Assembly: GCA_904501765.1 (NCBI GenBank)
Contig: CAJGCM010000001.1
Span: 7,257-71,256, forward strand
Direction of reading: 5' to 3'
DNA length: 64,000 nucleotides
DNA from: an uncultured Clostridia bacterium
GTDB taxonomy: Bacteria > Bacillota > Clostridia > Oscillospirales > CAG-272
How positions within the stretch are numbered: the first letter of the stretch is position 1; each line of letters opens with the position of its first letter. The notes under the pieces are model-generated. The model was given only the letters and a program-made list of their open reading frames with translations, ran no database searches and was not told where the DNA came from. Position numbers and translations under genes: made by a program. Below are positions 1 through 64,000 of this stretch, one piece after another.

Positions 1-348
1 AGGAAACGTAACACACTTGATGATGTCGAAAATCTGAGTTCCGATTACACTTATAGTACCTACCCATAGGAAGATGGACGCGAAAATCAGGATAATACTG
101 ATAGGTTCCCATTCATTTACAAAGCTAGACGAAAAAAATCGGTACTTCTTAGCAACAATAATGACAATTAGAGACGCCACTGCCATAATTGCCATCCATG
201 CCACCGATGTCCAGATTTCCCAGGACACCAGTTTCGCACAGAGTGTAGTGAGGTATGGAATGACATTTGCGTTTGTCCAGTCGATCACAATACCGAATTT
301 TTCACAAAGTTCATTTAAAGCCTGAGTAGTTTGTTCACTCATAGTCAT
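1..348 (-). CDS. Membrane protein, 3' end cut by window edge (116 codons visible)
   Basis: Own translation of the minus strand (not in the ORF track because it runs off the edge). ATG at 346-348, AAGGAGG at 359-365. MTMSEQTTQALNELCEKFGIVIDW... with two hydrophobic helices (WTSVAWMAIMAVASLIVIIV; ISIILIFASIFLWVGTISVIG). Confidence 0.5.
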   Translation of the reverse strand, partial: MTMSEQTTQALNELCEKFGIVIDWTNANVIPYLTTLCAKLVSWEIWTSVAWMAIMAVASLIVIIVAKKYRFFSSSFVNEWEPISIILIFASIFLWVGTISVIGTQIFDIIKCVTFP

Positions 349-353
349 AAATA

Positions 354-563
354 TCAATCCTCCTTAAGTTCCATGCCGTTCAGAAATAACTTGAGCTTCT
401 CGATACAATCATCGCATAGATCTGTATAATCCGTAGAAAACCCGCCTACCGATCTGAAACACATACCACTTATCGTCTTTCGTTCAAAGTTAATATCCTT
501 TGCGAACCGAATGTTTTCTTTATAGAACGCACCGCACCGATCGCATTGTTTAGCATTAGCCAT
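354..563 (-). CDS. Small Cys-rich zinc-ribbon-like protein (69 aa)
   Basis: ORF 354..614 trimmed to ATG 563 (MANAKQCDRCGAFYKEN...) with GGAG just upstream. Cysteine pairs CDRC ... CDDC. The start overlaps the stop of the Nampt-like gene. Confidence 0.5.
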   Translation of the reverse strand: MANAKQCDRCGAFYKENIRFAKDINFERKTISGMCFRSVGGFSTDYTDLCDDCIEKLKLFLNGMELKED

Positions 564-2025
564 ACATTCTCCTCCGAATATCCATGAAGTTATCGAAGCG
601 AGTGATCGTGCCATCCTTGAAGACAGTGGTCAAATCAGTATACTTATCAGGTACCCAACCACGGTGTTCGTCGGCATATACGAAGCTGCCGTCTTCACGT
701 TGACGCACCCAGCAGCAACCCTTATGGCTCTTCTTCAGATTACCGTCGTCGGTCTTGGGGTCCTTGTAGATGAACAGCTTCTTGTCGCCGAATTCGCCGT
801 ACGTAGCCTTCATAGCCATACCGAAAGTGTCGCGAGTGATAACTGTCATCTTGCCATCCTCATCGAACAGAGCATGGAAACAGAAAGCACCTACGCCGAA
901 CACCACGTTATTGGCCGCAAAGCCACGCTTTTCGAGTTCTGCATAAATCTCAGCCACACGGTTCAGCGTACAGCCATCGCCGTAGATCAGACCGATGTGA
1001 GGATCGAGTTCCTTGTAGCCCTTAGAATTAACGGTACCGCCGAAGACCTCCCACAACTTCTCAATAGTGCGGATAGAAATATCAACGATATTGCCAGAGT
1101 CAGGTCTGATCAGCAGCTTACCGTTATGAGCCATAATCTCGTCCTTACAGGCAGGAATGATGTTGTCGACCATATTCCAATAGTCATACGTATCGGATAC
1201 CATGGAGAAAGACGTATTGGGATACAGCTCAGTCAGCAGCCGCTTCACAAAAGTGATTTCATCGCCGTCGATAGCGTAATTAGCGCCCATGACGGAGTGT
1301 TCCGTGGAGACTGCACCTCGGCCGATACCATTGGTCTTACAGTTGGCGTTATAATATCTGCCGATATAAGGCAGAGCAGGAATGGTGGAGGTCTTGTTGA
1401 AGCTCAGCAGCCAGGATGCGGATGCTCGAATAGAATCCTCGACACAGGACATGCCGCGCATACCGAAGTCGGCCATAGCCATGAAGGGGTCTGCGCCGTC
1501 CGTAGTCTCCTTGTAATACTTCTCAGCGAGATCATGATAGGCTTTACCGATAGTGGCGTAAGCACATGGAGCCCACAGCTCAGCCTGCAAGATACATTCG
1601 ACCCACTGGACAACCCACGCAAAGTCGGGATGAGTGTTCGTCATCTCAACCACAGGGATACCCATGTTTACGATAGAACCCTCCGGCAGAGCACGAATCT
1701 CCAGAGGAAGATAACCGAGTTCATGCAGAGCCTTGATCTTGGACCATTCGGTATTCTCGACGCCGATCTGGACATCCATATAGTATTTATACTCTTGTTC
1801 TACGGCGCTGAGAGGCTTGTTAAAGAACCTATCGTTAAAGCCGTCGATCAGATATTCCTTAATGAAGGGTTGGAGACCGAAGAAGACCATATTGCGGAAT
1901 GCGGGAGACATGTTTTTACGAGGGGTGAGGTAGGAGACCAGCTTGGTGAGGTTCTGAGGATACATCCGGGAATGAGTATGTTTGTAAGTATCAGAGAAGA
2001 GCATCATCATAATATTGGTTTTCAT
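556..2025 (-). CDS. nadV: Nicotinamide phosphoribosyltransferase-family protein (Nampt/NadV-like; candidate Namat of the NARP1 pathway)
   Basis: ORF 556..2112 trimmed to ATG 2025 with AGGAGG at 2033-2038. Family-typical strings: SDTYKHTH near the N-terminus, DFGMRGMS, LLIRPDSGN, GLIYGDG. About 490 aa. Confidence 0.85.
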   Translation of the reverse strand: MKTNIMMMLFSDTYKHTHSRMYPQNLTKLVSYLTPRKNMSPAFRNMVFFGLQPFIKEYLIDGFNDRFFNKPLSAVEQEYKYYMDVQIGVENTEWSKIKALHELGYLPLEIRALPEGSIVNMGIPVVEMTNTHPDFAWVVQWVECILQAELWAPCAYATIGKAYHDLAEKYYKETTDGADPFMAMADFGMRGMSCVEDSIRASASWLLSFNKTSTIPALPYIGRYYNANCKTNGIGRGAVSTEHSVMGANYAIDGDEITFVKRLLTELYPNTSFSMVSDTYDYWNMVDNIIPACKDEIMAHNGKLLIRPDSGNIVDISIRTIEKLWEVFGGTVNSKGYKELDPHIGLIYGDGCTLNRVAEIYAELEKRGFAANNVVFGVGAFCFHALFDEDGKMTVITRDTFGMAMKATYGEFGDKKLFIYKDPKTDDGNLKKSHKGCCWVRQREDGSFVYADEHRGWVPDKYTDLTTVFKDGTITRFDNFMDIRRRMYG

Positions 2026-2056
2026 TTCAATACCTCCTGTTAGTCCAGAACGTGAA

Positions 2057-2716
2057 TCACATACCGGGAATGGCCTGGTACTCGCTGAGCAGCTCCAGCA
2101 TGGCAGGATCATCCTTAGCCAACATCTGGTACAGAGCGATATCCTGCAGCTGCTTAGCCCGCTCCTTCATCTTAGCCTTGAGTTCCGCAGCCTTAGCCCG
2201 ATTGGCGACGCGGGCGTCATAGGCGGTGGTATCGACCTTGGCTACGATCTCCCCCGCGAGACCGACATCGTTACTATCGATGATCTCGACGACAGTAGCG
2301 AGTTCGAGACCTGCGTACGGTGTGCTCACAACGACCATATTGCCGGTTTCGATAGTGCTGTCGAAATTTGCGTAATTGTTACTGGAGATCTTATTGTCAT
2401 CGACAAACTTGACCTTTACAGTGTTCAGATAGTTGGTAATGTTACTCCTATTATTCATAGTATTCTCCTCCAAAATATCATCGTTGGTTTCGTTTACAAG
2501 CGAAAGTTCGCTAGGTTTAAAGTAAAAGCGACCGACTGCACTATAAGGATTTCTTTCGGTGTCTAACTTGACAAGGATCTTGCCGTATTGACCATACTGA
2601 TTCAAAATTACCGTGCCGAGTTTTCCTTTATAGTCATATTTCTTATAACTGTCGCATCGCATTACTTCGACCCGCACACCAGGCTTGAATATCGTATAGA
2701 TCTGGTCCTGCGTCAT
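2057..2716 (-). CDS. Hypothetical protein (219 aa) embedded between the Prs-like and Nampt-like genes
   Basis: Start overlaps the Prs-like stop by 4 nt (ATGA). No motif recognised. An in-frame ATG at 2458 is preceded by GGAGGAG (2465-2471), so a 132-aa C-terminal product (MNNRSNITNY...) is also possible. Confidence 0.6.
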   Translation of the reverse strand: MTQDQIYTIFKPGVRVEVMRCDSYKKYDYKGKLGTVILNQYGQYGKILVKLDTERNPYSAVGRFYFKPSELSLVNETNDDILEENTMNNRSNITNYLNTVKVKFVDDNKISSNNYANFDSTIETGNMVVVSTPYAGLELATVVEIIDSNDVGLAGEIVAKVDTTAYDARVANRAKAAELKAKMKERAKQLQDIALYQMLAKDDPAMLELLSEYQAIPGM

Positions 2717-3516
2717 TTCAACACCTCAATTTTTTCATGACTCTTGGTGAAAATACTATCGGTGGTGAAGACCTTCTTAATCAGGTCGCCATCCAACAAC
2801 TCGCCTTCGAGGATAGTATTCTCACAATGTGAAACATAGAGGTAAATATCTTTTGCACCCAGCTCTTTGAGCTTCTTTGCGCTATGATAGAAAGTACCAC
2901 CTCTGGAGCAGATGTCGTCGATGATGAGGATATCCTTACCGGCAATCTGGTCGACTGCTCCAGCTACATCCAGACCCTCGATCTTACCGGTCTCCCAGTT
3001 GCGCTTCTTGATACCGAAGGCGTAAGGGAGTCTAATCAGATTTGACCGCATTTTCATGCAACCTTCGTCTGGGTAAAACGCGATGAGGTTTTTAACGCCA
3101 GAAGCAGATAGTTTAACTAGTGTCTTAATGAGATACGGTGTCGCGTTAACCACATCCAGATTATCGATTAGCGCTTCGGATACACTAGAATGAGGGTCTA
3201 GAACCGTGACATGGTCGAGTTTGAGGCTGTTCAGGAGCTCCGCAAAATATTTCAGAGTGAGGATGTCCTCGCGAGACTTTGTACGATCTTGGCGGGCATT
3301 GGGGATGTACGGCATATACAGATCGATATGTGTAACGCCGTGAGCCCTCAGATGTTTTACCAGATATATCAGACTAAGAAACTCGCGGTCGTTTTCATAT
3401 CTCCAAGTGATTTGAGCACCGTCACCGTCGGGATATATCTCGGGTTCGTGTTTGACTAAAATTGTTCCATCGGGAAAACTGCCAATGTCGATGATTTTAC
3501 CGTCGATACTGATCAT
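2713..3516 (-). CDS. prs: Ribose-phosphate pyrophosphokinase-like protein (short Prs family; candidate Adps of NARP1)
   Basis: 267 aa. DLYMPYIPNARQDR, VTVLDPHS and the PRPP-loop-like DILIIDDICSRGGT are typical of the Prs/PRTase fold. It is shorter than the canonical ~315-aa Prs. Confidence 0.8.
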   Translation of the reverse strand: MISIDGKIIDIGSFPDGTILVKHEPEIYPDGDGAQITWRYENDREFLSLIYLVKHLRAHGVTHIDLYMPYIPNARQDRTKSREDILTLKYFAELLNSLKLDHVTVLDPHSSVSEALIDNLDVVNATPYLIKTLVKLSASGVKNLIAFYPDEGCMKMRSNLIRLPYAFGIKKRNWETGKIEGLDVAGAVDQIAGKDILIIDDICSRGGTFYHSAKKLKELGAKDIYLYVSHCENTILEGELLDGDLIKKVFTTDSIFTKSHEKIEVLK

Positions 3517-3528
3517 GCAAAAACCTCC

Positions 3529-4068
3529 TTACCGCTTCACGTTGATCTGACACATCTCCATAGTCTTAAGAGCAGCTTCGTGAGTCTCCGGAGTGACACC
3601 TGCACAGCAGGTAGCGTCTACGGAGATTTCGTGGGTGTCAAAGAATGCCGCTTTTAGAATCAGGGCGTTAGACACCACACAAATATCAGTGCAGAGACCG
3701 ATTAACTCGATTTCGTCATTATTCTTGACCAGTCCGCTACACAGCATGCTAACCGGCAGTTCTGTAGATCCGAATGTGAATTTGTCGAGAACATATACAT
3801 TATCGTAATCAGAAGGCGGCATCAATTCTGCCAGAATTTGCCAGCCATCGGTATCTTTGATACAATGCTCCACAGGGAGCTTCTTGCCCTCCTTCGTCTC
3901 GAGATAATCCTCATAATGTGTATCTCTCGTAAAGATGATCATATCACCATTCTTAACTGCCTCGTCGATCTTCTTCTTCACGTTCGGCACAATCGCCTGG
4001 GCCTCCTTAGTACCCAGGGAGCCCGTGATGAAATCGTTCTGCATATCAACAACTACTAATACTTTCAT
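3529..4068 (-). CDS. pncA: Isochorismatase-family hydrolase, nicotinamidase (PncA)-like
   Basis: 179 aa. Catalytic-triad contexts VVVDMQNDF (Asp), LDKFTFGS (Lys), LIGLCTDICV (Cys). Confidence 0.75.
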   Translation of the reverse strand: MKVLVVVDMQNDFITGSLGTKEAQAIVPNVKKKIDEAVKNGDMIIFTRDTHYEDYLETKEGKKLPVEHCIKDTDGWQILAELMPPSDYDNVYVLDKFTFGSTELPVSMLCSGLVKNNDEIELIGLCTDICVVSNALILKAAFFDTHEISVDATCCAGVTPETHEAALKTMEMCQINVKR

Positions 4069-4102
4069 GCTTTTCCTCCTTAAAGTTATGCCAAAAGTTT
4101 GT

Positions 4103-4828
4103 TTATTCGAGCCACCAGTTGTCTATGTAATAGAAACCAATAACACACCCAACGATAAGAATTATCCATGCTATCCAAAATATAACCGTCCAGTTAACGC
4201 TTTTCAGCGACTCCACAGTTTCGTCTATTGTCTGGTTCTTGTAGAAATCTGTACCATCAGTTATCGTGTTGTCACGCAAATCTGTGAATATAGTACCAAC
4301 ATACTCAGTGCCAGTACCGTAATACTGGTATCGGATATGGCTAGACTTCTTAATCGTCTTCAAGTATCCCGTTGCCGGGATATGAATTTTGTTGCTGTTG
4401 AAGGGTACGCCCAGAAAAGTGATCTCCTTACAGGTTCGAGTTTCCCTGTCGATTTCGTCCCACGACCAATAAACCTCAGTTGTAGTATAAGTCTGAGTTT
4501 TACCATTAACCGTTCTGGTCTTAGTGACAGTTCTCGTGTGCCTCGTGTACCTCTCAGTCACTTTCTGAACCCGCATATACTCGCCGCCGATTTCGGAGAA
4601 TGTTACGGCATCGACCGCTTTTAAATCGCCATAAACAAATGCGTTACCAACGTTCGTACGCATTCCGTATTCGAACAAGCTAGCGCTATCGATTTTGAGC
4701 GCCTTGTTGTAAATAGCGTCACGGTCCGCACACGCATCAGAAATACATCCGCCGATCCAAACACCGAGAATCAGAAGTACAGCGATTATGCAAATACTGA
4801 CCAGTACTTCGCGTTTAGTGATCTCCAT
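4103..4828 (-). CDS. Membrane protein with N- and C-terminal TM helices and a beta-rich central domain (LemA partner)
   Basis: TM1 VLVSICIIAVLLILGVWIGG, TM2 WTVIFWIAWIILIVGCVIGFYYI. Lies 3 nt downstream of the LemA-like gene. Confidence 0.6.
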   Translation of the reverse strand: MEITKREVLVSICIIAVLLILGVWIGGCISDACADRDAIYNKALKIDSASLFEYGMRTNVGNAFVYGDLKAVDAVTFSEIGGEYMRVQKVTERYTRHTRTVTKTRTVNGKTQTYTTTEVYWSWDEIDRETRTCKEITFLGVPFNSNKIHIPATGYLKTIKKSSHIRYQYYGTGTEYVGTIFTDLRDNTITDGTDFYKNQTIDETVESLKSVNWTVIFWIAWIILIVGCVIGFYYIDNWWLE

Positions 4829-4831
4829 ATT

Positions 4832-5380
4832 TTATTCTCCAAAAAGGTTCTGGGGAGCGTCAACGGGAGCGTCATACTTCAAATACCCAAAGTCAACGAC
4901 TTCGTAGCCAAGAATATTGAGGAACATACGTGTGGGGAATTTGCGGACATAGCGATTGTAATCCTTAACCTGCTGATTATAGTTGCTACGATGCTCAGCA
5001 ATAAGGTTTTCAGCAATAGAGAGCTCGTTCATAAGCTCCTTATAATTTTCATTAGACTTCAAATCGGGGTATGCTTCGGCAACCACAGTGATGGCGGTAG
5101 TAACATTCTCGACATCACTAGAGCCGGTTCTTCCGTCAACAATCGCCTTCAGGGTTTCGGCTTCGTGCTTATCATACTGCATGACACAGTCGGCGAGGTT
5201 ATAGACCAGATCGACTCGCCGCTTTTCCTGAACGTTAATGTCGGACAGTGCAGTATTCACAGACTCCTCGAGAGAGAAGGCCTTGTTCTGAGCGCCCTGT
5301 GCAGAAAATACACCCAGTAGAGTAACCGCAATAACACATGCGGTAATGATCGCGACGAGCTTGATGATAGAATTATTCAT
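4832..5380 (-). CDS. lemA: LemA family membrane protein
   Basis: N-terminal TM followed by a LemA-like core (EESVNTALSDINVQEKRRVDLVYNL ... AEHRSNYNQQVKDYNRYVRKFPTRMF). Confidence 0.8.
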   Translation of the reverse strand: MNNSIIKLVAIITACVIAVTLLGVFSAQGAQNKAFSLEESVNTALSDINVQEKRRVDLVYNLADCVMQYDKHEAETLKAIVDGRTGSSDVENVTTAITVVAEAYPDLKSNENYKELMNELSIAENLIAEHRSNYNQQVKDYNRYVRKFPTRMFLNILGYEVVDFGYLKYDAPVDAPQNLFGE

Positions 5381-5405
5381 ACTTTTCCTCCTTAAATATC
5401 AAATA

Positions 5406-5786
5406 TTAAAGACCATTCTTCTCAGCCAAATACATCGCTCGTTTTTCAGCAGCAATTTTGATAGCTGCCTCTTCGGTGTCTGCAGAGACGTAACAACAAA
5501 TGGTGCGATCATAACCTCTACCACGTTCTATTACTCGGCCAATATCTTCATAATCATATTCATCCTCGCAAGCCTCGCACCCCACCGCATTACCAGATCT
5601 GTCGAAAGTAACCATCCATGCCGGTCTCAGCATAATCTCGCCGTCTTCGTATTCTTCGATGCATGTCCGACCCCAGCTGTACTCACCGCCGAACTTATTA
5701 GCGATTTGCTCCGCCACACCGCGATTAGTAGTAACAGCGACGATATGATAGTCCGAGTAGCATCCTTTAGTTACAACATAAAACAT
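5406..5786 (-). CDS. Hypothetical protein (126 aa)
   Basis: ORF in the minus-strand gene train. AAGGAG about 7 nt upstream of ATG 5786. No motif recognised. Confidence 0.55.
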   Translation of the reverse strand: MFYVVTKGCYSDYHIVAVTTNRGVAEQIANKFGGEYSWGRTCIEEYEDGEIMLRPAWMVTFDRSGNAVGCEACEDEYDYEDIGRVIERGRGYDRTICCYVSADTEEAAIKIAAEKRAMYLAEKNGL

Positions 5787-5807
5787 AAAAGGCTCCTTTC
5801 TGAGAAA

Positions 5808-6746
5808 TTATTCCAAAATATCGTTAGGCAGGATGTAATCGCCGTCACCAACGACAATGGGGAGCTTACCATCCCAAGTGTCAGCCATGATCTTCTCGAT
5901 AATCTTATCAGTAATAGACTTGTCGATGACGGCGTTTGCCTCTGCCTCGGCTTCAGCAGCAATCTTCAGAGCCTCAGCCTCAGCCTTGGCAATATCAATC
6001 TCGGCCTGCGCAGCCTTCAGCTTAGCCTGAGCATCTGCCTCAGCCTTAGCGACCTTGGTCTCGTTCTCGTAGTCGGCCTTCAACTTAGCCTGCTCGGCGA
6101 TCATCTTCTCTTCGACGGCCAGCTCAAAAGCATCGCTGAAATCAATGTTAGTGATCACCACGGCTACGATGTCAACGAAGTACTCCTCGCCGACAGCCTC
6201 CTTGATAGCCGCCTCTACTGCGGGAGAAATACTTGCGCGATTAGCGATGATGTCCATAGCCTTATGACCAGACAGAACAGACTTGGTCTTTTCCAAAGCG
6301 ATGGAGTTGATACGACTCTCGAGCACCTCCAGCTTACCGTACTGAGTGGCGATGTCGACTACCTTATCGCTAATAATCTGGTACTGGATAGTCATGTTGA
6401 TGGACATGGTCTGCGCGTCGAGAGAGTACGCGGCAGCTTCGGTCTCGAGATTCTGAACCTTAGTGTCATAAACAATATAAGCGTTAGTAGCCCACAGGTC
6501 GTAGTGCGTGCCAGCTGTCTTTACGTCTTCGATCTTACCCAAGTGCTTAACAACAGCGACTTCGCCAGAGCTTACCGTGTGGAAGCTGAAGGGGACGAGA
6601 ATGAATGCGATGACGAGAGCGATAGTGGCCAGTACGGCGATAACGCCAGCGCCAGACTTATCATTGTCGAAACACACACCTGCGATTACGCCTGCTACAA
6701 TAGCAAATACCGCAATTACAATACCTACAAAAATACCAATAGCCAT
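5808..6746 (-). CDS. SPFH/band-7 (prohibitin/flotillin-like) domain membrane protein
   Basis: Long N-terminal hydrophobic segment. SPFH-like core (SSGEVAVVKHLGKIEDVKTAGTHYDLW ... TMSINMTIQYQI). C-terminal Ala/Glu/Lys coiled coil (AKAEADAQAKLKAAQAEIDIAKAEAEALK). Confidence 0.75.
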   Translation of the reverse strand: MAIGIFVGIVIAVFAIVAGVIAGVCFDNDKSGAGVIAVLATIALVIAFILVPFSFHTVSSGEVAVVKHLGKIEDVKTAGTHYDLWATNAYIVYDTKVQNLETEAAAYSLDAQTMSINMTIQYQIISDKVVDIATQYGKLEVLESRINSIALEKTKSVLSGHKAMDIIANRASISPAVEAAIKEAVGEEYFVDIVAVVITNIDFSDAFELAVEEKMIAEQAKLKADYENETKVAKAEADAQAKLKAAQAEIDIAKAEAEALKIAAEAEAEANAVIDKSITDKIIEKIMADTWDGKLPIVVGDGDYILPNDILE

Positions 6747-6808
6747 ACTTTTTTCTCCTTTAAGTTAATAATGTTTTGGTTTGGGAATTTTTGAATGTGG
6801 AGGGAGTG

Positions 6809-6964
6809 CTATGTGAGGAACTGTAAATATACGAAGCCGGTGGTCCCTAAAGCCAGTAGCACGAATGAGGGCCAGTAAACCGGTGCTCTATTAGCGGCAC
6901 GAACCGCGACAATTGGTGCTTGCCAGAATACAAGAAACAAAAATAGGATTTTTAATATCTCCAT
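6809..6964 (-). CDS. Small membrane protein (51 aa)
   Basis: Own translation (below the ORF-track cutoff): MEILKILFLFLVFWQAPIVAVRAANRAPVYWPSFVLLALGTTGFVYLQFLT. AAGGAG about 9 nt upstream. Confidence 0.45.
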   Translation of the reverse strand: MEILKILFLFLVFWQAPIVAVRAANRAPVYWPSFVLLALGTTGFVYLQFLT

Positions 6965-6977
6965 CTTAATCATCTCC

Positions 6978-7112
6978 TTACTCACCTAACTTCTTAATAA
7001 CGTCCATGAAGATTTTGATAGCGACTGCGAGACAGTAGATACCGAAACAAATCCAGTAACCTACCCCAGCGTCAATAATGGCGCCGATGATAGCAAACAG
7101 TGCGATTGGCAT
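6978..7112 (-). CDS. Small membrane protein (44 aa)
   Basis: Own translation: MPIALFAIIGAIIDAGVGYWICFGIYCLAVAIKIFMDVIKKLGE. GGAGG 7 nt upstream of ATG 7112. Confidence 0.45.
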   Translation of the reverse strand: MPIALFAIIGAIIDAGVGYWICFGIYCLAVAIKIFMDVIKKLGE

Positions 7113-7124
7113 GCGAGTACCTCC

Positions 7125-7835
7125 TTAATAATTATAATTTACAGCTTCCTGCCGAGTGATGAAGAAGTGGATACCTGGTGCGCATTCGTGCCAGCGGTTC
7201 GGATCGAAGTTGTCAACCTTGACAATCTCGCCCACCCTATAAGCAAAATTCTCGTCATGCTTACTGTATACGACGTCTACGTTAGCAGGGGACCCGTCAA
7301 TGTTTGTGAAGGAAATAACCTTTGCGTGAGAAGCCCGACACTTGCGAGAAGTTGCGGAGCATCTAAGGGCGTCTTCGGGGATTTCCAACTTGACAATATA
7401 GTTTCCGCGTACCTTCTTAAACGCTGTAAAAGAACCTTCCTCAGGACAAGTGAGAGGATAATAAACGTTCTTAGCGGTTTCAAGGTCTGCACCAAAGAGG
7501 TTTGCACCAAAGAGGTTTGCACCAGAGAGGTTTGCACGACGGAGGTCTGCACCAAAGAGGTTTGCACCAGAGAGGTTTGCACCAGAGAGGTCTGCACGAC
7601 GGAGGTTTGCACCAGAGAGGTTTGCACCAGAGAGGTCTGCACGACGGAGGTTTGCACCAGAGAGGTTTGCACCAGAGAGGTTTGCACCAGAGAGGTTTGC
7701 ACCAAAGAGGTCTGCACCAAAGAGGTCTGCACGACGGAGGTCCGCACGCTCGCCTTCGGGATCGTTAACGAGCCATAGCTTGTGTTTTCTCAGAAAGACT
7801 TCGAGTTCGGCTTGAGTAATCTTTTTCATGCTCAT
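7125..7835 (-). CDS. Pentapeptide-repeat protein with a distinct C-terminal globular domain
   Basis: About 17 consecutive near-perfect A(D/N)L(S/F/R)(G/R) pentapeptides (residues ~31-118). These are followed by a ~115-aa domain ending ...[21 protein letters not shown]. Confidence 0.85.
7484..7750. repeat. Tandem 15-bp repeat (~17 copies) encoding the pentapeptide array
   Basis: Units such as gcaccagagaggttt / gcaccaaagaggtct / gcacgacggaggtct repeat head to tail with only 1-4 substitutions. Confidence 0.9.
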
Positions 7836-7861
7836 AGGTTTCTCCTTTCAATTCTACACAA

Positions 7862-7897
7862 TGAAAATGAGAAGACACCGTGTTTCAGATGTCTTCA
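7862..7897 (-). terminator. Intrinsic terminator-like hairpin after the helicase gene
   Basis: Minus strand: GAAGACATC-tgaaacac-GGTGTCTTC followed by TCATTTTCATT. Confidence 0.55.
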
Positions 7898-7928
7898 AGC
7901 TTACCGAAATCAGTTAATCCAAGACTAA

Positions 7929-7962
7929 CCGTTCCATCAAAGAAAATGTTTTTTACGCGAAT
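7929..7962 (-). promoter_or_regulatory. Conserved promoter-like motif, degenerate copy
   Basis: Minus strand: ATTCGCGTAAAAAACATTTTCTTTGATGGAACGG. It keeps the TCGCG and AAACA boxes, but the -10-like box is TTTGAT. It lies upstream of the 7862-7897 hairpin and the pentapeptide gene. Confidence 0.35.
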
Positions 7963-7970
7963 CCAAACAG

Positions 7971-9212
7971 CTACTTCCATCCAGACCACTTAGTCTCATT
8001 AAATATCTTTTTCTCTTTGATAGCCTTTGAGATAGCTAGGTCGATACCACTTCTGGTCTTTAGATGATAATAGTGGAGATCTACAAACTTAGTATTCAGT
8101 CGGTCGATCCGTCCAGATGCCTGTGTTAACACCTTATAGCTATAGTTCTGACTATAAAATATGATAGTGTCGGTCGTAATACAGCACCAGCCCTCACACC
8201 CTGCCGTGTACTGCACTAGATATACCCACTTGTCACCAGTCGGAATAGGTTGATGCGCATGTCCAGACCACTCAGCAATCTCAGTACCAGGGTCATATCC
8301 TAGATTTAACAACATCTCTCGTTCGTAATCGAAGTTGTAAAATATAATAGCTTTAGGATGATCCTCCAACAGCTCTAATAACTTCACCTGCCTACTCTCA
8401 TCAGAGTTCACTATTCTCCGTAATGTATAGCACAATCCAGACGCCTGCTGTATAGGTTCGTCCTTAAACGGGTCCCATCGATTACGAATAACATCCTTAT
8501 ACTTCGCGATATCGTAGTTACAAAACACGTCTTCATGGTGTTGGATGGTATGACGCTTGAAATCCATATCTATGAGAATGCGGTCTCGCAATCTTATAAG
8601 GCGACCAGTGTTATAGTATCCGGCTATTTTAGGAAAATTCCTGCAATATGGATCGTACTTAACGTGCTCTCGAATGAACTCAGTTCGATTCTTGTAGAAT
8701 CCATTGGCGATAAACAAAGGTACGTAGTCCATCCAGGTGTCACCTGCGGTTGCTGATAACATTACCCATTCGTTGCTCTTAACGATCTTCAGGAAGGATT
8801 TTACCCAAGCACCCGAGCCGACTACTCGCTGCTCATCAAATATAAAGAAAGCGTTGTTTACGTCTATGTATTTCTGAACGTTATTCCAACTATCAATTAC
8901 GATCTTATGGTTATAACGACTCAGCCCTGGTTTTGGATACATCTCGAATGGAATAAGTTCACCTTCCCATTCATGTTTATCCCGCTTCATAGCAGTAGTG
9001 ATAATGTATAGGTCTTTTGGATTTTCCATCGGGGTATAACCGTTTTCATCGATCCAACCGCCCTGTCGCTGAAAATAAAAGAAGAGGCCGGTCCGAGACT
9101 TACCCGAACCGACCTGACCATTGAATACACTACCAACAAACGCTTTCTTTACTGCTTCCATCTGGAAGTCGTATAGAAATGGTTTACCGTTACCGGGTTC
9201 TATTTTGCTCAT
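7971..9212 (-). CDS. Superfamily-2 (DEAD/SNF2-like) helicase
   Basis: Motif I GQVGSGKSRTG, motif II FIFDEQ, motif III LSATAG, motif VI QASGRIDRLN. Confidence 0.8.
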   Translation of the reverse strand: MSKIEPGNGKPFLYDFQMEAVKKAFVGSVFNGQVGSGKSRTGLFFYFQRQGGWIDENGYTPMENPKDLYIITTAMKRDKHEWEGELIPFEMYPKPGLSRYNHKIVIDSWNNVQKYIDVNNAFFIFDEQRVVGSGAWVKSFLKIVKSNEWVMLSATAGDTWMDYVPLFIANGFYKNRTEFIREHVKYDPYCRNFPKIAGYYNTGRLIRLRDRILIDMDFKRHTIQHHEDVFCNYDIAKYKDVIRNRWDPFKDEPIQQASGLCYTLRRIVNSDESRQVKLLELLEDHPKAIIFYNFDYEREMLLNLGYDPGTEIAEWSGHAHQPIPTGDKWVYLVQYTAGCEGWCCITTDTIIFYSQNYSYKVLTQASGRIDRLNTKFVDLHYYHLKTRSGIDLAISKAIKEKKIFNETKWSGWK

Positions 9213-9380
9213 TCATCGCTTCGTCTCCTTCTTTTCATATTTAACGGGCCTGTGAGTGTTCAAGTTAATAGACTCGGTAAGACACTCGCTACAAGGCGCT
9301 TCCGTATCGCCCAAGTCTTTGTGCTTGCACATCCCACAGTACTCATGGAAATATACTTCCTTGTACGCTTGATGATCCAT
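9213..9380 (-). CDS. Small zinc-ribbon-like protein (55 aa)
   Basis: Own translation: MDHQAYKEVYFHEYCGMCKHKDLGDTEAPCSECLTESINLNTHRPVKYEKKETKR. GGAGG 6 nt upstream. The stop abuts the helicase ATG. Confidence 0.5.
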   Translation of the reverse strand: MDHQAYKEVYFHEYCGMCKHKDLGDTEAPCSECLTESINLNTHRPVKYEKKETKR

Positions 9381-9394
9381 GCGCTGACCTCCGT

Positions 9395-9940
9395 TTAACC
9401 GATACGCAGCACTGTCTCTCTAGGAGCAGGCTGAGTTACTGCGTCGGCGAAGGTCTTGCCGATACGAGATACGCTGGACAGATATCCCTTGTACTCCTCG
9501 GTGATGCCGTCAAGCTCGACTTCAAACTTCTCAAGAGCACGAGTCTTAGCCTCACGCTCTACGTCAGCACGAACTCTCTTAGCGTCGATCTTAGCGGCCT
9601 CCTCAGTAAGCTCCTTGAGAACTACCGCCTTGATATCGGAATACTCCGCTTCAACAGCGTCGCTCACCTGCTTATGAATATCGCGCTTGATATCGCCGAC
9701 GATACGATCGGTTGTCTTACTAGCCGCCTGCTTAACCTCAAAAGCAACGGACTTCTCAACAGCACGTTCGATCATGCTATCGGGAATATCAACGGGTGTT
9801 CTGCTGGCCAACTCATCGATAGAGCGGTTGAGATTCTCACTGATTTTAGCCATCTTAGAGTGCGTTGCGATAGCGTAGCCGATTCCGATCAGACCGATAG
9901 CAGCACCTGCTACACCTACGATTCCGTCAAACTTGTTCAT
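9395..9940 (-). CDS. Membrane-anchored hypothetical protein
   Basis: N-terminal TM GIVGVAGAAIGLIGIGYAIA, then a charged helical region. No catalytic motif. Confidence 0.6.
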   Translation of the reverse strand: MNKFDGIVGVAGAAIGLIGIGYAIATHSKMAKISENLNRSIDELASRTPVDIPDSMIERAVEKSVAFEVKQAASKTTDRIVGDIKRDIHKQVSDAVEAEYSDIKAVVLKELTEEAAKIDAKRVRADVEREAKTRALEKFEVELDGITEEYKGYLSSVSRIGKTFADAVTQPAPRETVLRIG

Positions 9941-9985
9941 GTTAGTTGTCTCCTTTCGAAATTGAAGTTTATCAGACTGAGGGGT

Positions 9986-10270
9986 TTACTTCAGTACCGT
10001 ATACTCGAGTGAGTCACTACCATATGCCATATCAAGTACATGAGGAATGGCGTCTTCGGTACAGGTGAACTTCTCCTGGAACGGCTCGGTTAACAAGACC
10101 ATACCTCCGTCTACCTCACGAAGGTCGACCTCCATGCCGTACTGCTCGTAGTAAATATAATCTACGTAGCCCTCGTCCATATCCTCCTGTAGCAGATTAT
10201 CTCCACTACCCTCGGAAATCTTTACGATCTGTCCAGCCTCTGGTACGAAAATAAAGATGCTGTCGAACAT
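9986..10270 (-). CDS. Hypothetical acidic protein (94 aa)
   Basis: ORF 9986..10429 trimmed to ATG 10270 (MFDSIFIFVPEAG...) preceded by AAAGGAGAGGA. Confidence 0.55.
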   Translation of the reverse strand: MFDSIFIFVPEAGQIVKISEGSGDNLLQEDMDEGYVDYIYYEQYGMEVDLREVDGGMVLLTEPFQEKFTCTEDAIPHVLDMAYGSDSLEYTVLK

Positions 10271-10325
10271 AATGAATCCTCTCCTTTTTTGAAATGTTTT
10301 ATGAAAATCTCCCACCGGGAATTTT

Positions 10326-10538
10326 TCAGTTTTGAATATCGAGTAACTCCACCATATACTCCCGCAATTCGTTTTTAGTCTTAACCAGATCTCGTTTAAC
10401 GACGCTAAGCTTAGCTTCCAAAATATCAACTAATTCAGGATCGTCGTCTCTGAGTAAGTAACGAATGAGCGCCTCCTGCTTATGGGTTAGTGTTCTCTCA
10501 TCTTCTAAAATGTCTATTAGTGGTCTCATGGGTATCAT
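10326..10538 (-). CDS. Hypothetical protein (70 aa)
   Basis: In-train ORF. The start may be the ATG at 10529 (MRPLIDIL...). Confidence 0.45.
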   Translation of the reverse strand: MIPMRPLIDILEDERTLTHKQEALIRYLLRDDDPELVDILEAKLSVVKRDLVKTKNELREYMVELLDIQN

Positions 10539-10541
10539 CCT

Positions 10542-10751
10542 TTATACGTATAACCGCCCGTTATACGGTAGTTTGTTTTTAATCATTTCGTCCCAACATG
10601 AAGTGTGAATATACTGCTTGAGCCCTCGTTTGGTGACTACCAATTCACAGTTATTTTGATGCGGATTTTGTTTCAGAATACTATCAGGCACTTGCTCAAC
10701 ATATTTTCCACATAGCGGGCATCTAGTATTTACTATCATTCGTCGACCCAT
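10542..10751 (-). CDS. Small Cys-containing hypothetical protein
   Basis: CPLCGKY ... C ... HTSC pattern. Start uncertain (10751 or 10739). Overlaps the upstream gene. Confidence 0.45.
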   Translation of the reverse strand: MGRRMIVNTRCPLCGKYVEQVPDSILKQNPHQNNCELVVTKRGLKQYIHTSCWDEMIKNKLPYNGRLYV

Positions 10752-10941
10752 TGGGAATCAGCTCCTTTGCGCTCATGTAAATATACATCAGATGACTTCT
10801 ACCATGATGCTTAGAAAATACAATACGAATATTGTCATCCTTACGCATCTCATCAAGCAATCGCAAATGATCTTTCTGCCAGTCTTTGAGTTCAACACCA
10901 TAAAACTTTTCTGCGAACGTAACGACGTCCATAGAGATCAT
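10723..10941 (-). CDS. Hypothetical protein (72 aa)
   Basis: In-train ORF directly after the RadC-like gene. Confidence 0.45.
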   Translation of the reverse strand: MISMDVVTFAEKFYGVELKDWQKDHLRLLDEMRKDDNIRIVFSKHHGRSHLMYIYMSAKELIPNGSTNDSKY

Positions 10942-10942
10942 C

Positions 10943-11422
10943 TCACAAATATCCTTTCTCTTTTAAACTGCTATATGAATCACCAACAATGATATGGTCT
11001 AACACTTCAACTCCAAGAATCTTACCAGCTTCGGACAATCGCTTAGTGACTTCAACGTCCTCACGACTAGGTTTCGGGTCGCCGCTTGGATGATTATGCA
11101 TGAAAATGACGCTTACTGCGTTTGCCAATAGAGCTTTCTGGAACGCTTCTCGTGGACTTACTAGAGACGCATTTACAGTCCCATGCGAGAGTTCGAACAC
11201 CCCGATGACTTTGTTTTTCGTATTCATACAAATCATGTACATATATTCCTCGGGTTCTTCATGAATATGCATGAAGTCTTTGCCGATAGTAACCGCATCG
11301 TCCGGGCTCTTGATCGCATAGGATAAGTCTGGGTAATTCGTGCTTACCTCTTTTTCGAGTACCACCCGTTTGTTCTCTGTAAGTTTAGTTTTGTATTTAA
11401 TCATTCTGACCATTGTTGCCAC
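10943..11422 (-). CDS. radC: RadC-like JAB/MPN domain protein
   Basis: JAMM-type motif FMHNHPSGDPKPSREDVEVTKRL, then GVEVLDHIIVG. Confidence 0.85.
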   Translation of the reverse strand: MATMVRMIKYKTKLTENKRVVLEKEVSTNYPDLSYAIKSPDDAVTIGKDFMHIHEEPEEYMYMICMNTKNKVIGVFELSHGTVNASLVSPREAFQKALLANAVSVIFMHNHPSGDPKPSREDVEVTKRLSEAGKILGVEVLDHIIVGDSYSSLKEKGYL

Positions 11423-11460
11423 TCTCCTCGGTTATGTTTTCCAGTGGCTTAGTGACAGAG

Positions 11461-11489
11461 AAATATAAAGGCCCACCCGAAGGTGAGCC
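11461..11489 (-). terminator. Intrinsic terminator
   Basis: Minus strand: GGCTCACC-ttcg-GGTGGGCC followed by TTTATATTT. Confidence 0.6.
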
Positions 11490-11554
11490 CAAACTACTCA
11501 TAATTAGGTAACGGCACTATCTTAATGTCGTCAGGAAGCACTACACATCACCTC

Positions 11555-12124
11555 CTATTTACCGCACAGAACATACAGCGGTCTGCCGTGTACTGTGCCG
11601 CACATTTCTACTAGATTGCGAGAGATTAACGCATTGAGACCGAACACACCAACCAATTGTTTAATATAATCGCCATATATAGCGTCCATATCGGTTGTCT
11701 CTAATTTTACGACTGAATAGATGCGATCGATGTATGATTCGGTGTAATATAGGTCGTCTGGTTTATCGCTAACATCAACCAGTTTCACATCGGTCAATAC
11801 ATACGCCCAACCGTGATCTAATTTAGTGGCGGCCCAAATATACATATCGAGCTTTTTGTTATATAATACTAACTCGTCCGTATACTTCTTTAGAAGCTCA
11901 TGGCCAAACGCCGTGATAATATAATCCTGTTGAACCGCTTCGTGAAATGTTCCGGATACGATCTCCCAGTCCGTCATAGTAGCCTCACGAATATAGTTGT
12001 TAGGAACGAGATCCTCTAGCATATTCGCCAGAGTTCTATAGTCCAAGTACCCCTTCTCTTTTCCGTAAGCAGATACGTCGAAGCCGAATACTTTACCATC
12101 GTACATATTAATCGTTCTGGTCAT
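11555..12124 (-). CDS. Hypothetical protein (189 aa)
   Basis: In-train ORF. No motif recognised. Confidence 0.55.
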   Translation of the reverse strand: MTRTINMYDGKVFGFDVSAYGKEKGYLDYRTLANMLEDLVPNNYIREATMTDWEIVSGTFHEAVQQDYIITAFGHELLKKYTDELVLYNKKLDMYIWAATKLDHGWAYVLTDVKLVDVSDKPDDLYYTESYIDRIYSVVKLETTDMDAIYGDYIKQLVGVFGLNALISRNLVEMCGTVHGRPLYVLCGK

Positions 12125-12423
12125 CCCTCATCATCCTCTCGATTTTTACGGAAATACATGATATAGTTGGGTCTAGTATCGAATCGTACTCCCATTTTGA
12201 GAGCGTAATAGACAATATCGCCCCAAGTGAGCCATTCCGGTCTATCATCCTCGTCGAATGTCTTCCAAATAGCAACCATATTATCGATTTGATCCTTCTC
12301 ATTTTGAGCCCAAAGGGCGTTTGGGTTTTGCCCTCCGTTACCGAAGTAATAATCGCAATCCATTTTCAAACGACTGAGCATCATGTAACGGAATGTTTTA
12401 TCGTGCTTGTTCCAGTCTTCCAT
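12121..12423 (-). CDS. Hypothetical protein resembling a stand-alone polyvalent-protein-associated (LPD-type) module
   Basis: YMMLSRLKMDCDYYFGNGGQNPNALWA resembles, from memory, a motif seen inside large polyvalent proteins of conjugative elements and phages. Unverified. Confidence 0.4.
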   Translation of the reverse strand: MEDWNKHDKTFRYMMLSRLKMDCDYYFGNGGQNPNALWAQNEKDQIDNMVAIWKTFDEDDRPEWLTWGDIVYYALKMGVRFDTRPNYIMYFRKNREDDEG

Positions 12424-12424
12424 A

Positions 12425-12862
12425 TTAGATCATCCCCCATTCCTCAGCGTTTTTCATGTGCTGTCTCCTGGCTCGATCATAGGCATGGTGAAGGCCCCAT
12501 TTGCGGAGCATCTCCCAGTCTAGATTGAAACAATCTAATACGTCCTCATCGGCTGTCCAGTTAATGGCGTACTCATGGTTGTCCATTTCATAGAGGAACG
12601 CCGCCTCAGCAAACTCCTCGTCTTCTTTTAGCTTTTCTCGAAGCTCTTTCGTATGACGCTCTAGGAGCTTGATTAGCGCCTTAGCGTTCTCTCGCTTGAC
12701 AATATCGCCATGTCCAAACACAGAGACACACTCATTCTTAGTGGCACCTAGTTTCTCTAGAGCCTCTTCTAGCTGCTTATCATTAAAAGCATAAGCGATT
12801 GGAAAATCCTCGAACTCCTTCTGTTGTCTTTTCTTAAAATCCAAATACTCTTGCCTTTTCAT
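12425..12862 (-). CDS. Hypothetical protein (145 aa)
   Basis: In-train ORF. The FPIAYAFNDKQLEEALEKLG-type N-terminus is common next to such modules (from memory, unverified). Confidence 0.5.
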   Translation of the reverse strand: MKRQEYLDFKKRQQKEFEDFPIAYAFNDKQLEEALEKLGATKNECVSVFGHGDIVKRENAKALIKLLERHTKELREKLKEDEEFAEAAFLYEMDNHEYAINWTADEDVLDCFNLDWEMLRKWGLHHAYDRARRQHMKNAEEWGMI

Positions 12863-12890
12863 GATATATCCTCTCCTTGAGGGTTTTATT

Positions 12891-12968
12891 TGGTGCCGCC
12901 CATGGGATTCGAACCCATACCTGTACGGGACTTAAATCCGTTGCCTCTTCCAGTTGGGCTACGGCGGC
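12891..12968 (-). tRNA. tRNA-like gene, probable anticodon UAA (Leu codon family) but with type-I architecture and two stem mismatches
   Basis: Minus strand: GCCGCCG-TA-...GG...-ACGGA-TTTAAGT-CCCGT-...-ATGGG-TTCGAAT-CCCAT-GGGCGGC-A-CCA. U8, A14, G18G19 and the T-loop are all in place and CCA is encoded. G7/G66 and A31/C39 are mispaired. There is no long variable arm. Confidence 0.6.
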
Positions 12969-12970
12969 AT

Positions 12971-13001
12971 AAACAAAAGAGTCCCTTCGAAATTAGGACT
13001 C
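12971..13001 (-). terminator. Intrinsic terminator of the 63-aa cassette
   Basis: Minus strand: GAGTCC-taatttcgaag-GGACTC-TTTTGTTT. It ends 3 nt before the 5' end of the tRNA-like gene. Confidence 0.55.
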
Positions 13002-13184
13002 TCCTAGTTGGACGAGCTTGTTTACCAGCTCAAATTCTTTATTTACATGTTTTGCTACTCTATCATTCCAATAGCTATTCTTCTCTGGTCCGTAGCAATC
13101 TACTTTCCCATAGCAATGATTAGCCATATTGTAATGGTAGTGATACATAGCAATTAACACATGCTTCTTAATATTTTTAAGCAT
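12993..13184 (-). CDS. Small hypothetical protein (63 aa) between the two tRNAs
   Basis: ATG 13184 preceded by GGAAGGGAG and by promoter-motif copy 13196-13226. Confidence 0.5.
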   Translation of the reverse strand: MLKNIKKHVLIAMYHYHYNMANHCYGKVDCYGPEKNSYWNDRVAKHVNKEFELVNKLVQLGES

Positions 13185-13195
13185 GATATCTCACT

Positions 13196-13226
13196 CCCTT
13201 CCATAATAGGACGTGTTTGAGTCGCG
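13196..13226 (-). promoter_or_regulatory. Conserved promoter-like motif
   Basis: Minus strand: CGCGACTCAAACACGTCCTATTATGGAAGGG. Confidence 0.6.
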
Positions 13227-13228
13227 TA

Positions 13229-13313
13229 TGGTCCCGCCGATGGGATTCGAACCCATAAGCTTTACAGCATCGGAACCTAAATCCGACATGTTTTCCGATT
13301 TCATCACGGCGGG
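13229..13313 (-). tRNA. tRNA-Leu (anticodon UAG), type II with long variable arm
   Basis: Minus strand: CCCGCCG-TG-...GG...-TCGGA-TTTAGGT-TCCGA-TGCTGTAAAGCTT-ATGGG-TTCGAAT-CCCAT-CGGCGGG-A-CCA. Perfect acceptor, anticodon and T stems. Anticodon at 13277-13279. Confidence 0.85.
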
Positions 13314-13353
13314 AAATATAAAAGGGAGACCCAGCGGTTAAGCCAGGCCTCCC
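13314..13353 (-). terminator. Intrinsic terminator after the SSB-like gene, abutting tRNA-Leu
   Basis: Minus strand: GGGAGGCC-(13-nt loop)-GGGTCTCCC followed by TTTTATATTT, then the tRNA 5' end. Confidence 0.5.
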
Positions 13354-13366
13354 TACAGTTACTCAA

Positions 13367-13885
13367 TCAAAAATCCAATTCATCATCGCTAGAAGCCGCA
13401 AAGCGATCCAGACGCTGATATACCTTCATAGCGCTCAGATAAGCAGTACGGAAAGTGTTACCGTTAGGTAGCTTATCATCATAAGGACGGATGTCCAGGT
13501 CGACGGACAGAATATCCATCTCATCCAGACAAGCAATAGTGTCCTCAGTCAGCTGCAGAGGCTCTCTCTTAGGACCCCGATCCAGATACACATTAGGACC
13601 ACGACCGTTGAACTTCACCTTAACAGGCATGTGCATGAAAGGAGTATCGCCTTCCTCACGAGGGGGCTTGATCTTCACGTTCCAGCCATCACCAAACTTG
13701 TTGGTGTCGTTACGCAGTGCATCGCAGTCCTCCTGAGTAGGAATCACCAGGGAGAAGTTGCGATCGCCTTCACGGTTGAACCGGTCGCCACGACCAGAGA
13801 AGTTCTTCCAGATGATACGAGCGTCGTTGATTTCCAGATAGCCGTTGGGGAATGCGCGGTTTGCTTCCATAAACTTGATTTCCAT
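13367..13885 (-). CDS. Putative single-stranded DNA-binding protein (gp2.5-like class) with acidic C-terminal tip
   Basis: 172 aa next to the polymerase. The C-terminus ...SSDDELDF resembles the acidic D-D-D-x-x-F tail of SSBs. Fold not verified. Confidence 0.45.
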   Translation of the reverse strand: MEIKFMEANRAFPNGYLEINDARIIWKNFSGRGDRFNREGDRNFSLVIPTQEDCDALRNDTNKFGDGWNVKIKPPREEGDTPFMHMPVKVKFNGRGPNVYLDRGPKREPLQLTEDTIACLDEMDILSVDLDIRPYDDKLPNGNTFRTAYLSAMKVYQRLDRFAASSDDELDF

Positions 13886-13928
13886 AATGATTTAATCTCC
13901 TTTTAAAATATATTTTTTATGATAGTTG

Positions 13929-15287
13929 TTAACGTTTGTTGAAGTAGTCGTCATAGCCTTCGGGCCAATCCCAAGGAACGTCATCGTCCAACGGGAAGTC
14001 CGGAATAACAGTCTCTTCAACTATGTATGGTTCATCCGCCACAAATCGTTCGAAGTCTCCGAAGTCGGAAATGCCAGGTTTGCGGTTCTTGCCTTTGCCG
14101 GAGCCGTAGATTACCGCGTCGATTAGGGTATTGAAGTAGGATCGATCGATTATGTCTTCTTTTCCGAGAGTTCTGACAAACTCGGACTCTAACCATCGAT
14201 AGTCACTAGCACCGGTAACTGAGTTGTACTTGACGTTACCTTGCGGGTCTTTAGCGTCTCTGACGAGTTCGCCTCCGCCATAACCAGGTTTAATCGGACA
14301 GAAATTACCGATACGTCCGACGAATTGGCGATCATGCCCTTTCTCGATCAGATCGATGAGTTCCGCCTGTCTCTCAGGATTCGCGTCATTCTTGCGAAGC
14401 TTTTTCAACTCGTCCTCATATGTCGCGACGTCAGGAAGATTCTCGTTCATGTCTAAATAGATTGCCGAACCCTTAACCTCATTTGTCACACACATATCGT
14501 CGAACTCGATCGGCTCTCTACTAAAGAGCTTCTTAAACACGTATGGAACGGCAAACTGGGCACCCGTAGCGGTCCATTGTCCGCCTTTCTTTTTATTGTC
14601 GCCAGGCGCGTAACCGTACATTCTTTCACAAGCTTCCGCAGTAGCGTATTTGGCAATGTAGACAGCGTCGTTTACAATACAAATACGATCGTACGTAGCC
14701 TCATGCTCAAATGTGTAAGAATATTTCTTACCGAACTCCATAACAAACTGAATGATATCGGGGGTAGCGTTCGCTATCTTTATACTATCAGTCTTGATAT
14801 GCAACACCGTGAAACCGCGAGCCTGAACCTCGTCTTGAAGGGTCTTCATAAACAACGCTCCCCGACAGGCAATCACATTATTCTTGTTTCGAATGTCGCG
14901 CATCGGGTTCTCGAAGTTGGCAGCGGTCAGACCGTAGCATGAATTCAAGGCTGTTTTGGTGGCGTTTGCCAGATCTTTTGCTCTAGATTCATCCGTTAGA
15001 TATGGGGCTAACCTGCCGCCCATCATTTTTCTCGCAGTGTCATAGTCGCCATGCTTGATAGCAACTCGAGCCTCTAGCAATTCTTTGAAATGTTGAGTGT
15101 ACTCTCCAAAATAATTCAATGCAATTATGCTAGACGGATGCATGCTGGCAACGTCAAGTAACGCCACATTTGTGTAAATTCCAGGTTCTGCGTAGACATA
15201 TCCACCTCTGCCGACATCAACCCCGCGGTATATATTCTTACCGTTTACACATTCGTATCCGGGAAATGCGTTAAGTATCTTAGTCAT
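13929..15287 (-). CDS. Family-B DNA polymerase, polymerase (palm/fingers/thumb) half
   Basis: Motif A LDVASMHPSSII (DxxSLYPS), motif B KTALNSCYG (KxxxNSxYG), motif C LHIKTDSI (DTDS-like). Trimmed to ATG 15287 (GGGAGA upstream). No exonuclease motifs in this ORF. Confidence 0.85.
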   Translation of the reverse strand: MTKILNAFPGYECVNGKNIYRGVDVGRGGYVYAEPGIYTNVALLDVASMHPSSIIALNYFGEYTQHFKELLEARVAIKHGDYDTARKMMGGRLAPYLTDESRAKDLANATKTALNSCYGLTAANFENPMRDIRNKNNVIACRGALFMKTLQDEVQARGFTVLHIKTDSIKIANATPDIIQFVMEFGKKYSYTFEHEATYDRICIVNDAVYIAKYATAEACERMYGYAPGDNKKKGGQWTATGAQFAVPYVFKKLFSREPIEFDDMCVTNEVKGSAIYLDMNENLPDVATYEDELKKLRKNDANPERQAELIDLIEKGHDRQFVGRIGNFCPIKPGYGGGELVRDAKDPQGNVKYNSVTGASDYRWLESEFVRTLGKEDIIDRSYFNTLIDAVIYGSGKGKNRKPGISDFGDFERFVADEPYIVEETVIPDFPLDDDVPWDWPEGYDDYFNKR

Positions 15288-16134
15288 ACAAATCATCTCC
15301 CATATCTACATATTCAAACACCCATCCTCGCATATAACGAGATTTTCCGTTTAACACTAGTGATACTCCGGCTTCGCTAATTCCGAGTTCGTATGCCGCT
15401 TGACGCGCACTATCGTACGTGCGGACCTCCCCACTCGACATATGTGTCGCGCGAACCGGTCTTTTTAGTCGTCTATACGAATGGCGTTCATGATCAAACG
15501 ATTCGTCAAAGCCGTCCTCTAATGCAAAGTAATATCCGTTACAGCTGCGAGTTCGACCACGAATGACCGAGCTTATCGAAGACTGAGAGATTCCGAGTCG
15601 ACGAGCGGCTTCTTGTTGACTTTCAAAGAATAATCTTGTACCACTTCCAAGATGAATAGCTACCACGGGTGTTCTTCGAACTTCATTGGCTCGCTCGATA
15701 TCTTCTCTCGTAAAATATCTAAAATGGCCATTGCGGATAGAATCTTGCACATTGTCGTATTGATCACCCCACGCAAGATTCCAAACCTCATTGTTTGACG
15801 GATCATCGTCTAAGTGACGCACTTCCGGATATCCGTCCGGATTCGGAATAAACGCTTCGGCCACTAGTCGATGTAAATATCTATGAATTCTACGACCGTT
15901 GCAGCGAAGCGACACATCAACATGACCACTTCTCAATGGTGTTCCCCATATGAACGATGATGAACACTCAGACCACAGTCGAGCTTTTGTGCTAATCCAA
16001 TATCCAGGGATATCATAAATCGGCTTCCATCGTTCGTCCATATAATAATCGTCTACATATCTGTAGTCGCCATACACGTATTCTCCAGGAAACCCGTCGA
16101 TATCCCAATTGTGACATTCATACTCTCTACGCAT
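15280..16134 (-). CDS. Free-standing HNH homing endonuclease (NUMOD4 / HNH_3 / NUMOD1-like HTH architecture) inserted in the polymerase gene
   Basis: WKPIYDIPGYWISTKARLWS (NUMOD4-like). HRYLHRLVAEAFIPNP ... VRHLDDDPSNNEVWNLAWGDQYDN (HNH). Two RRLGISQSSIS / YELGISEAGVS HTH repeats. Has its own SD GGAAGGAGGGG. Confidence 0.85.
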   Translation of the reverse strand: MRREYECHNWDIDGFPGEYVYGDYRYVDDYYMDERWKPIYDIPGYWISTKARLWSECSSSFIWGTPLRSGHVDVSLRCNGRRIHRYLHRLVAEAFIPNPDGYPEVRHLDDDPSNNEVWNLAWGDQYDNVQDSIRNGHFRYFTREDIERANEVRRTPVVAIHLGSGTRLFFESQQEAARRLGISQSSISSVIRGRTRSCNGYYFALEDGFDESFDHERHSYRRLKRPVRATHMSSGEVRTYDSARQAAYELGISEAGVSLVLNGKSRYMRGWVFEYVDMGDDLYD

Positions 16135-16151
16135 AGGTATCCCCTCCTTCC

Positions 16152-18917
16152 TTAATAAAACTGCTCGCCGGTAGCGAGATCGGTATAAACCAACTTGGGA
16201 TGTCTCTCTTTGCCAAATATAATCCTGGTGGTTAAACTGTTAGTCGTATCATTCACCGTCATACCTGCTAGATCTGCTAGAATCTGTCTCGCGGTCCAAT
16301 CGCCTTGCAAATGGTCGAACACCTTTTCCGTGGCGAGCACATCTGCGTCGCAGTAATGAGCAACTTTTTCCCACATTTCCTCAGGAACAGGCTCGTCCCA
16401 CGGTAACCCAAGCTCCTCATGGTGAATGCCGAGATCGATCTCCCATTTTTTAAGGCTCTTCTTATTAGCAGCAGATGCAAAATCATAAACGTCGGTGTAT
16501 GAAAGATTATATGCCTGACCAAACAGGTGTTTATTTCCTTCGCCCTTAGGAGCATTTACGATGTTTTGAGACAAATTATACAGCTGCTCGTTTGAATATC
16601 CTAGGAGACACGCGTACAGCATGTGATTGTCGTACCGCCTGCAGTTATACCCGATCAGTCGATATTTGATTAATTCCTCAATATCTTTCGGCTTCGGATT
16701 GATCATTCGGACCACTGGCTTACCCTCGCCCTGATACTTCCAGTTAATCAAGAATAGATTGGGAAAGACCTCGCAGTCGAAAAATACGATCGGAACTTCT
16801 CCGCTTCCATCGTGAGCGTCACTCGGTTCCTCCGATTTAAACTTCATCTCGCTAACCTTTTTGATACAGTAGTCCGCCTGGTTGGTACTGTTAGCCGCAA
16901 ACGCAAATACGGCGTTCTTCATGTCACTAACGTCGTAGCACAAACCGCTATTGTACGCATCTTCAAGGTTGTTGTAAATGAAGTCAATGGAGCATCTAGT
17001 CGAACCGTATTCCTTAGCGAGATTACGTCTGAGAAGAGTACGTAGCATCTTCTCGTTCTTAATCCCCTCAAAATTTATCACTTTTCCATCTCCTTTCAAC
17101 GGTAAGCCAGAGCTTATCGTTGCGATAGGGACGGAGTTACACTTAGTCAACATGCGCCTCAATGAGCTCTTACCGGTGAATACCTTTATTTCAATGTTCT
17201 CGTTATCATCAAATATACGACTGAGCTTAGTAACGTCTCCGGTATAAATATAATGCAGGTGAATACCGGCTCCGCTCTTACTCAATTCCGCATACGTAGC
17301 GGGCCACTTGCTAGCCTCTTCCAGGTTCAGCTTGAACGATTTCTTGCCAGACTCGTCCTTCAAGTCAAAGTCTATGACAATATGATTCTCAGGAACTTTA
17401 ACGTAATGTAGCTTACGAGTGTCTAGCTGTGACAGCGTTGCTGTAACCTTCTCCCACTTCTTCGTAGGAGTTTCCTTAGAGCTAGCGTACTGAGCGAAGC
17501 ACCCAGCACACTCCTTATCAAATATCGACTCTGCAGCATCGAACTCGATAAGGTGTCGCTTAGGCGCTTCTTCCTCAGCTTTTGTTGTGACTCTCGCTCG
17601 ACTTTCCTGTGTCGCATCCTCAAATTTATCGAGTCTGAAGCCACGGTAATAGCTGCGCAGTCTATTTCCGTCTTCAGTCGCGAATCTCTCGTTGAACTCC
17701 TTGAAGTAGTTTTTAAGCTCCTCTTTGAAAGTTCTCTGAGAGAAAGGATACGATACCTTAGCCTCGTCAACGTACGTCTTATACATCTCCCAAGCGGCTT
17801 TCAGCGTAGTGCCGTCTTCCCGTCTGAACACATGATAGGAATCCAGAACGTAGTTATAGAAATCGTTCGTAGCGCCCATCATGCCGGTAGGAACATAGGA
17901 ATCATACGCACCCGGGTCAGCCAAATACACCTCACGACAATGGTGGGCAATGGCACCCAGTTCGAACTCAACCTGCTTGGTTGCCTTCTTATACTCACGA
18001 ATACCCAACTTTTTGCCTGACGGTGATACGTCTATCAATCGTCTCAGCAAACCGGATTTACCATCAGTGATTTTGACCGGCTTATTAGTACCCATGAATA
18101 AGAAACAGTTAAACTTGGCGTTATACAGACCCTTGAACTTTTCGTTGATAGGCATCGTCTCGTGAGATACCAGACTGTTAAGCCTCGTATTATCCTCGAT
18201 TCTAGACAAGTCGCCGTCATGCTGAATAGCAACAAGAGGATTGGTCTTGAACGACTCGAGCGCAAAGGCGTTGTTACTAGAACCGAGGGCCTTGGCATCA
18301 AACACAGTATGATAACCCTCGAAAAGCTGTTGGATAACATTCAGGATGGTTGATTTACCGGTACCTGCTTCGCCGTAAAACACCATAAACTTTTGAATCT
18401 TTTTTGAATCACCAGTTACGATCGCACCGATAGCCCACTCGATCTTATGCCGCTCCTCTTCGGTATACAGAGTGGAAATCAGCTTGTCCCAAGCTTCGAT
18501 ACTACCTTTCTCAAGAGGGTAATTCAGTCTCTTACTGGCAAAATCTTTTTTGTTAGTCTCGGTGTTTGAGAATATAAGCTTTTCGTCCAACGCCGTAAAA
18601 TTATCTCGACATTGTCTCTGACAATACTTATGCCAAACATCGATCATTCCCGACTCAGCATCCCACATATATAGCGGTTTGACTGTATCGTTGAATTGTC
18701 CCTTATGTTCCTCGATGTATCTGTTAACCTCACGGTCGATAAGATTGATCACGTCTTGCTCGTCCGTAGACCACAGACCACGGTCCTCGACCCACACCGC
18801 ATAAAAGTCACCGCCTCGAATCATAAGATCCTCAGACCGGTTCATTTTGAACTTGGGATACACTTCTACCGTGCCGCGCTTTGTGGTTCTCGTGGCAATA
18901 GTAAAGAAGTCAAGCAT
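16152..18917 (-). CDS. Fusion protein: D5/P4-type primase-helicase ATPase + prim-pol-like domain + family-B 3'-5' exonuclease domain
   Basis: P-loop FYGEAGTGKST. Prim-pol-like IVIDFD ... SGAGIHLHYIY. ExoI FFDCEVF, ExoII GYNCRRYDNHML, ExoIII HYCDADVLAT at the C-terminus. Confidence 0.8.
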   Translation of the reverse strand: MLDFFTIATRTTKRGTVEVYPKFKMNRSEDLMIRGGDFYAVWVEDRGLWSTDEQDVINLIDREVNRYIEEHKGQFNDTVKPLYMWDAESGMIDVWHKYCQRQCRDNFTALDEKLIFSNTETNKKDFASKRLNYPLEKGSIEAWDKLISTLYTEEERHKIEWAIGAIVTGDSKKIQKFMVFYGEAGTGKSTILNVIQQLFEGYHTVFDAKALGSSNNAFALESFKTNPLVAIQHDGDLSRIEDNTRLNSLVSHETMPINEKFKGLYNAKFNCFLFMGTNKPVKITDGKSGLLRRLIDVSPSGKKLGIREYKKATKQVEFELGAIAHHCREVYLADPGAYDSYVPTGMMGATNDFYNYVLDSYHVFRREDGTTLKAAWEMYKTYVDEAKVSYPFSQRTFKEELKNYFKEFNERFATEDGNRLRSYYRGFRLDKFEDATQESRARVTTKAEEEAPKRHLIEFDAAESIFDKECAGCFAQYASSKETPTKKWEKVTATLSQLDTRKLHYVKVPENHIVIDFDLKDESGKKSFKLNLEEASKWPATYAELSKSGAGIHLHYIYTGDVTKLSRIFDDNENIEIKVFTGKSSLRRMLTKCNSVPIATISSGLPLKGDGKVINFEGIKNEKMLRTLLRRNLAKEYGSTRCSIDFIYNNLEDAYNSGLCYDVSDMKNAVFAFAANSTNQADYCIKKVSEMKFKSEEPSDAHDGSGEVPIVFFDCEVFPNLFLINWKYQGEGKPVVRMINPKPKDIEELIKYRLIGYNCRRYDNHMLYACLLGYSNEQLYNLSQNIVNAPKGEGNKHLFGQAYNLSYTDVYDFASAANKKSLKKWEIDLGIHHEELGLPWDEPVPEEMWEKVAHYCDADVLATEKVFDHLQGDWTARQILADLAGMTVNDTTNSLTTRIIFGKERHPKLVYTDLATGEQFY

Positions 18918-18945
18918 TACATTCTGGCACCTCCTTCCCCAAATA

Positions 18946-19491
18946 TCACATAATGCTTCCTAAGTACCAGCTGAGCTGGCACCAAATCTCGACTTTTCGC
19001 ATGTCGTACTTACAATCGCTAATTGTGAATAGACCACCGCTACCGTCGGGTTCGTAATCTCTATTTAAAAACCGCGCAACGATCGTATCTACCTGTTGCC
19101 TATCGAAGTCCTGATCGGTCATCGGAGTAAGACCCAAACTATGAATCATGCTCCAGAACCACTGACCGGTCCGATTACCGATGCGCTCGTCGTCCATAAT
19201 GGTTTCTTCACAGCGAATCGCGAGGGCCACCATCATCTCGAATACGCTACAGGGACCCTGTAAACAATCCTGCAAGGACATATCATCCATAACTAAGGAA
19301 TATCTACGTCTGAGTTGGATACCGTCGCTAGCTCGATTGTCGTCGTGAGGCACAAACCAAGTAAATTCGATATCATGAAGACGGTTTAACAACATCCAAT
19401 ATGATCTGACGTTAGAGAATCGATTACCGTCGATCAACTCGCACAGCCATAGGAAATATACATGCTTAATACGCTCTTCAGACGTCATCAA
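18946..19491 (-). CDS. Hypothetical protein (181 aa)
   Basis: In-train ORF. Overlaps the upstream gene by 4 nt. No motif recognised. Confidence 0.55.
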   Translation of the reverse strand: MMTSEERIKHVYFLWLCELIDGNRFSNVRSYWMLLNRLHDIEFTWFVPHDDNRASDGIQLRRRYSLVMDDMSLQDCLQGPCSVFEMMVALAIRCEETIMDDERIGNRTGQWFWSMIHSLGLTPMTDQDFDRQQVDTIVARFLNRDYEPDGSGGLFTISDCKYDMRKVEIWCQLSWYLGSIM

Positions 19492-20105
19492 TCATTCACC
19501 CGTCCGGGGCCAGCGCTTCGTGCCTCTTCGTACGTACGGTAATCTCTCAGGATCTGAAAATCAATTCCCAAGAAATCGTTACGAACAAACACAGCATCTT
19601 CCTCGTACTCACCGAAGGTGTTCAATGCATCAGGTCCGAGCAACTCCTCGGCGTCCTCAACGATATTGTAATTATCGTCTTCGAGGAATCCATCGGCATA
19701 ATAAGTTAATTCGATCTGGTGATAGCCATCAAGTTCACCAAAATCGTACGGACTGATTACTTTGGGTTCATTTGCCATATTTCTCGCCCCTCCTTTCTCA
19801 TTAGTATATTTTTCTACAATACGAAAATACTCGACCATATCCTCGTTATCATCCTCATCGAGGTTCTCGAGTTCATCCCAGTTGATCTGCTTAGGGCGCT
19901 CTACCAGATCTTCTTCATCATCGACCTCGGGTTCTGTGGGTTCGCCAGAGGAAGTCACGTCGCTCTCCGCGAACGCCTCTTTCACAGACTCGATTTCTTC
20001 AGCAATGATTCGGTCATACCGAGACTTCACGACCTTCCATGTTACTGCGGAGCCGATAGCGGCCCCTGCAGCGAACACGAGTACGTTAATAATCTTCGAG
20101 TTCAT
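19488..20105 (-). CDS. Membrane-anchored acidic hypothetical protein
   Basis: Trimmed to ATG 20105 (MNSKIINVLVFAAGAAIGSAV...) after GGAGGATGAGGA. N-terminal TM, then a very acidic region. Confidence 0.55.
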   Translation of the reverse strand: MNSKIINVLVFAAGAAIGSAVTWKVVKSRYDRIIAEEIESVKEAFAESDVTSSGEPTEPEVDDEEDLVERPKQINWDELENLDEDDNEDMVEYFRIVEKYTNEKGGARNMANEPKVISPYDFGELDGYHQIELTYYADGFLEDDNYNIVEDAEELLGPDALNTFGEYEEDAVFVRNDFLGIDFQILRDYRTYEEARSAGPGRVND

Positions 20106-20271
20106 TATTATCCTCATCCTCCTTAATATCGGTTTTTAGTGTCATGACGGTTAGTGCTAGTCCGCCAAACAGAAGAGAGACGCTTATCAACGCGCCTCCC
20201 ATTATGTGTCTTTTACTTCTAGTCCCCAATGTCTTTTCTAGCATCGCAACGATATAGTCGAGTCTCTCCAT
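20086..20271 (-). CDS. Small membrane protein (61 aa)
   Basis: Trimmed to ATG 20271 (MERLDYIVAML...). One TM (GGALISVSLLFGGLALTVM). Confidence 0.4.
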   Translation of the reverse strand: MERLDYIVAMLEKTLGTRSKRHIMGGALISVSLLFGGLALTVMTLKTDIKEDEDNNELEDY

Positions 20272-20417
20272 GTTAAAGACTCGCTTCGCTGGATAGCAAA
20301 ACAAGACCACATACGAAGCTGATCCCTGCCATTGCCGCTAGAGTATATGATACAGTAGTCGGTCTTACTTTTGTTTTAACATTCATCGATCATACCCCGT
20401 TCCTATTTTGATTTTGA

Positions 20418-20657
20418 CTAAGCGGAAGCTGTAATGCGTGGATCGGAAACATCCTTACGAAAGTATAGAACGTCACCGATCTTAGTGCCATCTAACATCC
20501 TGCAGTCGTACCACGCTTTAACAGTTGCGGTACCGACATTAAACTTAACGGCAGCCTCTTCGATAGTCATGAAGCCGACGAAGAATGCGCCGTCAAGAAC
20601 CACAGTGTCTTCGAGATTGTTCTGTAGAATATACAGGATTAATTCCTTACCGGTCAT
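20418..20657 (-). CDS. Small helix-turn-helix DNA-binding protein
   Basis: MTIEEAAVKFNVGTATVKAWYDCRML resembles an excisionase/MerR-type HTH. Confidence 0.5.
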   Translation of the reverse strand: MTGKELILYILQNNLEDTVVLDGAFFVGFMTIEEAAVKFNVGTATVKAWYDCRMLDGTKIGDVLYFRKDVSDPRITASA

Positions 20658-20686
20658 ACACTACCCTCCTTTCAAAGGTCTAGTGG

Positions 20687-21646
20687 TTACAGGCTATAGA
20701 GAATATCTCCGTCGACATTAAACGTCAGCCATACAGCATTCTCCAGGCCAGCTGTGAATTTGCGGTTAGTAGCAACGTTCATGTTCTGAATACCAAAATC
20801 AACATAGCCATCACCACGTTCGCTATCGTAGACCCAGCCGACAGCCTGACCCATACGGCATTCGGGAAGACCCAATTCCTTTAGAACGTAATTCAGGAAT
20901 AAGCGTCCATCGGACTTGAGCTTCTCGTTCATCCAGTTCTGCTGCTGGACAAGGAAGAACTTATTCTTTTCATGATCAGGCATCCAGGCACTGGACGTAT
21001 CCTTACTGAACGCAAAGGTATACGGACTCATAGCGTCAGCGGGATTGCCGACTTCCACAGTCTTCTTAACGATAGACTCAGTGCCGTCCTCATTCACCAC
21101 AACCTCTTCCACTTCCTGAGCCTTGATGTCGTACAGAAGCTCCTTGTCAAGCTGCTCGCTAAAGCGCTCTACCACACGACCACGATACTTCTTGAAACCA
21201 GTGTCAACCGCGGTGTAAGCAGCTGCCAGAGCCAGATTACGCTTACGAGTGATGTTGTGACCAGCCAGGATACAAGCGATAGACGTAGCGCCAACCAAAA
21301 CAGCGGGGCCGTACAGTTTAGCCATCTTCAGCGCAGTCTGACCGTATACGATAGTCAAATCCTTCTGTGCGTCCTTAGCGGTATAAGGGACCATACCGAC
21401 CTGACCATTATCAAGATAACCCTTAACAGCGCCAGTTTCGGCGCCCTCGTGAATAATCTCAACCTTCTTCTTAGTGTCCTCAAGGACAAAATCAACCTTA
21501 GTGGTTGCCTTACAAGCCATAACGGCGCTGACGACAGTACCGACAACGCCCGTTACAACAAGGATTTCAGGACTGTGCTTCTTAAGCTGGAAACCAGCCT
21601 TATGAAAAGCACGAGACGCAGTAGTAGCCAATTCGTTGAATTTCAT
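20687..21646 (-). CDS. Membrane-associated protein, paralog family A (copy 1)
   Basis: Shares KHSPEIL-TM-AxKAT..., GATSIACI and LGL...G..GW blocks with 23198..23983 and 24241..25011. Possibly the family I recall as DUF6353 (unverified). Confidence 0.65.
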   Translation of the reverse strand: MKFNELATTASRAFHKAGFQLKKHSPEILVVTGVVGTVVSAVMACKATTKVDFVLEDTKKKVEIIHEGAETGAVKGYLDNGQVGMVPYTAKDAQKDLTIVYGQTALKMAKLYGPAVLVGATSIACILAGHNITRKRNLALAAAYTAVDTGFKKYRGRVVERFSEQLDKELLYDIKAQEVEEVVVNEDGTESIVKKTVEVGNPADAMSPYTFAFSKDTSSAWMPDHEKNKFFLVQQQNWMNEKLKSDGRLFLNYVLKELGLPECRMGQAVGWVYDSERGDGYVDFGIQNMNVATNRKFTAGLENAVWLTFNVDGDILYSL

Positions 21647-21648
21647 AA

Positions 21649-21981
21649 TCAATCATTCTCCTTTTTAGTAGTATTTTCTACGTGCCAAATCAGATGCTCC
21701 AGGTACCACTTAGCCTTGTTCAAATCCTGAAGGCCGTTCTTACCCTTCCATCGACAAATATATTTAATGACCTGGGCCGTATCGACAGCTTCGATGCCGG
21801 AGAGGCCCTCTGTGAAGGCCTCCATAACATCGATGACCTCAAGACCGGCCTTGGACTGATAGTGAGCCGGGTGGTTCACCATATCGGGCTCGGTATCGAT
21901 CAGACCGCTGACGGTGTGCTCATAGTCATCACCATAGCAAGGCTCGTGACACCCCGCATAATCGTTATATACGACGTTCAT
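21649..21981 (-). CDS. DUF3310-like phage protein
   Basis: VNHPAHYQSKAGLEVIDVMEAF ... VIKYICRWKGKNGLQDLNKAKWYLEHL matches the remembered DUF3310 pattern (NHPxHY ... KY..R...K....DL.KA.wYL). Confidence 0.65.
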   Translation of the reverse strand: MNVVYNDYAGCHEPCYGDDYEHTVSGLIDTEPDMVNHPAHYQSKAGLEVIDVMEAFTEGLSGIEAVDTAQVIKYICRWKGKNGLQDLNKAKWYLEHLIWHVENTTKKEND

Positions 21982-21993
21982 CCGCACTCCTCC

Positions 21994-22614
21994 TTAATCG
22001 ATAGGTACTGCTCTAGGCAGCTTGAGAATATAACCGTCGCGCACACGGATAACTTCTGCACGGCTCACGTCCATCCAGCCGTACTTCTGTGCTGTATACG
22101 GAGGCGTCAGAGGAGTCATCTCATACAGATCGTTCACCGTGACGATGCCGTAAGTTGCTACGATATCCTGCATCTGCTGCTTAGCACGCTCTGCAGAACC
22201 ACGGTCGGGCCAGATGATTTCATCGTAATCCGCGGCACTTCTAGGAGCGCCTACGGCGTTTTCAGAACCTCGATAGTTCACTGTGTTCTTAGAGCTGGAA
22301 TAGCTGTAATAAGGCGTCTTAGTACCGCTGTTTTTTGCCTTTCCAGTACCACCATACAGGATCATGTCAATACCGTTGGTGATAACATCATAGAAACACT
22401 TCTTGATAGCAGGAACCAACACATCCATAAAGATGTAGTTCTTTACGTTAGATGCATCTTCTGAGATAAAAATATCGGTAAACTTACGGAGCTCATTTTT
22501 CTTGGTCTTCACAGGACCTTTGACAACCTTCTGAATTCGCTTTTCTTGCGTGGCTGTCTGCTTCTGCACCTCTTTAGACTTGTGCGAATTCGGCGGATAC
22601 ATAGGCTCGCTCAT
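21994..22614 (-). CDS. Hypothetical protein (~206 aa)
   Basis: The SD GGAG abuts the first ATG (22623), so ATG 22614 is the more likely start. Basic N-terminus, C-terminal YGWMDVSRAEV...GYILKLP block. Confidence 0.55.
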   Translation of the reverse strand: MSEPMYPPNSHKSKEVQKQTATQEKRIQKVVKGPVKTKKNELRKFTDIFISEDASNVKNYIFMDVLVPAIKKCFYDVITNGIDMILYGGTGKAKNSGTKTPYYSYSSSKNTVNYRGSENAVGAPRSAADYDEIIWPDRGSAERAKQQMQDIVATYGIVTVNDLYEMTPLTPPYTAQKYGWMDVSRAEVIRVRDGYILKLPRAVPID

Positions 22615-22816
22615 TTTGCTCATCTCCTTCTAAAACAATCTTTCCGGGCAGGACGATTTTACTTCGAGGAATCCTGCCAGTCTCCATTTTGAACTGATAC
22701 GCGAGATTGCTACGGGCCTTTGCTTCGGTAGCTGCGTAGGTTTGTCCACGCCATCGTCTAGCAATTTCCCTATCGAACTCGAGAACCGGTCCATCGTAGA
22801 AATATAACGCATTCAT
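22574..22816 (-). CDS. Hypothetical protein (80 aa)
   Basis: Trimmed to ATG 22816 (MNALYFYDGPVLEF...) with GGAGGG 8 nt upstream. The 3' end overlaps the next gene by about 40 nt. Confidence 0.5.
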   Translation of the reverse strand: MNALYFYDGPVLEFDREIARRWRGQTYAATEAKARSNLAYQFKMETGRIPRSKIVLPGKIVLEGDEQNERAYVSAEFAQV

Positions 22817-22835
22817 TTTGTCATCCCTCCATAAC

Positions 22836-22871
22836 AAAAAGAAAAGAGAGAACACCCTGTTAAAGGTGCTC
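22836..22871 (-). terminator. Intrinsic terminator of the 67-aa cassette
   Basis: Minus strand: GAGCACC-tttaacag-GGTGTTC followed by TCTCTTTTCTTTTT. Confidence 0.55.
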
Positions 22872-22920
22872 CCTCTTTGGTTACCTAGTAAACTCTGCTA
22901 GGAGTTACTCGGTTGGCAGA

Positions 22921-23124
22921 TCATGCCTCGTCTTCCACGAACTCGTACTCAGACTCCTGCTGTGCCTTCTTAGCCTTGATAGCAGCGATGCCTCTCTTAA
23001 CCAGCCCGATGCCTGCAAATACTGCGGCAGTCACGCCAGCGCCGATAGCGATAGCTGCACCAGTGCTCAGATTAACACCAGCGATCTCGTCCTTAACCTC
23101 GTTCACGTTCATGATTTCTTCCAT
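22921..23124 (-). CDS. Small membrane protein (67 aa)
   Basis: TM GAAIAIGAGVTAAVFAGIGLV, acidic tail. AGGAGGAAA upstream. Confidence 0.55.
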   Translation of the reverse strand: MEEIMNVNEVKDEIAGVNLSTGAAIAIGAGVTAAVFAGIGLVKRGIAAIKAKKAQQESEYEFVEDEA

Positions 23125-23164
23125 TTTTGTTTCCTCCTAAATTAAATAAAGTTTTACGGGTAAT

Positions 23165-23196
23165 CCCCATTACAGTATGTGTATTTTTCGCGAATT
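23165..23196 (-). promoter_or_regulatory. Conserved promoter-like motif, variant -10
   Basis: Minus strand: AATTCGCGAAAAATACACATACTGTAATGGGG. Confidence 0.45.
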
Positions 23197-23197
23197 A

Positions 23198-23983
23198 TTA
23201 AAGTAGATTATACTCGGGCGGATAGTCGAAGCTGAGTACGATACACGGCCGACCCTCGTATTCGGTACCCTCTTCCGCCATCTGAGCGGACGGGTGAATC
23301 TCGATGAGATGCTTACACTTCCAACCAAGACTATCACCGGTCATAGTGGGGGATAGGCCAATTTCACTATAGAAATCGTTGAGGGATACGCCAGCATCAA
23401 ACGGATCAGTGATTATAGCCTTATTGAGATTGTTGACAGCTCGATTAATTTTCTCCAGATCGTTATAGAAATACCGAGCGGATAGCGGGTCGTAGAACAA
23501 CGTTTGTCCTTTGCCTGTTACGAACACCTCGGTATGCGAGACAGGGTTCTCTTTGACCTGTTTCTCAGCAACTTTATCGCGGACCGTTCTCTCTTTCTTT
23601 TCGCCGATAGTCTCGACAACCTTCTCCTTATACTCGCTGAACGCAGTTTCGGACAGCTTATAAGCCGTTGCTAACGCTGCATGACGACGAGCACTTACGG
23701 ATGCAGAACCGATCAGACATGCAATCGAGGTCGCACCAGTAATCGCTGCTGGTACATAACACTTCCATGTTGCCTTAACCGTCTCGATAGGAGTCAGACT
23801 GTCAGTTTCGAGTTCGTTCTTCTTATCGTCGATCAGCATCAGTGCTTTTGGAGTGGCTTTGACGGCGAGTACCGTAGTCGTGATCATACCCGTGATTCCC
23901 ATTCCCATAAGAATTTCAGGTGCGTGCTTCGACAACGATAATCGCACGTCATGTGTGAATTTTGCTAGGGCTTGCTTGCTCAT
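23198..23983 (-). CDS. Membrane-associated protein, paralog family A (copy 2)
   Basis: KHAPEILMGMGITGMITTTVLAVKATPKAL ... GATSIACLIG ... IGLSPTMTGDSLGW. Confidence 0.65.
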   Translation of the reverse strand: MSKQALAKFTHDVRLSLSKHAPEILMGMGITGMITTTVLAVKATPKALMLIDDKKNELETDSLTPIETVKATWKCYVPAAITGATSIACLIGSASVSARRHAALATAYKLSETAFSEYKEKVVETIGEKKERTVRDKVAEKQVKENPVSHTEVFVTGKGQTLFYDPLSARYFYNDLEKINRAVNNLNKAIITDPFDAGVSLNDFYSEIGLSPTMTGDSLGWKCKHLIEIHPSAQMAEEGTEYEGRPCIVLSFDYPPEYNLL

Positions 23984-24023
23984 GTGTTATCACGTCTCCT
24001 TTCAAAAATATGCTCTGGGTTAG

Positions 24024-24050
24024 AAACAAAAGAGTCCATTAGGACTCCTT
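24024..24050 (-). terminator. Intrinsic terminator
   Basis: Minus strand: GGAGTCC-taat-GGACTC-TTTTGTTTCT. Confidence 0.6.
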
Positions 24051-24194
24051 TGCTTGGTCGGCAAGTGCCTTATTCACTGCCTCGTTGATCTTAGCCTCTT
24101 GCGTCTTCTGACTTGCGATACCGGACACCACAGTCCCTGCGATGCCAAGCACCGTTCCAGCGATGCTGAGTACTTTAACAATAGGGAATTTCAT
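24039..24194 (-). CDS. Small membrane protein (51 aa)
   Basis: Own translation: MKFPIVKVLSIAGTVLGIAGTVVSGIASQKTQEAKINEAVNKALADQAKES. Promoter motif and GGAAGGAAGG directly upstream. Confidence 0.5.
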   Translation of the reverse strand: MKFPIVKVLSIAGTVLGIAGTVVSGIASQKTQEAKINEAVNKALADQAKES

Positions 24195-24203
24195 AATATT
24201 TCA

Positions 24204-24239
24204 CCTTCCTTCCATAATACTCTCTGTGTTTCTCGCGAA
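24204..24239 (-). promoter_or_regulatory. Conserved promoter-like motif (near-consensus copy)
   Basis: Minus strand: TTCGCGAGAAACACAGAGAGTATTATGGAAGGAAGG. Confidence 0.65.
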
Positions 24240-24240
24240 C

Positions 24241-25011
24241 TTAACACCAATCTTCGAAGTCTGGGTATGGATCTTGACCGAATGAGATTATGATACATTC
24301 TAGTCCATCGTCCATAACCACCTTCTCATGGTGAAAATCGATCCATGACTGCCAGTAGGCGTCCATATTAGCGCATGTATTCCATCCGAAATCGTTACCG
24401 TGATCAAGCGGCTCTAGTCCAAGCAGACTATACCACTCGTTCAGATACACACCGTCGTCCATCATTAGCGTTCGATTTACCTCATACTCTGCTTTTTGGA
24501 CATCGAATGGTCTGGCTTCGAAGTACTGATCGGAATAGTAGTCGTAATAAAGTCGTTTACCGTCTTCCGGTTCAGCCGAACTCTCGGGGTATTCCTCGTC
24601 GTACTTATCCTTCGCTATGCCAGCTCTGATTTGCATGCCTGCTTCGCTACCGTATAGTTCCTCAACCTTCTTGCGATAGTCCTTATAGCCGCTATCGAGT
24701 AGTGCGTAGGCGCTCATTAAGGATGCTTGACTGCGCTGGTTAAGAACATTAGCTCCGAATATACAGGCTAGTGTAGATACGCCTAGGATAACTGTAGGGA
24801 CGTACGCTGGACCTGCTATTTTGACTGTTTCGAGCGTAGTTAATTCATCGCCTTTTTCCTCTTTCGCTTGATCCAATAATGCTAATGCTTTTGGTGTGGC
24901 CTTAACCGCAGTCACCGTAGTCGCAACTACTCCGGCAGCCCCCACACACGTTAATATAGTTGACGAGTTCCGCTTTAAAAATAATTGTGACTTTGCTAAT
25001 AGACTGTTCAT
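24241..25011 (-). CDS. Membrane-associated protein, paralog family A (copy 3)
   Basis: Trimmed to ATG 25011. TILTCVGAAGVVATTVTAVKATPKALALL ... VSTLACIFG ... LGLEPLDHGNDFGW. Confidence 0.65.
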   Translation of the reverse strand: MNSLLAKSQLFLKRNSSTILTCVGAAGVVATTVTAVKATPKALALLDQAKEEKGDELTTLETVKIAGPAYVPTVILGVSTLACIFGANVLNQRSQASLMSAYALLDSGYKDYRKKVEELYGSEAGMQIRAGIAKDKYDEEYPESSAEPEDGKRLYYDYYSDQYFEARPFDVQKAEYEVNRTLMMDDGVYLNEWYSLLGLEPLDHGNDFGWNTCANMDAYWQSWIDFHHEKVVMDDGLECIIISFGQDPYPDFEDWC

Positions 25012-25100
25012 TTCCATCCTCACCTTTCGGGGTTTGTAAAAAGCAAAGAGAAGTTGTCAGTTTTTACACCGACAAACAACAGATTTTACTCTGAAGCTTA

Positions 25101-25136
25101 CCTTCTCATAATAGCCGTTGTATTTCTCGCGAATCG
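25101..25136 (-). promoter_or_regulatory. Conserved promoter-like motif
   Basis: Minus strand: CGATTCGCGAGAAATACAACGGCTATTATGAGAAGG. About 90 nt of leader precede ATG 25011. Confidence 0.6.
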
Positions 25137-25165
25137 AAAAAGAAGGAGTCCGTGTTAGGGACTCA
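25134..25165 (-). terminator. Intrinsic terminator
   Basis: Minus strand: GAGTCCC-taacac-GGACTCC-TTCTTTTTCG. Confidence 0.6.
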
Positions 25166-25366
25166 TTCAGCCTTTTTCCTCGCTCTCCTTCTCTTTCTCC
25201 ATTTACGGAGCTTCGCGATCAATCGGACAATAGCCCACATGATCAATATGCATACTAACAAATCGCCGAATATCACGAGCATGCTTCCACCGCCTATAAT
25301 TAGAACGATAGCCAACGCTATCGCGACCACTAGCAATAAGAATAGTAGTATTGCAAAACTAATCAT
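25163..25366 (-). CDS. Small membrane protein (67 aa) with basic tail
   Basis: Two hydrophobic stretches, C-terminus KLRKWRKRRRARKKAE. Confidence 0.55.
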   Translation of the reverse strand: MISFAILLFLLLVVAIALAIVLIIGGGSMLVIFGDLLVCILIMWAIVRLIAKLRKWRKRRRARKKAE

Positions 25367-25380
25367 ACCGTTTCCTCCTT

Positions 25381-25413
25381 TCTCTCATAAAAGGAAGTGT
25401 TATCACCGCGAAA
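25381..25413 (-). promoter_or_regulatory. Conserved promoter-like motif
   Basis: Minus strand: TTTCGCGGTGATAACACTTCCTTTTATGAGAGA. Confidence 0.55.
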
Positions 25414-25425
25414 GGTGGGACTATG

Positions 25426-25785
25426 TTATATGTCCCGTCTGTCAAAGCAGGTTTCCCAGCGTTCTTTAGGTAGAGGTTTCATCTTCAAAGCCCACATTAT
25501 TTGGCGGATTGTGATCGTCGGGAACACGCCGTCCTTACACTCGCCAGAGCGATCATCGAACAACGTCTTGAATTTTGGATGTAGATATAACGAATCGGTG
25601 AGCCACGGATCGATCTCACTCCACCAGGTTTGTTTTGTGTCTGAATCAAACCGCTGCTGTATAACTGCCAGTCCTCGACTACCCATTTTGAATAATGTAC
25701 AGCTATCATAGGCTGGGTGGTCGCAAATATGTATGTCTCCGTACATAGACGAATACAGAGCAGGTTTTTCATAGTGATATCTCAT
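25426..25785 (-). CDS. Hypothetical protein (119 aa)
   Basis: ORF with AGGAGGTGAG upstream. No motif recognised. Confidence 0.55.
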   Translation of the reverse strand: MRYHYEKPALYSSMYGDIHICDHPAYDSCTLFKMGSRGLAVIQQRFDSDTKQTWWSEIDPWLTDSLYLHPKFKTLFDDRSGECKDGVFPTITIRQIMWALKMKPLPKERWETCFDRRDI

Positions 25786-25800
25786 AACTCACCTCCTGAC

Positions 25801-25828
25801 TAAAAGTGAAGAGTCCCCGTAGGAACTC
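25801..25828 (-). terminator. Weak terminator-like hairpin
   Basis: Imperfect GAGT(C)CC / GG(A)ACTC hairpin followed on the minus strand by TTCACTTTTA. Confidence 0.35.
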
Positions 25829-25843
25829 CCCATCTTGTAGATT

Positions 25844-26056
25844 TTAGACGATTTTACTCACGTACAATATGTAGTTCACCATCAATATCGGCCACAATAC
25901 CGTCCAAGCTACGATACCGAGCAGCCATGACCACGAGTGTGTCAGGAAATCCTTCCAGTCAAATCTCGCGCCCTTGGCGACAATCAGTACGATCCCGGCG
26001 ATGTTCATAACCAACCACGCGGTAATACCAATAAGAATATATGTAAATAAAAACAT
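25844..26056 (-). CDS. Small membrane protein (70 aa)
   Basis: Trimmed to ATG 26056 (MFLFTYILIGITAWLVMNIAGIVLIVA...) after AAAGGAGA. 2-3 TM helices. Confidence 0.55.
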   Translation of the reverse strand: MFLFTYILIGITAWLVMNIAGIVLIVAKGARFDWKDFLTHSWSWLLGIVAWTVLWPILMVNYILYVSKIV

Positions 26057-26066
26057 ATTGTCATCT

Positions 26067-26098
26067 CCTTTCATAAAGGAGGATGTTTTAAACGCGAG
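26067..26098 (-). promoter_or_regulatory. Conserved promoter-like motif
   Basis: Minus strand: CTCGCGTTTAAAACATCCTCCTTTATGAAAGG. Confidence 0.5.
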
Positions 26099-26127
26099 AT
26101 AAAAGAAACAGCCCTTGCGGACTGCCC

Positions 26128-26307
26128 TCACAGATACTCTTCCATTTCTTCTGCGATTTCTTGTGCTACTTCAGCACCCATCTTTGCGTAATTCTTGATG
26201 AATTCCTTAGACATATACTGTTTCATCATGATTTTCATCATAATATACCCAGCTAGTGTCTGTGCAACCACTAAAACTACTGCAAATACTACAGCTTCTA
26301 ATAACAT
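26128..26307 (-). CDS. Small membrane protein (59 aa)
   Basis: Own translation: MLLEAVVFAVVLVVAQTLAGYIMMKIMMKQYMSKEFIKNYAKMGAEVAQEIAEEMEEYL. GGAGA 8 nt upstream. Confidence 0.5.
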   Translation of the reverse strand: MLLEAVVFAVVLVVAQTLAGYIMMKIMMKQYMSKEFIKNYAKMGAEVAQEIAEEMEEYL

Positions 26308-26335
26308 TTCAATCGTCTCCTTATGGAATGTATTT

Positions 26336-26370
26336 TCTCTCCATAATAGAAGATGTTTCTGACACGAGAA
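26336..26370 (-). promoter_or_regulatory. Conserved promoter-like motif
   Basis: Minus strand: TTCTCGTGTCAGAAACATCTTCTATTATGGAGAGA. Confidence 0.6.
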
Positions 26371-26410
26371 AAAGTAAAGGAGGCGCCGTAGCGTCCCCGT
26401 TACTTGGAAC

Positions 26411-26485
26411 TTAATCCTTCTTTACACTACTGAAGACTAGTGCACAACCGCATACTATCAGTATAACTCCGATTAGTAATACCAT
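26411..26485 (-). CDS. Candidate 24-aa hydrophobic micropeptide
   Basis: Own translation: MVLLIGVILIVCGCALVFSSVKKD. GGGGAGGAAA upstream. Has its own promoter motif and a downstream hairpin. Confidence 0.35.
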   Translation of the reverse strand: MVLLIGVILIVCGCALVFSSVKKD

Positions 26486-26515
26486 ATTACATTTCCTCCC
26501 CTTGTAAATAAATAT

Positions 26516-26548
26516 CATTCCATAATAGGAGGGGTATTTGTCGCGATT
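26516..26548 (-). promoter_or_regulatory. Conserved promoter-like motif
   Basis: Minus strand: AATCGCGACAAATACCCCTCCTATTATGGAATG. Confidence 0.6.
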
Positions 26549-26617
26549 ACCTTCCTTTGCTCAGATCCAAAAGGAAGAGGCTGTGTTTCCACAACCCCTT
26601 GCCTCGGTCCGTCGTTC

Positions 26618-27001
26618 TCACTTCTTGTGGAACAATCTCTGAACAAAGTTTCTTCCAGATTGCGTAGTGATCGTGCCGGTTTCTTCAAACTTAAGTGAAA
26701 CCTTGGTACCCCAAATCGTAACTACCAACGGCAATACGACTCCGGCCGCGCCGATGATGTTTTTCACGATCCGATCTCTTCGTTCCTCGCGCATCTGCTG
26801 TACTTTCAAAGTCTGCTCGCTTTCTCTAGCAGCAGCCTTATCCTTACAGTCGATGTCGACTTTCTCGATCTCGATTGCTTTATCCATCAGCTTGGCCAAA
26901 CCATCAACTGTGGTGCGATACTTTTCGGAGCCAGGCTCCATCGTACTCAGTTTGTCAAACTCCGATTCGATCTCAGTGTGCAATAAAGCTTCAATGCTCA
27001 T
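26618..27001 (-). CDS. Hypothetical coiled-coil protein with C-terminal TM (127 aa)
   Basis: Charged helical N-terminal part, then NIIGAAGVVLPLVVTIWG. Confidence 0.6.
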   Translation of the reverse strand: MSIEALLHTEIESEFDKLSTMEPGSEKYRTTVDGLAKLMDKAIEIEKVDIDCKDKAAARESEQTLKVQQMREERRDRIVKNIIGAAGVVLPLVVTIWGTKVSLKFEETGTITTQSGRNFVQRLFHKK

Positions 27002-27033
27002 CTCAATCGTCTCCTTTCAGATATTTCGAACTT

Positions 27034-27070
27034 CACGTTCCATAATAGCGACTGTTATTTGTGCGAATCC
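27034..27070 (-). promoter_or_regulatory. Conserved promoter-like motif
   Basis: Minus strand: GGATTCGCACAAATAACAGTCGCTATTATGGAACGTG. Confidence 0.6.
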
Positions 27071-27294
27071 TGGCGAATAGTTTTAATGATAAAAGCCGCC
27101 TTCGACATCGATGCGAGCTCTTCCATCGGTACTGTTGGCACTAAATACGGATACTGGCTTCCATCGTGATCGCTCGTGATAATATAGATAGTACCTTTAG
27201 CTCCGCTTTGTTTGCCAGCTTTACCTAGCAGATAGCCTAGCACGAACGCTATAGTAACTGCTATGAATGCTATTACCATAAATCCCGCTTCCAT
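27055..27294 (-). CDS. Small membrane-anchored protein (79 aa)
   Basis: N-terminal TM FMVIAFIAVTIAFVLGYLLG. GGAGATCAAAATGG start context. A ~130-nt leader without the canonical motif. Confidence 0.55.
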   Translation of the reverse strand: MEAGFMVIAFIAVTIAFVLGYLLGKAGKQSGAKGTIYIITSDHDGSQYPYLVPTVPMEELASMSKAAFIIKTIRQDSHK

Positions 27295-27499
27295 TTTGAT
27301 CTCCTTTCAAATTGTTTTTCTAAAATTCTCCCCCGGGATTTTTTTTCACATTACAAATTTATCACCCTTTCTGGTAACCTACGTACGGGTCTTTTAAGTT
27401 AGGTTAAAAATATGTATTCTAGATTAGTTTCGTTCGAACCTAAAAAGAAAAGAGTCTGAGATTACTCCCAGACCCTCATCTTTGTGTGACAATTAATAA

Positions 27500-27607
27500 T
27501 TAACCATTCTCCATCATCTCGATAGCCTCTTTACGAGTCATCAGCATGCCATTACACCAGACCATCTCGTTCATGTCGATAGTCTCATTAGCGTTAGCGT
27601 GATCCAT
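27500..27607 (-). CDS. Candidate 35-aa peptide
   Basis: Own translation: MDHANANETIDMNEMVWCNGMLMTRKEAIEMMENG. GGAGG 7 nt upstream. Promoter motif at 27646-27678. Confidence 0.4.
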   Translation of the reverse strand: MDHANANETIDMNEMVWCNGMLMTRKEAIEMMENG

Positions 27608-27645
27608 AATCGTACCTCCTTTTGATTTTGTTTTTAATATATTAT

Positions 27646-27678
27646 CTTGTCATAAAACAAGTTGTTTTTCGCGAATTT
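27646..27678 (-). promoter_or_regulatory. Conserved promoter-like motif
   Basis: Minus strand: AAATTCGCGAAAAACAACTTGTTTTATGACAAG. Confidence 0.5.
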
Positions 27679-27907
27679 ACTCTGCGTCCTTCTTAGCAAG
27701 GTATAAGTAATACTCGAGATCGGTAACAGCATCTTGGAGTTGTTGAGCAGTTCGCTTTGTATCTCCTATCGCTTCCTCAAGACTAACTACATCGAATACA
27801 TTCACGTCATTATATATCTGCTCTGTATCGTCTTTTAGTAAGTTTACTAAACCTCGCGACAGTCTAGCTTTACCTCGCATCACCATTTTTAATTCTTGTA
27901 TATCCAT
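27677..27907 (-). CDS. Hypothetical helical protein (76 aa)
   Basis: GGAGGGCGTCAAAATGG start context. No motif recognised. Confidence 0.55.
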   Translation of the reverse strand: MDIQELKMVMRGKARLSRGLVNLLKDDTEQIYNDVNVFDVVSLEEAIGDTKRTAQQLQDAVTDLEYYLYLAKKDAE

Positions 27908-27981
27908 TTTGACGCCCTCCTATATACTGAAAAGAGAAGAGGTTCTGTTCAACCTCCGCTCTTGTCTTTGTCATTAGTCGA

Positions 27982-28041
27982 TTAGACAATGTATGCAATC
28001 GCTGCTGCAATACCCATTGCTGCTGCAATAATTCCAAACAT
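27982..28041 (-). CDS. Candidate 19-aa hydrophobic micropeptide
   Basis: Own translation: MFGIIAAAMGIAAAIAYIV. GGAGA 6 nt upstream. Promoter motif at 28066-28099. Hairpin AGAGGTTC/GAACCTC downstream. Confidence 0.3.
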   Translation of the reverse strand: MFGIIAAAMGIAAAIAYIV

Positions 28042-28065
28042 AGCCGATCTCCTTTCAAAACTAAT

Positions 28066-28099
28066 ATTTCTCATAATAGCGATTGTTATTTTCGCGCGG
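28066..28099 (-). promoter_or_regulatory. Conserved promoter-like motif
   Basis: Minus strand: CCGCGCGAAAATAACAATCGCTATTATGAGAAAT. Confidence 0.6.
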
Positions 28100-28505
28100 T
28101 GTTTAGTAACCAAAAGAACTTCCTATAGCGATCATAGTACATGTCTTTTCCACACGGAATGTTTAATCTAGTTTTTAAGTATGTGTAAGAGAGATTCTCC
28201 GTAACTGCTTTTAATATGTATTGCCACAGATAGTTGTCGGCTTCCCTAGCGACTTTCTCGACCATTTCGATGCGTTCTGTAAGCTGCGCTTTAGCAATGG
28301 CTCGTCTAGCTGTAGGATCTCCAGGAAGATTACCAGACGATATACTCTCGAACGATGATGTCGATATATTCGGACTATCGAGTTCCATATAGGTCTTCTT
28401 CCATTTGGGGTATTGCAAACAGAAGTGTTTTAGTTCATAGTGACGATGCTTATCGATATGATACTTGTTTTTAATAGAAAGCTCTGGTCTAATAACCGTA
28501 GCCAT
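28086..28505 (-). CDS. Putative sigma-like / late-transcription regulator (RinA/ArpU or Tn916-Orf7-like class)
   Basis: 139 aa. RHYELKHFCLQYPKWKK and the C-terminal LSYTYLKTRLNIPCGKDMYYDRYRKFFWLL resemble small phage and conjugative-transposon sigma-region-4-like activators (from memory, unverified). Confidence 0.4.
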   Translation of the reverse strand: MATVIRPELSIKNKYHIDKHRHYELKHFCLQYPKWKKTYMELDSPNISTSSFESISSGNLPGDPTARRAIAKAQLTERIEMVEKVAREADNYLWQYILKAVTENLSYTYLKTRLNIPCGKDMYYDRYRKFFWLLNTARK

Positions 28506-28511
28506 TTTGAC

Positions 28512-28649
28512 TCACTCTCCTTTAATGTAATCCTCATAAACTTCTATATATTGTTTAATCTGTGAAACCCTATTCTTTAATTTAGCGATTTCTTTTTCTT
28601 GCATTAGAATCAACCCCACTAACTCTGCTATTATCTCGTCTTTGGTCAT
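28512..28649 (-). CDS. Candidate 45-aa coiled-coil peptide
   Basis: Own translation: MTKDEIIAELVGLILMQEKEIAKLKNRVSQIKQYIEVYEDYIKGE. Overlaps the 3' end of 28582..28776 in another frame. Confidence 0.35.
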   Translation of the reverse strand: MTKDEIIAELVGLILMQEKEIAKLKNRVSQIKQYIEVYEDYIKGE

Positions 28650-28776
28650 TACCAATCAGTCCCTTCTTCGCTAATATACTAACAAAACGCTCTGTGGCAT
28701 TGCGTATGTTTTCTCTCTGTTCCTCAGTTGGTTCTGTTATATATACTATCGCGTTCTCATAAACGTATTCACGCAT
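28582..28776 (-). CDS. Small hypothetical protein (64 aa), first gene of the leftward operon at the switch
   Basis: MREYVYENAIVYITEPTEEQRENIRNATERF... It is divergent from the repressor gene. No HTH seen. Confidence 0.5.
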   Translation of the reverse strand: MREYVYENAIVYITEPTEEQRENIRNATERFVSILAKKGLIGNDQRRDNSRVSGVDSNARKRNR

Positions 28777-28816
28777 TCTTTCTGCCCCTTTTTATTATGC
28801 TAAAAACGTTATTTAA

Positions 28817-28831
28817 AACGCTAAAAGCGTT
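28817..28831. promoter_or_regulatory. Operator-like perfect palindrome in the divergent promoter region
   Basis: AACGCT-AAA-AGCGTT. Further half-sites AACGCT (28871-28876) and AGCGTT (28901-28906), plus AACGTT at 28805-28810. Confidence 0.5.
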
Positions 28832-28946
28832 AATCTAGATTAAATATTACTATCCTAGAATAGCTTTGTCAACGCTTTGTGGGTTTTCTTTTGCATTTTT
28901 AGCGTTTTTAGTGTAAGTTATTAGATACAGTAAAGGGGGTGATGAG

Positions 28947-29309
28947 TTGGTAAACGGCAACAAAAATATTTTGTCTAAGAATCTAAAAAAGTATATATCT
29001 AAAAGCGGAAAGGATCGAGGTAAGATCGCAGAGGAGCTGGGTCTATCCTATTCCACACTGACTGATTGGATTAACGGTAACAAATATCCGCGGATAAATA
29101 ACGTTGAGAAACTGGCGACATATTTCGGAGTTTCCAAGTCAGATTTGATTGAAGATTTTGAGGAAATAAAAAAAGACAATGACAGACTGGTCGCCATCAT
29201 TGTCAAGCTACGAACAAATAAAGATTTAGTAAATGTCGTAGAAAAATTATCTAGTCTTGATAAAACAAAGTTGGAGCAGTTAAGCCGCTTCTTGGATGCT
29301 ATTATCTAG
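28947..29309 (+). CDS. XRE/CI-like HTH repressor
   Basis: HTH_3 pattern LSKNLKKYISKSGKDRGKIAEELGLSYSTLTDWINGNKYPRINNVEKLATYFGVSKSDL. TTG start after AAAGGGGG. Plus strand, divergent from the phage genes. Confidence 0.8.
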   Translation: MVNGNKNILSKNLKKYISKSGKDRGKIAEELGLSYSTLTDWINGNKYPRINNVEKLATYFGVSKSDLIEDFEEIKKDNDRLVAIIVKLRTNKDLVNVVEKLSSLDKTKLEQLSRFLDAII

Positions 29310-29498
29310 AAGTTGAGATATTAGGTCGAGAAGCGCTAAGTCGTTACACAGATTCATTTGTTCAATGATTTGAGCGATGTACATTTCTTTCAATAGAAAC
29401 TCTCCTTGTCGTCCGGGGCAGAACGAATGTTCTAAAGTATTATAAAAGAAGAAATTGTCAGACACAACAAGAAATACTTACCAAAAGGGGAAATTAAC

Positions 29499-31136
29499 AT
29501 GTATAAGGAATATCCAACATTTTATAATTTCGAAACCTTAGAATATGACAGGAAATCTCGTTTCGATGATCCGTACCTATCGGTTGACGAGGTTTTAGAG
29601 AAACACACTAGAATGATAGAAGAGTATGCTAAGAAATATCTAAGCGGACCCATACCAGAGCATCATAAGTATAAGGAGGTCGGAAGTGGCGAGTCAATCG
29701 ACGATCGCCCGGAAATGCTCCGTTTACTCAAAGCAATAGAGAATCCGAAAATAAAAGCAATAATAGTAGTCGACGTACAGCGTTTGAGCCGTGGAGACTT
29801 GGAGGATGCCGGTAGACTTATAAAACTTCTTCGTTATACTAATACGTTCGTAATCACACCATATAAAACATATGATCTACGAGACGAGTTCGACCGTGAC
29901 GCCTTTGAACGTGAGCTGAAACGTGGTAATGAATACTTGAACTATTTCAAGAAGATATCACTGCGCGGTAAGCTCGACAGCGTCCGTGAAGGAAACTATA
30001 TAGGGTCCGTTCCCCCATACGGATTCAATAGAATAATAAAAGAGAATGGCAAGAAAATATGTCATACCCTCGAAGAACGAAAGGATCAGGCGGATGTAGT
30101 TCGATTAATATTCGAATGGTATTGTAATGGCGATATTGGGGCAACTGCGATATGCAGAAAACTAGAAAGTATGCATATCAAGACGCCAGGTGGAAAGGAC
30201 TGCTGGAAGTCCGGTATGATCTTCTCCATCTTAGAAAATATACACTATATAGGATGCGTTAGATGGGATTGGCGTAAGACCATAAAGATAATCAAAGACC
30301 AGGAAATTAAGGAGATGCGCCCAAAAGCCAAAATCGGGGAGTATCTGATTTTTAATGGCAAACATGATGGTATAGTTTCGGAGGAGCTGTTTAATCGAGC
30401 CAAGGAGGTACGGGGTAACAGACATCGAGCACGGACAGACACCACCTTGAAAAACCCTCTTAGCGGAGTGTTGATTTGTAAAGCATGCGGAGGGAAAATG
30501 GGGTATAACACCTATAGAAGAAAGGGGGTCGAGTACGCTAAACCTCGAGTAATGTGCCACAACCAGGTTCATTGTAAAACAGGCTCGGCTATATACGAAG
30601 AGGTACTGGAACGCGTCTGCGACTCCCTTAGTGAAATTATAGACGATTTTGAAGTGCGTGTCGAGAATCAAAAGGACGACTCGAGTAAGCTGCACGCAGA
30701 TTTAATAGAGCGCCTGGAGAAAAAACTTGCTGATTTGGAAATTAAGGAGAAGCTTCAATGGGAGGCCAAACACCATCCCGATCCTGATGAACGTATGCCG
30801 ACACATATATTCAAGGATCTAAACGAGAAACTGTTAAAAGAGAGGGCTGAAATAAACGAAGCTTTGTGCGACGCTAAGGATGCGATGCCAGAGCCTATAG
30901 ACTATCGCAAACGAGCCGTTACGTTTAGAGAGACATTAGAAATAATAAAAGACCCTGACATAGACGCGTCTATAAAAAATATGCATTTGAAAGATATTAT
31001 AGAGAAGATCGAGTATACTAGACCGCCTAATGTGAAGATTACAAATGAGAATAAAGGTGAGCTAGGATATGCCAAACTTGGAAGAAAAAACATGTTTCAT
31101 AGCGAACCGTTCGAAATAACAATATTCATCAAGTAA
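29499..31136 (+). CDS. int: Large serine recombinase (integrase)
   Basis: Resolvase catalytic region YDRKSRFDD ... IIVVDVQRLSRGD. Recombinase domain with PPYGF. Zinc ribbon CKACGGKM ... C ... C. C-terminal coiled coil. Confidence 0.9.
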   Translation: MYKEYPTFYNFETLEYDRKSRFDDPYLSVDEVLEKHTRMIEEYAKKYLSGPIPEHHKYKEVGSGESIDDRPEMLRLLKAIENPKIKAIIVVDVQRLSRGDLEDAGRLIKLLRYTNTFVITPYKTYDLRDEFDRDAFERELKRGNEYLNYFKKISLRGKLDSVREGNYIGSVPPYGFNRIIKENGKKICHTLEERKDQADVVRLIFEWYCNGDIGATAICRKLESMHIKTPGGKDCWKSGMIFSILENIHYIGCVRWDWRKTIKIIKDQEIKEMRPKAKIGEYLIFNGKHDGIVSEELFNRAKEVRGNRHRARTDTTLKNPLSGVLICKACGGKMGYNTYRRKGVEYAKPRVMCHNQVHCKTGSAIYEEVLERVCDSLSEIIDDFEVRVENQKDDSSKLHADLIERLEKKLADLEIKEKLQWEAKHHPDPDERMPTHIFKDLNEKLLKERAEINEALCDAKDAMPEPIDYRKRAVTFRETLEIIKDPDIDASIKNMHLKDIIEKIEYTRPPNVKITNENKGELGYAKLGRKNMFHSEPFEITIFIK

Positions 31137-31140
31137 CGAG

Positions 31141-31170
31141 AAAGCCCGCCACAATGGGCTTTTTCTTTTT
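31141..31170 (+). terminator. Intrinsic terminator of the integrase gene
   Basis: AAAGCCC-gccacaat-GGGCTTT followed by TTCTTTTTC. Confidence 0.7.
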
Positions 31171-31367
31171 CGGGCACATGAATGGGCGGATTCTTCCGGG
31201 TCTACATGTGACCGAAAGTCATGTAACTCTATTTTGACTGGTTGAAAAGAAGAGACCATGCGGCTCGTCCAATTAACCATTAAGTCACTCACGTACCTCG
31301 AGTCGGGTTCCCAACCCCTTCAAGTGGCGACACATGTTCTCAGAGTATACCGTCCCTTCATATACTC

Positions 31368-31403
31368 GTCTCTCCATAATACAACGTGTTTATCACGCGA
31401 CAA
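31368..31403 (-). promoter_or_regulatory. Conserved promoter-like motif with no ORF behind it, convergent with int
   Basis: Minus strand: TTGTCGCGTGATAAACACGTTGTATTATGGAGAGAC. The longest ORF downstream starting after it is 13 codons. Confidence 0.6.
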
Positions 31404-31431
31404 AAAGAAAAGAGCCCTTGATCAGGACTCA
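31402..31431 (-). terminator. Intrinsic terminator
   Basis: Minus strand: GAGTCC-tgatcaa-GGGCTC-TTTTCTTTTT. Confidence 0.6.
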
Positions 31432-31652
31432 TCCAGTTGGTCAATAGCTTCGTAGATCCCTTCGGCAAAAGTCGTAGATACCATTTCTAATATCTCCTCA
31501 TGGGATGGCGGATCTGATTCGAGTCCATAGATGATCATTATCGCTTGTAAAACCGCGACATAGTCTCTTGCTACTCGACGTAGATCTTTTTCCATCCCTG
31601 CTGGGAGTTTCTTCTTTACTGGAAACATATAAACTTTAGCCATTTTGACCAT
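31422..31652 (-). CDS. Hypothetical protein (73-76 aa)
   Basis: MVKMAKVYMFPVKKKLPAGMEKDL... The start may be 31643 (TCAAAATGG context). Confidence 0.55.
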   Translation of the reverse strand: MVKMAKVYMFPVKKKLPAGMEKDLRRVARDYVAVLQAIMIIYGLESDPPSHEEILEMVSTTFAEGIYEAIDQLDES

Positions 31653-31666
31653 TCCTTTCCACTATT

Positions 31667-31700
31667 TTCCTTCCATAAAAGGGGCTGTTTCTGGGGCGAG
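31667..31700 (-). promoter_or_regulatory. Conserved promoter-like motif
   Basis: Minus strand: CTCGCCCCAGAAACAGCCCCTTTTATGGAAGGAA. Confidence 0.55.
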
Positions 31701-31744
31701 TCGCCTTAGTCTCAGCGGAACTTCGGAGAAAAAAGAAAAGAAGG

Positions 31745-31824
31745 TGGGTAGTGTGGGATTCGAACCCACGACGTTGAGGCTGTCCTCTTACTCTTCCATT
31801 AGAGCTAACCGTCTTAACTATCCC
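31745..31824 (-). ncRNA. tRNA-like element (perfect T-arm, no canonical anticodon arm), candidate small RNA or degenerate tRNA
   Basis: Minus strand: GGGATAGT ... GCTC-taatggaa-GAGT ... GAGG-acag-CCTC ... GTGGG-TTCGAAT-CCCAC-ACTACCC-A, then CCTTCTTTTCTTTTTTC. The acceptor pairs only with a bulged A. I could not find a 5-bp/7-nt anticodon stem-loop. Confidence 0.4.
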
Positions 31825-31860
31825 AAGACCACTCCGATACTTTAAGTACGGGAATGGTGC

Positions 31861-31894
31861 TTCCTTCCATAATAGGACTTGTTTCTGTGACGAA
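31861..31894 (-). promoter_or_regulatory. Conserved promoter-like motif driving the tRNA-like element
   Basis: Minus strand: TTCGTCACAGAAACAAGTCCTATTATGGAAGGAA. Confidence 0.6.
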
Positions 31895-31918
31895 AAAAAT
31901 AAAAAGGAAAAGCATCAG

Positions 31919-32059
31919 CTACTCCGCATATACCGTCACTGTAGTTTCCTTAATATGATCAATTTCTTTAACTTCATCTTTCATAAATTGGTTTACAAAA
32001 CCGTATATATCCATAGCCAATACCATGCCTGCTAATGTAACTACCAAAAACTTTTTCAT
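31919..32059 (-). CDS. Small secreted or membrane peptide (46 aa)
   Basis: Trimmed to ATG 32059 (MKKFLVVTLAGMVLAMDIYGFVNQF...) after GGAGGGA. Confidence 0.45.
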   Translation of the reverse strand: MKKFLVVTLAGMVLAMDIYGFVNQFMKDEVKEIDHIKETTVTVYAE

Positions 32060-32086
32060 GATAAATCCCTCCAAAGTTTGTAATAG

Positions 32087-32119
32087 TTTCTCATAAGAGG
32101 GCATGTTCCTGGTGCGATC
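32087..32119 (-). promoter_or_regulatory. Conserved promoter-like motif, weaker copy
   Basis: Minus strand: GATCGCACCAGGAACATGCCCTCTTATGAGAAA. Confidence 0.45.
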
Positions 32120-32243
32120 TACTCTATTTTGACACAATCTTAGTATCTATGAAGCTTCGTAAATAAAACGAAAAGGGCCTGGAGGAGCAATGAACTCTCC
32201 AAGCAGCGGTATCACTTAAGATACTACATTCGTGTCTCACTAC

Positions 32244-32278
32244 TTCCTTCTCATAATACAATATGTTTCTCACGCGGA
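32244..32278 (-). promoter_or_regulatory. Conserved promoter-like motif with no credible ORF behind it
   Basis: Minus strand: TCCGCGTGAGAAACATATTGTATTATGAGAAGGAA. Roughly 70-90 nt follow, ending in a short hairpin and CCCTTTTCGTTTTATTT. Confidence 0.6.
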
Positions 32279-32337
32279 CTCAGGGCATATTAATCGATAA
32301 AACGAAAAGGCCCAGCATTTAAGCCGGACCTACTCCG

Positions 32338-32640
32338 TTAAAGAGTCTTAATAGTTGCGAGTTTGTCACTAGCAAACATTTCTCCTTGTACGATCTCGAT
32401 GACCGCTCGGTAATAATCGCTTCCAGCATCGCGTTTCATTGCTGCTACACATGCACGTTTATCGCTGGCAAACATACCGGTGTTCATAATCGCCCGCACG
32501 GCGTCGTAATATCCTACTGTGCGGCAACTATTCTCACTTACATACGTCACCTTCGTAACGCGCGGTAGCGATAGAAATGCTCCGACTAGCGCAATTTTAC
32601 CAATAGTCCCGAATACACGTTTAACTGTTTCGTTGTTCAT
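32338..32640 (-). CDS. Hypothetical protein (100 aa) with internal duplication
   Basis: N-terminal hydrophobic segment. Two copies of YY(D/R)AV..I....MFASDK(R/L)A. Confidence 0.55.
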   Translation of the reverse strand: MNNETVKRVFGTIGKIALVGAFLSLPRVTKVTYVSENSCRTVGYYDAVRAIMNTGMFASDKRACVAAMKRDAGSDYYRAVIEIVQGEMFASDKLATIKTL

Positions 32641-32663
32641 AATAACAACCTCCCAATAATATT

Positions 32664-32696
32664 CTCTTCCATAATAGACGTTGTTTGTGTGACGAC
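32664..32696 (-). promoter_or_regulatory. Conserved promoter-like motif
   Basis: Minus strand: GTCGTCACACAAACAACGTCTATTATGGAAGAG. Confidence 0.6.
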
Positions 32697-32720
32697 TGGT
32701 TTCGTTATCCTCGGTATCTC

Positions 32721-32753
32721 AAGAAGAAAAAGAAGAGTCCATGTATCGGACTC
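32721..32753 (-). terminator. Intrinsic terminator
   Basis: Minus strand: GAGTCC-gatacat-GGACTC-TTCTTTTTCTTCTT. Confidence 0.6.
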
Positions 32754-32756
32754 AAC

Positions 32757-32963
32757 CTAACCTTCGAAGAATAGGACTACGTCCACAGGGCTTTTAAACT
32801 CCTGTTTCTCGATAAATCCCTTAAATACTTCATACTTATCAGGTTCATTTTCCTCAATATACATGATCTCATCTAATAAACGTCCGTAAAACCCTTGAGA
32901 ATACGATAACATCTCAATTACTTCAACTACTTCTTCAATGTCATAGCCTTTCTTAACTTCCAT
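32757..32963 (-). CDS. Small acidic hypothetical protein (68 aa)
   Basis: MEVKKGYDIEEVVEVIEMLSYSQGFYGRLL... AAGGAGG upstream. Own promoter motif. Confidence 0.55.
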   Translation of the reverse strand: MEVKKGYDIEEVVEVIEMLSYSQGFYGRLLDEIMYIEENEPDKYEVFKGFIEKQEFKSPVDVVLFFEG

Positions 32964-32984
32964 GTTAAACGCCTCCTTATAGGT

Positions 32985-33020
32985 TTTCCTTCCATAATAG
33001 GGGCTGTTTCTGAGACGAAA
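32985..33020 (-). promoter_or_regulatory. Conserved promoter-like motif (near-consensus copy)
   Basis: Minus strand: TTTCGTCTCAGAAACAGCCCCTATTATGGAAGGAAA. Confidence 0.65.
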
Positions 33021-33035
33021 AGGATAAAGGGCATG

Positions 33036-33149
33036 TTAAGACCCCCTATCCTTACTCTTAATCGTTTTTATGAGTGTCACGATCCCAGTGAGCAATGCTC
33101 CGATTACACTAAATGCTACTCCAAGTATGCTCAAAACATATACTAACAA
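33036..33149 (-). CDS. Candidate 37-aa hydrophobic peptide (TTG start)
   Basis: Own translation: (M)LVYVLSILGVAFSVIGALLTGIVTLIKTIKSKDRGS. GAGGAGG 9 nt upstream of TTG 33149. Confidence 0.35.
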   Translation of the reverse strand: MLVYVLSILGVAFSVIGALLTGIVTLIKTIKSKDRGS

Positions 33150-33156
33150 AGTCGTT

Positions 33157-33193
33157 CACCTCCTCATAAAACGAGGTGTTTTGGATGCGAATT
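33157..33193 (-). promoter_or_regulatory. Conserved promoter-like motif
   Basis: Minus strand: AATTCGCATCCAAAACACCTCGTTTTATGAGGAGGTG. Confidence 0.5.
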
Positions 33194-33315
33194 CTGGATT
33201 ACCGTTCTCAGTCTCTGCGAGTCCTCAATTAGAAAAAAGAAAAGAGAATGCAGGTAGCGGCCCAACGGTACCGAACTCTACCAATCCGAATTTCTTCAGA
33301 TTCCGTATAATACAT

Positions 33316-33350
33316 TCTCTCTCCATAATACGGCATGTTTTTAATGCGTA
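33316..33350 (-). promoter_or_regulatory. Conserved promoter-like motif with only a 28-codon ORF behind it
   Basis: Minus strand: TACGCATTAAAAACATGCCGTATTATGGAGAGAGA. Downstream lies a GGTAG...CTACC hairpin followed by TGCATTCTCTTTTCTTTTTTC. Confidence 0.6.
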
Positions 33351-33389
33351 AGTACGGGGCAGGCCCGAAGACCCGCCCCGTACGTTCAC

Positions 33390-33650
33390 TTACTCACACT
33401 TAGGCGTATCGTAAGTCATGGCCAGACCACTGTCCTTCATGCCGGCAGTAGTCGGATCGTTTACAATACCCAGGATAGCCAGGAAGCCGAACACTGCGTT
33501 CACGACTGCCAGCAGCTTGGTACCCAGGTCACCGAGATCCAGCTCAAAGCCAAATACGGCTGCCACCACCTGAATCAGCAGCAACAGCGCAGGGATGGCG
33601 GTGAGCCAGAAATTAATGTTCTTGACACGTACCTTCCAGTTAATACCCAT
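33390..33650 (-). CDS. Holin (phi LC3 / LL-H-type family)
   Basis: MGINWKVRVKNINFWLTAIPALLLLIQVV ... GIVNDPTTAGMKDSGLAMTYDTP matches the remembered phi-LC3 holin family pattern. Two TM helices. Confidence 0.8.
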   Translation of the reverse strand: MGINWKVRVKNINFWLTAIPALLLLIQVVAAVFGFELDLGDLGTKLLAVVNAVFGFLAILGIVNDPTTAGMKDSGLAMTYDTPKCE

Positions 33651-33672
33651 TTTGAATTCTCCTCTCTAGTTG

Positions 33673-33999
33673 TTAATCTTTGATAGGTAACGCCTGAATC
33701 TCATCTTCCATATGATCGATCATACCGTTACCGCCGAGATCTTTATATGCTTTATACATCAACAGACCGCTTTCGAGAGCGTGGGATGTAATGTAACCCT
33801 TCGCCACCCAAATCTCATGCTCGTCCATAAGATGTTTGCGCAAGATACAAACAACGCCGTTCTCGATTGCGGTGTCGTGCTTACACTGTTTTTCATCTTT
33901 TTCTTTTTTCAACCGGATGTTTTCTCTAATGACCGATTGTAAAACGAATGCTAGCACCGCCGAGACAACTGATGTTGCTATTGCGAGTATTGTGCTCAT
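33673..33999 (-). CDS. Membrane-anchored protein next to the holin (possible holin partner)
   Basis: N-terminal TM ILAIATSVVSAVLAFVLQSVI followed by a charged helical region. Confidence 0.5.
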   Translation of the reverse strand: MSTILAIATSVVSAVLAFVLQSVIRENIRLKKEKDEKQCKHDTAIENGVVCILRKHLMDEHEIWVAKGYITSHALESGLLMYKAYKDLGGNGMIDHMEDEIQALPIKD

Positions 34000-34013
34000 T
34001 GGAATCTACTCCT

Positions 34014-35924
34014 TTAATCAACTAAGAATGTGCATTGGAATGGTATCCATACCGAATCGGAGGCTGCGATAGAGGCATCGCCGTTACGATATCGAGTAAA
34101 TCCGACATCGCCGTTATTGTCCACACGCATCAACCATACGCAGCAACCGCTGCCCTGACACAGTGTGAACACGGAGGAACTTGGACGATAACCGTTTGGT
34201 AGCGTAAATATAGTTGTATAGTCTGTACTGTACGCTATCTCCTTAAGAGGTTTAACAGTTCCTCGGATTTCCACCGTATTTCCAACGCGTCTATACTTAG
34301 GTGCTTCGGAACCGCTAGCATAATAGTTTGTGAAGTTACCAAGCGCGGTTAGATCGGCATTATGCCAACCTCCGTACCATTTCTGATTGTCGTCCTGCCA
34401 AGAGGACCCATAATAAGTACGTTCATACATCTGTCGTTTTGTTTTGTCGCACAGATATAACCGCTGGATACGCTGACCGTTCGGGCCTGCTGGTATGACT
34501 TCTAGAGTAAATGTGCCGTTTGTTATCGGACAGTTTTGATAGTTGTATGTACTTACATTTTCACCTGAGTAGATATTCGGAGCAAGTACCGTATTCAAAT
34601 CGGTACCGGCTGGTAAAACCGGATACTCAAAGCCTTGATTAGGTACTATTTTGAAGGCGAAATCCGCAATACCATCAGTCTCGGCTGCTTTACCGAATGC
34701 GATACCAGTACCGCCTTTGCGCAAATCCATAACATATTTGGCGCCGGGGAGGATCTTACGTACTGTTGTTTGGCCATTACTATCTTTAACAGTAACGCTG
34801 ACCGTGTACGTAGTATCAGCGCTCAATGAGCCGCCGATATACTCAACGATGATGCCGTTTTTGCCAGCTATGCTTAAAGTTTTTTCCGCGATAATAGTAT
34901 TAGCGGCCGTACACTTAATAACCGCACCGGTTGCGTCAAGAAACGTAGACCAGTTGAAATATACTCGCGCATATGTACCGGCGTCCGATTGCGTATACGT
35001 ACCAGTGTCTGGATCATAGCTGCGTCTAGATACCGTAAGATTACTAATCGTCGGATTTTTGTACGCCAACTGCCACACCGCATAGAGTGTAGCACCAGAG
35101 TTGGCTGTATAACTTCCACCTGCGGAATAAGTAGCAGACGTTGCCGTAGCCGATGTAGACCAACCTAAGAAGGTATAATTCGTACGAGTCGGCTTGGTAC
35201 CAGATAACGTTAGGGTTTTACCGTATGTTTTTGTCTGATCGGCCGGGGCTCCACTACCACCGTTAGCATCAAACTTGATGGCGTAAGTGTTTGCCTTCCA
35301 TACGGCATATAGCGTGAGGGCGGCGTTGGTGCTATAGCTATCACCAGGATCGTAACTACCATTAGCTGAGGTAGCAGATGAGGATGTCGCCCAGCCTAGG
35401 AATGAGTGACCGGTGCGAGTAGGTTTGGTAGTAGATAACTTAAGCGCGGTGCCATACCACTTGGTCTGTGAACCAGGAGCTCCACTGCCGCCGTTTGCGT
35501 TATAAGTTACCGTATATGACGGAAGCTTAGGAATGGTAAACGTAGTACTGGCATACATAGTGCCGCCAACCCTATCGACATTGGTCAGTTTGGCGTACAA
35601 GTATCTAGTTACCGCAGAGGTACCTCGATTATACGTGTAGGAATAGCTTTTTAACTTTTTCTGATTCGATTCGGACCAACCGCTACCGGAGTCGTTAGTC
35701 GTGCTGATTGAAACGCTTCCTTGACTGGTTGACGCACTGCCGGAGGACGATCGATTATCGTAATACAGGGTGTTTCCACTATCGCTAACTGAGTACTTTG
35801 ACCAGAACCAAATTTCGACATTGACTGTAGTTTTGTCATTCGTGCTAGTTAGGCTTCGGTATATGCCGATCTTACCGTAACTACCTACGGTACTACCCCA
35901 TACAATTCCACTAGGTGCTGCCAT
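34014..35924 (-). CDS. Tail fibre / receptor-binding protein with Listeria-Bacteroides (Flg_new-type) repeats
   Basis: Two tandem ~73-aa repeats: Y(T/A)(V/I).(Y/F)(N/D)ANGGSGAP..QTK.YG..L.LS.TKPTRT...FLGW(A/S)TS..ATSA ... LYAVW. Last large gene of the tail module. Confidence 0.75.
   Translation of the reverse strand: MAAPSGIVWGSTVGSYGKIGIYRSLTSTNDKTTVNVEIWFWSKYSVSDSGNTLYYDNRSSSGSASTSQGSVSISTTNDSGSGWSESNQKKLKSYSYTYNRGTSAVTRYLYAKLTNVDRVGGTMYASTTFTIPKLPSYTVTYNANGGSGAPGSQTKWYGTALKLSTTKPTRTGHSFLGWATSSSATSANGSYDPGDSYSTNAALTLYAVWKANTYAIKFDANGGSGAPADQTKTYGKTLTLSGTKPTRTNYTFLGWSTSATATSATYSAGGSYTANSGATLYAVWQLAYKNPTISNLTVSRRSYDPDTGTYTQSDAGTYARVYFNWSTFLDATGAVIKCTAANTIIAEKTLSIAGKNGIIVEYIGGSLSADTTYTVSVTVKDSNGQTTVRKILPGAKYVMDLRKGGTGIAFGKAAETDGIADFAFKIVPNQGFEYPVLPAGTDLNTVLAPNIYSGENVSTYNYQNCPITNGTFTLEVIPAGPNGQRIQRLYLCDKTKRQMYERTYYGSSWQDDNQKWYGGWHNADLTALGNFTNYYASGSEAPKYRRVGNTVEIRGTVKPLKEIAYSTDYTTIFTLPNGYRPSSSVFTLCQGSGCCVWLMRVDNNGDVGFTRYRNGDASIAASDSVWIPFQCTFLVD
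35073..35516. repeat. Tandem duplication encoding the two Flg_new-type repeats
   Basis: Protein residues 137-209 and 213-284 of the fibre are clearly homologous. Confidence 0.7.
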
Positions 35925-37549
35925 TACTCAGTCACCTCCTCTGCTTCAACCCAAATGATACCCATATTGCCGTTTTCCCTTTCTCTCCATACGAATTGGC
36001 CGAAGTAAAGCTCATCTTCGACTACTGCTTTCTTTATACGGAGAGCCTGGTTTGTTATGTATGCGGGGGCGTCATCCCCGTCCATGAACAGAATGCGAGT
36101 GTTGGTGATGATCAACTTAAAGTTGCTGTCTTTCTCGCCAAGCTCTATACACGGCTCCTCGGTACCTTGCTCGTTTTTATAAGTTCCTATTTTGACGTAT
36201 TCACCGATATTACCCAGGTCTGCAAGCGATCTATTTGTACCGTTGAGTGCGTACATGATGCTCTTGGCAGAAATGGCGAGACTATATGTGCCGTCTTCAT
36301 TCTTAACGTATCTAATATAGTTCTCGTTGTCTCCGATATTAACCTGACCATCTGTATCGAAGTAAATGCCTCTGGTGGAGTTGTTCTCACTGTCTTTTAC
36401 TTCCGAATAGATAGAATTATCGGTAATGCGAAATCCACCAATAGTAGCGCCGAATGCTACCAAATCCTTGACGTCTATTTGCTCTGCGACAATAGATTTA
36501 GCCGTAATAACACTACCATTGAGGCTGTTATACTCGGTCTGAGTCATTTTAACGTCAGTCGTAACAGCGTCTACTGTGTAATACAGGTCATCAATAATCG
36601 TATAGTACTTTTGTACTCCGCTATCGTCATAGTAGTATACTTCGGTTCCCGTTGTTGTAGTTACATCTCGCATGAGGGTACCGTCTACAGCTTCGATAGT
36701 TGTTTCGGTTTTCTCGTATTTAACCTCAAACGAGTCTTTTGTTACACCTTGCGTGTTGAGCTTGTAATAGAGACCGTCGTCTCCCTTGACCACAAGCTTG
36801 TCTGCAACGATAGTGCCGCCTTCAATAAGGTCACCGATTATGGTAACACCTACGAGTTGGCCTGTTACAGTACTGTCACCAACAACAAGGTCTTTGATGA
36901 GGCCAGTATCGGAGAACAGTCTTTTGATAGCAGCCTCGTCGATATTAGCGAAACTAATGTTGGCGTATTTGGCCGCTAGATTAGTAATCGAACCGTCTTC
37001 TGCAGTAAGGTCCTTTATGACAGCGTTCTTGATAGTAGCATTATCAGTTTCAAGATTGCCGATCTTAGCGTTAGCAGCCTCTAAATCTTCGACGCTAGCT
37101 TTGTTGGCTTCCAGATCACCTACCTTGGCATTAGTAGCCTCAAGCTCCTCGACGGCAGCTTTCTTAGCTATTAGTTCGCCAATCTCAGCGGTTGCAGCAT
37201 CCAACTTCTTGATAGTGGCATAATCAGCAACAACGGTGTTAAACTCACCTCTAACCGCTTGCTTAACCTCTTCGTCTTTCTTATCCACGGTTTCAAGTCG
37301 GGCTGAGGGTGACGTTGTGTTGCCGGTAGCGGTGGCGACATGATCTTTGATCGTTACTGTAACACGGTCGCCAGGTTGCATTTCGGTGGTGGTTGCTACA
37401 GGAGTAAGTAGCTCGGAACCATCCATTTTGACGTAAGTGGTACCGTCATGCACAACGACAGTACCAGTTATGGTGGAAGCTTTGGATTTTTTGTCTTTAT
37501 CGTTAGTGATCTTCACAAACTGCGAAATCAGATCAGTCGTTAAAGCCAT
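35924..37549 (-). CDS. Tail fibre / baseplate protein with coiled-coil stalk
   Basis: Heptad-like EELEATNAKVGDLEANKASVEDLEAANAKIGNLETDNATIKN stalk, then a beta-rich C-terminal part. Lies in the tail module. Confidence 0.6.
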   Translation of the reverse strand: MALTTDLISQFVKITNDKDKKSKASTITGTVVVHDGTTYVKMDGSELLTPVATTTEMQPGDRVTVTIKDHVATATGNTTSPSARLETVDKKDEEVKQAVRGEFNTVVADYATIKKLDAATAEIGELIAKKAAVEELEATNAKVGDLEANKASVEDLEAANAKIGNLETDNATIKNAVIKDLTAEDGSITNLAAKYANISFANIDEAAIKRLFSDTGLIKDLVVGDSTVTGQLVGVTIIGDLIEGGTIVADKLVVKGDDGLYYKLNTQGVTKDSFEVKYEKTETTIEAVDGTLMRDVTTTTGTEVYYYDDSGVQKYYTIIDDLYYTVDAVTTDVKMTQTEYNSLNGSVITAKSIVAEQIDVKDLVAFGATIGGFRITDNSIYSEVKDSENNSTRGIYFDTDGQVNIGDNENYIRYVKNEDGTYSLAISAKSIMYALNGTNRSLADLGNIGEYVKIGTYKNEQGTEEPCIELGEKDSNFKLIITNTRILFMDGDDAPAYITNQALRIKKAVVEDELYFGQFVWRERENGNMGIIWVEAEEVTE

Positions 37550-37555
37550 ACCGCA

Positions 37556-38626
37556 TCACCTCCATAATTTATTAACGAATACTGCGGTCTCCGAGACTTT
37601 ACATTCCGGAGTGCAGTCTATTGTCTGACTTATAACTTTTGCTTTTACCCCATCGATGTCTGAGCGTTTGTAGTTGAGTCGCACGCCGTCTCGTAATCTC
37701 ACAGGACAGTACCCATGTGAATAACTGAGCGTATATGTCAGCGTAGACATGCTCTTAAGTAGCTTCTCGGCATACTCTTGGACTTGAGGTGCCAGTTGCT
37801 TATCGTCAGGATTACCTGAGATGCTAGGGTTGGGGTCTCTGTGTGTAATCTCTCTACCACGCCCGATAGTTGATACGGGGCTGTTAGGGTCATCGTTTAC
37901 GACTCTAGCGGAGTGGGCTCCAGCACCACCAGAATACGTAACTTCCACGACGTTGGGGACTTTGTACAAATCATGGTCTACAGTAATATCCGGATACAGG
38001 ATAGAACTGTTATCATCGCTGTATGTCCACACAGGCTGCAGAGCATCGATGTCCTGCTTGGGAGAGAATAGGATTCGCCCTTCTTCATCCAAATCAAACT
38101 CATACTCGGCCAAAGCTATCAGATCGATTAGAAACGATAGCCAGGTATCGTCGGTATTAGCAACGAAATCATGCGGGAGCACCTTGTCGCAAGTAGCTCT
38201 CACGACAGGGGCTCTAGCATGCTCTCGAACTAGCTCGTAAGCTTTGTCCATAATATTCTCGCCCTCCCTCAGAAAATATCCGAGAGGTGGGGGATTTTCT
38301 TTAAGCTCCAAAAGAGGAGTATAGGCGTCGACGGTAACATCACGAATGCGTCCATCGAACTTTGAAGACGGTGTTTGGAGTAAGAAAGTGCCCAACGGAC
38401 GTTTCTCTCTTACTCCATTTTGAACCGTAATCATGTAGATTCGAACGTAGGCTTCACCGACTGATTCAGTGATGGCGAAGGACGCAGATCCGAGTGTTTC
38501 TGCCGAAGCATCCCAACTAATGGAGCTGGACGTGACAGTATCAAGTCTCTCGACATCCTGCCAGGTTCCAGGGTCTACGGTGTAATATTCGTATGTTCTC
38601 TGCGCGGTTTTCGCCCAATCAGCCAC
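37556..38626 (-). CDS. Tail-associated (Tal / baseplate hub-like) protein
   Basis: Second gene after the tape measure. ~356 aa, the size and position typical of a siphovirus Tal N-terminal module. No catalytic motif seen. Confidence 0.5.
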   Translation of the reverse strand: MADWAKTAQRTYEYYTVDPGTWQDVERLDTVTSSSISWDASAETLGSASFAITESVGEAYVRIYMITVQNGVREKRPLGTFLLQTPSSKFDGRIRDVTVDAYTPLLELKENPPPLGYFLREGENIMDKAYELVREHARAPVVRATCDKVLPHDFVANTDDTWLSFLIDLIALAEYEFDLDEEGRILFSPKQDIDALQPVWTYSDDNSSILYPDITVDHDLYKVPNVVEVTYSGGAGAHSARVVNDDPNSPVSTIGRGREITHRDPNPSISGNPDDKQLAPQVQEYAEKLLKSMSTLTYTLSYSHGYCPVRLRDGVRLNYKRSDIDGVKAKVISQTIDCTPECKVSETAVFVNKLWR

Positions 38627-38628
38627 GG

Positions 38629-41469
38629 TTACGCGCCTCCTTCTACTCTAGTTATTGAAAGTGAGACCGGAATGGTCACTTCACAGTGATTCTGGCTAAA
38701 CGATACTGTGACCTGAGCCCAGTATCCTGTACCAGAAGGTTCTCTTACATACACATCGCCGAGCCATCTCTGGAGGCGACGTAATGCGTAGATGGTCTCG
38801 ACATCATTCTTGTCGATAACCATACTCCAGCTCGAAGACGAGCCGAGATGTGTTCCGTAATAACTCACGGGATGAGAGCGTCCGATATACTCAACCAACT
38901 TATAATCGGGTTTTGTGCTATCAGACACATCGATGTTATACGGGAGCTTAAGCATAGACCCAGACAGAGCCGGATCAACAGGGGCTACGTCTTCAAGAGC
39001 GTCGAAGTTGGTAGCCTGCTCGTCCCACTGTAATACGGCAGCTATTCCGCCAACCGGATATGCGGGACAGTCGAAGTATTCGATATGACCCGTAGTCTTA
39101 TCGGCGGCTACGATTCTGTATCTAGCATAATCAAGAGCCGGATGAGGGTCAGTCACCGTGGTTCTGCTAGCCGCATCGAGATTTGTAGCGATTTCTGTAA
39201 ATCGGCCATCGAACTCACGTCTGTAAACAGAGAGCCAAACGTCTTCCACAAGGGTGCGCTTTTCGATCACTGCGAACAGTATTTCATTACCGCTATCGTC
39301 CACTCCAGAATACACGGGTTCACCAGTCTCAAGGGTCACCGCACGTTTATTATTACCACTTCCAGTGGTCACAACGTCGCCGTAAGTATAACCGATCGGT
39401 TCGGCATCTTTCAGCGTGTAGTTTCCGGAAGTCAACTCCACAATCCGATACTCAACATCAACGGTCTCGCAATAAGGCCGGATGGACGCGGTGAGGTTTT
39501 CCTTATCTACGCCGATCTCAGCATTAGGCTCACACGCAGCGACGGACCAGTCTACTGTGAAAGTAGTGTTAGCTTCCGCGGTCAATCCAGAGGACATAGA
39601 CACAATGCAGTTGACGAGGTACTTCATGCCATTTTCGAGGGTAACGTTGCTGGGAAGCAACTCTACAGCAACACTCCCTTCGACGTTGGGGTCGGCATAG
39701 CGAGAATATACCTCATCACCAGCATTAACCATTTTGAAGTTTCCGAACGGATCTGTAGTTTCATAACCCTCGTCAGCCGTAATAGAGATATGATAACTAG
39801 TAGGCCATTGTACACCATCGTTGACTGGCGATGCTGCGGCGTGAATGAACACCGGGAAACTGTTCAGAACACCCTCGTTTAATTCGGGCATGCTCAAATC
39901 AAGTGTCGGAGTTGAATACACACTGATTGTTCTGGGAGTAGACCAGGGGCTATATACAGGATTGCCATCATCGTCGTTAAGTACGCCAGCGGTACACATA
40001 CGCCACTCTATCGAAGCGCCATTGGTGAAATTTAACGTTTTAAGCGTACACTCATAAGTAGGCTCACTCTCGTAATCCTCTACCACTTTGGGAACATAAT
40101 CGATGTAGTCGGTATGCACCTCAGTCTTACCAAGGGTTACGACAACAGGTTCGTCTAGAGGTTTACCAGGAACACCTCTAAGCTCCAATTGAGCGGAGGT
40201 CTGTCTAGACTCATCTTTGGAGTTATGTATCCAGTATAGGACCGCATTTTTACCGTCTTTTTCAACCACTTTTGACGAAGACGACCAAGTGGTCGGAGCA
40301 GACGGCTTTATACCCACCACTACCGACTTAATGCCAGTCCAGTGAGATGCTATGCTTTCGTTCCAGGCTCGAATACGGAAGAAGTACTCTTTACCGGCGT
40401 CTACACTAATGAACTGGGACGTAGCGGGGTCCTTTTTAGTAGTACCTTGTTCGCCAACCACGTCTACCTTCTGGACGTTATCGGACGTGTCGAAGTATCG
40501 CTTATCCTCGGTATACTGAATTTCGTACTTGGTAGCCGTGGTAACCTTGCCCCATGCGATATATACCTCGCTCGGGGAGTTTGCTCTAAGAGTAGTTATT
40601 CCGCTAGGAGCTACAGGCTTCGTAGTTACGTTATCCGACCACTTAGACCACTCGCTGTAAACGTCTCGAGATTTAATATATACTCGAGCAGCACATTTGT
40701 ACTTACTATCGTTTCCGCCAGAGTGTTCGTAAGAAGCAACCCCACCCACCAACGCTACCTTAGCAGGAGTTATGGTTTGTTTTGGGTCATCATTCTTTTG
40801 AATCTTAAACTGAACATGAGTAATACCGTCAAGATTAACGTCATCGTATCGAACAGTGGCTTTTACTTTTGCACCGTTCACCTCTACGGACGGTTCGGCA
40901 GGGGCCGCCGGAGCGGCACCCTTATCCCAATATTTGAACGCCGTCCAAGAAGCTGTCCAACGGGCAGTTTCTTTACCCTTTGAATCCTTCTTTTTCTTAG
41001 CGATAGGTATGACTCTGAAACGAACGCGAGTGGCGTCAGCGGGGATACTATAAGTAGTCTGTCTAGAAACATGCCTGCTCAGATCATCGACGCTGTTGCT
41101 GCCAATAGTTTCTCCAATCCAGAGACCAGAGCCGTTAGCGTAACCCCACTCGTATTTATAACTCTCGGTTTCGGTTTCCTTAGCCCAAGTCCACTCAACA
41201 ATAAGCTCGTTGGGGTCTTTTGAGTTAACGCCGAAATAAGTAATTACGCAAACGTTAGTGGGGGCTTTGGCGGAACTAGAAGAACCGCCGCTACCCCCGG
41301 AGGTGGTCGGGTTATACAGTTTTAATACCTGACCGACGTAGATGCGATTCGGGTTCGCGATATTATTCCAGTTAGCAAGCTGTTTGTACTTGCTAGCCGA
41401 TCCTAAATATTTCTGGGCGATTTCCGATAGAGTATCGCCGCTTTTTACGGTATACGTATTATTCGCCAT
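38629..41469 (-). CDS. Enlarged distal tail (Dit-position) protein with N-terminal LysM domain and FN3/Ig-like repeats
   Basis: LysM: YTVKSGDTLSEIAQKYLGSASKYKQLANWNNIANPNRIYVGQVLKL. Lies immediately downstream of the tape measure. 946 aa. Confidence 0.65.
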   Translation of the reverse strand: MANNTYTVKSGDTLSEIAQKYLGSASKYKQLANWNNIANPNRIYVGQVLKLYNPTTSGGSGGSSSSAKAPTNVCVITYFGVNSKDPNELIVEWTWAKETETESYKYEWGYANGSGLWIGETIGSNSVDDLSRHVSRQTTYSIPADATRVRFRVIPIAKKKKDSKGKETARWTASWTAFKYWDKGAAPAAPAEPSVEVNGAKVKATVRYDDVNLDGITHVQFKIQKNDDPKQTITPAKVALVGGVASYEHSGGNDSKYKCAARVYIKSRDVYSEWSKWSDNVTTKPVAPSGITTLRANSPSEVYIAWGKVTTATKYEIQYTEDKRYFDTSDNVQKVDVVGEQGTTKKDPATSQFISVDAGKEYFFRIRAWNESIASHWTGIKSVVVGIKPSAPTTWSSSSKVVEKDGKNAVLYWIHNSKDESRQTSAQLELRGVPGKPLDEPVVVTLGKTEVHTDYIDYVPKVVEDYESEPTYECTLKTLNFTNGASIEWRMCTAGVLNDDDGNPVYSPWSTPRTISVYSTPTLDLSMPELNEGVLNSFPVFIHAAASPVNDGVQWPTSYHISITADEGYETTDPFGNFKMVNAGDEVYSRYADPNVEGSVAVELLPSNVTLENGMKYLVNCIVSMSSGLTAEANTTFTVDWSVAACEPNAEIGVDKENLTASIRPYCETVDVEYRIVELTSGNYTLKDAEPIGYTYGDVVTTGSGNNKRAVTLETGEPVYSGVDDSGNEILFAVIEKRTLVEDVWLSVYRREFDGRFTEIATNLDAASRTTVTDPHPALDYARYRIVAADKTTGHIEYFDCPAYPVGGIAAVLQWDEQATNFDALEDVAPVDPALSGSMLKLPYNIDVSDSTKPDYKLVEYIGRSHPVSYYGTHLGSSSSWSMVIDKNDVETIYALRRLQRWLGDVYVREPSGTGYWAQVTVSFSQNHCEVTIPVSLSITRVEGGA

Positions 41470-41470
41470 C

Positions 41471-44400
41471 TTACGTCCTCCTTTCTATTCTAGCAGCCCG
41501 TACGAGAGTCTGAACTGCTGCACTAACGTTACTTCCGTCATCGTAGGTGATGCCGTTGATGTTGTAGGATGTGTTGCTCATATTACCGATCTCGCTACGA
41601 AGCTTGCTCAGCTCAGAAACAACATCATCATTTCCTCTATTTTGACTGTAGCGACTCATCATACCACCGATGCGGCTAGCGTTAGCTACTACACCGATAG
41701 AGGATTCGGTATTGAGTAAGCTACCAATGGTACTTGCGCCAGCACGTACATCACTAAGGTCCATGATAGGACGGATAGTCGGCTGAGCGTCGATGTCGGA
41801 AGTGACAATATCGGAAATCTTGGAAATGGATTTACTGACACTGTTGATAGCAGTAGACGCCATATCTCTGGAAGCACCCGTTACAGCACTCCCCATCATT
41901 CCGATACCAATCGCAAAGCCTTCGGGCACAGATGTACCAAGCTTACGGAAGACCTTGGAAGGCGAGTTGACATCGAGCTCCTCTTTAGCAGCTTTTTCGG
42001 CAGCGTTTGCCATAGCTCGAGCTTTGGCTTCTGCATACCATGTTTGTTCAGTGATTCCGTCACCGAAACCGGTAGCCAGTTCTTTGCCCACGGTTTTCAT
42101 AGCACTCTTTTTTTCCTTAGCGCCATCAGAGGCTTTACCGGCTAGAGCCTTGGCTGCAGATTGAAGATCTGTCTTAGCAGATTCGCTGGTAAAAGCACCA
42201 ACGAACTTCTTAACAGCATCCTCGCCGACTTTCTTAAGGTTCTTGGCAAAGTCTTTCAGAACGCCGCTGTTAGCGTCACCGATTTTCCTAGTTGCATCTA
42301 ACAGTTTATCGATGTTAGAAACAGCTGTGGATACGCTGTCTTTACTAGGCATACCAGTGCAGAACTTCTTAAGATTCTCAGCAAAGTCGGGGAGTTTCTT
42401 ACCGAAACCGGAAATGTTCTTCTTTGCGGCTTCGAGATCGACGTTTGCTAGACCGGTAAGTGCTCTTATCGCAGAAACACCTGCGTAAACGGTAGATACT
42501 TGGGCGTCAGAAAACGTTCCGAGCTTATCAACAAAACCCTTAATACCCTCACCAACACTCGGGAACTTTGTCGCGAAAGTACCCAGGTCGTTATCACCAA
42601 CTATTGCGGCCAATAAACCGCCGGTGTTGGGAATCTCATTAGACGCGCTCGCCAATTCTTTAATAGCGTTAGCCGCACATTCGACAGTTGCGGTCTGGGC
42701 CGCATCGAAAGTACCTATATTGGTTAAGAAACTTTTAATTCCAATTCCGAGTAACGGGAACTGTAGTGCAAAGGTTGCTAGACCGTTGTCACCAACAATA
42801 GCAGCTAAGAGGCCGCCCATGTTAGGAATCTCAGAAGAGGCAGATGCGAGAGACTCGACAGCGCTAGCTGCGCATTCAACTGTAGAGACCTGCTCCTCAG
42901 TGAAGGTACCCACATTATCGAGGAATCCACGGAGACCAGTGCCTAGTACGGGGAATTGTGACGAAAATGTAGCTAGATCATTTTCACCGACTATGGAAGC
43001 TAAGAGACCGCCCATATTAGGGATCTCAGATGCGGCTTCTGCTAAAGATTTGACAGCGCTCGCTGCACAGTTCACCGTTGTAACTTGCTCCTCACTGAAG
43101 GTACCGACGTTGTCGAGGAATCCTCTGAGGCCTCGTCCAAGGAACGGGAACTGACCGGCGAATACGCCGAGGTCATTCTCACCGACCAGGGATGCAAGTA
43201 GACCGCCACTGTTTGGAATCTCTGCCGCAGCCGCAGACAACGTCTTAACGGCTTCAGCGGCGAACTTAACAGTAGTCATCTGTTCCTCAGTGAAAACACC
43301 GAGGCTGCTCGAGAACGATGCGAGACCTTGACCAAGTAGAGGTAACTGTTCAGCAAAGCCGGCCAGAGAAGAACCACCCGTTAACCAGGAAGTCAACCCT
43401 TCAATAACATTAGCTGCGGTAAGTATCAGTACTGTCTCAGCTAACATTTTGACGCCAGTCATCATGTCTTCGCTAATCATAGAAGCGCCCATAATAAACG
43501 GCATAGCGTTCATCATGAACATAGACAGCTGAGTGCCGAGATCAGCAAAGGAGGAACCGCCTTGGAGGAAAGACAGAACGCCGGTGATTAGATCAGCCGC
43601 TGTGAGGGCAATGATTGCTCCAGCAAGAATACCAACGCCAGCGAGTACCTTTCCGTCGACCATTTTGGCACCATCGATAAACGGTGTTGCATTAGTCATA
43701 AATTCGCTAAGCATGGTACCGAGATGCGGCAGAGTAGACGCTACTTGGGTTATAATGCCGCCGACGAACGCACCGATCATTTCGCCGATTCCGCCAGCCA
43801 GTTTGATCAGGATGGGCAGACCAATGTTGAGGAAATTCTCAAGATCGCCTGTTAAATCCTGTATACCACCTATGGCGACAGCTACCGAGCCGATAGCTAG
43901 CATCAACGGTAGCAACAAGCTCATACCGATAGTCAGCAACGGCATCATGGCGAACACCGCGAGAACTTCGAGTAAACCAGCAGAGGAAACTGTAGTCGTG
44001 AACGCCGCGATCATTTGCGCAATTGCATCAGCAAGCTGTAAAATCACGGGCATGCCGGTTTCTAGGAACCCTTGGAAACCTGGTAACGTATCCATCAATG
44101 CGCCGATGCCTGCAGCAACAGCTCCTATAGTCAGCATCAGCGGCAATAACAGGGCCATACCAACGACAAGCATCGGCATCATAGCAAACACTGCCAGAAC
44201 CTTAAGTAAGCCGGCTTCAGATACACTAGTCGTAAATGCAGCGATCATGTCTCCAACGCCTTGTGCGAGTTGGATTAGGACTGCAATACCAGTATCAACG
44301 AACTGTTGCATACCAGGAACAGTGCTCACCAGTGCGCCAAGACCAATGGTCATAGCCGCTAGCGCAGCAACAAGCACCGCCATAACTGCGATACCGTACA

Positions 44401-47400
44401 ATGCCGGTACTGCGATCACTCCGATTAATGCTAGCGGGAGTAGGAGCAATGTAATACCACCGACAAATATTAATAGTGCTTTAATAATTCCGGTAGCATT
44501 CTCAAGTCCACTCATACTGGCTAGAATAAACGCTGCACCCGCGAGGGGGATGAGCAACAGCGTTAGTAGGCCGATACCCTTTAATATTCCAACACCGTTA
44601 CTATTGATAAGCTTGCTCACAGCAGCTAGAATGGCTATCGTACCCGCCATAGCCCCCATCATTATACTTAACGCGATAGCGGCAGGGATAACCGCGTCGA
44701 CATTTGTCAACTTGTTTGCCATAACGGTAATGATGGCGGCGAGCAAACCAACAACAACCACTAGTGTCGCCATGGGGGCTACGATTTTCTTGAAATTGAC
44801 GCTCGCGATATATTTCGTAGCAAACATAAGTAAAGCCACCATGCCGATAACTGCCGACAACGCTGCGGATGCTACGGCGATCTTATCTGTCTTCAGGTAG
44901 GACATAGCGATAAGTAAGCCGCCCAGCAATGCGATTATTCCTGCTATGACGAGCAAGTTTGACATGCCAGCTTTACTGAACTTGGTCGACTTAGTAACCG
45001 CCATCAACCCAGCCATCATAGCCGACAGGATTCCGACAAAGAGCACTCCTTTTACTAGCTGCTTAACGGGGACGAATCCCAGCGCAATGGCTACCGCGGC
45101 TAATATACCGATTGCTCCGGCCACGGCTAAAAGACACGAGCCGGCGTTTTCGACTTTTTTACGACCACCAAGAAGTTTCGTAGCGGCCATGAGTCCGACC
45201 ATGATAGCGGACATAGCAGTGACGGCGGCGAGACCTCGTTTTAACCCGTCTTCCGGAACTATACCTAATAAAGCGACTACCAGCCCCATTGTTCCGATCG
45301 CGACAGCAACGCCAAGTAAAGCGCCACCAATCTTCCCGACGTTACTACCCGTTCCGATTAGCTTAGTCGCTGCCATAAGACCCACAATCATGAGCGATAG
45401 TGCGGCAACTACCTTAGTGCCACGATCGAGTTCGCCAGGGTCCATACCACCAATCAGACGGACCGTCAGACCCATGATAGCGATTGCCACAGCCACGCCC
45501 ATTAAAGCTTTGCCTATCTTATCGACATTGCTGCCGCTACCTATCAGTCTAGTTGCGAACATAAGGCCGACAATGAGGGCGGAGAATGTGGTTATTGCAT
45601 CAATACCTCGCTGGAGTTTGCTGGGTTTCATGCCTCCGATGAGTCTGACAGTCAGACCCATAATGGCTATCGCACCGGCAACACCTAGCATGGCGGTTCC
45701 TATTTTAGCAACATTCGAGCCGGTTCCGATGAGTTTAGTGGCGGCCATAAGACCGACAATAAGACCGGATAGCAGCACTACCGTCTCGATGCCACGTTGG
45801 AGCTTTTCGGGTTTCATACCACCCAATAACTTCACAACGATCGCCAAGATAGCGATACCAGCAGCCAACTTGAATATAGTAGCTCCAAAGCTGCCCGTGT
45901 TAAATTTGTTCAGCAATCCGAGGGTTACGGAAAGAGCGATTAGACCTAATACGATGCCGCCGAGCAGCGTGAAACCCCTAAGAGCTTCTTCCTTGTTGAG
46001 ACCACTAAGCATCTTAAGCGTCGCACCAATCAATAATATGGCTACGCCAAGACCCAGAAGACCGGACATCAGACCGTCGGCTTTAAAACCGTTCTTAAAA
46101 TCGAAAGAAGCGGATGACTTATTCACGAGATTCATCAGGATCATTAGTCCAACTAGGACTAATCCAATAGCCGCTACAATACCGAGGGCTGCCAGGATCT
46201 TCTTAGGATCAAAGAACGTCAGCACAATGATGGCGGCAATCAGAAGCACCAGCGACTTGACAAAGATTTGGAAACCTTCCATTCTAGTCTTAAACGCTTC
46301 GGCTTTAAGATTCTTAGCAAAACCGTCTACTACTTTTTTGAAATTCTTAGCGTTATCTTCAAGGATTTCAGTTGCAGCTCCGAACAGATCACCTAGACCC
46401 TCCATAGGGGCGGCAAACTTGTCGATAATGTCTAGCACTTTCTTAATTATCAGTACTATACCGGTACCCATGACTGCGGCAAAGACCTGGCCTAGATCAA
46501 TACTCTTAATCCACTCTATGATAGGCTTAAAGAAATTCGAGAACCCTTGCAGAATTCCGCCTTCTCCATTTTGAAGCGAACCGAGGATACCCCCGATTAA
46601 GCCGGATACAATAAATCCACCGATTGCGATGAATACGGTAGAGGGGGAATGGATTCCTAAGAGATCCTTAACCTTTTGCACAAGGTTCTTAACCATAGCA
46701 ACCGCTGCTTCCCAAACAGAAGTTGCCTTATCCTGTAGACCCTGAGTAAGACCGTCTACGGAGTCTGAAGAGATCTCCTCGAAAGTTGCTCGACTCAAGA
46801 ATCCCTTAATCTTATCGCGAACCATCTTACCTAGTTCGACAACAACATCGACGGCGACTTGACATCCATTCCGTAGCTTATCTATAAACCCACCTAGGGG
46901 AGACTCGGAAAGTCCAGCAAAACCATTAGAGATATTCTCCGGCAAATTCTTAAAGAAATCTTTAACCGCCGTCCAGGCTTTCTTAAGACCATTCGCGATA
47001 CCCATAGCAATATCTCTAGGGAGATTCTTAGATTCCTTAAGCTTACCGATCCAATCTTTGAACGCAGAAAGAGCGTCTTTAATAGGCGGGACGATTTTCT
47101 CGAATATTTCGGTGAAATCGAGAGCGCCATCGATACCATCTCGAATTTTAACGATGAGTTCACCAAGTCCACCAGCTATGTCTAGCACGCTTATACCGAG
47201 TACTTTGCACAGCTGGGTGATCATTTTGAAGACAAACTTCAAAGGCCCGGCCGTTAAAGTAATGACTATATCGAGGGCGGCAAACAGACCCTCAAACACA
47301 CTCTTGATGTTTTCGCCATTTTTAGTCAGTTCGCCAGTCTCTTTATCAACGATAGTTAGTGAGTCGGTAAACTCCTTGAGAGAGCGAATAACACCATACA

Positions 47401-49159
47401 GACGTATACCGAGAACTTCGGCAGAAGGAATGTTGAATATTTCGCCAAAAGCTTTCTTAGCCGCCCCTGCTATTTCACCGATAAGTTTTCCTACATTCTT
47501 GAACGAATCGATTAGCATCGTTCGTCCGTCGGCTTTGGACATTTCTTCAGCAAATTCCCCAACAGACTTACCCGCCTTAGCCGCTTCTTCCTCAAGGGCT
47601 CTATATAAGCGGATTTCATCTTCGGTGAGACCGGCGTCAATCAGTTTCTGATCAGAAAGGTTATTGAACGCTTCTACGGCGTTCTCGGTTTCTTCCGTTG
47701 TTAACTCTATAGTTTTGTTATACTTCTTATGGGCTTTCTCTACATCTTCGGCCGTAAGCTTATACGTCTTACCTGCCTTATGAGCTTCTTCGCCCAGATT
47801 GACCAAGTATTGGACAACTTTGGGATCGTAACCGGCTTTCTTCAACAAATCACGCCGGTCGGGATTATCGCCCCAATTATTAAACTTACCAAGCCAAACC
47901 TTATCGACAACATCCTGGAAATACTCGAGGGTTCCGGTGACCTTGGATACAACGTCGGATACCTTGGAAATCTTACCAGCAATCTCCTTCCAAGGTTTAG
48001 CAAAGTCGAGGGCAATTTGCAAGATACGATTGCGCCAATTAGACATCTTATCGACAAACCCAGTAAGCATGTTAGCGAGAGGCGTCAGTAAGTTTTTGGC
48101 TTTTTCAAAGTCGCCGATGATGAGCTTCCAGGTCTGAGACCAACCAGACTGAGCGGACTCCTTAAGAACATCCCACATCTGACTGAATGTCTTAACCTCG
48201 GTTGCGGCGGCCGTTGCTTCGGTACCAAGTTCGAATAGCTGATCGATCTGCTTATCGGTATATCCAAGCGACTTTAACCGTTCTCGATTTGCCGCTTGCT
48301 CTTCTTTTGTCATTGTCTTAGTCGACAAGGTGTAATGATCCAAGGCTTCTGCCATTAAGTCAGCAGTCAACCAACCACTTTTAAGTGTCTCTCGAAGACT
48401 GCCTTCCTTCTTGATCATATCGTCAACGGCAATACCATGCGCTCTCGCAGTAATCTTGATAGTATCTTGAAAGCGCTCGCCAGCAATATTAGCAGTCTCG
48501 AGAGATTTCCAGTCCATCAATTTGACAGAGCCAGCAGACATAGCCTGGGACAGCTGATACATAGCGCCCGATGTTTTAGTTGCATCGGCTCCAGCCATGG
48601 CAGCGGCATTAGAAAAACCTTTAATAGCAGAGACCGACTCGTCCAAACCAATACCGGCATTTGTAAACAAGCCGATGTTCTTGGTCATTTCAGTGAAGTT
48701 ATAAATAGTCTGGTCTGCGTATTTATTAAGTTCTTCTAGAGCGGCGTTAACGTCATCCAGATCCTTACCCTTATGTTTTACGTTAGCCAGAATAGTCTGA
48801 GTTGCATTAATCTGGGTTTCATATTCGCTAAAACCAGTAGTAACAGGATCGAGCGTGAGAGCTTTAACCATTCTCTTACCTGCGTTGACGGCAGAGTTGG
48901 TAATGTTAGCGAGTGCTGTGACAGCCATGACTTGCATCGCGGAGAATTTAGCAGTAACATTCTCTACTCCGCTACCAAGTCCGTTGAGATTAACATTCTT
49001 AGCAGCGGTACCTACGTTCTCAAGACCCTTAGAGGCTCCGCTGAACGTTAATTTTTCTTTTAATTTGTCTAATGTAGACATCGTGGTGGCAGTGTTACGT
49101 TCGAACTGTTTATTGTCGAACTGTAACGAGACCACTCTTTGGTCTAAAGTTGTACTCAT
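41471..49159 (-). CDS. Tape measure protein, 2562 aa, with an exceptionally long hydrophobic repeat core
   Basis: Position after the chaperones. N-terminal TMP-type helical region. Several internal tandem repeat families. Confidence 0.9.
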   Translation of the reverse strand: MSTTLDQRVVSLQFDNKQFERNTATTMSTLDKLKEKLTFSGASKGLENVGTAAKNVNLNGLGSGVENVTAKFSAMQVMAVTALANITNSAVNAGKRMVKALTLDPVTTGFSEYETQINATQTILANVKHKGKDLDDVNAALEELNKYADQTIYNFTEMTKNIGLFTNAGIGLDESVSAIKGFSNAAAMAGADATKTSGAMYQLSQAMSAGSVKLMDWKSLETANIAGERFQDTIKITARAHGIAVDDMIKKEGSLRETLKSGWLTADLMAEALDHYTLSTKTMTKEEQAANRERLKSLGYTDKQIDQLFELGTEATAAATEVKTFSQMWDVLKESAQSGWSQTWKLIIGDFEKAKNLLTPLANMLTGFVDKMSNWRNRILQIALDFAKPWKEIAGKISKVSDVVSKVTGTLEYFQDVVDKVWLGKFNNWGDNPDRRDLLKKAGYDPKVVQYLVNLGEEAHKAGKTYKLTAEDVEKAHKKYNKTIELTTEETENAVEAFNNLSDQKLIDAGLTEDEIRLYRALEEEAAKAGKSVGEFAEEMSKADGRTMLIDSFKNVGKLIGEIAGAAKKAFGEIFNIPSAEVLGIRLYGVIRSLKEFTDSLTIVDKETGELTKNGENIKSVFEGLFAALDIVITLTAGPLKFVFKMITQLCKVLGISVLDIAGGLGELIVKIRDGIDGALDFTEIFEKIVPPIKDALSAFKDWIGKLKESKNLPRDIAMGIANGLKKAWTAVKDFFKNLPENISNGFAGLSESPLGGFIDKLRNGCQVAVDVVVELGKMVRDKIKGFLSRATFEEISSDSVDGLTQGLQDKATSVWEAAVAMVKNLVQKVKDLLGIHSPSTVFIAIGGFIVSGLIGGILGSLQNGEGGILQGFSNFFKPIIEWIKSIDLGQVFAAVMGTGIVLIIKKVLDIIDKFAAPMEGLGDLFGAATEILEDNAKNFKKVVDGFAKNLKAEAFKTRMEGFQIFVKSLVLLIAAIIVLTFFDPKKILAALGIVAAIGLVLVGLMILMNLVNKSSASFDFKNGFKADGLMSGLLGLGVAILLIGATLKMLSGLNKEEALRGFTLLGGIVLGLIALSVTLGLLNKFNTGSFGATIFKLAAGIAILAIVVKLLGGMKPEKLQRGIETVVLLSGLIVGLMAATKLIGTGSNVAKIGTAMLGVAGAIAIMGLTVRLIGGMKPSKLQRGIDAITTFSALIVGLMFATRLIGSGSNVDKIGKALMGVAVAIAIMGLTVRLIGGMDPGELDRGTKVVAALSLMIVGLMAATKLIGTGSNVGKIGGALLGVAVAIGTMGLVVALLGIVPEDGLKRGLAAVTAMSAIMVGLMAATKLLGGRKKVENAGSCLLAVAGAIGILAAVAIALGFVPVKQLVKGVLFVGILSAMMAGLMAVTKSTKFSKAGMSNLLVIAGIIALLGGLLIAMSYLKTDKIAVASAALSAVIGMVALLMFATKYIASVNFKKIVAPMATLVVVVGLLAAIITVMANKLTNVDAVIPAAIALSIMMGAMAGTIAILAAVSKLINSNGVGILKGIGLLTLLLIPLAGAAFILASMSGLENATGIIKALLIFVGGITLLLLPLALIGVIAVPALYGIAVMAVLVAALAAMTIGLGALVSTVPGMQQFVDTGIAVLIQLAQGVGDMIAAFTTSVSEAGLLKVLAVFAMMPMLVVGMALLLPLMLTIGAVAAGIGALMDTLPGFQGFLETGMPVILQLADAIAQMIAAFTTTVSSAGLLEVLAVFAMMPLLTIGMSLLLPLMLAIGSVAVAIGGIQDLTGDLENFLNIGLPILIKLAGGIGEMIGAFVGGIITQVASTLPHLGTMLSEFMTNATPFIDGAKMVDGKVLAGVGILAGAIIALTAADLITGVLSFLQGGSSFADLGTQLSMFMMNAMPFIMGASMISEDMMTGVKMLAETVLILTAANVIEGLTSWLTGGSSLAGFAEQLPLLGQGLASFSSSLGVFTEEQMTTVKFAAEAVKTLSAAAAEIPNSGGLLASLVGENDLGVFAGQFPFLGRGLRGFLDNVGTFSEEQVTTVNCAASAVKSLAEAASEIPNMGGLLASIVGENDLATFSSQFPVLGTGLRGFLDNVGTFTEEQVSTVECAASAVESLASASSEIPNMGGLLAAIVGDNGLATFALQFPLLGIGIKSFLTNIGTFDAAQTATVECAANAIKELASASNEIPNTGGLLAAIVGDNDLGTFATKFPSVGEGIKGFVDKLGTFSDAQVSTVYAGVSAIRALTGLANVDLEAAKKNISGFGKKLPDFAENLKKFCTGMPSKDSVSTAVSNIDKLLDATRKIGDANSGVLKDFAKNLKKVGEDAVKKFVGAFTSESAKTDLQSAAKALAGKASDGAKEKKSAMKTVGKELATGFGDGITEQTWYAEAKARAMANAAEKAAKEELDVNSPSKVFRKLGTSVPEGFAIGIGMMGSAVTGASRDMASTAINSVSKSISKISDIVTSDIDAQPTIRPIMDLSDVRAGASTIGSLLNTESSIGVVANASRIGGMMSRYSQNRGNDDVVSELSKLRSEIGNMSNTSYNINGITYDDGSNVSAAVQTLVRAARIERRT
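42440..43420. repeat. About 5 tandem 195-bp (65-aa) repeats inside the tape measure gene
   Basis: Phase markers at 42516, 42711, 42906, 43101 and 43296. Protein unit GTF(S/T)EEQ..TV.CAA.AVK.LA.A..EIPN.GGLLA.IVG.N.L..F...FP.LG.G...F. Confidence 0.8.
44890..46005. repeat. About 6 tandem 186-bp (62-aa) repeats inside the tape measure gene, each encoding two hydrophobic helices
   Basis: Three well conserved units are phased at 45445, 45631 and 45817 (GGM(K/D)P.(K/E)L.RG...V...S.LIVGLM.AT(K/R)LIG(T/S)GSNV.KIG.A(L/M)(L/M)GVA.AI..MGL.V.L(I/L)G). They are flanked by degenerate copies. Confidence 0.8.
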
Positions 49160-49536
49160 AGCTTAGTGACCTCCCCCCACGCATCTTGTACAATTCTATC
49201 GAACACGGGCTGTATAGCTGGATTGATATAGTCTCGTCCTTCGACCCAACCGCCTGTGCCGGTACCGTGACCGTATTGTAGGATAATGGCGATGGGAACT
49301 CCATTTTGAACATTGGAATTACAAAAGACTATGCTTGCGCCCGTACTTGTCTGCTCGACCTTGTAATACCAAGACCGAGCAGTTAAGCCGGAGTCGACCG
49401 GGGTTGCAGACGAAAGAGCGGCGACGCCTTGCTCTCCATACTTGTTAAGCACCCCGAGACGAGCTGCGATCTTGGCATTTTTCAAGAAGCGCTTCGTGTT
49501 TAGGAAGTCGCCGTCAAGTCTGAACCCTATTTTCAT
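49156..49536 (-). CDS. HK97 gp10-like (neck / tail-completion family) protein
   Basis: PVDSGLTARSWYYKV ... ILQYGHGTGTGGWVEGRDYINPA resembles the gp10 family (TG.L..S ... EYG). The stop overlaps the tape measure ATG. Confidence 0.55.
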   Translation of the reverse strand: MKIGFRLDGDFLNTKRFLKNAKIAARLGVLNKYGEQGVAALSSATPVDSGLTARSWYYKVEQTSTGASIVFCNSNVQNGVPIAIILQYGHGTGTGGWVEGRDYINPAIQPVFDRIVQDAWGEVTKL

Positions 49537-49548
49537 ATGGTCTTCTCC

Positions 49549-50196
49549 TTATTGTTTTTGTATGAAAGCATCTTTGAAGCCTGCCGCCTTTGCTTTCTTT
49601 AAAGCGGTATTTGCGTTATCGAGGTTGGAATAAACACCCACCTGGACTACATATGTCGCAGATGGTTTATACTCAATTCCTAAGTACTCTAGAATAGCTT
49701 TAGCGTACGCTATACCGAACTTCTTCTGTTCGGCAGTGGTATCGATTATGTTTTTGTCCGTCTTGTTATCGACGAATGCACATTCGCATAGTGCCGCGAC
49801 CATTTTAGTATTCTTGATGAAATACAGTTTATCGCCAGCTTTTATACCGCGGCTATTCTGTCCAATCTCTTTAACACGTTTCTCACATAACGTAGCTAGC
49901 TTCTTGCCGTTCACGCTAGTAGAGAAGTAAAACGTCTCGGAGCCATCACCGCCACCCGCATTCGTATGGAATGCTACAGCAATAACAGCCCCTGAGACGT
50001 TCGCTTCTTTTACTTCATCTTTTACCGGATCATTAGAATCTTTGGTCCGGCTACATATAACAGTCACTCCGTGACGTTCCAATTCGGCTTTGCACGCCAA
50101 CAAAATTTGTAGGTTAATATCTTTCTCTTTCAGACCGTTAGCTACCGCTCCTGGGTCACTACCGCCATGTCCTGCTGACAAAAATACTTTAGTCAT
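49549..50196 (-). CDS. N-acetylmuramoyl-L-alanine amidase (Amidase_3) with C-terminal SPOR domain; probable endolysin
   Basis: VFLSAGHGGSDPGAVANGLKEKDINL ... AFHTNAGGG ... ETFY. SPOR-like YVVQVGVYSNLDNANTALKKAKAAGFKDAFI. Trimmed to ATG 50196. Confidence 0.85.
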   Translation of the reverse strand: MTKVFLSAGHGGSDPGAVANGLKEKDINLQILLACKAELERHGVTVICSRTKDSNDPVKDEVKEANVSGAVIAVAFHTNAGGGDGSETFYFSTSVNGKKLATLCEKRVKEIGQNSRGIKAGDKLYFIKNTKMVAALCECAFVDNKTDKNIIDTTAEQKKFGIAYAKAILEYLGIEYKPSATYVVQVGVYSNLDNANTALKKAKAAGFKDAFIQKQ

Positions 50197-50203
50197 TACT
50201 GAC

Positions 50204-50749
50204 TCATCCTCTCGAATTAAGTTGCTGTCTTCTAGCCGCATTAAGACTTGCGTTGCGACTCATGATATCTCGTTTACTCATCTTCTTAGGAGGCTGGTTC
50301 TTGATATTGCAGACTCGAACAAGAGTGAGCAACCTATTCAGATGCCAGTGCTGGCATTCGAATGGGATTTGTAAGGCTATCATCCAGTAGTAAATCAGCT
50401 CCGATGTGATCACCTCTCGACTACCGCCTTTGGACTTTTGGTCAGAAAAGTACGTAGCAGTCATCGGTGCCTCGATATACGAGCTGATCTGCTTCATGTT
50501 CTCATTAGTGAGGTGATCATAGACGCTCGGGTCTACATCCTCGTCGATAGCCATGCATTTAATATAGTCAATGGTTTCTTCCGGTGTTTTCTCTTGCTTC
50601 GATAAGAAAGACTTACACCATTTTGACTCCCATTTTGAAATGGAGACGAGAGAGTGCTCCAATTCCAGAGCTACCGTTTCCGCATCAACAAACTCTTGTT
50701 TAGCTTCGTCCCAGCCTTCAGAGGCGATGGGTACTTCTATCCGGAGCAT
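50204..50749 (-). CDS. Tail assembly chaperone (phage Gp15-type)
   Basis: SELIYYWMIALQIPFECQHWHLNRLLTLVRVCN ... KKMSKRDIMSRNASLNAARR resembles the remembered Gp15 family. Has its own SD GAGGAGG. Confidence 0.6.
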   Translation of the reverse strand: MLRIEVPIASEGWDEAKQEFVDAETVALELEHSLVSISKWESKWCKSFLSKQEKTPEETIDYIKCMAIDEDVDPSVYDHLTNENMKQISSYIEAPMTATYFSDQKSKGGSREVITSELIYYWMIALQIPFECQHWHLNRLLTLVRVCNIKNQPPKKMSKRDIMSRNASLNAARRQQLNSRG

Positions 50750-50776
50750 CTCTCACACCTCCTCGAATTTTCGTAA

Positions 50777-51178
50777 TTAGTTGGCCTTAGTAGCATTGTG
50801 CTCGGCAATCTGCTTAGCCATGTCGGCAGGCACGATGCCGTTGACGAACTCAGATGCCTTGTCCGCATCAGTAGCCAGTTCCATGAACAGCTGGGAATAG
50901 GCCTCAGTCTGAGCGAAGTCCAGAGACAGCTCCTCGGACTTGATGAACTTTCTACCATCGGGGCTCTTGACACCGTAAGCCTTCAGAATCAAATCCTTGA
51001 AGATCTTGATAATGGCGGGCTGATCCTGGGCGGCAACAACCCGCTGAATCATCTCAGCCAGACCACCGGAGGTGCTCATTTCCATTTCCATAACCTCAGC
51101 CTTGGACAGGTTGAAGTAGAACTTCTCGGTTCTCTCGACGTCATTGTAGTCAGTATAAGTAATAGTCTTTGCGATCAT
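50777..51178 (-). CDS. Tail assembly chaperone (gpG-position)
   Basis: 133-aa acidic protein directly after the major tail protein. TITYTDYNDVERTEKFYFNLSKAEVMEMEMS pattern. Confidence 0.6.
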   Translation of the reverse strand: MIAKTITYTDYNDVERTEKFYFNLSKAEVMEMEMSTSGGLAEMIQRVVAAQDQPAIIKIFKDLILKAYGVKSPDGRKFIKSEELSLDFAQTEAYSQLFMELATDADKASEFVNGIVPADMAKQIAEHNATKAN

Positions 51179-51270
51179 ATTTGTTTTCTCCTTTCAAATG
51201 TAAAAGAGGGCCGCCAGCATTACCTGGTACGGCCCGTTAGTGTTAGTTTGTTAGTTTAATCCAGTAAGGA

Positions 51271-51933
51271 TTAGCCGGCTGCAAACATGGTAGCGATCTC
51301 TGCGGGATAGGGCAGAGTGGGCTCCTCGGACTCGGAACCATACAGCTTAGCCTCCAGAGCCTTCAGCTTCTCAGCGTCAACCTTGGTGGAGTCGATGGTG
51401 ACGCAAGCAGTGGGCTTATGGCCGTCGACTGCGACAGGAGTAGTAGTGAACTCCCAGGAGAAGGTAATGGCCTCAGGACTGTCGTTGATGGTAGCGTAAG
51501 CCTTCTCGGACACGGATGCCAGAGCATTATAAACGATATGCAGCTTGTAGCCATAATCGTTGCCATCGGTGTCGTTACCCAGGGTGGTGCGATAGCAGAA
51601 GCCAAACTCCTTACGAGTCTGCTGGCCGATAGTAATACCCTTTGCCAGCTCAGCTTCACCGTTGCAAGCCTTGAACTCATCGGGGTAAGTGTAAGCCTCG
51701 ATGGTACCACCGAACTCCTCGTTGGACATCAGGTTCAGGTACTTGATGTCATCGGCATACAGAGGAGATGCCTCTGCACCAGAAGGAGACTCAGTAACAG
51801 CGGTCAGACCGTTCCAAGCCACACCCTTCCAGGCGGCGGTATCGCCAGTGCCGGTCTTAGTATACAGAACACCGTTCTTTACACCGGTTTCGTAAAAACG
51901 CTCACCGGACTTGTCCCAAACAATTTTAGACAT
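51271..51933 (-). CDS. Major tail protein
   Basis: 220 aa. Its position lies between the neck genes and the chaperones. GERFYETGVKNGVLY ... AWNGLTAVTESPSGAE ... LYADDIKY pattern typical of siphovirus tube proteins. Confidence 0.7.
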   Translation of the reverse strand: MSKIVWDKSGERFYETGVKNGVLYTKTGTGDTAAWKGVAWNGLTAVTESPSGAEASPLYADDIKYLNLMSNEEFGGTIEAYTYPDEFKACNGEAELAKGITIGQQTRKEFGFCYRTTLGNDTDGNDYGYKLHIVYNALASVSEKAYATINDSPEAITFSWEFTTTPVAVDGHKPTACVTIDSTKVDAEKLKALEAKLYGSESEEPTLPYPAEIATMFAAG

Positions 51934-51951
51934 TGATGTTGTCCTCCTTAA

Positions 51952-52260
51952 TTAATAGTAGATAGTAAACGGATAGTGATGTAGATTATCCGCAACATAG
52001 GGTCTCCCTACACTACACATCTCGAAACGATCAATAAGCTGGTCCGGGATGGTAGTATCGGGATCTTTTGTAATCACGACGCCTTCGTACTGGTTGGTAG
52101 ATCTATACGCTTTGTTGTTAGCACGCGTAATAGTCTTACCGCCCAATGCATACCGAATAGCGTCGTATTTCATCTTGACTAACTCGGGGGGTTGAAAATA
52201 TACATTTCTAGAGCCGAGTACTTCGCACAACTCCTCGTGCAGATCGAGTCTATCAGCCAT
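51952..52260 (-). CDS. Neck / tail-completion candidate (102 aa)
   Basis: Trimmed to ATG 52260 (GGAGG 8 nt upstream). Called by position only. Confidence 0.45.
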   Translation of the reverse strand: MADRLDLHEELCEVLGSRNVYFQPPELVKMKYDAIRYALGGKTITRANNKAYRSTNQYEGVVITKDPDTTIPDQLIDRFEMCSVGRPYVADNLHHYPFTIYY

Positions 52261-52570
52261 TATAAACACCTCCGAGAGTCAGTAAGATTCTAGGGGGTTG
52301 AGGGTCGGCATTAGTAACCTTCCACTTAACCCCCATATACTCAATCCATTTAATGGAGTAGAATTTCTCGAAGGCGAATGCATCGGCAACGATGCTAATC
52401 TGTGTACTCACAGTTAGGTCATCATTGGTGCTGTCGGAGTTTGTAACCCATCTAGTGGAATTACGCTTGACGTCACCATAATACTCGCGTACGGTATCTT
52501 GGTTCTGGTATACACCAGGTTTGGTCTCTACCGTTTCAGAGTAGCCGACCTTTCCATACCATCGCATCAT
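52253..52570 (-). CDS. Neck / head-tail adaptor candidate (105 aa)
   Basis: First gene after the capsid gene. Called by position only. Confidence 0.45.
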   Translation of the reverse strand: MMRWYGKVGYSETVETKPGVYQNQDTVREYYGDVKRNSTRWVTNSDSTNDDLTVSTQISIVADAFAFEKFYSIKWIEYMGVKWKVTNADPQPPRILLTLGGVYNG

Positions 52571-52612
52571 TGAAAATCAACTCCATTTTGAATTTTGCAA
52601 GCGCTTACATTA

Positions 52613-54484
52613 TTAGCCAGCAGCGGACTCGACAACCTCTTCCAGAACGATAGCTGCGTAGGGATCGATCAGGGCACCGGACAGACGAGTCTCCATCAGG
52701 TACTTGTACTGGTTGTAGTCGATGTCGAAGTCCTCGAAGCTAGTAACCTCACCACCCTTAGCACAGCCGAACTGATAGTTGTTCATATTGACGAAGATAC
52801 CCAGCAGCTTGCGCTCCTTGCCGTCCTCATCCTCACGAGTCAGACCGGTGAACTGATCGACAGTGTAGATATGAGCAACATTCAGCACCTTGGCGACATC
52901 AGCAGCAGAGTCGTAGATACGACGACCGTTCATGTCACGAGCCAGCAGCATGGTGTTCAGCAGAGCGGGGTCGCAGTAGAAGTCAGCAGTGCCCTTACCC
53001 TTATACTGGACGCGAGCATCCATCAGAGCGGCGATAATAGCCTCAGTGCGGACAAACTCGTCGCCGAAGTTAGCGGCGGTGCCGGTACCCTGCAGCTTGG
53101 TCTTCATGCCAGCCACATCAACAACCTTGTGGATTGCGTACAGCTCGTCATCACCCCAGATAGGACGGATGCACTGATCGGAGATCTTATCACCAGCGTC
53201 CTCGTTCCGACGGTCACCGACCATAGCAGCCAGAGCAACAGTCTCCTCCAGGGTGTGCTTCATGATGTTCCGCATGTAGGAAACGGCATCGAAGTCGATG
53301 TCCTGGATATCGTCACGGTGCAGGGAGTCCTTAACATACACGGTCTGGGGGTGAGTCTCACGCTTCAGCAGCTTGACGTTAGCCAGAGCCTTCTTCTGCT
53401 CGCCCTTCTTGTGAGCCTTAGCAGTGATCTCAGAAGCACGAGCGTCGATCTGACGGGTACGGACACGAGCGATGGGGGACTTGTTAGCCTTAGCCATGAC
53501 AGTGGCCACCCAGTCCATGTCGCGCTCCAGCAGAGTGGGAGCACCAGCGGGAACGTTCTTCAGCTCGGTGAACAGCACGTCGATGGGCTCGCCATCCTCG
53601 GCGCCGAAGCCGTGCTGCAGGTGAGCGTTACCCCACATCTCAACGCCCTTCTTAAAGCTGCCAGCGTTTCTTGCGTTAGTCAGGATCTCCTGCTCGTCAG
53701 CGTGGGACAGGTAGTTGGTCTCCTGCTGTGCGCCAGTCTCAAATACATTAGTGTGCATAATTGCATTGCCTCCTTCAGAATGTTTAGCGGTATCGTTTTC
53801 GTTTTCATCATCGGTCACGCCGGCATCTTCCAGCGCCTGACCGATCAGTGCGTACACTACGGTCTTCTGCTCCTCGGTGAGCTCGTCGAAGACATCCTTA
53901 ACGGTCTTCTCTTTGGACTCAGCCTCAGGGGCGGTGTTCTTTTCCTTGGTATCAGCCATTTCCTTGGTCTCCTCCTTGTTAATCTCGCCAGCCTTCACGG
54001 CGTGCTCTAGGCTTTCGCCTTCCTCAGTATAGTGATGGACCATGATGTTCTCATCATATCCGACAATCAGACCCTCTTCGGAGTCTTCGCCGTGAATCAT
54101 AACGGAATCAATGAATGCGCCAGGATTAGCACCTGCCATCACAATACTCACTTCGCGAATCATGCCGTGCAGAACATCGCCGCCGGACTGCTTCAGCTTG
54201 TTGGCATAGATAGACAGGGATCTTACATCGCCATGCCGAACAGCTTCCTTTGCTGCCTGGGCGGATTCGCTGTCGTTGAAGGTACAATAGGCATAGACAC
54301 CATCTTCACGATTCTCAAGCCGCGCATGTCCCAAAACACGATTAGGGTCGTCATGGCAGTGCCCATACAACAGAGGGACCTGCTGACCATCGTTAGCTTT
54401 GAACGCATCCTTGCGGATAATCCGTCCATCAGCACATAAAAGGTCGTTTCTCGTGGCATAGCCACTAAAGTCACAAATCTCCAT
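52613..54484 (-). CDS. Prohead protease (HK97/S78 family) fused to major capsid protein
   Basis: The N-terminal ~125 aa resemble S78 proteases (QVPLLYGHCHDDPNRVLG ... VRSLSIYANK ... IREVSIVMAGANPGA). An acidic/Lys linker follows. The C-terminal ~330 aa are capsid-like (...NYQFGCAKGGEVTSFEDFDIDYNQYKYLMETRLSGAL). Confidence 0.7.
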   Translation of the reverse strand: MEICDFSGYATRNDLLCADGRIIRKDAFKANDGQQVPLLYGHCHDDPNRVLGHARLENREDGVYAYCTFNDSESAQAAKEAVRHGDVRSLSIYANKLKQSGGDVLHGMIREVSIVMAGANPGAFIDSVMIHGEDSEEGLIVGYDENIMVHHYTEEGESLEHAVKAGEINKEETKEMADTKEKNTAPEAESKEKTVKDVFDELTEEQKTVVYALIGQALEDAGVTDDENENDTAKHSEGGNAIMHTNVFETGAQQETNYLSHADEQEILTNARNAGSFKKGVEMWGNAHLQHGFGAEDGEPIDVLFTELKNVPAGAPTLLERDMDWVATVMAKANKSPIARVRTRQIDARASEITAKAHKKGEQKKALANVKLLKRETHPQTVYVKDSLHRDDIQDIDFDAVSYMRNIMKHTLEETVALAAMVGDRRNEDAGDKISDQCIRPIWGDDELYAIHKVVDVAGMKTKLQGTGTAANFGDEFVRTEAIIAALMDARVQYKGKGTADFYCDPALLNTMLLARDMNGRRIYDSAADVAKVLNVAHIYTVDQFTGLTREDEDGKERKLLGIFVNMNNYQFGCAKGGEVTSFEDFDIDYNQYKYLMETRLSGALIDPYAAIVLEEVVESAAG

Positions 54485-54510
54485 TTTGATTCATCCTCCT
54501 TTTTAATAGA

Positions 54511-55827
54511 TTAGTGGTTGCCCATAAGGGCGCTTATTGGGGTATCGCCGAGGTTAGATTCTCCGGCGGTATCGTAACTTTCGTCGGTCGGCGCAGCTTC
54601 TTCTCCGGGCGGAGCATTCTGCATAGCAGCGACCTCTTCAGCGGACTGGGAGATATTACTGTTACGCAGTTGATCAGCCTTAGGATCGTCGCTAGGCTTC
54701 ATACCGATGATCTGTCTGACCTCGTTAGATGTCAGGATCTCGTTACGAGTAAATGTGTCAGCGATCTTAGCAATCTCACTAACGGGAACCAGCTTGAACG
54801 GATCTCTGAACGCCATGATGGTCTGACCCTGAGTGCGAGCAGTCTTACTCAAGAAACTACGACGCATCGCATTCACAATTGCAGATACGATCGGTTCGAT
54901 AGTTCTGTTGTTGTAATTCAGCATCGCTTTCTCATCGGCAGTATTATCGAGCACGGATTGGGTCATACCAATCTGGTTATACAGCTGGTTAGTCAGGTAC
55001 TCGATCTGCTTCATGAGATTATTCTCGACCGGCCTATTGAGCTGAGTGATCTTCTCGGTGCCATCAGTGTAGGCGATGCCATAAGGTCCCTTCAGCTGAT
55101 CCTCGATGTCATGTCTTCGCTTTTCAGCCTGTTCCCGTCGAGCATCGCTCTTGATCACATAGGGTAATTGAATAATGAGGTCCAATTTACCCGAACCACT
55201 ATGCTCGTCGATGGCGTCGAGGATACTTAGTTTTCGCACCAGGCGTTGCATCGTGGAGTTGGGTTCGTTGATCACAGAATAAAGCGGGTTCTCGATGATA
55301 GCAACAGATCGCTTAGGTAAGACAATGTCTTCCTTCTTACCAGTTCGGTCGTTGTACACTCGAACTTTTACATGAGCTGGATACCACTCGAGAATTTTAC
55401 CTGTTCTCATCGTCAAGATGTCGTATGAGCTAGACTCCGTCGGATCGTATGTCGTATCTACAGGTACGATTGCTACCGCGCCCTCATCGAACATTGACAT
55501 AACCACATCTTGGATAAAAGCTCGTCCATCTTGGTCGATGTTAGCCTCTGTATTAAGGCATTCGTTAAGACCAGATCTAATATCTTCTATGTATCTACCG
55601 TTCTTGTCTGTACGACAATGCTTGATAGTAAGCTGAGCGACATCCATTGCAATTCTATTGTAGATAGACGTGACAATGGTTTTTTCGTTACCTCTCGAGA
55701 ATCTAGCTCGATCGGGACGATACACATACCCCATTCCCATAGATTGGTACGAGGTATTAGTGGGGTCTCGGTTTTTGGTAAAAGCATTCCAAGCTTTGCG
55801 CAGCCTGGAGCTAAGTGTTAACTCCAT
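54511..55827 (-). CDS. Portal protein
   Basis: 438 aa between the terminase region and the capsid gene. Acidic C-terminal tail. Called mainly by position and size. Confidence 0.65.
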   Translation of the reverse strand: MELTLSSRLRKAWNAFTKNRDPTNTSYQSMGMGYVYRPDRARFSRGNEKTIVTSIYNRIAMDVAQLTIKHCRTDKNGRYIEDIRSGLNECLNTEANIDQDGRAFIQDVVMSMFDEGAVAIVPVDTTYDPTESSSYDILTMRTGKILEWYPAHVKVRVYNDRTGKKEDIVLPKRSVAIIENPLYSVINEPNSTMQRLVRKLSILDAIDEHSGSGKLDLIIQLPYVIKSDARREQAEKRRHDIEDQLKGPYGIAYTDGTEKITQLNRPVENNLMKQIEYLTNQLYNQIGMTQSVLDNTADEKAMLNYNNRTIEPIVSAIVNAMRRSFLSKTARTQGQTIMAFRDPFKLVPVSEIAKIADTFTRNEILTSNEVRQIIGMKPSDDPKADQLRNSNISQSAEEVAAMQNAPPGEEAAPTDESYDTAGESNLGDTPISALMGNH

Positions 55828-55849
55828 TTTGAAGTTTCCTCCTTATGGT

Positions 55850-56494
55850 TTAACTATCTTTTCTAAATCTGGAAGTGACGCCACTCACAGATTCTTTTAA
55901 ATACTTAGACAGAGGTTCTTCCACCTTACGGAGGGTTTCCTTGTCTAGCGAATCAAGTCGCTTATTCATCATGTCAACGTAGGACTTGTTGGAGGCCAGC
56001 TTAGCACGAGCCTTAGCAGCTTTAACAGCAACTTTGTCTGACTTAACAGAATACTTCATCGCTTTCGCTCCGTACCCAGTAGTCTTGGACAGGCGGTTAG
56101 CCTTGACTTCTTTCTTAGCGGCTTTATACTCCAACTTGGTAGCCTTACGTTCTGCAGCGAGTTTCTGGGAATCAGATCCGTTAAGACTCTTCTTCACGAT
56201 GATCGCGGCTTTCTTCCTATACTTAGCAGCTTTGATGGCCGCTCTATTGGAGGTCTCCAAATCGTTCTTCGCATGTGCCTTTTCGGACTTTTTACGAAGC
56301 ACAGCTGCTTTCTTGTCGTAGCCTAACGCTTTACGTACAAGTTTCTCATTTCTAGAGGAGAGTCGACTCGCTCTACGGACACCCCATTTCATACCGGGGA
56401 CACCGTAATGGTAGAGTTCGTTTTCAGAACAAAGACTACCGTTAACTAATATGTATTTGGACGTAAGTCTCACCTCGATTTTCTTATTGTTCAT
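55850..56494 (-). CDS. Lys/Ala-rich protein with N-terminal GMKWGVRR motif (paralog B1)
   Basis: ELYHYGVPGMKWGVRRASR followed by ~170 aa of K/A-rich predicted coiled coil. The ATG overlaps the HNH stop (TGATG). Confidence 0.6.
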   Translation of the reverse strand: MNNKKIEVRLTSKYILVNGSLCSENELYHYGVPGMKWGVRRASRLSSRNEKLVRKALGYDKKAAVLRKKSEKAHAKNDLETSNRAAIKAAKYRKKAAIIVKKSLNGSDSQKLAAERKATKLEYKAAKKEVKANRLSKTTGYGAKAMKYSVKSDKVAVKAAKARAKLASNKSYVDMMNKRLDSLDKETLRKVEEPLSKYLKESVSGVTSRFRKDS

Positions 56495-56994
56495 CAATCG
56501 ATGCGCTCGAAATGATATCCTTTATGCGTCTTGTTCGGATCGCGTGCGCAGAGACTGACTCTGGCAATAGATCCACCGATGGCTCTCGCGCAATCGGCTT
56601 GGCTGTCGAACGTTTCCCCGGTTTCAAGAATACGAATCTTCCTGGGCGGAGAGCCCGAATTAGGACCCTTATGTCCGTAAGCCAGACCCATTTCAAACGC
56701 TCGTTTTATGTTTTCACTTCTGGTACACCACTCTAGATTTTCTACCCGGTTGTCCCATTTCTTGCCATTCTTATGGTCAACGTCTAGGCCAGGTTCGTGT
56801 CCGGCAACAAAGGCTTCGGCAACAAGAACGTGGACAAGCTGACCGGGCATACGTTTTCCTAAACTAACGGTCATATAACCCTTATTGTTTGGGGAGTTGG
56901 TGAGAACACGGTTGTTTCTAGAATTTCTGACATACCCATCTTCATTAACTTCGTAATTCCGATTTCTAGCGATTGTAATCCACTTATCTCGCAC
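56494..56994 (-). CDS. Free-standing HNH homing endonuclease (NUMOD4 + HNH_3-like)
   Basis: W..IARNRNYEVNEDGYVRN ... HVLVAEAFVAGHEPGLDVDHKNGKKWDNRVENLEWCTRSEN. Wedged between terL and the next gene with 1-nt and 0-nt gaps. Confidence 0.8.
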   Translation of the reverse strand: MRDKWITIARNRNYEVNEDGYVRNSRNNRVLTNSPNNKGYMTVSLGKRMPGQLVHVLVAEAFVAGHEPGLDVDHKNGKKWDNRVENLEWCTRSENIKRAFEMGLAYGHKGPNSGSPPRKIRILETGETFDSQADCARAIGGSIARVSLCARDPNKTHKGYHFERID

Positions 56995-56995
56995 T

Positions 56996-58741
56996 TTACT
57001 CGAAAGCCTCCTTATTCAGTTTCCATGCTATAAAAGCATCCATAAGCGATGCCACGGGGTCAATCTTAGCCTCATAGCGTTTCTTCAAAAGCTTACGATT
57101 ACCGTTGCTGTCTTCCAGAGTAATACAGTTACCCATTGCATAAGACATAATTTGTTCATCGAACAACAGCATTCTCTGTTCGGACAAATTCTTCAACTCG
57201 CCCAAAGGCACGGACTCCGTCTTGGCGCCCTGAATTACCTTCTCGATACCAAACGGACCGTTTTCACGTTCCCATCTTTCGACAAACTCACGAGCATTAT
57301 ACGGGTCGAACCCAAAACAACGGACGTCATAATCATGGTCGATTATGAATTGGTCTAGGTCGTCATAGACATCCATCATATCCAGTATCGTCCCTTCCAT
57401 GACTACTAGACTACCTTCCTTCATAAACTCGTCATACTTTGCTCTCATAGCAGAAGGCAGCTTCATGACTGTGGTAGAAGAAATATAGTTTCGAGTCTTG
57501 ATGCCAAAGCTTCCATCCCTTAAAGGGAACAGGAACGTAAAACTTGTATAATCGTTTCCTTGCGAAAGGTCAGCACCTAACGCGCAAGGTAGCTTCCAAT
57601 ACTCTCTATACTTGTGAGGCAGTGTTTCCTCATATGTAAAGAAATACGTAGAGCCTTCCATGGGGATACCAAACCGCTTCGCCAAAATGTCGTTACGGGT
57701 AGCAGGAGCGGCCTCGGCTCTTTCTACATCCTGATGATAAACATCATACTGAACGGTCTTACCGAGGTTCGGATTAGCTTTGACCCACATCTCAGGCTGG
57801 TTAACTTCATCGATAGAGTCGAGTTTGTACCACCAGATTGAGGTATGAGGGTCTTGGTAATCACCCTTAAGAATCTTAGCTAGCTCCATTTTGATTGTAT
57901 CGCCAGGTCCGTTACGGACTGTACCCTCGGAACTGATAGCCACAATCAGATAATCGTCATTCTTAGAAGCACCCTGGAATGCGGCGCCAACAATATCCTC
58001 TCTGATATCGCCGGAAAGCCATTCGTCGATAGTCCAGTACTTGGCTCTGGAGCCCTGAACTTTATCAATAGTCATGGGCTTGATCTCTAAGATAGAGCCG
58101 GTTAAGAAATTCTCAATACCCTTCTTCGTAGAAGCTAACTTCTGACGATTGGCTTTAGAACCACTAGTGTTTTGCAAAGAACCTTCTGTAAGGAACTTAA
58201 ACAAAGGACCTCTGGCTCTGGTAATCGAGGTTTTAATCGGGGACAACACTTCTTCTGCTTGACGCATAGTAGGTGCTGTAGTGACCTGCTCAGTAGTAGC
58301 AGTGTCGACATTCAAGAAGTAGCTCTGAATGCAGGACGCATACATAGATTTTGCTGCGCCACGGGCCACGATTAGATACTGTCTTTTGATTAAGCGTTTC
58401 TTGGTTCTCTTCATAACAAAACGGCCACCACGGCCGTCGCTAGAAGGTACATATACGCTTCGATCTTCAAACTCATACCATCCGAAAATCTGCTCTGCCC
58501 AGAGCTTGAACGAATCAAGCAGATGGAGGTCTTCTCCGTCTGTCAGGGTCAATTCGTTTTCGCAGTATTCTATAAATCCTTCTACTGCTTGGTCGTCGTA
58601 GTAGTATCTCGGGTCCGCAATTAGATCGTCTATGCGATTCATTTCCATAGAGATCTCTTTGTTGACCGGGATTTCTCCTCGAATTACGGCGTCTCTAAAC
58701 TGTCCGTAATACCGAGGTGTTGCGGTGTTAGATAAGGCCAA
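56996..58741 (-). CDS. terL: Terminase large subunit
   Basis: 581 aa. Terminase_1-like N-terminus (YYDDQAVEGFIEYCENELTLTDGE...FKLWAEQIFGWY). ATPase loop YLIVARGAAKSMY. TTG start after AAGGAG. Confidence 0.85.
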   Translation of the reverse strand: MALSNTATPRYYGQFRDAVIRGEIPVNKEISMEMNRIDDLIADPRYYYDDQAVEGFIEYCENELTLTDGEDLHLLDSFKLWAEQIFGWYEFEDRSVYVPSSDGRGGRFVMKRTKKRLIKRQYLIVARGAAKSMYASCIQSYFLNVDTATTEQVTTAPTMRQAEEVLSPIKTSITRARGPLFKFLTEGSLQNTSGSKANRQKLASTKKGIENFLTGSILEIKPMTIDKVQGSRAKYWTIDEWLSGDIREDIVGAAFQGASKNDDYLIVAISSEGTVRNGPGDTIKMELAKILKGDYQDPHTSIWWYKLDSIDEVNQPEMWVKANPNLGKTVQYDVYHQDVERAEAAPATRNDILAKRFGIPMEGSTYFFTYEETLPHKYREYWKLPCALGADLSQGNDYTSFTFLFPLRDGSFGIKTRNYISSTTVMKLPSAMRAKYDEFMKEGSLVVMEGTILDMMDVYDDLDQFIIDHDYDVRCFGFDPYNAREFVERWERENGPFGIEKVIQGAKTESVPLGELKNLSEQRMLLFDEQIMSYAMGNCITLEDSNGNRKLLKKRYEAKIDPVASLMDAFIAWKLNKEAFE

Positions 58742-58755
58742 TAATAATCAACTCC

Positions 58756-59721
58756 TTACCGGTAGCGTGTAATGACATTACCATCACCATCCAGGAGTTC
58801 AAATGCGGGGCCAGACTCAAGATACTTTCTACCACTATCCACGTTAGGACTCTCGAGGAGACCGGCTATTTTAGTAGATTGTGTGCCAGAGGATTTGGTG
58901 TACTCTCTGCCAACATTATAGTTATATCGATATGAGCTGGTAGTTTTCTCGTACTCTTCGCGGGATTTCTGTTCATTGGCCTTACGAGCCTCATCGTTGG
59001 ATTTCTTAGATGCGGCAGCTTTATCAGCTTCGTATTTTTCTTTTTCTTTGTTATATCGCAACTCTTCGGTCATATCTTTCCAAGTGCGTTTCTCGGGTTC
59101 ATTCTTCTTAAGCTTATTGATCTCATTCTTAAGCTTGAGTTTATCCCGCATTTTGGTCATAGCCTCGATGCTGTCAGGATCGACCTTGCCCTCTAGCAAC
59201 TTGGCGCCAGCCTGCTTGAGAGCGTTTTCGAGAAATTGCTTGCCGGCATTAGTGGCAGCCGGGGTGACAACGTCGTTGATTAACTTCTTAAACGGTTTAG
59301 ACTTCTCGACCACTTCGGGTCTAAGCTGACGATATGTATCTTCCATACGGGCACGGTTGATAGCGTTGAAGAGTTCAACGTCGTCCATATCCTTGATGCT
59401 CTTCTTGGAAACATCTTCGCCTTTTTGCTTGCGACCGAACAATTTGCGCTTTTTATTCTTACCATCAGCTTCATCGAGTTCGGCCTTCTCAGATGCGGCT
59501 GCTTTCTTACGAGCTTCGAGTTTTTCAATCTTAGCTCTAGTAGCCTGACGGTTCTTAAGAACTTTCTCCTCCTCACGAACTTTCTTGAGTTCGGCTTCAT
59601 ATCTCTTCTTACCCCGAGGAGTCAGACTACCATCTTTATTCTGGTAACGACGAACGCCCCACTTCATACCACGAATACCGTGGTGGTAGAGCTCGTCTAC
59701 TCTGTAGATTTCATACTCCAT
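58756..59721 (-). CDS. Lys/Glu-rich protein with N-terminal GMKWGVRR motif (paralog B2)
   Basis: Trimmed to ATG 59721 (MEYEIYRVDELYHHGIRGMKWGVRRYQNKDGSLTPRGKKRY...). A long charged coiled-coil region follows. Confidence 0.6.
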   Translation of the reverse strand: MEYEIYRVDELYHHGIRGMKWGVRRYQNKDGSLTPRGKKRYEAELKKVREEEKVLKNRQATRAKIEKLEARKKAAASEKAELDEADGKNKKRKLFGRKQKGEDVSKKSIKDMDDVELFNAINRARMEDTYRQLRPEVVEKSKPFKKLINDVVTPAATNAGKQFLENALKQAGAKLLEGKVDPDSIEAMTKMRDKLKLKNEINKLKKNEPEKRTWKDMTEELRYNKEKEKYEADKAAASKKSNDEARKANEQKSREEYEKTTSSYRYNYNVGREYTKSSGTQSTKIAGLLESPNVDSGRKYLESGPAFELLDGDGNVITRYR

Positions 59722-59738
59722 TTTGAATCCTCCTCTCG

Positions 59739-60818
59739 TCAAATGTAGTGGATTGATTTCAGCTTCTGTCGGTCCCATTCGAAGACCATGAAGCGTCTAT
59801 GGCTACCCACGAAGTCCTGTTTGTCAGACCAACTATCGACCTTACCTCCGGAGGACAGTCTTCGCACCATCACACCAAAGATGTCTGCTTCAGCTTCGTG
59901 GTGGAGATGGCCAGCATGGACCTCTCTCACATCAGCATTAGCAAACTCCTCAGCAAAGGAGATCGGGAAGATATGCGCCAGATTCTTAGCGGTAGCCTGC
60001 TTAGAATCTCCGTGGGTCAGCATGATGGAGTTCTTACCGTAGGTGACTACTTTACGATACTCGAGGGAATCGTCCACTACATCAGCGCCGTATCTTTCGA
60101 GGAGGACTTGCATGAACATCCAGGAGATGCTCCGATCGTGATTGCCTGCGGAATACAATACCTCGACCTCATTAGCGCACTGAAGCGCAGTGTCGATTAG
60201 TGCATACATGAATGTCTTACCTTCTCGGACAGCTCGCATCATATCGACTTTCTCGATAGCGGTACCCTTAGTGGTCTGACCGTTAATAATACTGTCGTTA
60301 TGGAAGAAGTCCTGCCCAAAAGGAATCACGATCTTATCCCACGTTCGACTAGTAATTAAGTCCAGCAGCTCGTTTAGCACAGGTTCGTAGTAATCCATAA
60401 AGGCTACGCCCCAGTGCATATCGAACAGCGGGATTTCCAACATTCTGTCAGCAATGGAGTACTGTCGAGGCTCGTAGACAAACGGTTCAACATTACCTCG
60501 AATGGCTTCGATAAACTCCTCCGGGTTGAGGTCGCTAGATTTCTGCTTAATCCAAGCCTGGATGATCTCGCCGGTCTTGGAAACTTGAACAGTAGCATCA
60601 TGAGCAACAAATCCCTCATAGGTTCCACACTCTAGAGTGGTATCATCGGGGAGGTGCTGACCCATCCAGCGAGTGAGCATCCGACGGAAGCTATTGAACT
60701 CGGCTGGACTGTCGACTGCGGTGATATAGTACTCCCTATAAATCTCTTTAACGGTTTTACCTTCTGCTCGTAATCGACAGCATTCTTTCTTTACTTGAAT
60801 AGGGATAACTTTTCGCAT
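59739..60818 (-). CDS. HTH domain fused to a calcineurin-like metallophosphoesterase
   Basis: N-terminal HTH-like KECCRLRAEGKTVKEIYREY. Metallophosphatase motifs FDMHWG, GQDFFHND, SAGNHD, GHLHHE. Confidence 0.7.
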   Translation of the reverse strand: MRKVIPIQVKKECCRLRAEGKTVKEIYREYYITAVDSPAEFNSFRRMLTRWMGQHLPDDTTLECGTYEGFVAHDATVQVSKTGEIIQAWIKQKSSDLNPEEFIEAIRGNVEPFVYEPRQYSIADRMLEIPLFDMHWGVAFMDYYEPVLNELLDLITSRTWDKIVIPFGQDFFHNDSIINGQTTKGTAIEKVDMMRAVREGKTFMYALIDTALQCANEVEVLYSAGNHDRSISWMFMQVLLERYGADVVDDSLEYRKVVTYGKNSIMLTHGDSKQATAKNLAHIFPISFAEEFANADVREVHAGHLHHEAEADIFGVMVRRLSSGGKVDSWSDKQDFVGSHRRFMVFEWDRQKLKSIHYI

Positions 60819-60830
60819 CGGTATCTCCCT

Positions 60831-61181
60831 TTATGTATTTTCGTTGTTTCTTTCAGCGGCTACATTGAGACGCCATTCCCACTGTGCAATCTGTCTCTCA
60901 TAGGAAGCCAGGGTGGAAGATCCAATGGAGTTCGGATCGAACAAGATCTTAACCCGGAGATTCATATAAGACTTAACAGACTGCAGTAGCAGGTCATCGG
61001 AGATAAAGTCGTCCCAGATAGCGGTATCGTCCCAAATAGAAAAACCTTTGGAAGGACCGACACCCATCTGAGCCAGATCCGCAAACACCGAGTTGATATG
61101 TACGATAATCTCGGGGTCAAACTGCTTATAATCTTCTGTGATACCAAGCAGTTTCTTGATTGATGTCAGTATACTTTCCAT
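60831..61181 (-). CDS. Head-tail connector-like (gp6/gp15-type) protein
   Basis: SIKKLLGITEDYKQFDPEIIVHINSVFADLAQMG ... ILFDPNSIGSSTLASYERQIAQWEWRL resembles connector/adaptor families (from memory, unverified). Confidence 0.4.
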   Translation of the reverse strand: MESILTSIKKLLGITEDYKQFDPEIIVHINSVFADLAQMGVGPSKGFSIWDDTAIWDDFISDDLLLQSVKSYMNLRVKILFDPNSIGSSTLASYERQIAQWEWRLNVAAERNNENT

Positions 61182-61194
61182 TGCGGTCTACTCC

Positions 61195-61614
61195 TTACAG
61201 CTTCGCAGTCACGAACTTCTTCATGCAGTAGCCGTTATAGCCCTGTTCGCCGTTATCGATAGTGACATAGAACCACTCTCGATTAGACTTAGCCGGATCA
61301 ATCGTCAGCTTCTCGCCAGCATTGACCACGGTGATCACGTTAGCGGTCAGAGAAGGCTTGGTCCGGACATTCAACTTGGTGCAGTTACCAACAGTGCCGA
61401 CAACAGTCTTGGGCTCTTCCTTGGTCTCGACGGGTTCGGTAACGGGCTTCGTAGTCTCGACCGGCTTAACTTCCATTTTGACCTCGGGAGCAGTAACTTC
61501 AACAGGAGTCTCGACAACTTCCTCTACCTTAGTCTCAACCTCGGTGACAGGGTTCTTCTTACCGCCATTCTTCTTGCTGTTGTTAGAATACTGGGAATAG
61601 TTATGATTAGACAT
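61195..61614 (-). CDS. SH3-like domain protein with Pro/Glu/Val/Thr-rich linker
   Basis: Trimmed to ATG 61614 (AGAAGGAGGA upstream). C-terminal GTVGNCTKLNVRTKPSLTANVITVVNAGEKLTI...WFYVT...GYNGYCMKKFV resembles bacterial SH3. Confidence 0.55.
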   Translation of the reverse strand: MSNHNYSQYSNNSKKNGGKKNPVTEVETKVEEVVETPVEVTAPEVKMEVKPVETTKPVTEPVETKEEPKTVVGTVGNCTKLNVRTKPSLTANVITVVNAGEKLTIDPAKSNREWFYVTIDNGEQGYNGYCMKKFVTAKL

Positions 61615-61628
61615 ATAGTTTCCTCCTT

Positions 61629-62057
61629 CTAAACCTGTTTCCAGGGGCATGTGTCGTGTTGAGTTCGGACAACAGGTCCTAGCGTCAACAAACTTTCGTC
61701 TCCATAATGTATTGCATTATGGGTGTTGTGGACAGTACAAATCAAGAACTCCGGATCGAAGATCCAGTCTCGATCGTTGAGGATGTCGTCCACGGTTATC
61801 GGATTCATGTGATGAACGATGATCTTGCCGTAAATCTCACGACCTTCGACGCCTAGATCGCATCCGTCGTCTCGGATAATCACTAGATCTCGGGCGTTCT
61901 TCCATCTCGGATCTTTCTGATACACCATCTGGTTTAGATGACGATCAAAGCCGAAAGTATCGGCGCCGACTCGTCCATCGAGTTTGAGATATTCGAATCT
62001 CTCTTTAAAAGTCGGTAGGGTGATTAATTCTGAGTAAGTTTTAATACTCATCTTCAT
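61629..62057 (-). CDS. HNH endonuclease (packaging-associated type)
   Basis: Trimmed to ATG 62057 (GGAGGG 7 nt upstream). GKIIVHHMNPITVDDI ... LICTVHNTHNAIHYG. Confidence 0.75.
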   Translation of the reverse strand: MKMSIKTYSELITLPTFKERFEYLKLDGRVGADTFGFDRHLNQMVYQKDPRWKNARDLVIIRDDGCDLGVEGREIYGKIIVHHMNPITVDDILNDRDWIFDPEFLICTVHNTHNAIHYGDESLLTLGPVVRTQHDTCPWKQV

Positions 62058-62376
62058 CACCGTGCCCTCCGTATCGCCGCATTGCCTTAAGGGCCTCCTC
62101 ATACAGCACCTTAATCTCCTCGGCATCAGCAAGGGCTTTAGTTTTAGCAGCAACTAAATCGTTTTCCAACCTGAGCCTCTCCTGCTCAAGTTTCGCTCTA
62201 GAGGACACTAGCTTAAGAAAGTGGGTAGTCTCCTGAGAGGAGGCCGTACCATCTCTTAATCGCTGCTCAACAAGATCCATAGCTAGCGCTGCCATCTGAT
62301 TTTCTCTAGATTCTGGGGTTAATGCCGGCTTCAACTTACTCTGTTGGTTCGGCATTACAGTCTTAACCTTTGCCAT
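62041..62376 (-). CDS. Coiled-coil protein, possible small terminase / packaging accessory
   Basis: 111 aa. First gene after the structured intergenic region and directly upstream of the HNH. No HTH recognised. Confidence 0.35.
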   Translation of the reverse strand: MAKVKTVMPNQQSKLKPALTPESRENQMAALAMDLVEQRLRDGTASSQETTHFLKLVSSRAKLEQERLRLENDLVAAKTKALADAEEIKVLYEEALKAMRRYGGHGDEDEY

Positions 62377-62420
62377 TGTCTGCCTCCTCTCTTACTGGTT
62401 TATTTTGGTTTGCGCAATTA

Positions 62421-62544
62421 TAGATAGCGCTTAAAAGAACCTACCAGGTCGGTCATTTGAAAGGAGAGGAAAAGTATGAGAAACCGTAAGGAGGTGGTTA
62501 TGGAAGGAAAGGATGACCTGGTAAGTTCTCTTAAATGCTATCTA
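62421..62544. repeat. Long imperfect inverted repeat (30-bp arms, 56-nt spacer) in the 259-bp intergenic region
   Basis: Arm 62421-62456 TAGATAGCGCTTAAAAGAACCTACCAGGTC(GGTC)AT versus the reverse complement of arm 62513-62544 TAGATAGCATTTAAGAGAACTTACCAGGTCAT. 26/30 identical, and all 4 differences are transitions. Confidence 0.85.
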
Positions 62545-62635
62545 TGTGAGTTCTTGCTCAATCAGAGCTTTTACTATCAAAAAGAAAGGAATCCCTTTCG
62601 GCGGTTAAGCTTACTTGGGACTCCATTTTGAATTA

Positions 62636-63151
62636 TTAGGCGACTTCTACGTATAGACCGACTAAATCGAACAGCGCGTGATACACAGGATTACCACTAT
62701 CGCGATTACACAAGTAGATCATGTTGTTCTGGTAGTAGTATTTACCTGCTGCTAACGTCATATTGCCGTCGTAGGGGATAGGATCGTCGATGGTTCCCTC
62801 GTGGGTTTCGTTGATCTGCTCCCACAAGGATGCGACATTCTCGGGTTCCCAGGTCGTCTGAGACGTGTGGGCCTGGATGACTCGCCATAGTTTGTTATTG
62901 TAGCGGACCTTAAAACCAGGTTCATATGCGACGCCAGTAGTCCACTCAGGGTAGAAGTCCTTCATACGTAAGGCGGTATTATCATCGACCGTCAAAGTGT
63001 TAATCTGCTGATGAATGAGCATAGAAGTGACTTCCTCGATAGTCAGCGGTCTAGTGCGCTCTGTGATAGTGGCTAGGTGGAGTTGAGACTTTCTGCTGGC
63101 GATTTCTTCCGCAGTCATATCACGATACGCTTTTCCATCAAAAATTCTCAT
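62636..63151 (-). CDS. Protein with CBM5/12-like carbohydrate-binding motif (fibre accessory?)
   Basis: WTTGVAYEPGFKVRYNNKLWRVIQAHTSQTTWEPENVASLWEQI resembles chitin-binding-type CBM5/12 (Y..G..V.y.g..y....H.s...W.P....slW). Confidence 0.5.
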   Translation of the reverse strand: MRIFDGKAYRDMTAEEIASRKSQLHLATITERTRPLTIEEVTSMLIHQQINTLTVDDNTALRMKDFYPEWTTGVAYEPGFKVRYNNKLWRVIQAHTSQTTWEPENVASLWEQINETHEGTIDDPIPYDGNMTLAAGKYYYQNNMIYLCNRDSGNPVYHALFDLVGLYVEVA

Positions 63152-63927
63152 TTTGCCACCTCCACTACAAAGTGTGTGCCGGCTGCCATATTCTGCGATC
63201 CTTCAATGTAGAAATAATGGTCGCTACTATTTGGATTAAGATGCCGAACCCAAGGAGTGACCTGTGTGAAGGTCACATTCTTAGAACTGCTGCTACGCCC
63301 AGTAATCCCGCTTATAGCGTTAGCGGTATATATGTCGTTCATCAATGATTGTAAATTGTTTTGGCAAATCCTAATATATCCGTTATTTGTCCAATCTTCT
63401 ATAGGTGCAGGGATAGCGAATTCTACAGAGTAACATAGTCTATACTTCCAAGTCAAATAAACACCACAAGTAATGGTACCAACAGTGGAGGTTTCAGTAT
63501 CCTCGGTATCTCTCGGAATAGTAAGCGAAACAACTATGCTATCTGCCGCTTGTAACTTTTCAATCATTGTTTTGTTAATGGGAACATTAAACGCTGATAC
63601 TTTTTCGGTGGTGGTGAAATCGGCAATTGTTTCATATCCCACGGTAGCTAAATCCGCCGCTTCCCACTGCGTAGGTTTGCCGTTTTCGTCCACTTCCTTG
63701 ACCACGATGGCCTGGCCGACTGCGGCCGCTTCAGGAGCTTCGATGTAGCCAGATAGGTCTACATTTTCGGCATCTTTACCGGCCGGTCCTTGGGGGCCTG
63801 TTTCGCCCACCAGAGAGTTTAACCATTCTTGTTCAGTGCCTTCGAAACCATTCTTTAGAGCGACTTCGTAGGCTGAGTCACCAGCTTTTGAGGGGAAGGC
63901 CCCATGAAGCTGATACTTCTTTGCCAT
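63148..63927 (-). CDS. Tail-fibre-like protein with short collagen-like segment
   Basis: N-terminus DSAYEVALKNGFEGTEQEWLNSLVGETGPQGPAGKD is the classic fibre opening motif. Confidence 0.6.
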   Translation of the reverse strand: MAKKYQLHGAFPSKAGDSAYEVALKNGFEGTEQEWLNSLVGETGPQGPAGKDAENVDLSGYIEAPEAAAVGQAIVVKEVDENGKPTQWEAADLATVGYETIADFTTTEKVSAFNVPINKTMIEKLQAADSIVVSLTIPRDTEDTETSTVGTITCGVYLTWKYRLCYSVEFAIPAPIEDWTNNGYIRICQNNLQSLMNDIYTANAISGITGRSSSSKNVTFTQVTPWVRHLNPNSSDHYFYIEGSQNMAAGTHFVVEVAK

Positions 63928-63955
63928 TATTTACCCCTCCATTTTGAAATTTTTG

Positions 63956-64000
63956 TTACAGCAGGCTAGAGGTCCAGGGGATAGTACCCTCGGCATCCTC
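63956..64000 (-). CDS. 3' end of an upstream gene (5' part outside the window)
   Basis: The minus strand reads ...EDAEGTIPWTSSLL* with TAA at 63956-63958. Confidence 0.3.
   Translation of the reverse strand, partial: EDAEGTIPWTSSLL

Follow-up and report, generated by a model that had tools for sequence, protein, structure and literature searches.

Depletion of NAD+ is one of the main weapons of bacterial immunity. Phages encode pathways that restore the cofactor as a counter-defence, and the closest of these to the locus described here is NARP1 (10.1101/2024.02.11.579819; structure in PMC12774641), which pairs a Prs-derived kinase of the Adps family with a Nampt-derived transferase, Namat, that has a conserved catalytic core; 97% of the Adps clade has a Namat homologue in its immediate vicinity (Osterman et al., 10.1101/2024.02.11.579819). 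Accessory genes inserted into the NARP1 operon are also known, namely Adpp, a macro-domain ADPR-1''-phosphate phosphatase encoded between Adps and Namat in NARP1-AP (Vibrio phage Gary; 10.64898/2026.01.28.702374), and RyDEP (phage DyoEdafos; 10.64898/2026.05.28.727677). Two further routes are NARP2 (Nampt plus Nmnat, KVP40) and NARP3 (PnuC plus NadR, PMC13464706), and bacteria themselves have the Preiss-Handler salvage pathway (PncA, PncB, NadD and NadE), in which nicotinate is coupled.

The DNA analysed here, a stretch of 64,000 nucleotides that we call the window, carries close to its left edge the five minus-strand ORFs proposed by the initial annotation, all of which were confirmed at the same positions. 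They encode a PncA-like nicotinamidase of 179 aa (3529..4068), which is the first gene of the cassette, an Adps-like ADPR pyrophosphokinase of the Prs family (2713..3516; 267 aa), an accessory protein of 219 aa (2057..2716), a Namat-like transferase of 489 aa (556..2025) and a zinc-ribbon protein of 69 aa with a CxxC...CxxC pattern (354..563). The N-terminal part of a membrane protein (1..342, minus strand; phrog_23747), 132 aa long when whole, comes next and crosses the left edge. Each of the five island genes is preceded by a GGAGG-type ribosome-binding site, and the plus-strand ORFs within the island are antisense shadows. The zinc-ribbon gene begins before the Namat-like gene has ended, and the stop of the Adps-like gene overlaps the start of the 219-aa gene (ATGA), which bears out the earlier view that an unexplained, translationally coupled gene lies between kinase and transferase. 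With this single gene in between, the Namat-like gene starts 688 bp downstream of the Adps-like gene on the same strand; in most related loci the two genes abut. A longer ORF at 556-2112 returned by the ORF finder was discarded as an upstream extension, as the ribosome-binding site belongs to the start at 2025, which is also the one called on contig L188. This contig is 99.992% identical to positions 1-12025 of the window and stands in for the sequence beyond the left edge.

In a profile comparison of the kind that the initial annotation had suggested, the Prs-like protein was assigned to the phage Adps family and not to cellular Prs. An HMM of 63 canonical Adps sequences gave it 226.6 bits, compared to 130.5 for E. 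coli Prs, and in direct comparisons it matched FADO Adps with 133 bits (32% identity) and EcPrs with 83 bits. All the NCBIfam cut-offs for Prs equivalogs were missed by a wide margin, and it matched the phage family phrog_619, labelled 'ribose-phosphate pyrophosphokinase' (E 3.8e-66). The protein has the motif IIDDICSRGGT and several features found only in Adps, such as LDPHS, the segment KKRNWETGKI with a 2-aa insertion (K.R.W.TG) and the lack of the N- and C-terminal segments of Prs. At two motifs it departs from the Adps consensus: one reads PNARQDR, the form found in Prs, and the other PDEGCMKMR where Adps has PD.GA.KRY.

The Nampt-like protein (NAMPT_N and NAPRTase domains; phrog_448, E 2.4e-154) likewise proved to belong to the phage Namat family rather than to cellular Nampt, its nearest PDB match being SPbetaL1 Namat (9w5x) with 357 bits, while human NAMPT reached 202. 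The Namat core (D13, Y15, F189, R192, R306, D308, G360, D361, T398, R399 and D400) was kept in 87/87 unique sequences of its clade, the window protein among them, and the catalytic His of the window protein is residue 243. The pyridine pocket, in contrast to that of NARP1, is changed at two positions. Ser213 (1387-1389) aligns with D215 of SPbetaL1 Namat, which binds the amide of nicotinamide and whose change to Ala lowers NAD+ synthesis 8.1-fold (PMC12774641), and with D219 of human NAMPT, a residue fundamental to substrate specificity for which D219S is listed as affinity-switching (PMC7096376, PMC4919578). Ser occupies this position in 100/100 clade members, and Ala in L107 and the distant member Phass-1. 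The second change, Ser240 (1306-1308) in place of A242/A244, is also present in all clade members, L107 and Phass-1.

The selectivity clamp differs from that of NARP1 as well. At the stacking position of the SCL (third loop residue, Arg/Lys/Tyr in the published signature), Met39 aligns with R40 in 87/87 sequences. The selectivity-clamp helix (SCH; 829..891, minus strand, inside the Namat-like gene) reads GAFCFHALFDEDGKMTVITRD, 21 residues compared to 11, with a 10-aa insertion and Val as the equivalent of Tyr396, and thus departs from the published SCH signature. Phe381 is the counterpart of F392, the aromatic residue that stacks on adenine at SCH position 3; such an aromatic is retained in 100/100 members. 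When aligned with SPbetaL1/FADO Namat (GSFTYQYNTRD), an SCH insertion of 9-10 residues was found in 100/100 clade members and in L107, but in 0/78 canonical loci, whereas the complete canonical clamp is kept in Phass-1 (GAYTYQYVTRD) and L201 (GSYTYQYNTRD). The proposal of the initial annotation that this transferase joins ADPR-PP to nicotinamide therefore did not stand, as the Asp that binds nicotinamide is a Ser and the published clamp signature is lacking. From these residues, the Ser-type enzyme is predicted to be a nicotinate ADP-ribose transferase; Ser or Ala at position 215 alone may still allow nicotinamide to be used, and the altered clamp (R40 replaced by Met, Y396 by Val, and 10 residues inserted) means that ADPR-PP binding may not be retained in the window clade.

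The pocket changes were then set against gene content in related loci. In about 100 of these, they co-occur with a nicotinamidase gene upstream and an NadE gene downstream, and the same cassette is found in the distant members Phass-1, MT835544, L201 and L202. All loci with a non-acidic residue at position 215 carried PncA and/or NadE (101/101; 91 had both plus Adps), whereas neither gene was found within 10 kb of any canonical locus with Asp or Glu there (0/78), giving a naive Fisher p of ~1e-52. Among 150 representatives, the best 50%-identity clusters of the Namat family, 47 had a non-acidic residue at 215, accompanied by Ser242 in all 46 in which position 242 could be read. Because the loci are related and all non-acidic forms fall in one clade of a neighbour-joining tree, the association may reflect a single origin rather than repeated selection.

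These data bear on a rival reading of the locus, a canonical NARP1 as the initial annotation proposed, working from ADPR and nicotinamide; the nicotinamidase and NadE would then be independent auxiliary metabolic genes located nearby by chance. In its favour, kinase and transferase are members of the Adps and Namat families in a NARP1-like order, and accessory genes inserted in such operons have precedents in Adpp and RyDEP. However, a nicotinamidase made from the operon that encodes Namat would use up the substrate of this enzyme, the amide-binding Asp is lost wherever PncA and NadE occur and is Asp or Glu wherever both are missing, the D215A change cripples SPbetaL1 Namat (PMC12774641) and the window protein lacks the Namat SCH signature. 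We thus consider a canonical NARP1 very improbable.

The nicotinamidase (Pfam Isochorismatase, E 1.3e-26) was found directly upstream of the Adps-like gene in ~95/100 related loci. Its nearest solved relative is the P. horikoshii pyrazinamidase/nicotinamidase 1ILW (E 1.3e-13), with which the triad D8, K96 and C131 (in CTDICV) and the metal ligands D49, H51 and H68 align, the Asp-His-His metal site being one that we take to be specific to nicotinamidases. The protein scored 33.9 bits against an NCBIfam nicotinamidase equivalog cut-off of 174 bits; its catalytic and metal residues are all invariant across 78 clade members, and judged by them the enzyme looks active. The initial annotation had placed this gene as flanking the pair, which is correct as to position but not as to its status as an extra, given that it is a conserved partner alongside NadE: the nicotinamidase is a core part of the cassette and not an add-on, because the proposed pathway runs through nicotinate.

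The other end of the cassette lies past the left edge, out of reach of the initial annotation, so that for this phage NadE and the macro protein were seen in the near-identical contig L188 and not within the window. Past the zinc ribbon, L188 encodes the 132-aa membrane protein, a 159-aa macro protein (its gene 0.6 kb past the zinc ribbon; none in the window), a 63-aa ORF and a 257-aa NadE. The latter is of the TIGR00552 class, with GISGGKDS and a match to phrog_11189 (E 2.9e-61), and its homologues in L001 and L011 exceeded the TIGR00552 cut-off of 63.65 bits with scores of 164 and 183, with an invariant SGGKDS loop; by these profiles, the NadE of the cassette is a genuine member of the NH3-dependent NAD+ synthetase family. 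The macro protein matched phrog_335 'phosphatase' (E 1.9e-49) and the ADPR-1''-phosphate phosphatase Poa1p (6LFU, E 1.7e-7), and its Pfam Macro score of 18.5 bits was under the cut-off of 22. Genes for ADPR handling are embedded in many of the related cassettes (macro in 63 loci, NADAR in 37). The presence of a Poa1p-type macro gene in L188 and these 63 loci recalls NARP1-AP, but here the gene lies between those for transferase and NadE, not in the Adps-Namat interval, it comes with the enzymes of the proposed deamidated route, and its phosphatase activity is putative.

The analysis established which genes are present, the families they belong to, the state of key residues and how these residues vary with gene content; from these data we infer every substrate and product of the route that follows. 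The island is probably the visible part of a conserved four-enzyme cassette for NAD+ reconstitution, a deamidated NARP1. After a defence NADase has split NAD+ into ADPR and nicotinamide, the PncA-like enzyme would convert nicotinamide to nicotinate, the Adps-like kinase would convert ADPR to ADPR-PP, the Ser-type Namat-like transferase would join ADPR-PP and nicotinate to give nicotinic acid adenine dinucleotide (NaAD), and the phage NadE, encoded just beyond the window, would turn NaAD into NAD+. The Poa1p-type macro protein beside NadE would probably supply ADPR from ADPR-1''-phosphate. Specificity for nicotinate is probable by analogy with the human NAMPT mutants and from the co-variation described above. 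As to the donor, ADPR is moderately favoured over PRPP by the Adps profile and motifs of the kinase, the SCH aromatic that was kept, the canonical clamps of relatives, the ADPR-handling genes, an NrtR-like regulator in front of one bacterial-looking version and the near-absence of NMNAT motifs from the loci. Thus, the NARP1-like NAD+ reconstitution island of the initial annotation is upheld as regards the Adps and Namat families, but not as regards coupling of nicotinamide, with Ser at the Asp site. The locus shares with NARP1 its location in a phage early or accessory region and the presumed role of restoring NAD+ after NADase-type defence, and differs from it in the predicted intermediate NaAD, hence in requiring four enzymes instead of two; the earlier remark that there is more here than the described gene pair was correct.

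A Preiss-Handler booster that does not recycle ADPR would fit the pocket changes and the linkage with PncA and NadE equally well: the Prs-like enzyme would make PRPP, the transferase NaMN, the host NadD NaAD and the phage NadE NAD+. The Namat-like protein scored 447.9 bits against the cut-off of 405 of the NCBIfam 'nicotinate phosphoribosyltransferase' model NF006629, it lacks the adenine-clamp signature (R40 and Y396 are changed to Met and Val, and the helix carries the insertion), Namat retains activity with PRPP in vitro (PMC12774641) and Preiss-Handler genes have been reported in gut jumbo phages (PMC11662467). On the other hand, the kinase fits the Adps profile above Prs and has Adps-only motifs, no member has lost F392, the full canonical clamp survives in related cassettes, genes for macro and NADAR proteins lie within the cassettes, and a cassette of this kind would cover all steps except NadD, whose NMNAT motifs are essentially absent (by motif search, only one ORF with them among ~190 loci and none in the window). 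On balance, such a booster seems unlikely. The deamidated NARP1 that we prefer does resemble bacterial Preiss-Handler salvage, with nicotinamidase first, NAD synthetase last and nicotinate as the coupled base, but it has neither a PncB-family enzyme nor NadD, and the Namat-type and Adps-type enzymes found instead would bypass NaMN and reuse ADPR.

Like NARP2 and NARP3, the proposed route would be a phage-encoded restoration of NAD+ as counter-defence; unlike for them, no Nmnat or NadR signature was detected in the window or the cassettes. The Nmnat motif G..F.P.H.GH was absent from every frame of the 64-kb window and of L188, a motif search from which a divergent Nmnat could escape, and PnuC was absent from the window. 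The relative L191 has a PnuC gene 4 kb upstream. No paper connecting NARP1 with nicotinamidase or NadE was found in the literature searched. We give a somewhat better than even chance to a further phage pathway for NAD+ reconstitution, widespread in phages of the human and animal gut, in which a Namat-derived enzyme has switched from nicotinamide to nicotinate. If true, this would be a fresh route beside NARP1, NARP2 and NARP3, and the formation of NaAD from ADPR-PP and nicotinate an activity without described counterpart. A substrate rule would follow, with Asp/Glu215 plus Ala242 for nicotinamide and Ser/Ala215 plus Ser242 for nicotinate, and about one-third of the nearest metagenomic Namat-family clusters would be in this class, mostly from gut Clostridia phages without a cultured representative. 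Annotation tools and anti-defence finders that call any Prs and Nampt pair 'NARP1' would mislabel it. The detour may suit hosts that salvage through nicotinate and whose own nicotinamidase clears nicotinamide fast. One bacterial-looking version of the cassette, apparently an operon of a bacterium under NrtR-type control, is preceded by an NrtR-like regulator.

The 219-aa gene and the zinc ribbon are missing from most related cassettes. The 219-aa protein had no match in Pfam (E <= 0.01), including the RyR domain of RyDEP (PF02026), or in NCBIfam, and its C-terminal half matched phrog_3489 (E 2e-19). Its AF2 model (pLDDT 78.5) consists of a pair of SH3-like beta-barrels and, at the C-terminus, a long helix, for which the PDB gave only weak PsaE, YorP and Agenet-like matches and BFVD gave phage proteins of uncharacterised function. 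The fold resembles neither RyR nor macro domains nor an enzyme, and no conserved motif of catalytic appearance was found. The position of the gene varies: the window/L188, L001, L002 and L191 are the only loci that have it between Adps and Namat, L005 and L193 have it upstream of PncA, and in L003 and L195 it is not part of an NAD cassette. The zinc ribbon, without match in Pfam, PHROGs or NCBIfam, was confined, among the ~100 related loci, to the window/L188/L189, apart from an ORF of 40% identity in L003. A role of the 219-aa protein, and perhaps of the zinc ribbon, within the pathway as a scaffold, regulator or sponge for ADPR-derived immune signals could be suggested by the coupled position between Adps and Namat, the slot of Adpp in phage Gary and of RyDEP in phage DyoEdafos, and by the occurrence of the family in or beside an NAD cassette in 6/8 sampled contexts and beside a macro gene in one more. 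This is doubtful, however, given its absence from most cassettes, its occurrence without NAD genes nearby, the lack of any such fold or motif and the origin of the sampled contexts in a single family of ~100-kb phages that share their gene order, so that adjacency may be inherited. Both proteins are lineage-specific inserts in variable slots of the cassette and not conserved parts of it, and most likely non-enzymatic add-ons rather than steps of the pathway.

When the ORF coordinates of the island were checked, its five minus-strand genes fell where the initial annotation had placed them, and family scans of all five agreed with the labels assigned there. These genes encode a nicotinamidase-like (PncA-like) protein of 179 aa with an isochorismatase fold (3529-4068), a Prs-family, Adps-like kinase of 267 aa (2713-3516; phrog_619, E 3.8e-66), a 219-aa protein with no family match (2057-2716), a Nampt-like (Namat-like) transferase of 489 aa with NAMPT_N and NAPRTase domains (556-2025; phrog_448, E 2.4e-154) and a zinc-ribbon protein of 69 aa, also with no family match (354-563). 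A GGAGG-type ribosome-binding site precedes each gene, the stop of the Adps-like gene overlaps the start of the 219-aa gene (ATGA) and the end of the Nampt-like gene is overlapped by the start of the zinc ribbon; a promoter and terminator scan of the island gave nothing over background. The window is phage DNA, as revealed by its terminase, portal, head maturation protease, HNH-split DNA polymerase, serine integrase and two tRNA-Leu genes, and a megablast of the island against the deposited phages of INPHARED returned zero matches. Directly upstream of the cassette, a membrane-associated block was found on the minus strand (4103-6746), made up of an SPFH/Band7 gene (5808-6746) whose position is kept in the comparison contigs L001, L002 and L005, a 126-aa ORF, LemA (4832-5380) and a 241-aa phrog_3886 protein (4103-4828).

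The proposal that the Prs-like and Nampt-like proteins are the pair of NARP1, in which Adps converts ADPR to ADPR-PP and Namat joins the latter to nicotinamide to yield NAD+, was borne out at the family level by profile and structure-sequence comparison. The Nampt-like protein scored 357 bits against the SPbetaL1 Namat structures (9w5x/9w5w) compared to 202 bits against human NAMPT, and showed 41% identity to FADO Namat, from a phage with a genetically validated NARP1 (10.1101/2024.02.11.579819). With an HMM built from 63 Adps adjoining canonical Namat, the window kinase reached 226.6 bits and E. coli Prs 130.5 bits. In an alignment of 79 members of the clade to which the window belongs, the 63 canonical Adps and E. 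coli Prs, both Adps groups carried LD.HS where Prs has DLHA, had a catalytic loop (K.R.W.TG) with TG and two inserted residues that Prs does not have, and were missing the N-terminal and C-terminal segments of Prs. In the window protein, PNARQDR keeps the Gln of Prs and PDEGC replaces the PD.GA of most Adps, so that its fit to the Adps family is good, if imperfect.

To place the island among its relatives, 100 loci were fetched via the Nampt-like protein, 20 of them from gut Clostridia genomes or MAGs and 80 from IMG/VR. In nearly all of them the same order was found on the same strand, PncA-like, Adps-like, Namat-like and NadE-like, with the NadE homologues scoring 164-183 bits against a TIGR00552 cut-off of 63.65. 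No NadE, macro or NADAR gene was detected within the 64-kb window, but the first two were located past its left edge in L188, an ENA contig of 101,793 bp with 99.992% identity to window 1-12025. There, the zinc ribbon is followed by a 132-aa membrane protein (starting at window 342-1, the rest in L188), a 159-aa macro protein (phrog_335 'phosphatase', E 1.9e-49; yeast Poa1p ADPR-1''-phosphate phosphatase, E 1.7e-7), a 63-aa ORF and a 257-aa NadE (L188:12729-13502) in which the SGGKDS loop is present. Therefore, the nicotinamidase belongs to the core of the cassette and is not the flanking addition that it was initially taken for, and the fourth core enzyme, NadE, is cut off by the window edge. 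Other phage NadE matches (L197-L200) had no cassette on the available DNA and are neutral as to linkage.

The transferase pocket was then compared using SPbetaL1 Namat numbering. All catalytic-core residues were kept in 87 unique clade sequences, whereas Asp215, which hydrogen-bonds the nicotinamide amide, was Ser and the pocket residue Ala242 was also Ser in every one of them. The adenine clamp differed as well, with Arg40 of the clamp loop (SCL) being Met in 87/87, Tyr396 of the clamp helix (SCH) being Val in 85/87 and an insertion of 9-10 residues lengthening the SCH in all 87. In the window, the aligned SCH reads GAFCFHALFDEDGKMTVITRD (nt 829-891, minus strand) and retains the adenine-stacking Phe392. 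In a phmmer alignment, human D219 and A244 faced the first and the second Ser, respectively. In Khan et al., the D219 switch reportedly went towards nicotinic acid. In SPbetaL1 Namat, where Asp215 hydrogen-bonds nicotinamide, the D215A change lowered NAD+ synthesis 8.1-fold (PMC12774641). Human D219 is described as decisive for the substrate specificity of NAMPT (PMC7096376), and D219S is listed as a substrate-affinity switching mutation (PMC4919578). With the two pocket changes, an acidic side chain that would be repulsive to a carboxylate is gone and two hydroxyls are gained. The Asp of 'DFGMRG' was also considered as the specificity residue and ruled out, as 9w5x numbering puts that residue in 'GTDT', which is 'KTST' here.

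For contrast, 80 loci were fetched via FADO Namat, and linkage was scored as PncA or NadE within 10 kb of the transferase gene. None of the 78 loci with Asp (60) or Glu (18) at position 215 had either gene; their SCH had 11 residues, and Ala242 was present in all 60 Asp loci. In contrast, all 101 loci with Ser (100) or Ala (one, L107) at this position were linked to PncA or NadE, with Ser242 and an SCH of 20-21 residues, and 91 of them had both genes plus Adps, the exceptions being mostly short contigs. A naive Fisher test gave p ~1e-52, a value that ignores the kinship of the loci, so that the count of independent events matters rather than this figure.

The association extended beyond these sets. 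In Phass-1, a human gut phage of a code-15 clade, GenBank names the first three cassette genes nicotinamidase, Prs and Nampt, and of the two 'hypothetical proteins' that follow, the second matched NadE (tblastn E 2e-49); its transferase has Ala215 and Ser242, yet a fully canonical clamp (GAYTYQYVTRD). All four genes were also found in MT835544, in a different order. When 1.84 billion representatives were searched and the best 150 scored, 47 had a non-acidic residue 215, accompanied by Ser242 in 46/46 readable cases, and 97 had Asp215 with Ala242. Both non-acidic representatives picked for context were surrounded by the cassette, one on a phage contig (L202) and the other on L201, where an NrtR-like Nudix and winged-helix regulator, Adps (with the Adps motifs), PncA, Namat (Ala215/Ser242, canonical clamp GSYTYQYNTRD) and NadE follow in this order (128-4614). 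The L201 cassette looks bacterial, given this upstream regulator and an adjoining methyl-accepting chemotaxis receptor gene. As an unbootstrapped NJ tree held all non-acidic forms in one clade, they are treated here as a putative single old lineage that diversified, and neither convergence nor a separate origin of the Phass-1 cassette is claimed. Many representatives of the Namat/Nampt family (P0122-P0270) were 550-1100 aa long and matched the query in 2-4 separate stretches, a pattern suggesting that inteins or endonucleases often insert into genes of this family.

The simplest scheme employing every conserved gene, and in our judgement a fairly probable one, would be a four-enzyme deamidated NARP1. 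PncA would convert nicotinamide to nicotinate, Adps would convert ADPR to ADPR-PP, the Ser-type transferase would join ADPR-PP and nicotinate into NaAD, and NadE would amidate NaAD to NAD+, with the macro protein supplying ADPR from ADPR-1''-phosphate as in NARP1-AP (10.64898/2026.01.28.702374). A nicotinamide-using Namat seems unlikely here, since an adjoining nicotinamidase would be self-defeating, and NadE makes no sense unless the product is a deamidated dinucleotide. The main rival, in which nicotinate would pass via PRPP, NaMN and host NadD, gains some weight from the clamp changes seen in the window clade. However, the kinase is of the Adps family, the position 3 aromatic is retained throughout and the clamp is complete in some members, the cassettes embed macro genes in 63 loci and NADAR genes in 37 (E 2.7e-27), and an NMNAT/NadD signature was found in one ORF in about 190 loci and in none within the window. 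Together, these features argue indirectly for ADPR-PP rather than PRPP as the donor, and we regard the rival as rather improbable. The sole NMNAT-type ORF (GGSFDPLHVGH motif, 370 aa) lies directly downstream of NadE on a Roseburia MAG contig (L010:9453-10565). As a guess, the deamidated route could be an adaptation to gut Firmicutes with nicotinate-based salvage, whose own nicotinamidase may quickly remove nicotinamide.

Already described are NARP1, NARP1-AP, the RyDEP extension, NARP2 and NARP3. The last of these consists of PnuC and NadR (PMC13464706) and was rejected as a match for the island. A gut jumbo phage survey reported pncA, nadE and NAMPT by annotation, without a tie to ADPR chemistry (PMC11662467). 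In the literature searched, no paper paired NARP1 with nicotinamidase or NadE, and the NARP1 papers and aRES preprint supplements were silent on both. Comparative genomics lends strong support to the proposed deamidated NARP1 as a putative, undescribed variant of NARP1-kind systems. A NARP3-like component was seen near the cassette of a related phage, as L191 encodes a PnuC-type NMN/NR transporter (PF04973; 1-635) about 3-4 kb upstream of a PncA-Adps-219-Namat-Macro-NadE cassette.

The 219-aa protein has at least 323 metagenome homologues and gave zero matches to Pfam, NCBIfam and RyR/macro models. In its AF2 model (pLDDT 78.5), two small beta-barrels are combined with one long helix at the C-terminus, and Foldseek of this model against PDB and BFVD, together with a PDB sequence profile search, returned just SH3-like, PsaE, YorP and Agenet-like resemblance and uncharacterised phage proteins. 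The gene lies between Adps and Namat in the window/L188, L001, L002 and L191. In L005 and L193 it is found upstream of PncA, at a distance of one or two genes, in L195 its neighbour is a macro gene, with no NAD enzymes, and in L003 its neighbour is DUF2828; it is missing from most cassettes, and scanning viral contigs with the alignment of its family gave a single locus. It is probably a mobile accessory of the phage lineage, with binding a more probable role than catalysis. As its slot is that of Adpp (Vibrio phage Gary) and of RyDEP (phage DyoEdafos) in their NARP1 operons, an anti-defence role is possible by analogy. The zinc ribbon was confined to this phage among the related loci, apart from a 40%-identical ORF in L003.

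The genes that vary within the cassettes (for example L097:11913-12326, L040:4375-4782 and L045:8518-9150) include the NADAR genes, a small HAD-like DxDxT protein in 24 loci, which Phass-1 has too, and, in 18 loci, a radical-SAM-like protein of 210 aa encoded between PncA and Adps. About 5-9 kb past the left edge of the window, L188 carries a tRNA-repair-like trio of RlaP, a CCA-adding/PolyA_pol family enzyme with HD and RtcB, then Thy1 (16905-20479); the trio likewise follows the cassette in L191. Within the window, a pentapeptide-repeat protein (7125-7835, minus; ANLSG/ADLFG repeats, internally repetitive DNA) ends in a DUF5758 domain, and the two tRNA-Leu genes (12891-12968 and 13229-13313) have anticodons TAA and TAG. 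The phrog_4210 DNA polymerase/primase (13929-18917, minus) is divided into two ORFs (16152-18917 and 13929-15296) by an HNH homing-endonuclease ORF (15280-16134). The large serine recombinase/integrase (29499-31136, plus; phrog_95) lies in a patch of low GC (0.38-0.43) and reversed GC skew (26000-32000), which suggests a lysogeny module. In the structural region, a 2562-aa ORF (41471-49159, minus) presumably encodes a tape-measure or giant tail protein.

Follow-up and report, generated by a model that had tools for sequence, protein, structure and literature searches.

Lysogeny module and motif array

The window analyzed here is a 64-kb stretch of DNA whose lysogeny module encodes a CI-like HTH repressor (28947..29309, plus strand) and a large serine recombinase (integrase; 29499..31136, plus strand). 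The repressor/cro switch region (28777..28946) contains three ACG(C/T)TTTTAGC(G/A)T-type operators, which are palindromic (ACGCTTTTAGCGT) and unrelated to the array motif described below, and a canonical sigma-A-type early promoter, TTGACA-17-TAATAT (28844..28872, minus strand). This promoter lies upstream of a 64-aa ORF, a 47-aa ORF, and the gene for a 139-aa protein, f139 (28086..28505, minus strand; phrog_11237); between the switch and the array, no other gene is conserved. The promoter before f139 in Hungatella hathewayi is likewise canonical.

A weight matrix grown from 14 seeds converged on 21 minus-strand and 0 plus-strand sites in the window, with the form TT-CGCG-N6-ACA-N5-T(A/T)TTAT-GRRR (20 strong copies and one spacing variant); shuffled sequence gave 0. 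The core TATTATGGARG, with one mismatch allowed, had 20 matches, all on the minus strand, versus 2.2 expected. A matrix built from 640 sites of other phages recovered 20 of the 21 copies at >14 bits and had 0 matches in 100 Markov simulations. Nineteen copies fall within 23165-33350, flanking the lysogeny module on both sides, rather than the 20 of the original prediction, whose copy at 22836 has neither the CGCG nor the ACA block; with the two outlying copies the count is 21, not 23. The predicted fixed, gapless 14-nt distance from TTCGCG to TATTAT was correct, and the strand and position counts bear out a promoter-like signal, biased in both orientation and position, which marks off mini-cassettes around the lysogeny module.

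Copies are named here by the first base of the TATTAT box, and all are on the minus strand. Above the integrase gene, copy 33330 (33321..33350; 38.5/30.1 bits) would drive an ORF-less structured RNA that folds from the G at 33324 (z = -4.05), and copy 33171 (33162..33191) precedes a 37-aa transmembrane (TM) peptide (33036-33149) whose Shine-Dalgarno sequence (SD), GAGGAGG, directly follows TTTTAT-G. Copies 32999 (32990..33019), 32676 (32667..32696), and 31680 (31671..31700) precede ORFs of 68 aa (32757-32963), 100 aa (32338-32640), and 73 aa (31422-31643), with terminators at 32735-32753, 32308-32331, and 31412-31430, respectively. The weaker copy 32098 (TCTTAT; 32089..32118) precedes a 46-aa TM peptide (31919-32059). 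Copy 32258 (32249..32278; matrix plus fold) is followed by an ORF-less small RNA (sRNA; 32252->32160) with 13 compensatory pairs across six homologues, and copy 31381 (31372..31401) by an ORF-less RNA (31375->31245) heading to the 3' end of the integrase gene. Copy 31874 (31865..31894) would drive a tRNA-like RNA (31868->31735, minus strand) consisting of a 5' hairpin and a cloverleaf with a 4-nt "anticodon" loop; it scores 25.9 bits against the Rfam tRNA model, under the gathering score of 29, with z = -4.1 and covariation in six sequences.

Below the switch, the CGCG block of copy 28078 (28069..28098), the first after f139, lies inside the last codons of that gene, and a 19-aa TM peptide follows (27982-28041). 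The variant copy 27657 (27648..27677), with CGCG 2 nt nearer to the box, precedes a 35-aa ORF (27500-27607), and copy 27047 (27038..27067) a conserved 127-aa protein (26618-27001; phrog_15866). TM peptides of 24 aa (26411-26485) and 59 aa (26128-26307) follow copies 26527 (26518..26547) and 26348 (26339..26368). Copy 26078 (26069..26098) precedes a 70-aa two-TM protein (25844-26056), the SD of which starts 2 nt after the box, and then a conserved 119-aa ORF (25426-25785), while copy 25392 (25383..25412) precedes a 67-aa TM protein (25163-25366). Copy 25113 (25104..25133) is followed by a 90-nt leader and a DUF6353 protein (24241-25017), and copy 24219 (24210..24239) by a 51-aa TM peptide (24039-24194) and a DUF6353 paralogue (23198-23983). 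Copy 23174 (TGTAAT; 23165..23194) precedes another 67-aa TM protein (22921-23124) with a terminator at 22843-22878. The outlying copies are 13208 (13199..13228), between two tRNA-Leu genes and before a 63-aa ORF (12993-13184), and 7941 (7932..7961), before a pentapeptide-repeat protein (7125-7835). CGTC or CGTG replaces CGCG in copies 32999, 32676, 31874, and 26348.

The array, taken in the original prediction as a possible host-takeover, moron, or exclusion battery, combines conserved backbone genes of the early region with small RNAs and with membrane peptides that are ORFans. The backbone comprises f139, the 127-aa and 119-aa proteins, and three DUF6353 paralogues, the third of which (20687..21652, minus strand; phrog_2152) was the last backbone gene examined. 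TM-like segments occur in 14 of 21 cassette ORFs, four cassettes have no credible ORF, and a clear hairpin with a U-tract ends ~11 of 19 cassettes, several with GAGTCC/GGACTC stems. Start codons were found 9 to 44 nt after the box (90 to 100 nt for two genes) rather than the predicted ~10 to 25 nt.

Conservation among related phages

The motif class is common to a very large family of temperate siphoviruses (prophages) of gut Clostridia. Protein-first searches, with identities of the 139-aa protein of 56 to 80% and 50 to 69%, yielded 160 related phage and prophage loci from Lachnospiraceae, Oscillospiraceae, Christensenellaceae, and Faecalibacterium phage FP_oengus. These loci carry 1,353 motif sites on the gene strand and one on the other strand (792 versus 1 in 82 viral loci; 561 versus 0 in 80 prophage loci from bacterial genomes). 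Among 120 motif-first IMG/VR chunks, none had sites on both strands. Over 640 unique sites, CGC, the C of ACA, and T.TTATG are 94 to 100% conserved, and the positions between them vary freely. The motif is still present in FP_oengus at 41% protein identity; no recognizable motif was found with a 35%-identical f139 homologue (L083). Since this position-specific conservation holds across phages at 41 to 60% protein identity without nucleotide similarity, it points to selection rather than recent copying.

The cassettes themselves are mobile. Homology blocks shared with two relatives (L004 and L003) start at a distance of 0 to 24 nt from a box and stop short of the following one, cassette order is permuted between these phages and the window phage, and the small cassette peptides are ORFans. 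By this comparison, relatives swap cassettes at motif boundaries, as happens with the promoter early stem-loop modules (PeSLs) of T4-like phages.

Probable promoter function and the candidate reader

Among the 1,353 sites, an SD and start codon occur within 60 nt at 85% (28% of controls) and a terminator-like hairpin within 90 nt upstream at 40% (6% of controls), and only 8% lie inside long ORFs (60% of controls). Because the sites are intergenic, behind terminators, and before ribosome-binding sites, motif copies are very probably promoters. No -35 hexamer (TTGACA-like) at 16 to 18 bp and no TG extension was found at motif sites, and A occupies the "-11" position at only 53% of family sites. 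Judged by their sequence, these promoters are not of the sigma-70 (sigma-A) type, in agreement with the proposal that their geometry is not that of housekeeping-sigma promoters.

The distance from TATTAT to the first base of ribosome-binding sites, tRNAs, and sRNA closing helices is 1 to 4 nt, which makes the invariant G after T(A/T)TTAT, or a base next to it, the likely transcription start. In a third of family sites the SD begins at motif positions 5 to 11, with a sharp peak at positions 9 and 10 (210 of 918 sites) and some at 5 to 8, and G-R-R-R is free of pyrimidines even where the SD is distant. The 5' ends of tRNAs or tRNA-like RNAs fall at motif positions 8 to 12 in 28 of 29 unique cassettes, and in all four ORF-less RNAs of the window the closing helix begins at the G after TATTAT, with compensatory changes in relatives. 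These arguments limit the start from the downstream side, and it could lie a few bases upstream of the G. It is not usual for multisubunit RNA polymerases to start only 0 to 3 nt past an AT-rich box. With +1 at the G, CGCG would lie at about -24/-21, ACA at -14/-12, and T.TTAT at -6/-1; the three blocks would be placed one per helical turn on the same DNA face, a layout that appears to fit neither sigma-70 (-35/-10) geometry nor the sigma-54 sequence. The original reading of TATTAT as a -10 hexamer with starts 5 to 10 nt downstream is probably wrong, since SDs, tRNAs, and sRNA helices begin too close to it, and the argument from a 14-nt versus a 16- to 18-nt spacer is moot because TATTAT is probably no -10 hexamer.

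The gene proposed as the candidate regulator, f139, proved to be the one conserved gene that accompanies the motif, usually adjoining its first copy. Each of the 160 protein-first loci with the motif has it, and arrays usually begin just past its stop codon: in 123 of 143 loci that codon and the first box are no more than 300 nt apart, and in 59 no more than 60 nt. A motif copy occurs 150 to 600 nt upstream of f139 in ~18% of loci, and 83 of the 120 motif-first chunks, which are partial contigs, have no f139 gene. The gene is kept both with a plain "integrase" annotation (FP_oengus) and with a large serine recombinase (window phage). The predicted structure of the protein is basic and all-helical, with C-terminal helices that can be read as helix-turn-helix-like. 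Weak matches were to small phage transcription activators, DUF1492, and ECF-sigma models (Foldseek) and to transcriptional regulators (PHROG); nothing homologous was detected among sigma factors, RinA/ArpU, or the entries of Pfam, NCBIfam, and PDB. Covariation of motif base -15 (G/A) with f139 residues 108, 122, and 126 was equaled or exceeded by other early proteins and is therefore taken as a clade effect. Guilt by association leads us to suggest, tentatively, that f139 is a candidate specificity factor that reads the motif via host RNA polymerase.

Our preferred reading, to which we give a probability of roughly 60%, is that the motif is the promoter of a lineage-specific early/middle transcription class read via f139. 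Upon induction or infection, the sigma-A promoter in the switch would transcribe f139, with no predicted terminator between them in the sequence; f139 would redirect host RNA polymerase to the ~20 motif promoters, and transcription would start no more than 3 nt from the invariant G, as three independent sequence constraints suggest. Fused to the U-tract of the preceding terminator, each copy would form a compact terminator-promoter module through which the small gene, tRNA, or sRNA that follows is transcribed as a unit of its own, and gain, loss, and reordering of cassettes would take place at these modules.

Alternative readings and known systems

Ordinary host sigma-A promoters, made uniform by duplication and recombination of terminator-promoter modules as in T4 PeSLs and needing no phage factor, are an unlikely explanation. 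T.TTAT does resemble a -10 hexamer, cassettes do recombine at the motif, and T4 early promoters are likewise conserved well past their hexamers though sigma-70 dependent (PMC2988021). However, the -35, TG, and "-11" features are wanting as described above, the same phages have canonical TTGACA/TAATAT promoters at the switch, a start 6 to 9 nt after the box would cut into SDs and tRNAs, and conservation among distant phages argues for selection over copying. That the motif is read by an alternative sigma factor or a global regulator of the host, shared among Clostridia (such as a sporulation sigma or Spo0A) and tying the cassettes to host state, seems quite improbable. Although the hosts cover several spore-forming Clostridia families and the 31874 copy reads TTCGTCA, a reversed 0A box (TTCGNCA, reverse complement), the family consensus TTCGCGA mismatches that box at a key base, and every site seen belongs to a prophage array on the phage gene strand. 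To our knowledge, no consensus for sigma-H, E, F, G, K, D, B, I, ECF, TcdR, or sigma-54 agrees with the motif in both sequence and spacing.

It is also conceivable, though very improbable, that only the AT-rich box is a promoter and the upstream half is a phage-repressor operator silencing the early region in lysogens. The sites resemble the stoperators of Cluster A mycobacteriophages in being asymmetric, in a single orientation, intergenic, and numbering ~20 per genome, but the switch operators differ from the motif in sequence and are palindromic, the repressor shows little conservation (8 loci) whereas the motif is in all loci, and the upstream blocks keep an invariant phase with RNA 5' ends, as expected of a promoter element. 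We give equally little credence to an RNA-level processing or stabilizing site in read-through transcripts, at which an endonuclease cutting UUAU|G would produce the 5' ends with no promoter involved. Cleavage could explain why functional RNAs begin right after UUAUG; strong terminators directly before many copies would leave little read-through RNA to cut, neither conserved RNA structure nor internal covariation is seen in the motif, and its three blocks lie one DNA helical turn apart.

The promoter reading invites comparison with several known systems. Promoters of phage RNA polymerases (T7, TATA-G; phiKZ nvRNAP, TATG with G as +1; AR9 late, AACA-N6-T-A/G; PMC5312081) share with the motif, given its probable start, an AT-rich box that abuts a G start followed by purines, and a uniform sequence repeated through the genome; the AR9 late promoter also has an upstream AACA block, at a spacing that differs by 4 nt. 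Unlike in those systems, none of the large ORFs was found to encode a phage RNA polymerase, and temperate phages must start from host polymerase on induction. The RinA/ArpU/LtrC late activators (PF05263, DUF1492) are similar in size to f139 (about 140 aa), weak BFVD structural matches of f139 were to DUF1492 models, and by eye f139 and phi11 RinA share an N-terminal C-x-YP-x-(Y/W)-K motif and a C-terminal basic helix, but profile-profile comparison gave a probability of 0.3%. RinA-type genes also precede the terminase gene and control one late operon, whereas the array has ~20 early promoters.

The MotA/AsiA-dependent middle promoters of T4 (PMC2988021) likewise number in the dozens, each without a -35 hexamer and with a phage-specific element 12 to 14 bp upstream of an AT-rich box; for both, the switch is proposed to be an early phage protein. 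The motif is unrelated to the MotA box (TGCTTtA) and has an extra third conserved block (ACA); its probable start adjoins the AT-rich box, whereas T4 middle transcription starts 7 nt downstream of that box. The motif phage yielded no homologue of MotA or AsiA. In T4-like PeSLs, as in the window array, terminator-plus-promoter modules flank small, variable, mostly ORFan genes in hyperplastic regions, with homology breakpoints and cassette permutations at the modules (PMC2839356, PMC4122927). PeSLs belong to Gram-negative lytic myoviruses with sigma-70 early promoters, whereas the motif phages are temperate siphoviruses of Clostridia, in which the array promoter departs from the canonical form, is much better conserved among distant relatives, and has a dedicated gene linked to it.

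The motif array in a temperate phage and its relatives

Nearly all genes in the window lie on the minus strand. The terminase gene (56996-58741, -) belongs to a packaging, head, and tail region with a portal, a protease, tail proteins, and a 2,562-aa tape measure protein (-). Inside the mini-cassette interval (22836-33350), the plus strand encodes an HTH repressor of the CI type (28947-29309, +) and, at 29499-31136 (+), a large serine recombinase; past the interval in the minus direction come an annealing protein, a helicase, and a DNA polymerase/primase (phrog_4210; 16152-18917 and 13929-15296, -) whose gene is split by an HNH endonuclease gene (15280-16134, -). The window phage, which encodes both a tape measure protein and a serine integrase, is a temperate siphovirus. 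A NAMPT-family gene (556-2112, -) and a PRPP-synthetase-like gene (2713-3516, -) make up a phage NAD-salvage pair, and an SPFH/Band-7 protein is encoded at 5808-6746 (-). Three paralogous DUF6353 (phrog_2152) membrane proteins (20687-21652, 23198-23983, and 24241-25017, all -) are kept in nearly all relatives.

The repeated motif reads TT-CGCG-N6-ACA-N5-T(A/T)TTAT-GRRR; we call T(A/T)TTAT the box and name each copy by the first base of its box. An 11-mer core of the motif occurred 20 times on the minus strand (2.2 expected), and an iterated weight matrix found 21 sites on the minus strand and none on the plus strand. A matrix trained on other phages alone recovered 20 of these 21 sites and gave no matches in 100 Markov simulations. 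Nineteen sites fell within the interval; the stretch from the lysis genes to the integrase holds nine of them, and the other ten follow gene 28086-28505 (-). Two more lie further downstream (13208 and 7941), and the late genes, which span 30 kb, have none. Spacing between the blocks was gapless, site 27657 being the sole variant. An SD sequence and start codon followed 9 to 44 nt past the box (90 to 100 nt in two cases), or else no credible ORF was present; TM-like segments were found in 14 of 21 ORFs. Most cassettes ended in a hairpin and U-tract that ran directly into the next TTCGCG. Several terminator stems (24032-32753, -) had a common GAGTCC...GGACTC followed by TTCTTTTT, so the terminators look mutually related, as the promoters do. 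Two tRNA-Leu genes (anticodons TAA and TAG; 12891-13313, -), the only Rfam matches at the gathering threshold, lie on either side of outlying cassette 13208. A putative copy at 22836 and TGTTATGGAGG at 21819 were rejected as SD contexts lacking the CGCG and ACA blocks.

The array had no megablast match among 50,697 phage records; relatives were detected via protein only, and the same motif was present in their loci. The protein used to rank them here is f139, the 139-aa product of ORF 28086-28505. Human-gut phage MT835485 (59% f139 identity) carried 15 gene-strand sites, and FP_oengus (41%), whose motif has a GACGCG flavor, carried 12 above 6 bits (9 above 12), neither with any site on the other strand. 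With 80 IMG/VR loci at 56 to 80% identity, these two phages make up a set (L001-L082; 41 to 80%) with 792 gene-strand sites and 1 on the other strand. A further 80 prophage loci in bacterial assemblies (50 to 69%) had 561 and 0, respectively. These assemblies were mainly Lachnospiraceae, Oscillospiraceae, Christensenellaceae, and Ruminococcus, with Hungatella hathewayi, Enterocloster lavalensis, Cuneatibacter, and [Ruminococcus] torques among the cultured hosts. Some Clostridia-type prophage contigs (L088-L090, L094, L116, L156, and L162) came from MAGs labeled Bacteroidales, Parabacteroides, Kiritimatiellae, and Muribaculum; such labels probably reflect mis-binning of phage contigs. At one locus with a more distant f139 homologue (L083; 35% identity), searches with the weight matrix, with gapped k-mers, and for repeats all failed to show a motif. 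The original prediction, of an array of about 20 promoter-led mini-cassettes, was borne out by the core count, weight matrix, and simulations, with small corrections to counts and distances, and the strand-biased array it described proved to be widely conserved (1,353 sites across these sets).

The logo of 640 unique sites was TT-CGCG-AAAWWW-ACA-NNNNC-T(A/T)TTAT-G-R-R-R, with 94 to 100% conservation of CGC, the C of ACA, T2, A4, T5, and G6 and free variation at the intervening positions. Because this conservation is block-wise across such diverged phages, it indicates that the motif is under selection for function and was not recently copied. Across the 1,353 sites, an SD sequence and start codon lay within 60 nt downstream in 85% (28% of random positions), a terminator-like hairpin lay within 90 nt upstream in 40% (6%), and 8% fell within a long ORF (60%). 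Median intersite spacing was 565 nt, and the median downstream ORF was 73 aa. Judged from sequence, the motif defines a genuine promoter class, far from random and conserved across many phages.

Transcription start and promoter class

Three independent constraints bear on the position of the transcript 5′ end. An SD hexamer began at motif position 9 or 10 in 210 of 918 sites and at positions 5 to 8 in 32 more; with a sigma-70-type start at positions 11 to 13, these SD sequences would be lost from the transcript. In unique cassettes from relatives, tRNA or tRNA-like genes began at positions 8 to 12 in 28 of 29 cases, mainly at 8 or 9 (TATTATga before the start, GAAACAGTTAGCTCA... after it). In all four ORF-less window cassettes, the predicted RNA fold had a closing helix from exactly the post-box G to just before the U-tract (z of -2.5 to -4.1), with compensatory changes in this helix in one family of ORF-less RNAs. 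From the SD positions, tRNA starts, and closing helices, we infer a 5′ end at or before the G after the box, a bound from the 3′ side only. The G-R-R-R stretch was pyrimidine-free even where the SD was distant and site finding used no downstream bases, the pattern expected of an initiating region. With this G as +1, successive blocks would be separated by one helical turn, at about -24/-21, -14/-12, and -6/-1.

In sigma-70-type promoters, the A at -11 and the T at -7 hardly vary, and transcription starts 6 to 9 nt past the -10 hexamer. At the putative -11 base of the motif (box position 1), 53% of sites had A and 36% had T, and the SD sequences, tRNA 5′ ends, and sRNA helices begin 1 to 4 nt past the box. 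The original reading of TATTAT as a -10 element, with 5′ ends 5 to 10 nt downstream, is probably wrong. No TTGACA-like hexamer occurred 16 to 18 bp upstream of the box, where the logo had only a T-tract at 17 bp; TTCGCG lies at 14 bp, the logo had no TG extension, and a sigma-70 consensus scan called 1 of 21 window copies (31381, 9/12 matches). On these sequence features, the motif is not a sigma-70-type promoter. Sigma-54 (-24/-12) promoters carry invariant GG and GC in TGGCAC-N5-TTGCW; the motif, whose blocks near -24 and -13 (start at G) read CGCG and ACA, does not fit this class. The MotA box, (a/t)(a/t)(a/t)TGCTTtA at 12 ± 1 bp from a sigma-70 -10 element, was absent from the logo.

Promoters upstream of f139 were of another kind: canonical TTGACA-17-TAATAT for the window switch promoter and TTACTA-16-TAGAAT in the Hungatella prophage. 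The window switch region (28777-28946) has three ACG(C/T)TTTTAGC(G/A)T operators around its canonical promoter, and its CTAGGATAG element also occurs in Hungatella prophage L121. Between motif 25113 and a DUF6353 gene lies a 90-nt leader (25018-25107, -) with a terminator-like hairpin (25054-25075), which may be an attenuator.

f139 as the candidate factor

The only profile match to f139 was a full-length one to phrog_11237. The family is large and without annotation, comprising 5,805 clusters at 90% identity (2,097 at 50%), with members in prophages of cultured gut Clostridia and in Faecalibacterium phage FP_oengus. In the library searched, we found no literature on the family and nothing relevant on the motif strings or on Faecalibacterium/Oengus phage transcription. 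From the switch to the array, f139 is the one gene that is conserved. Of 143 loci, 123 had the first box no more than 300 nt from the f139 stop codon, and in 59 the distance was at most 60 nt; in the window, the last f139 codons contain the CGCG block of the first motif. By this association, f139 is the best candidate reader of the motif, and the regulator originally proposed at 28086-28505 keeps that standing.

Other roles and relationships for f139 were considered. The protein is kept both with a plain "integrase" annotation (FP_oengus) and with a large serine recombinase (window), which argues against a recombination directionality factor. No match to sigma-70 regions 2 and 4 or to any other family was found in Pfam, NCBIfam, or PDB sequence profiles, nor in Pfam for 59 family members at an E value of ≤10 or 150 members at ≤1, and longer homologues gave no link to known families. 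An AlphaFold model from a shallow alignment (pLDDT 65) had no fold matches; a deeper alignment gave a basic, all-helical model (pLDDT 83) whose C-terminal helices appear, in our reading, helix-turn-helix-like. Foldseek found no match to this model in the PDB and weak matches among viral models (BFVD; E values of 0.1 to 2); the names of many of these models were transcriptional activator, DUF1492, ECF sigma, or Sigma70 r4. By eye, phi11 RinA and f139 both carry a C-x-YP-x-aromatic-K motif and end in a basic helix; sequence-profile membership of f139 in RinA/ArpU (PF05263/DUF1492) was rejected, given the lack of a Pfam match and an hhalign probability of 0.3% (A3 against the phi11 RinA family). 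The choice of CGCG versus CGCA tracks f139 residues T108, M122, and R126; this covariation was set aside as evidence because control early proteins follow this base as closely as f139 does, or more closely.

It is possible that f139 represents a new promoter-specificity family, unrelated in sequence to sigma-70, sigma-54, MotA, and RinA, that would bring host core or holo RNA polymerase to three duplex blocks, with opening at the start. Such a factor would serve thousands of prophages of human- and animal-gut Clostridia in expressing early membrane peptides, tRNA-like RNAs, and sRNAs, and would place a T7/phiKZ-like geometry, with the box abutting +1, on a cellular polymerase. We hold this reading tentatively, at roughly one chance in four.

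Cassettes, small RNAs, and known systems

A backbone of f139, 127-aa and 119-aa proteins, two DUF6353 proteins, o93, o209, and a third DUF6353 protein was kept in constant order, its members in 96 to 200 of about 280 loci. The 76-aa ORF directly after f139 was common to 42 loci only, and the tiny membrane peptides occurred in 0 to 15 loci each. Nucleotide homology with the nearest relatives began 0 to 24 nt from a box and ended before the next, and cassette order was permuted, with a tRNA-like cassette preceding the 68-aa cassette in L004.

That tRNA-like RNA (31735-31868, -) is promoter driven and has good D- and T-arms, an acceptor-like stem, a 4-nt "anticodon" loop, and a conserved 5′ hairpin. 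It scored 25.9 bits against the Rfam tRNA model (threshold, 29), has homologues in L003, L004, L023, L024, and L089 with covariation across the six phages, and may mimic a tRNA as a decoy or regulator. Many relatives have "tRNA-???" genes directly behind the motif. The ORF-less cassettes at 33226-33324, 32160-32252, and 31245-31375 (all -) are predicted to encode structured RNAs of 90 to 130 nt in which a 5′ purine run pairs with a pyrimidine run before the U-tract, making the whole RNA the terminator stem; the 32252 family had 13 compensatory pairs.

In regulatory logic, the array resembles T4 middle promoters and other phage sigma or activator cascades. Roughly 60 T4 middle promoters depend on an early activator and an element ~12 bp from an AT-rich box (PMC2988021). 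The likeness to MotA-AsiA is one of geometry alone; the array proteins scanned matched nothing in Pfam besides HTH, recombinase, and DUF6353. Start-site geometry resembles that of promoters read by phage-encoded polymerases; identity with AR9/phiKZ nvRNAP promoters was rejected, as the spacing differs and no such polymerase was found in the window (PMC5312081). T7-like and phiKZ/AR9 nvRNAP promoters go with a phage-encoded RNA polymerase; among the large ORFs scanned in the window, none matched an RNA polymerase family, and their annotations were tape measure, tail, portal, protease, terminase, DNA polymerase/primase, helicase, NAMPT, or no function. Cluster A mycobacteriophage stoperators match the operator that the immunity repressor uses at the switch; in the window, the operators at the switch are palindromes of the ACGCTTTTAGCGT type and bear no relation to the motif.

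In architecture, the array is like the PeSLs of T4, promoter/stem-loop modules with recombination breakpoints and cassette behavior (PMC2839356, PMC4122927). The same composite is found here: terminator stem-loop and promoter form a single unit beside variable ORFs, and recombination breakpoints fall at this module. The promoter in PeSLs is a sigma-70 early promoter of the T4 type and the phage a T4-like myovirus, whereas here the promoter is non-canonical and the genome is that of a temperate siphovirus. The array has the defining features of no family compared; regulons of phage-private promoters set in terminator-promoter cassettes are known, but no counterpart is known for this motif, its geometry, or the protein family that goes with it. 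The motif offers a one-line rule for finding in these phages the early transcription units, small peptides, tRNA-like RNAs, and sRNAs that are overlooked by gene callers. If the inferred start is right, its geometry would be one not described for any bacterial polymerase, and if f139 is the factor, the two would provide a compact orthogonal promoter-activator pair for the genetically poorly tractable Clostridia. The array also extends the PeSL idea, that regulatory modules are recombination joints, from T4-like to temperate Gram-positive phages.
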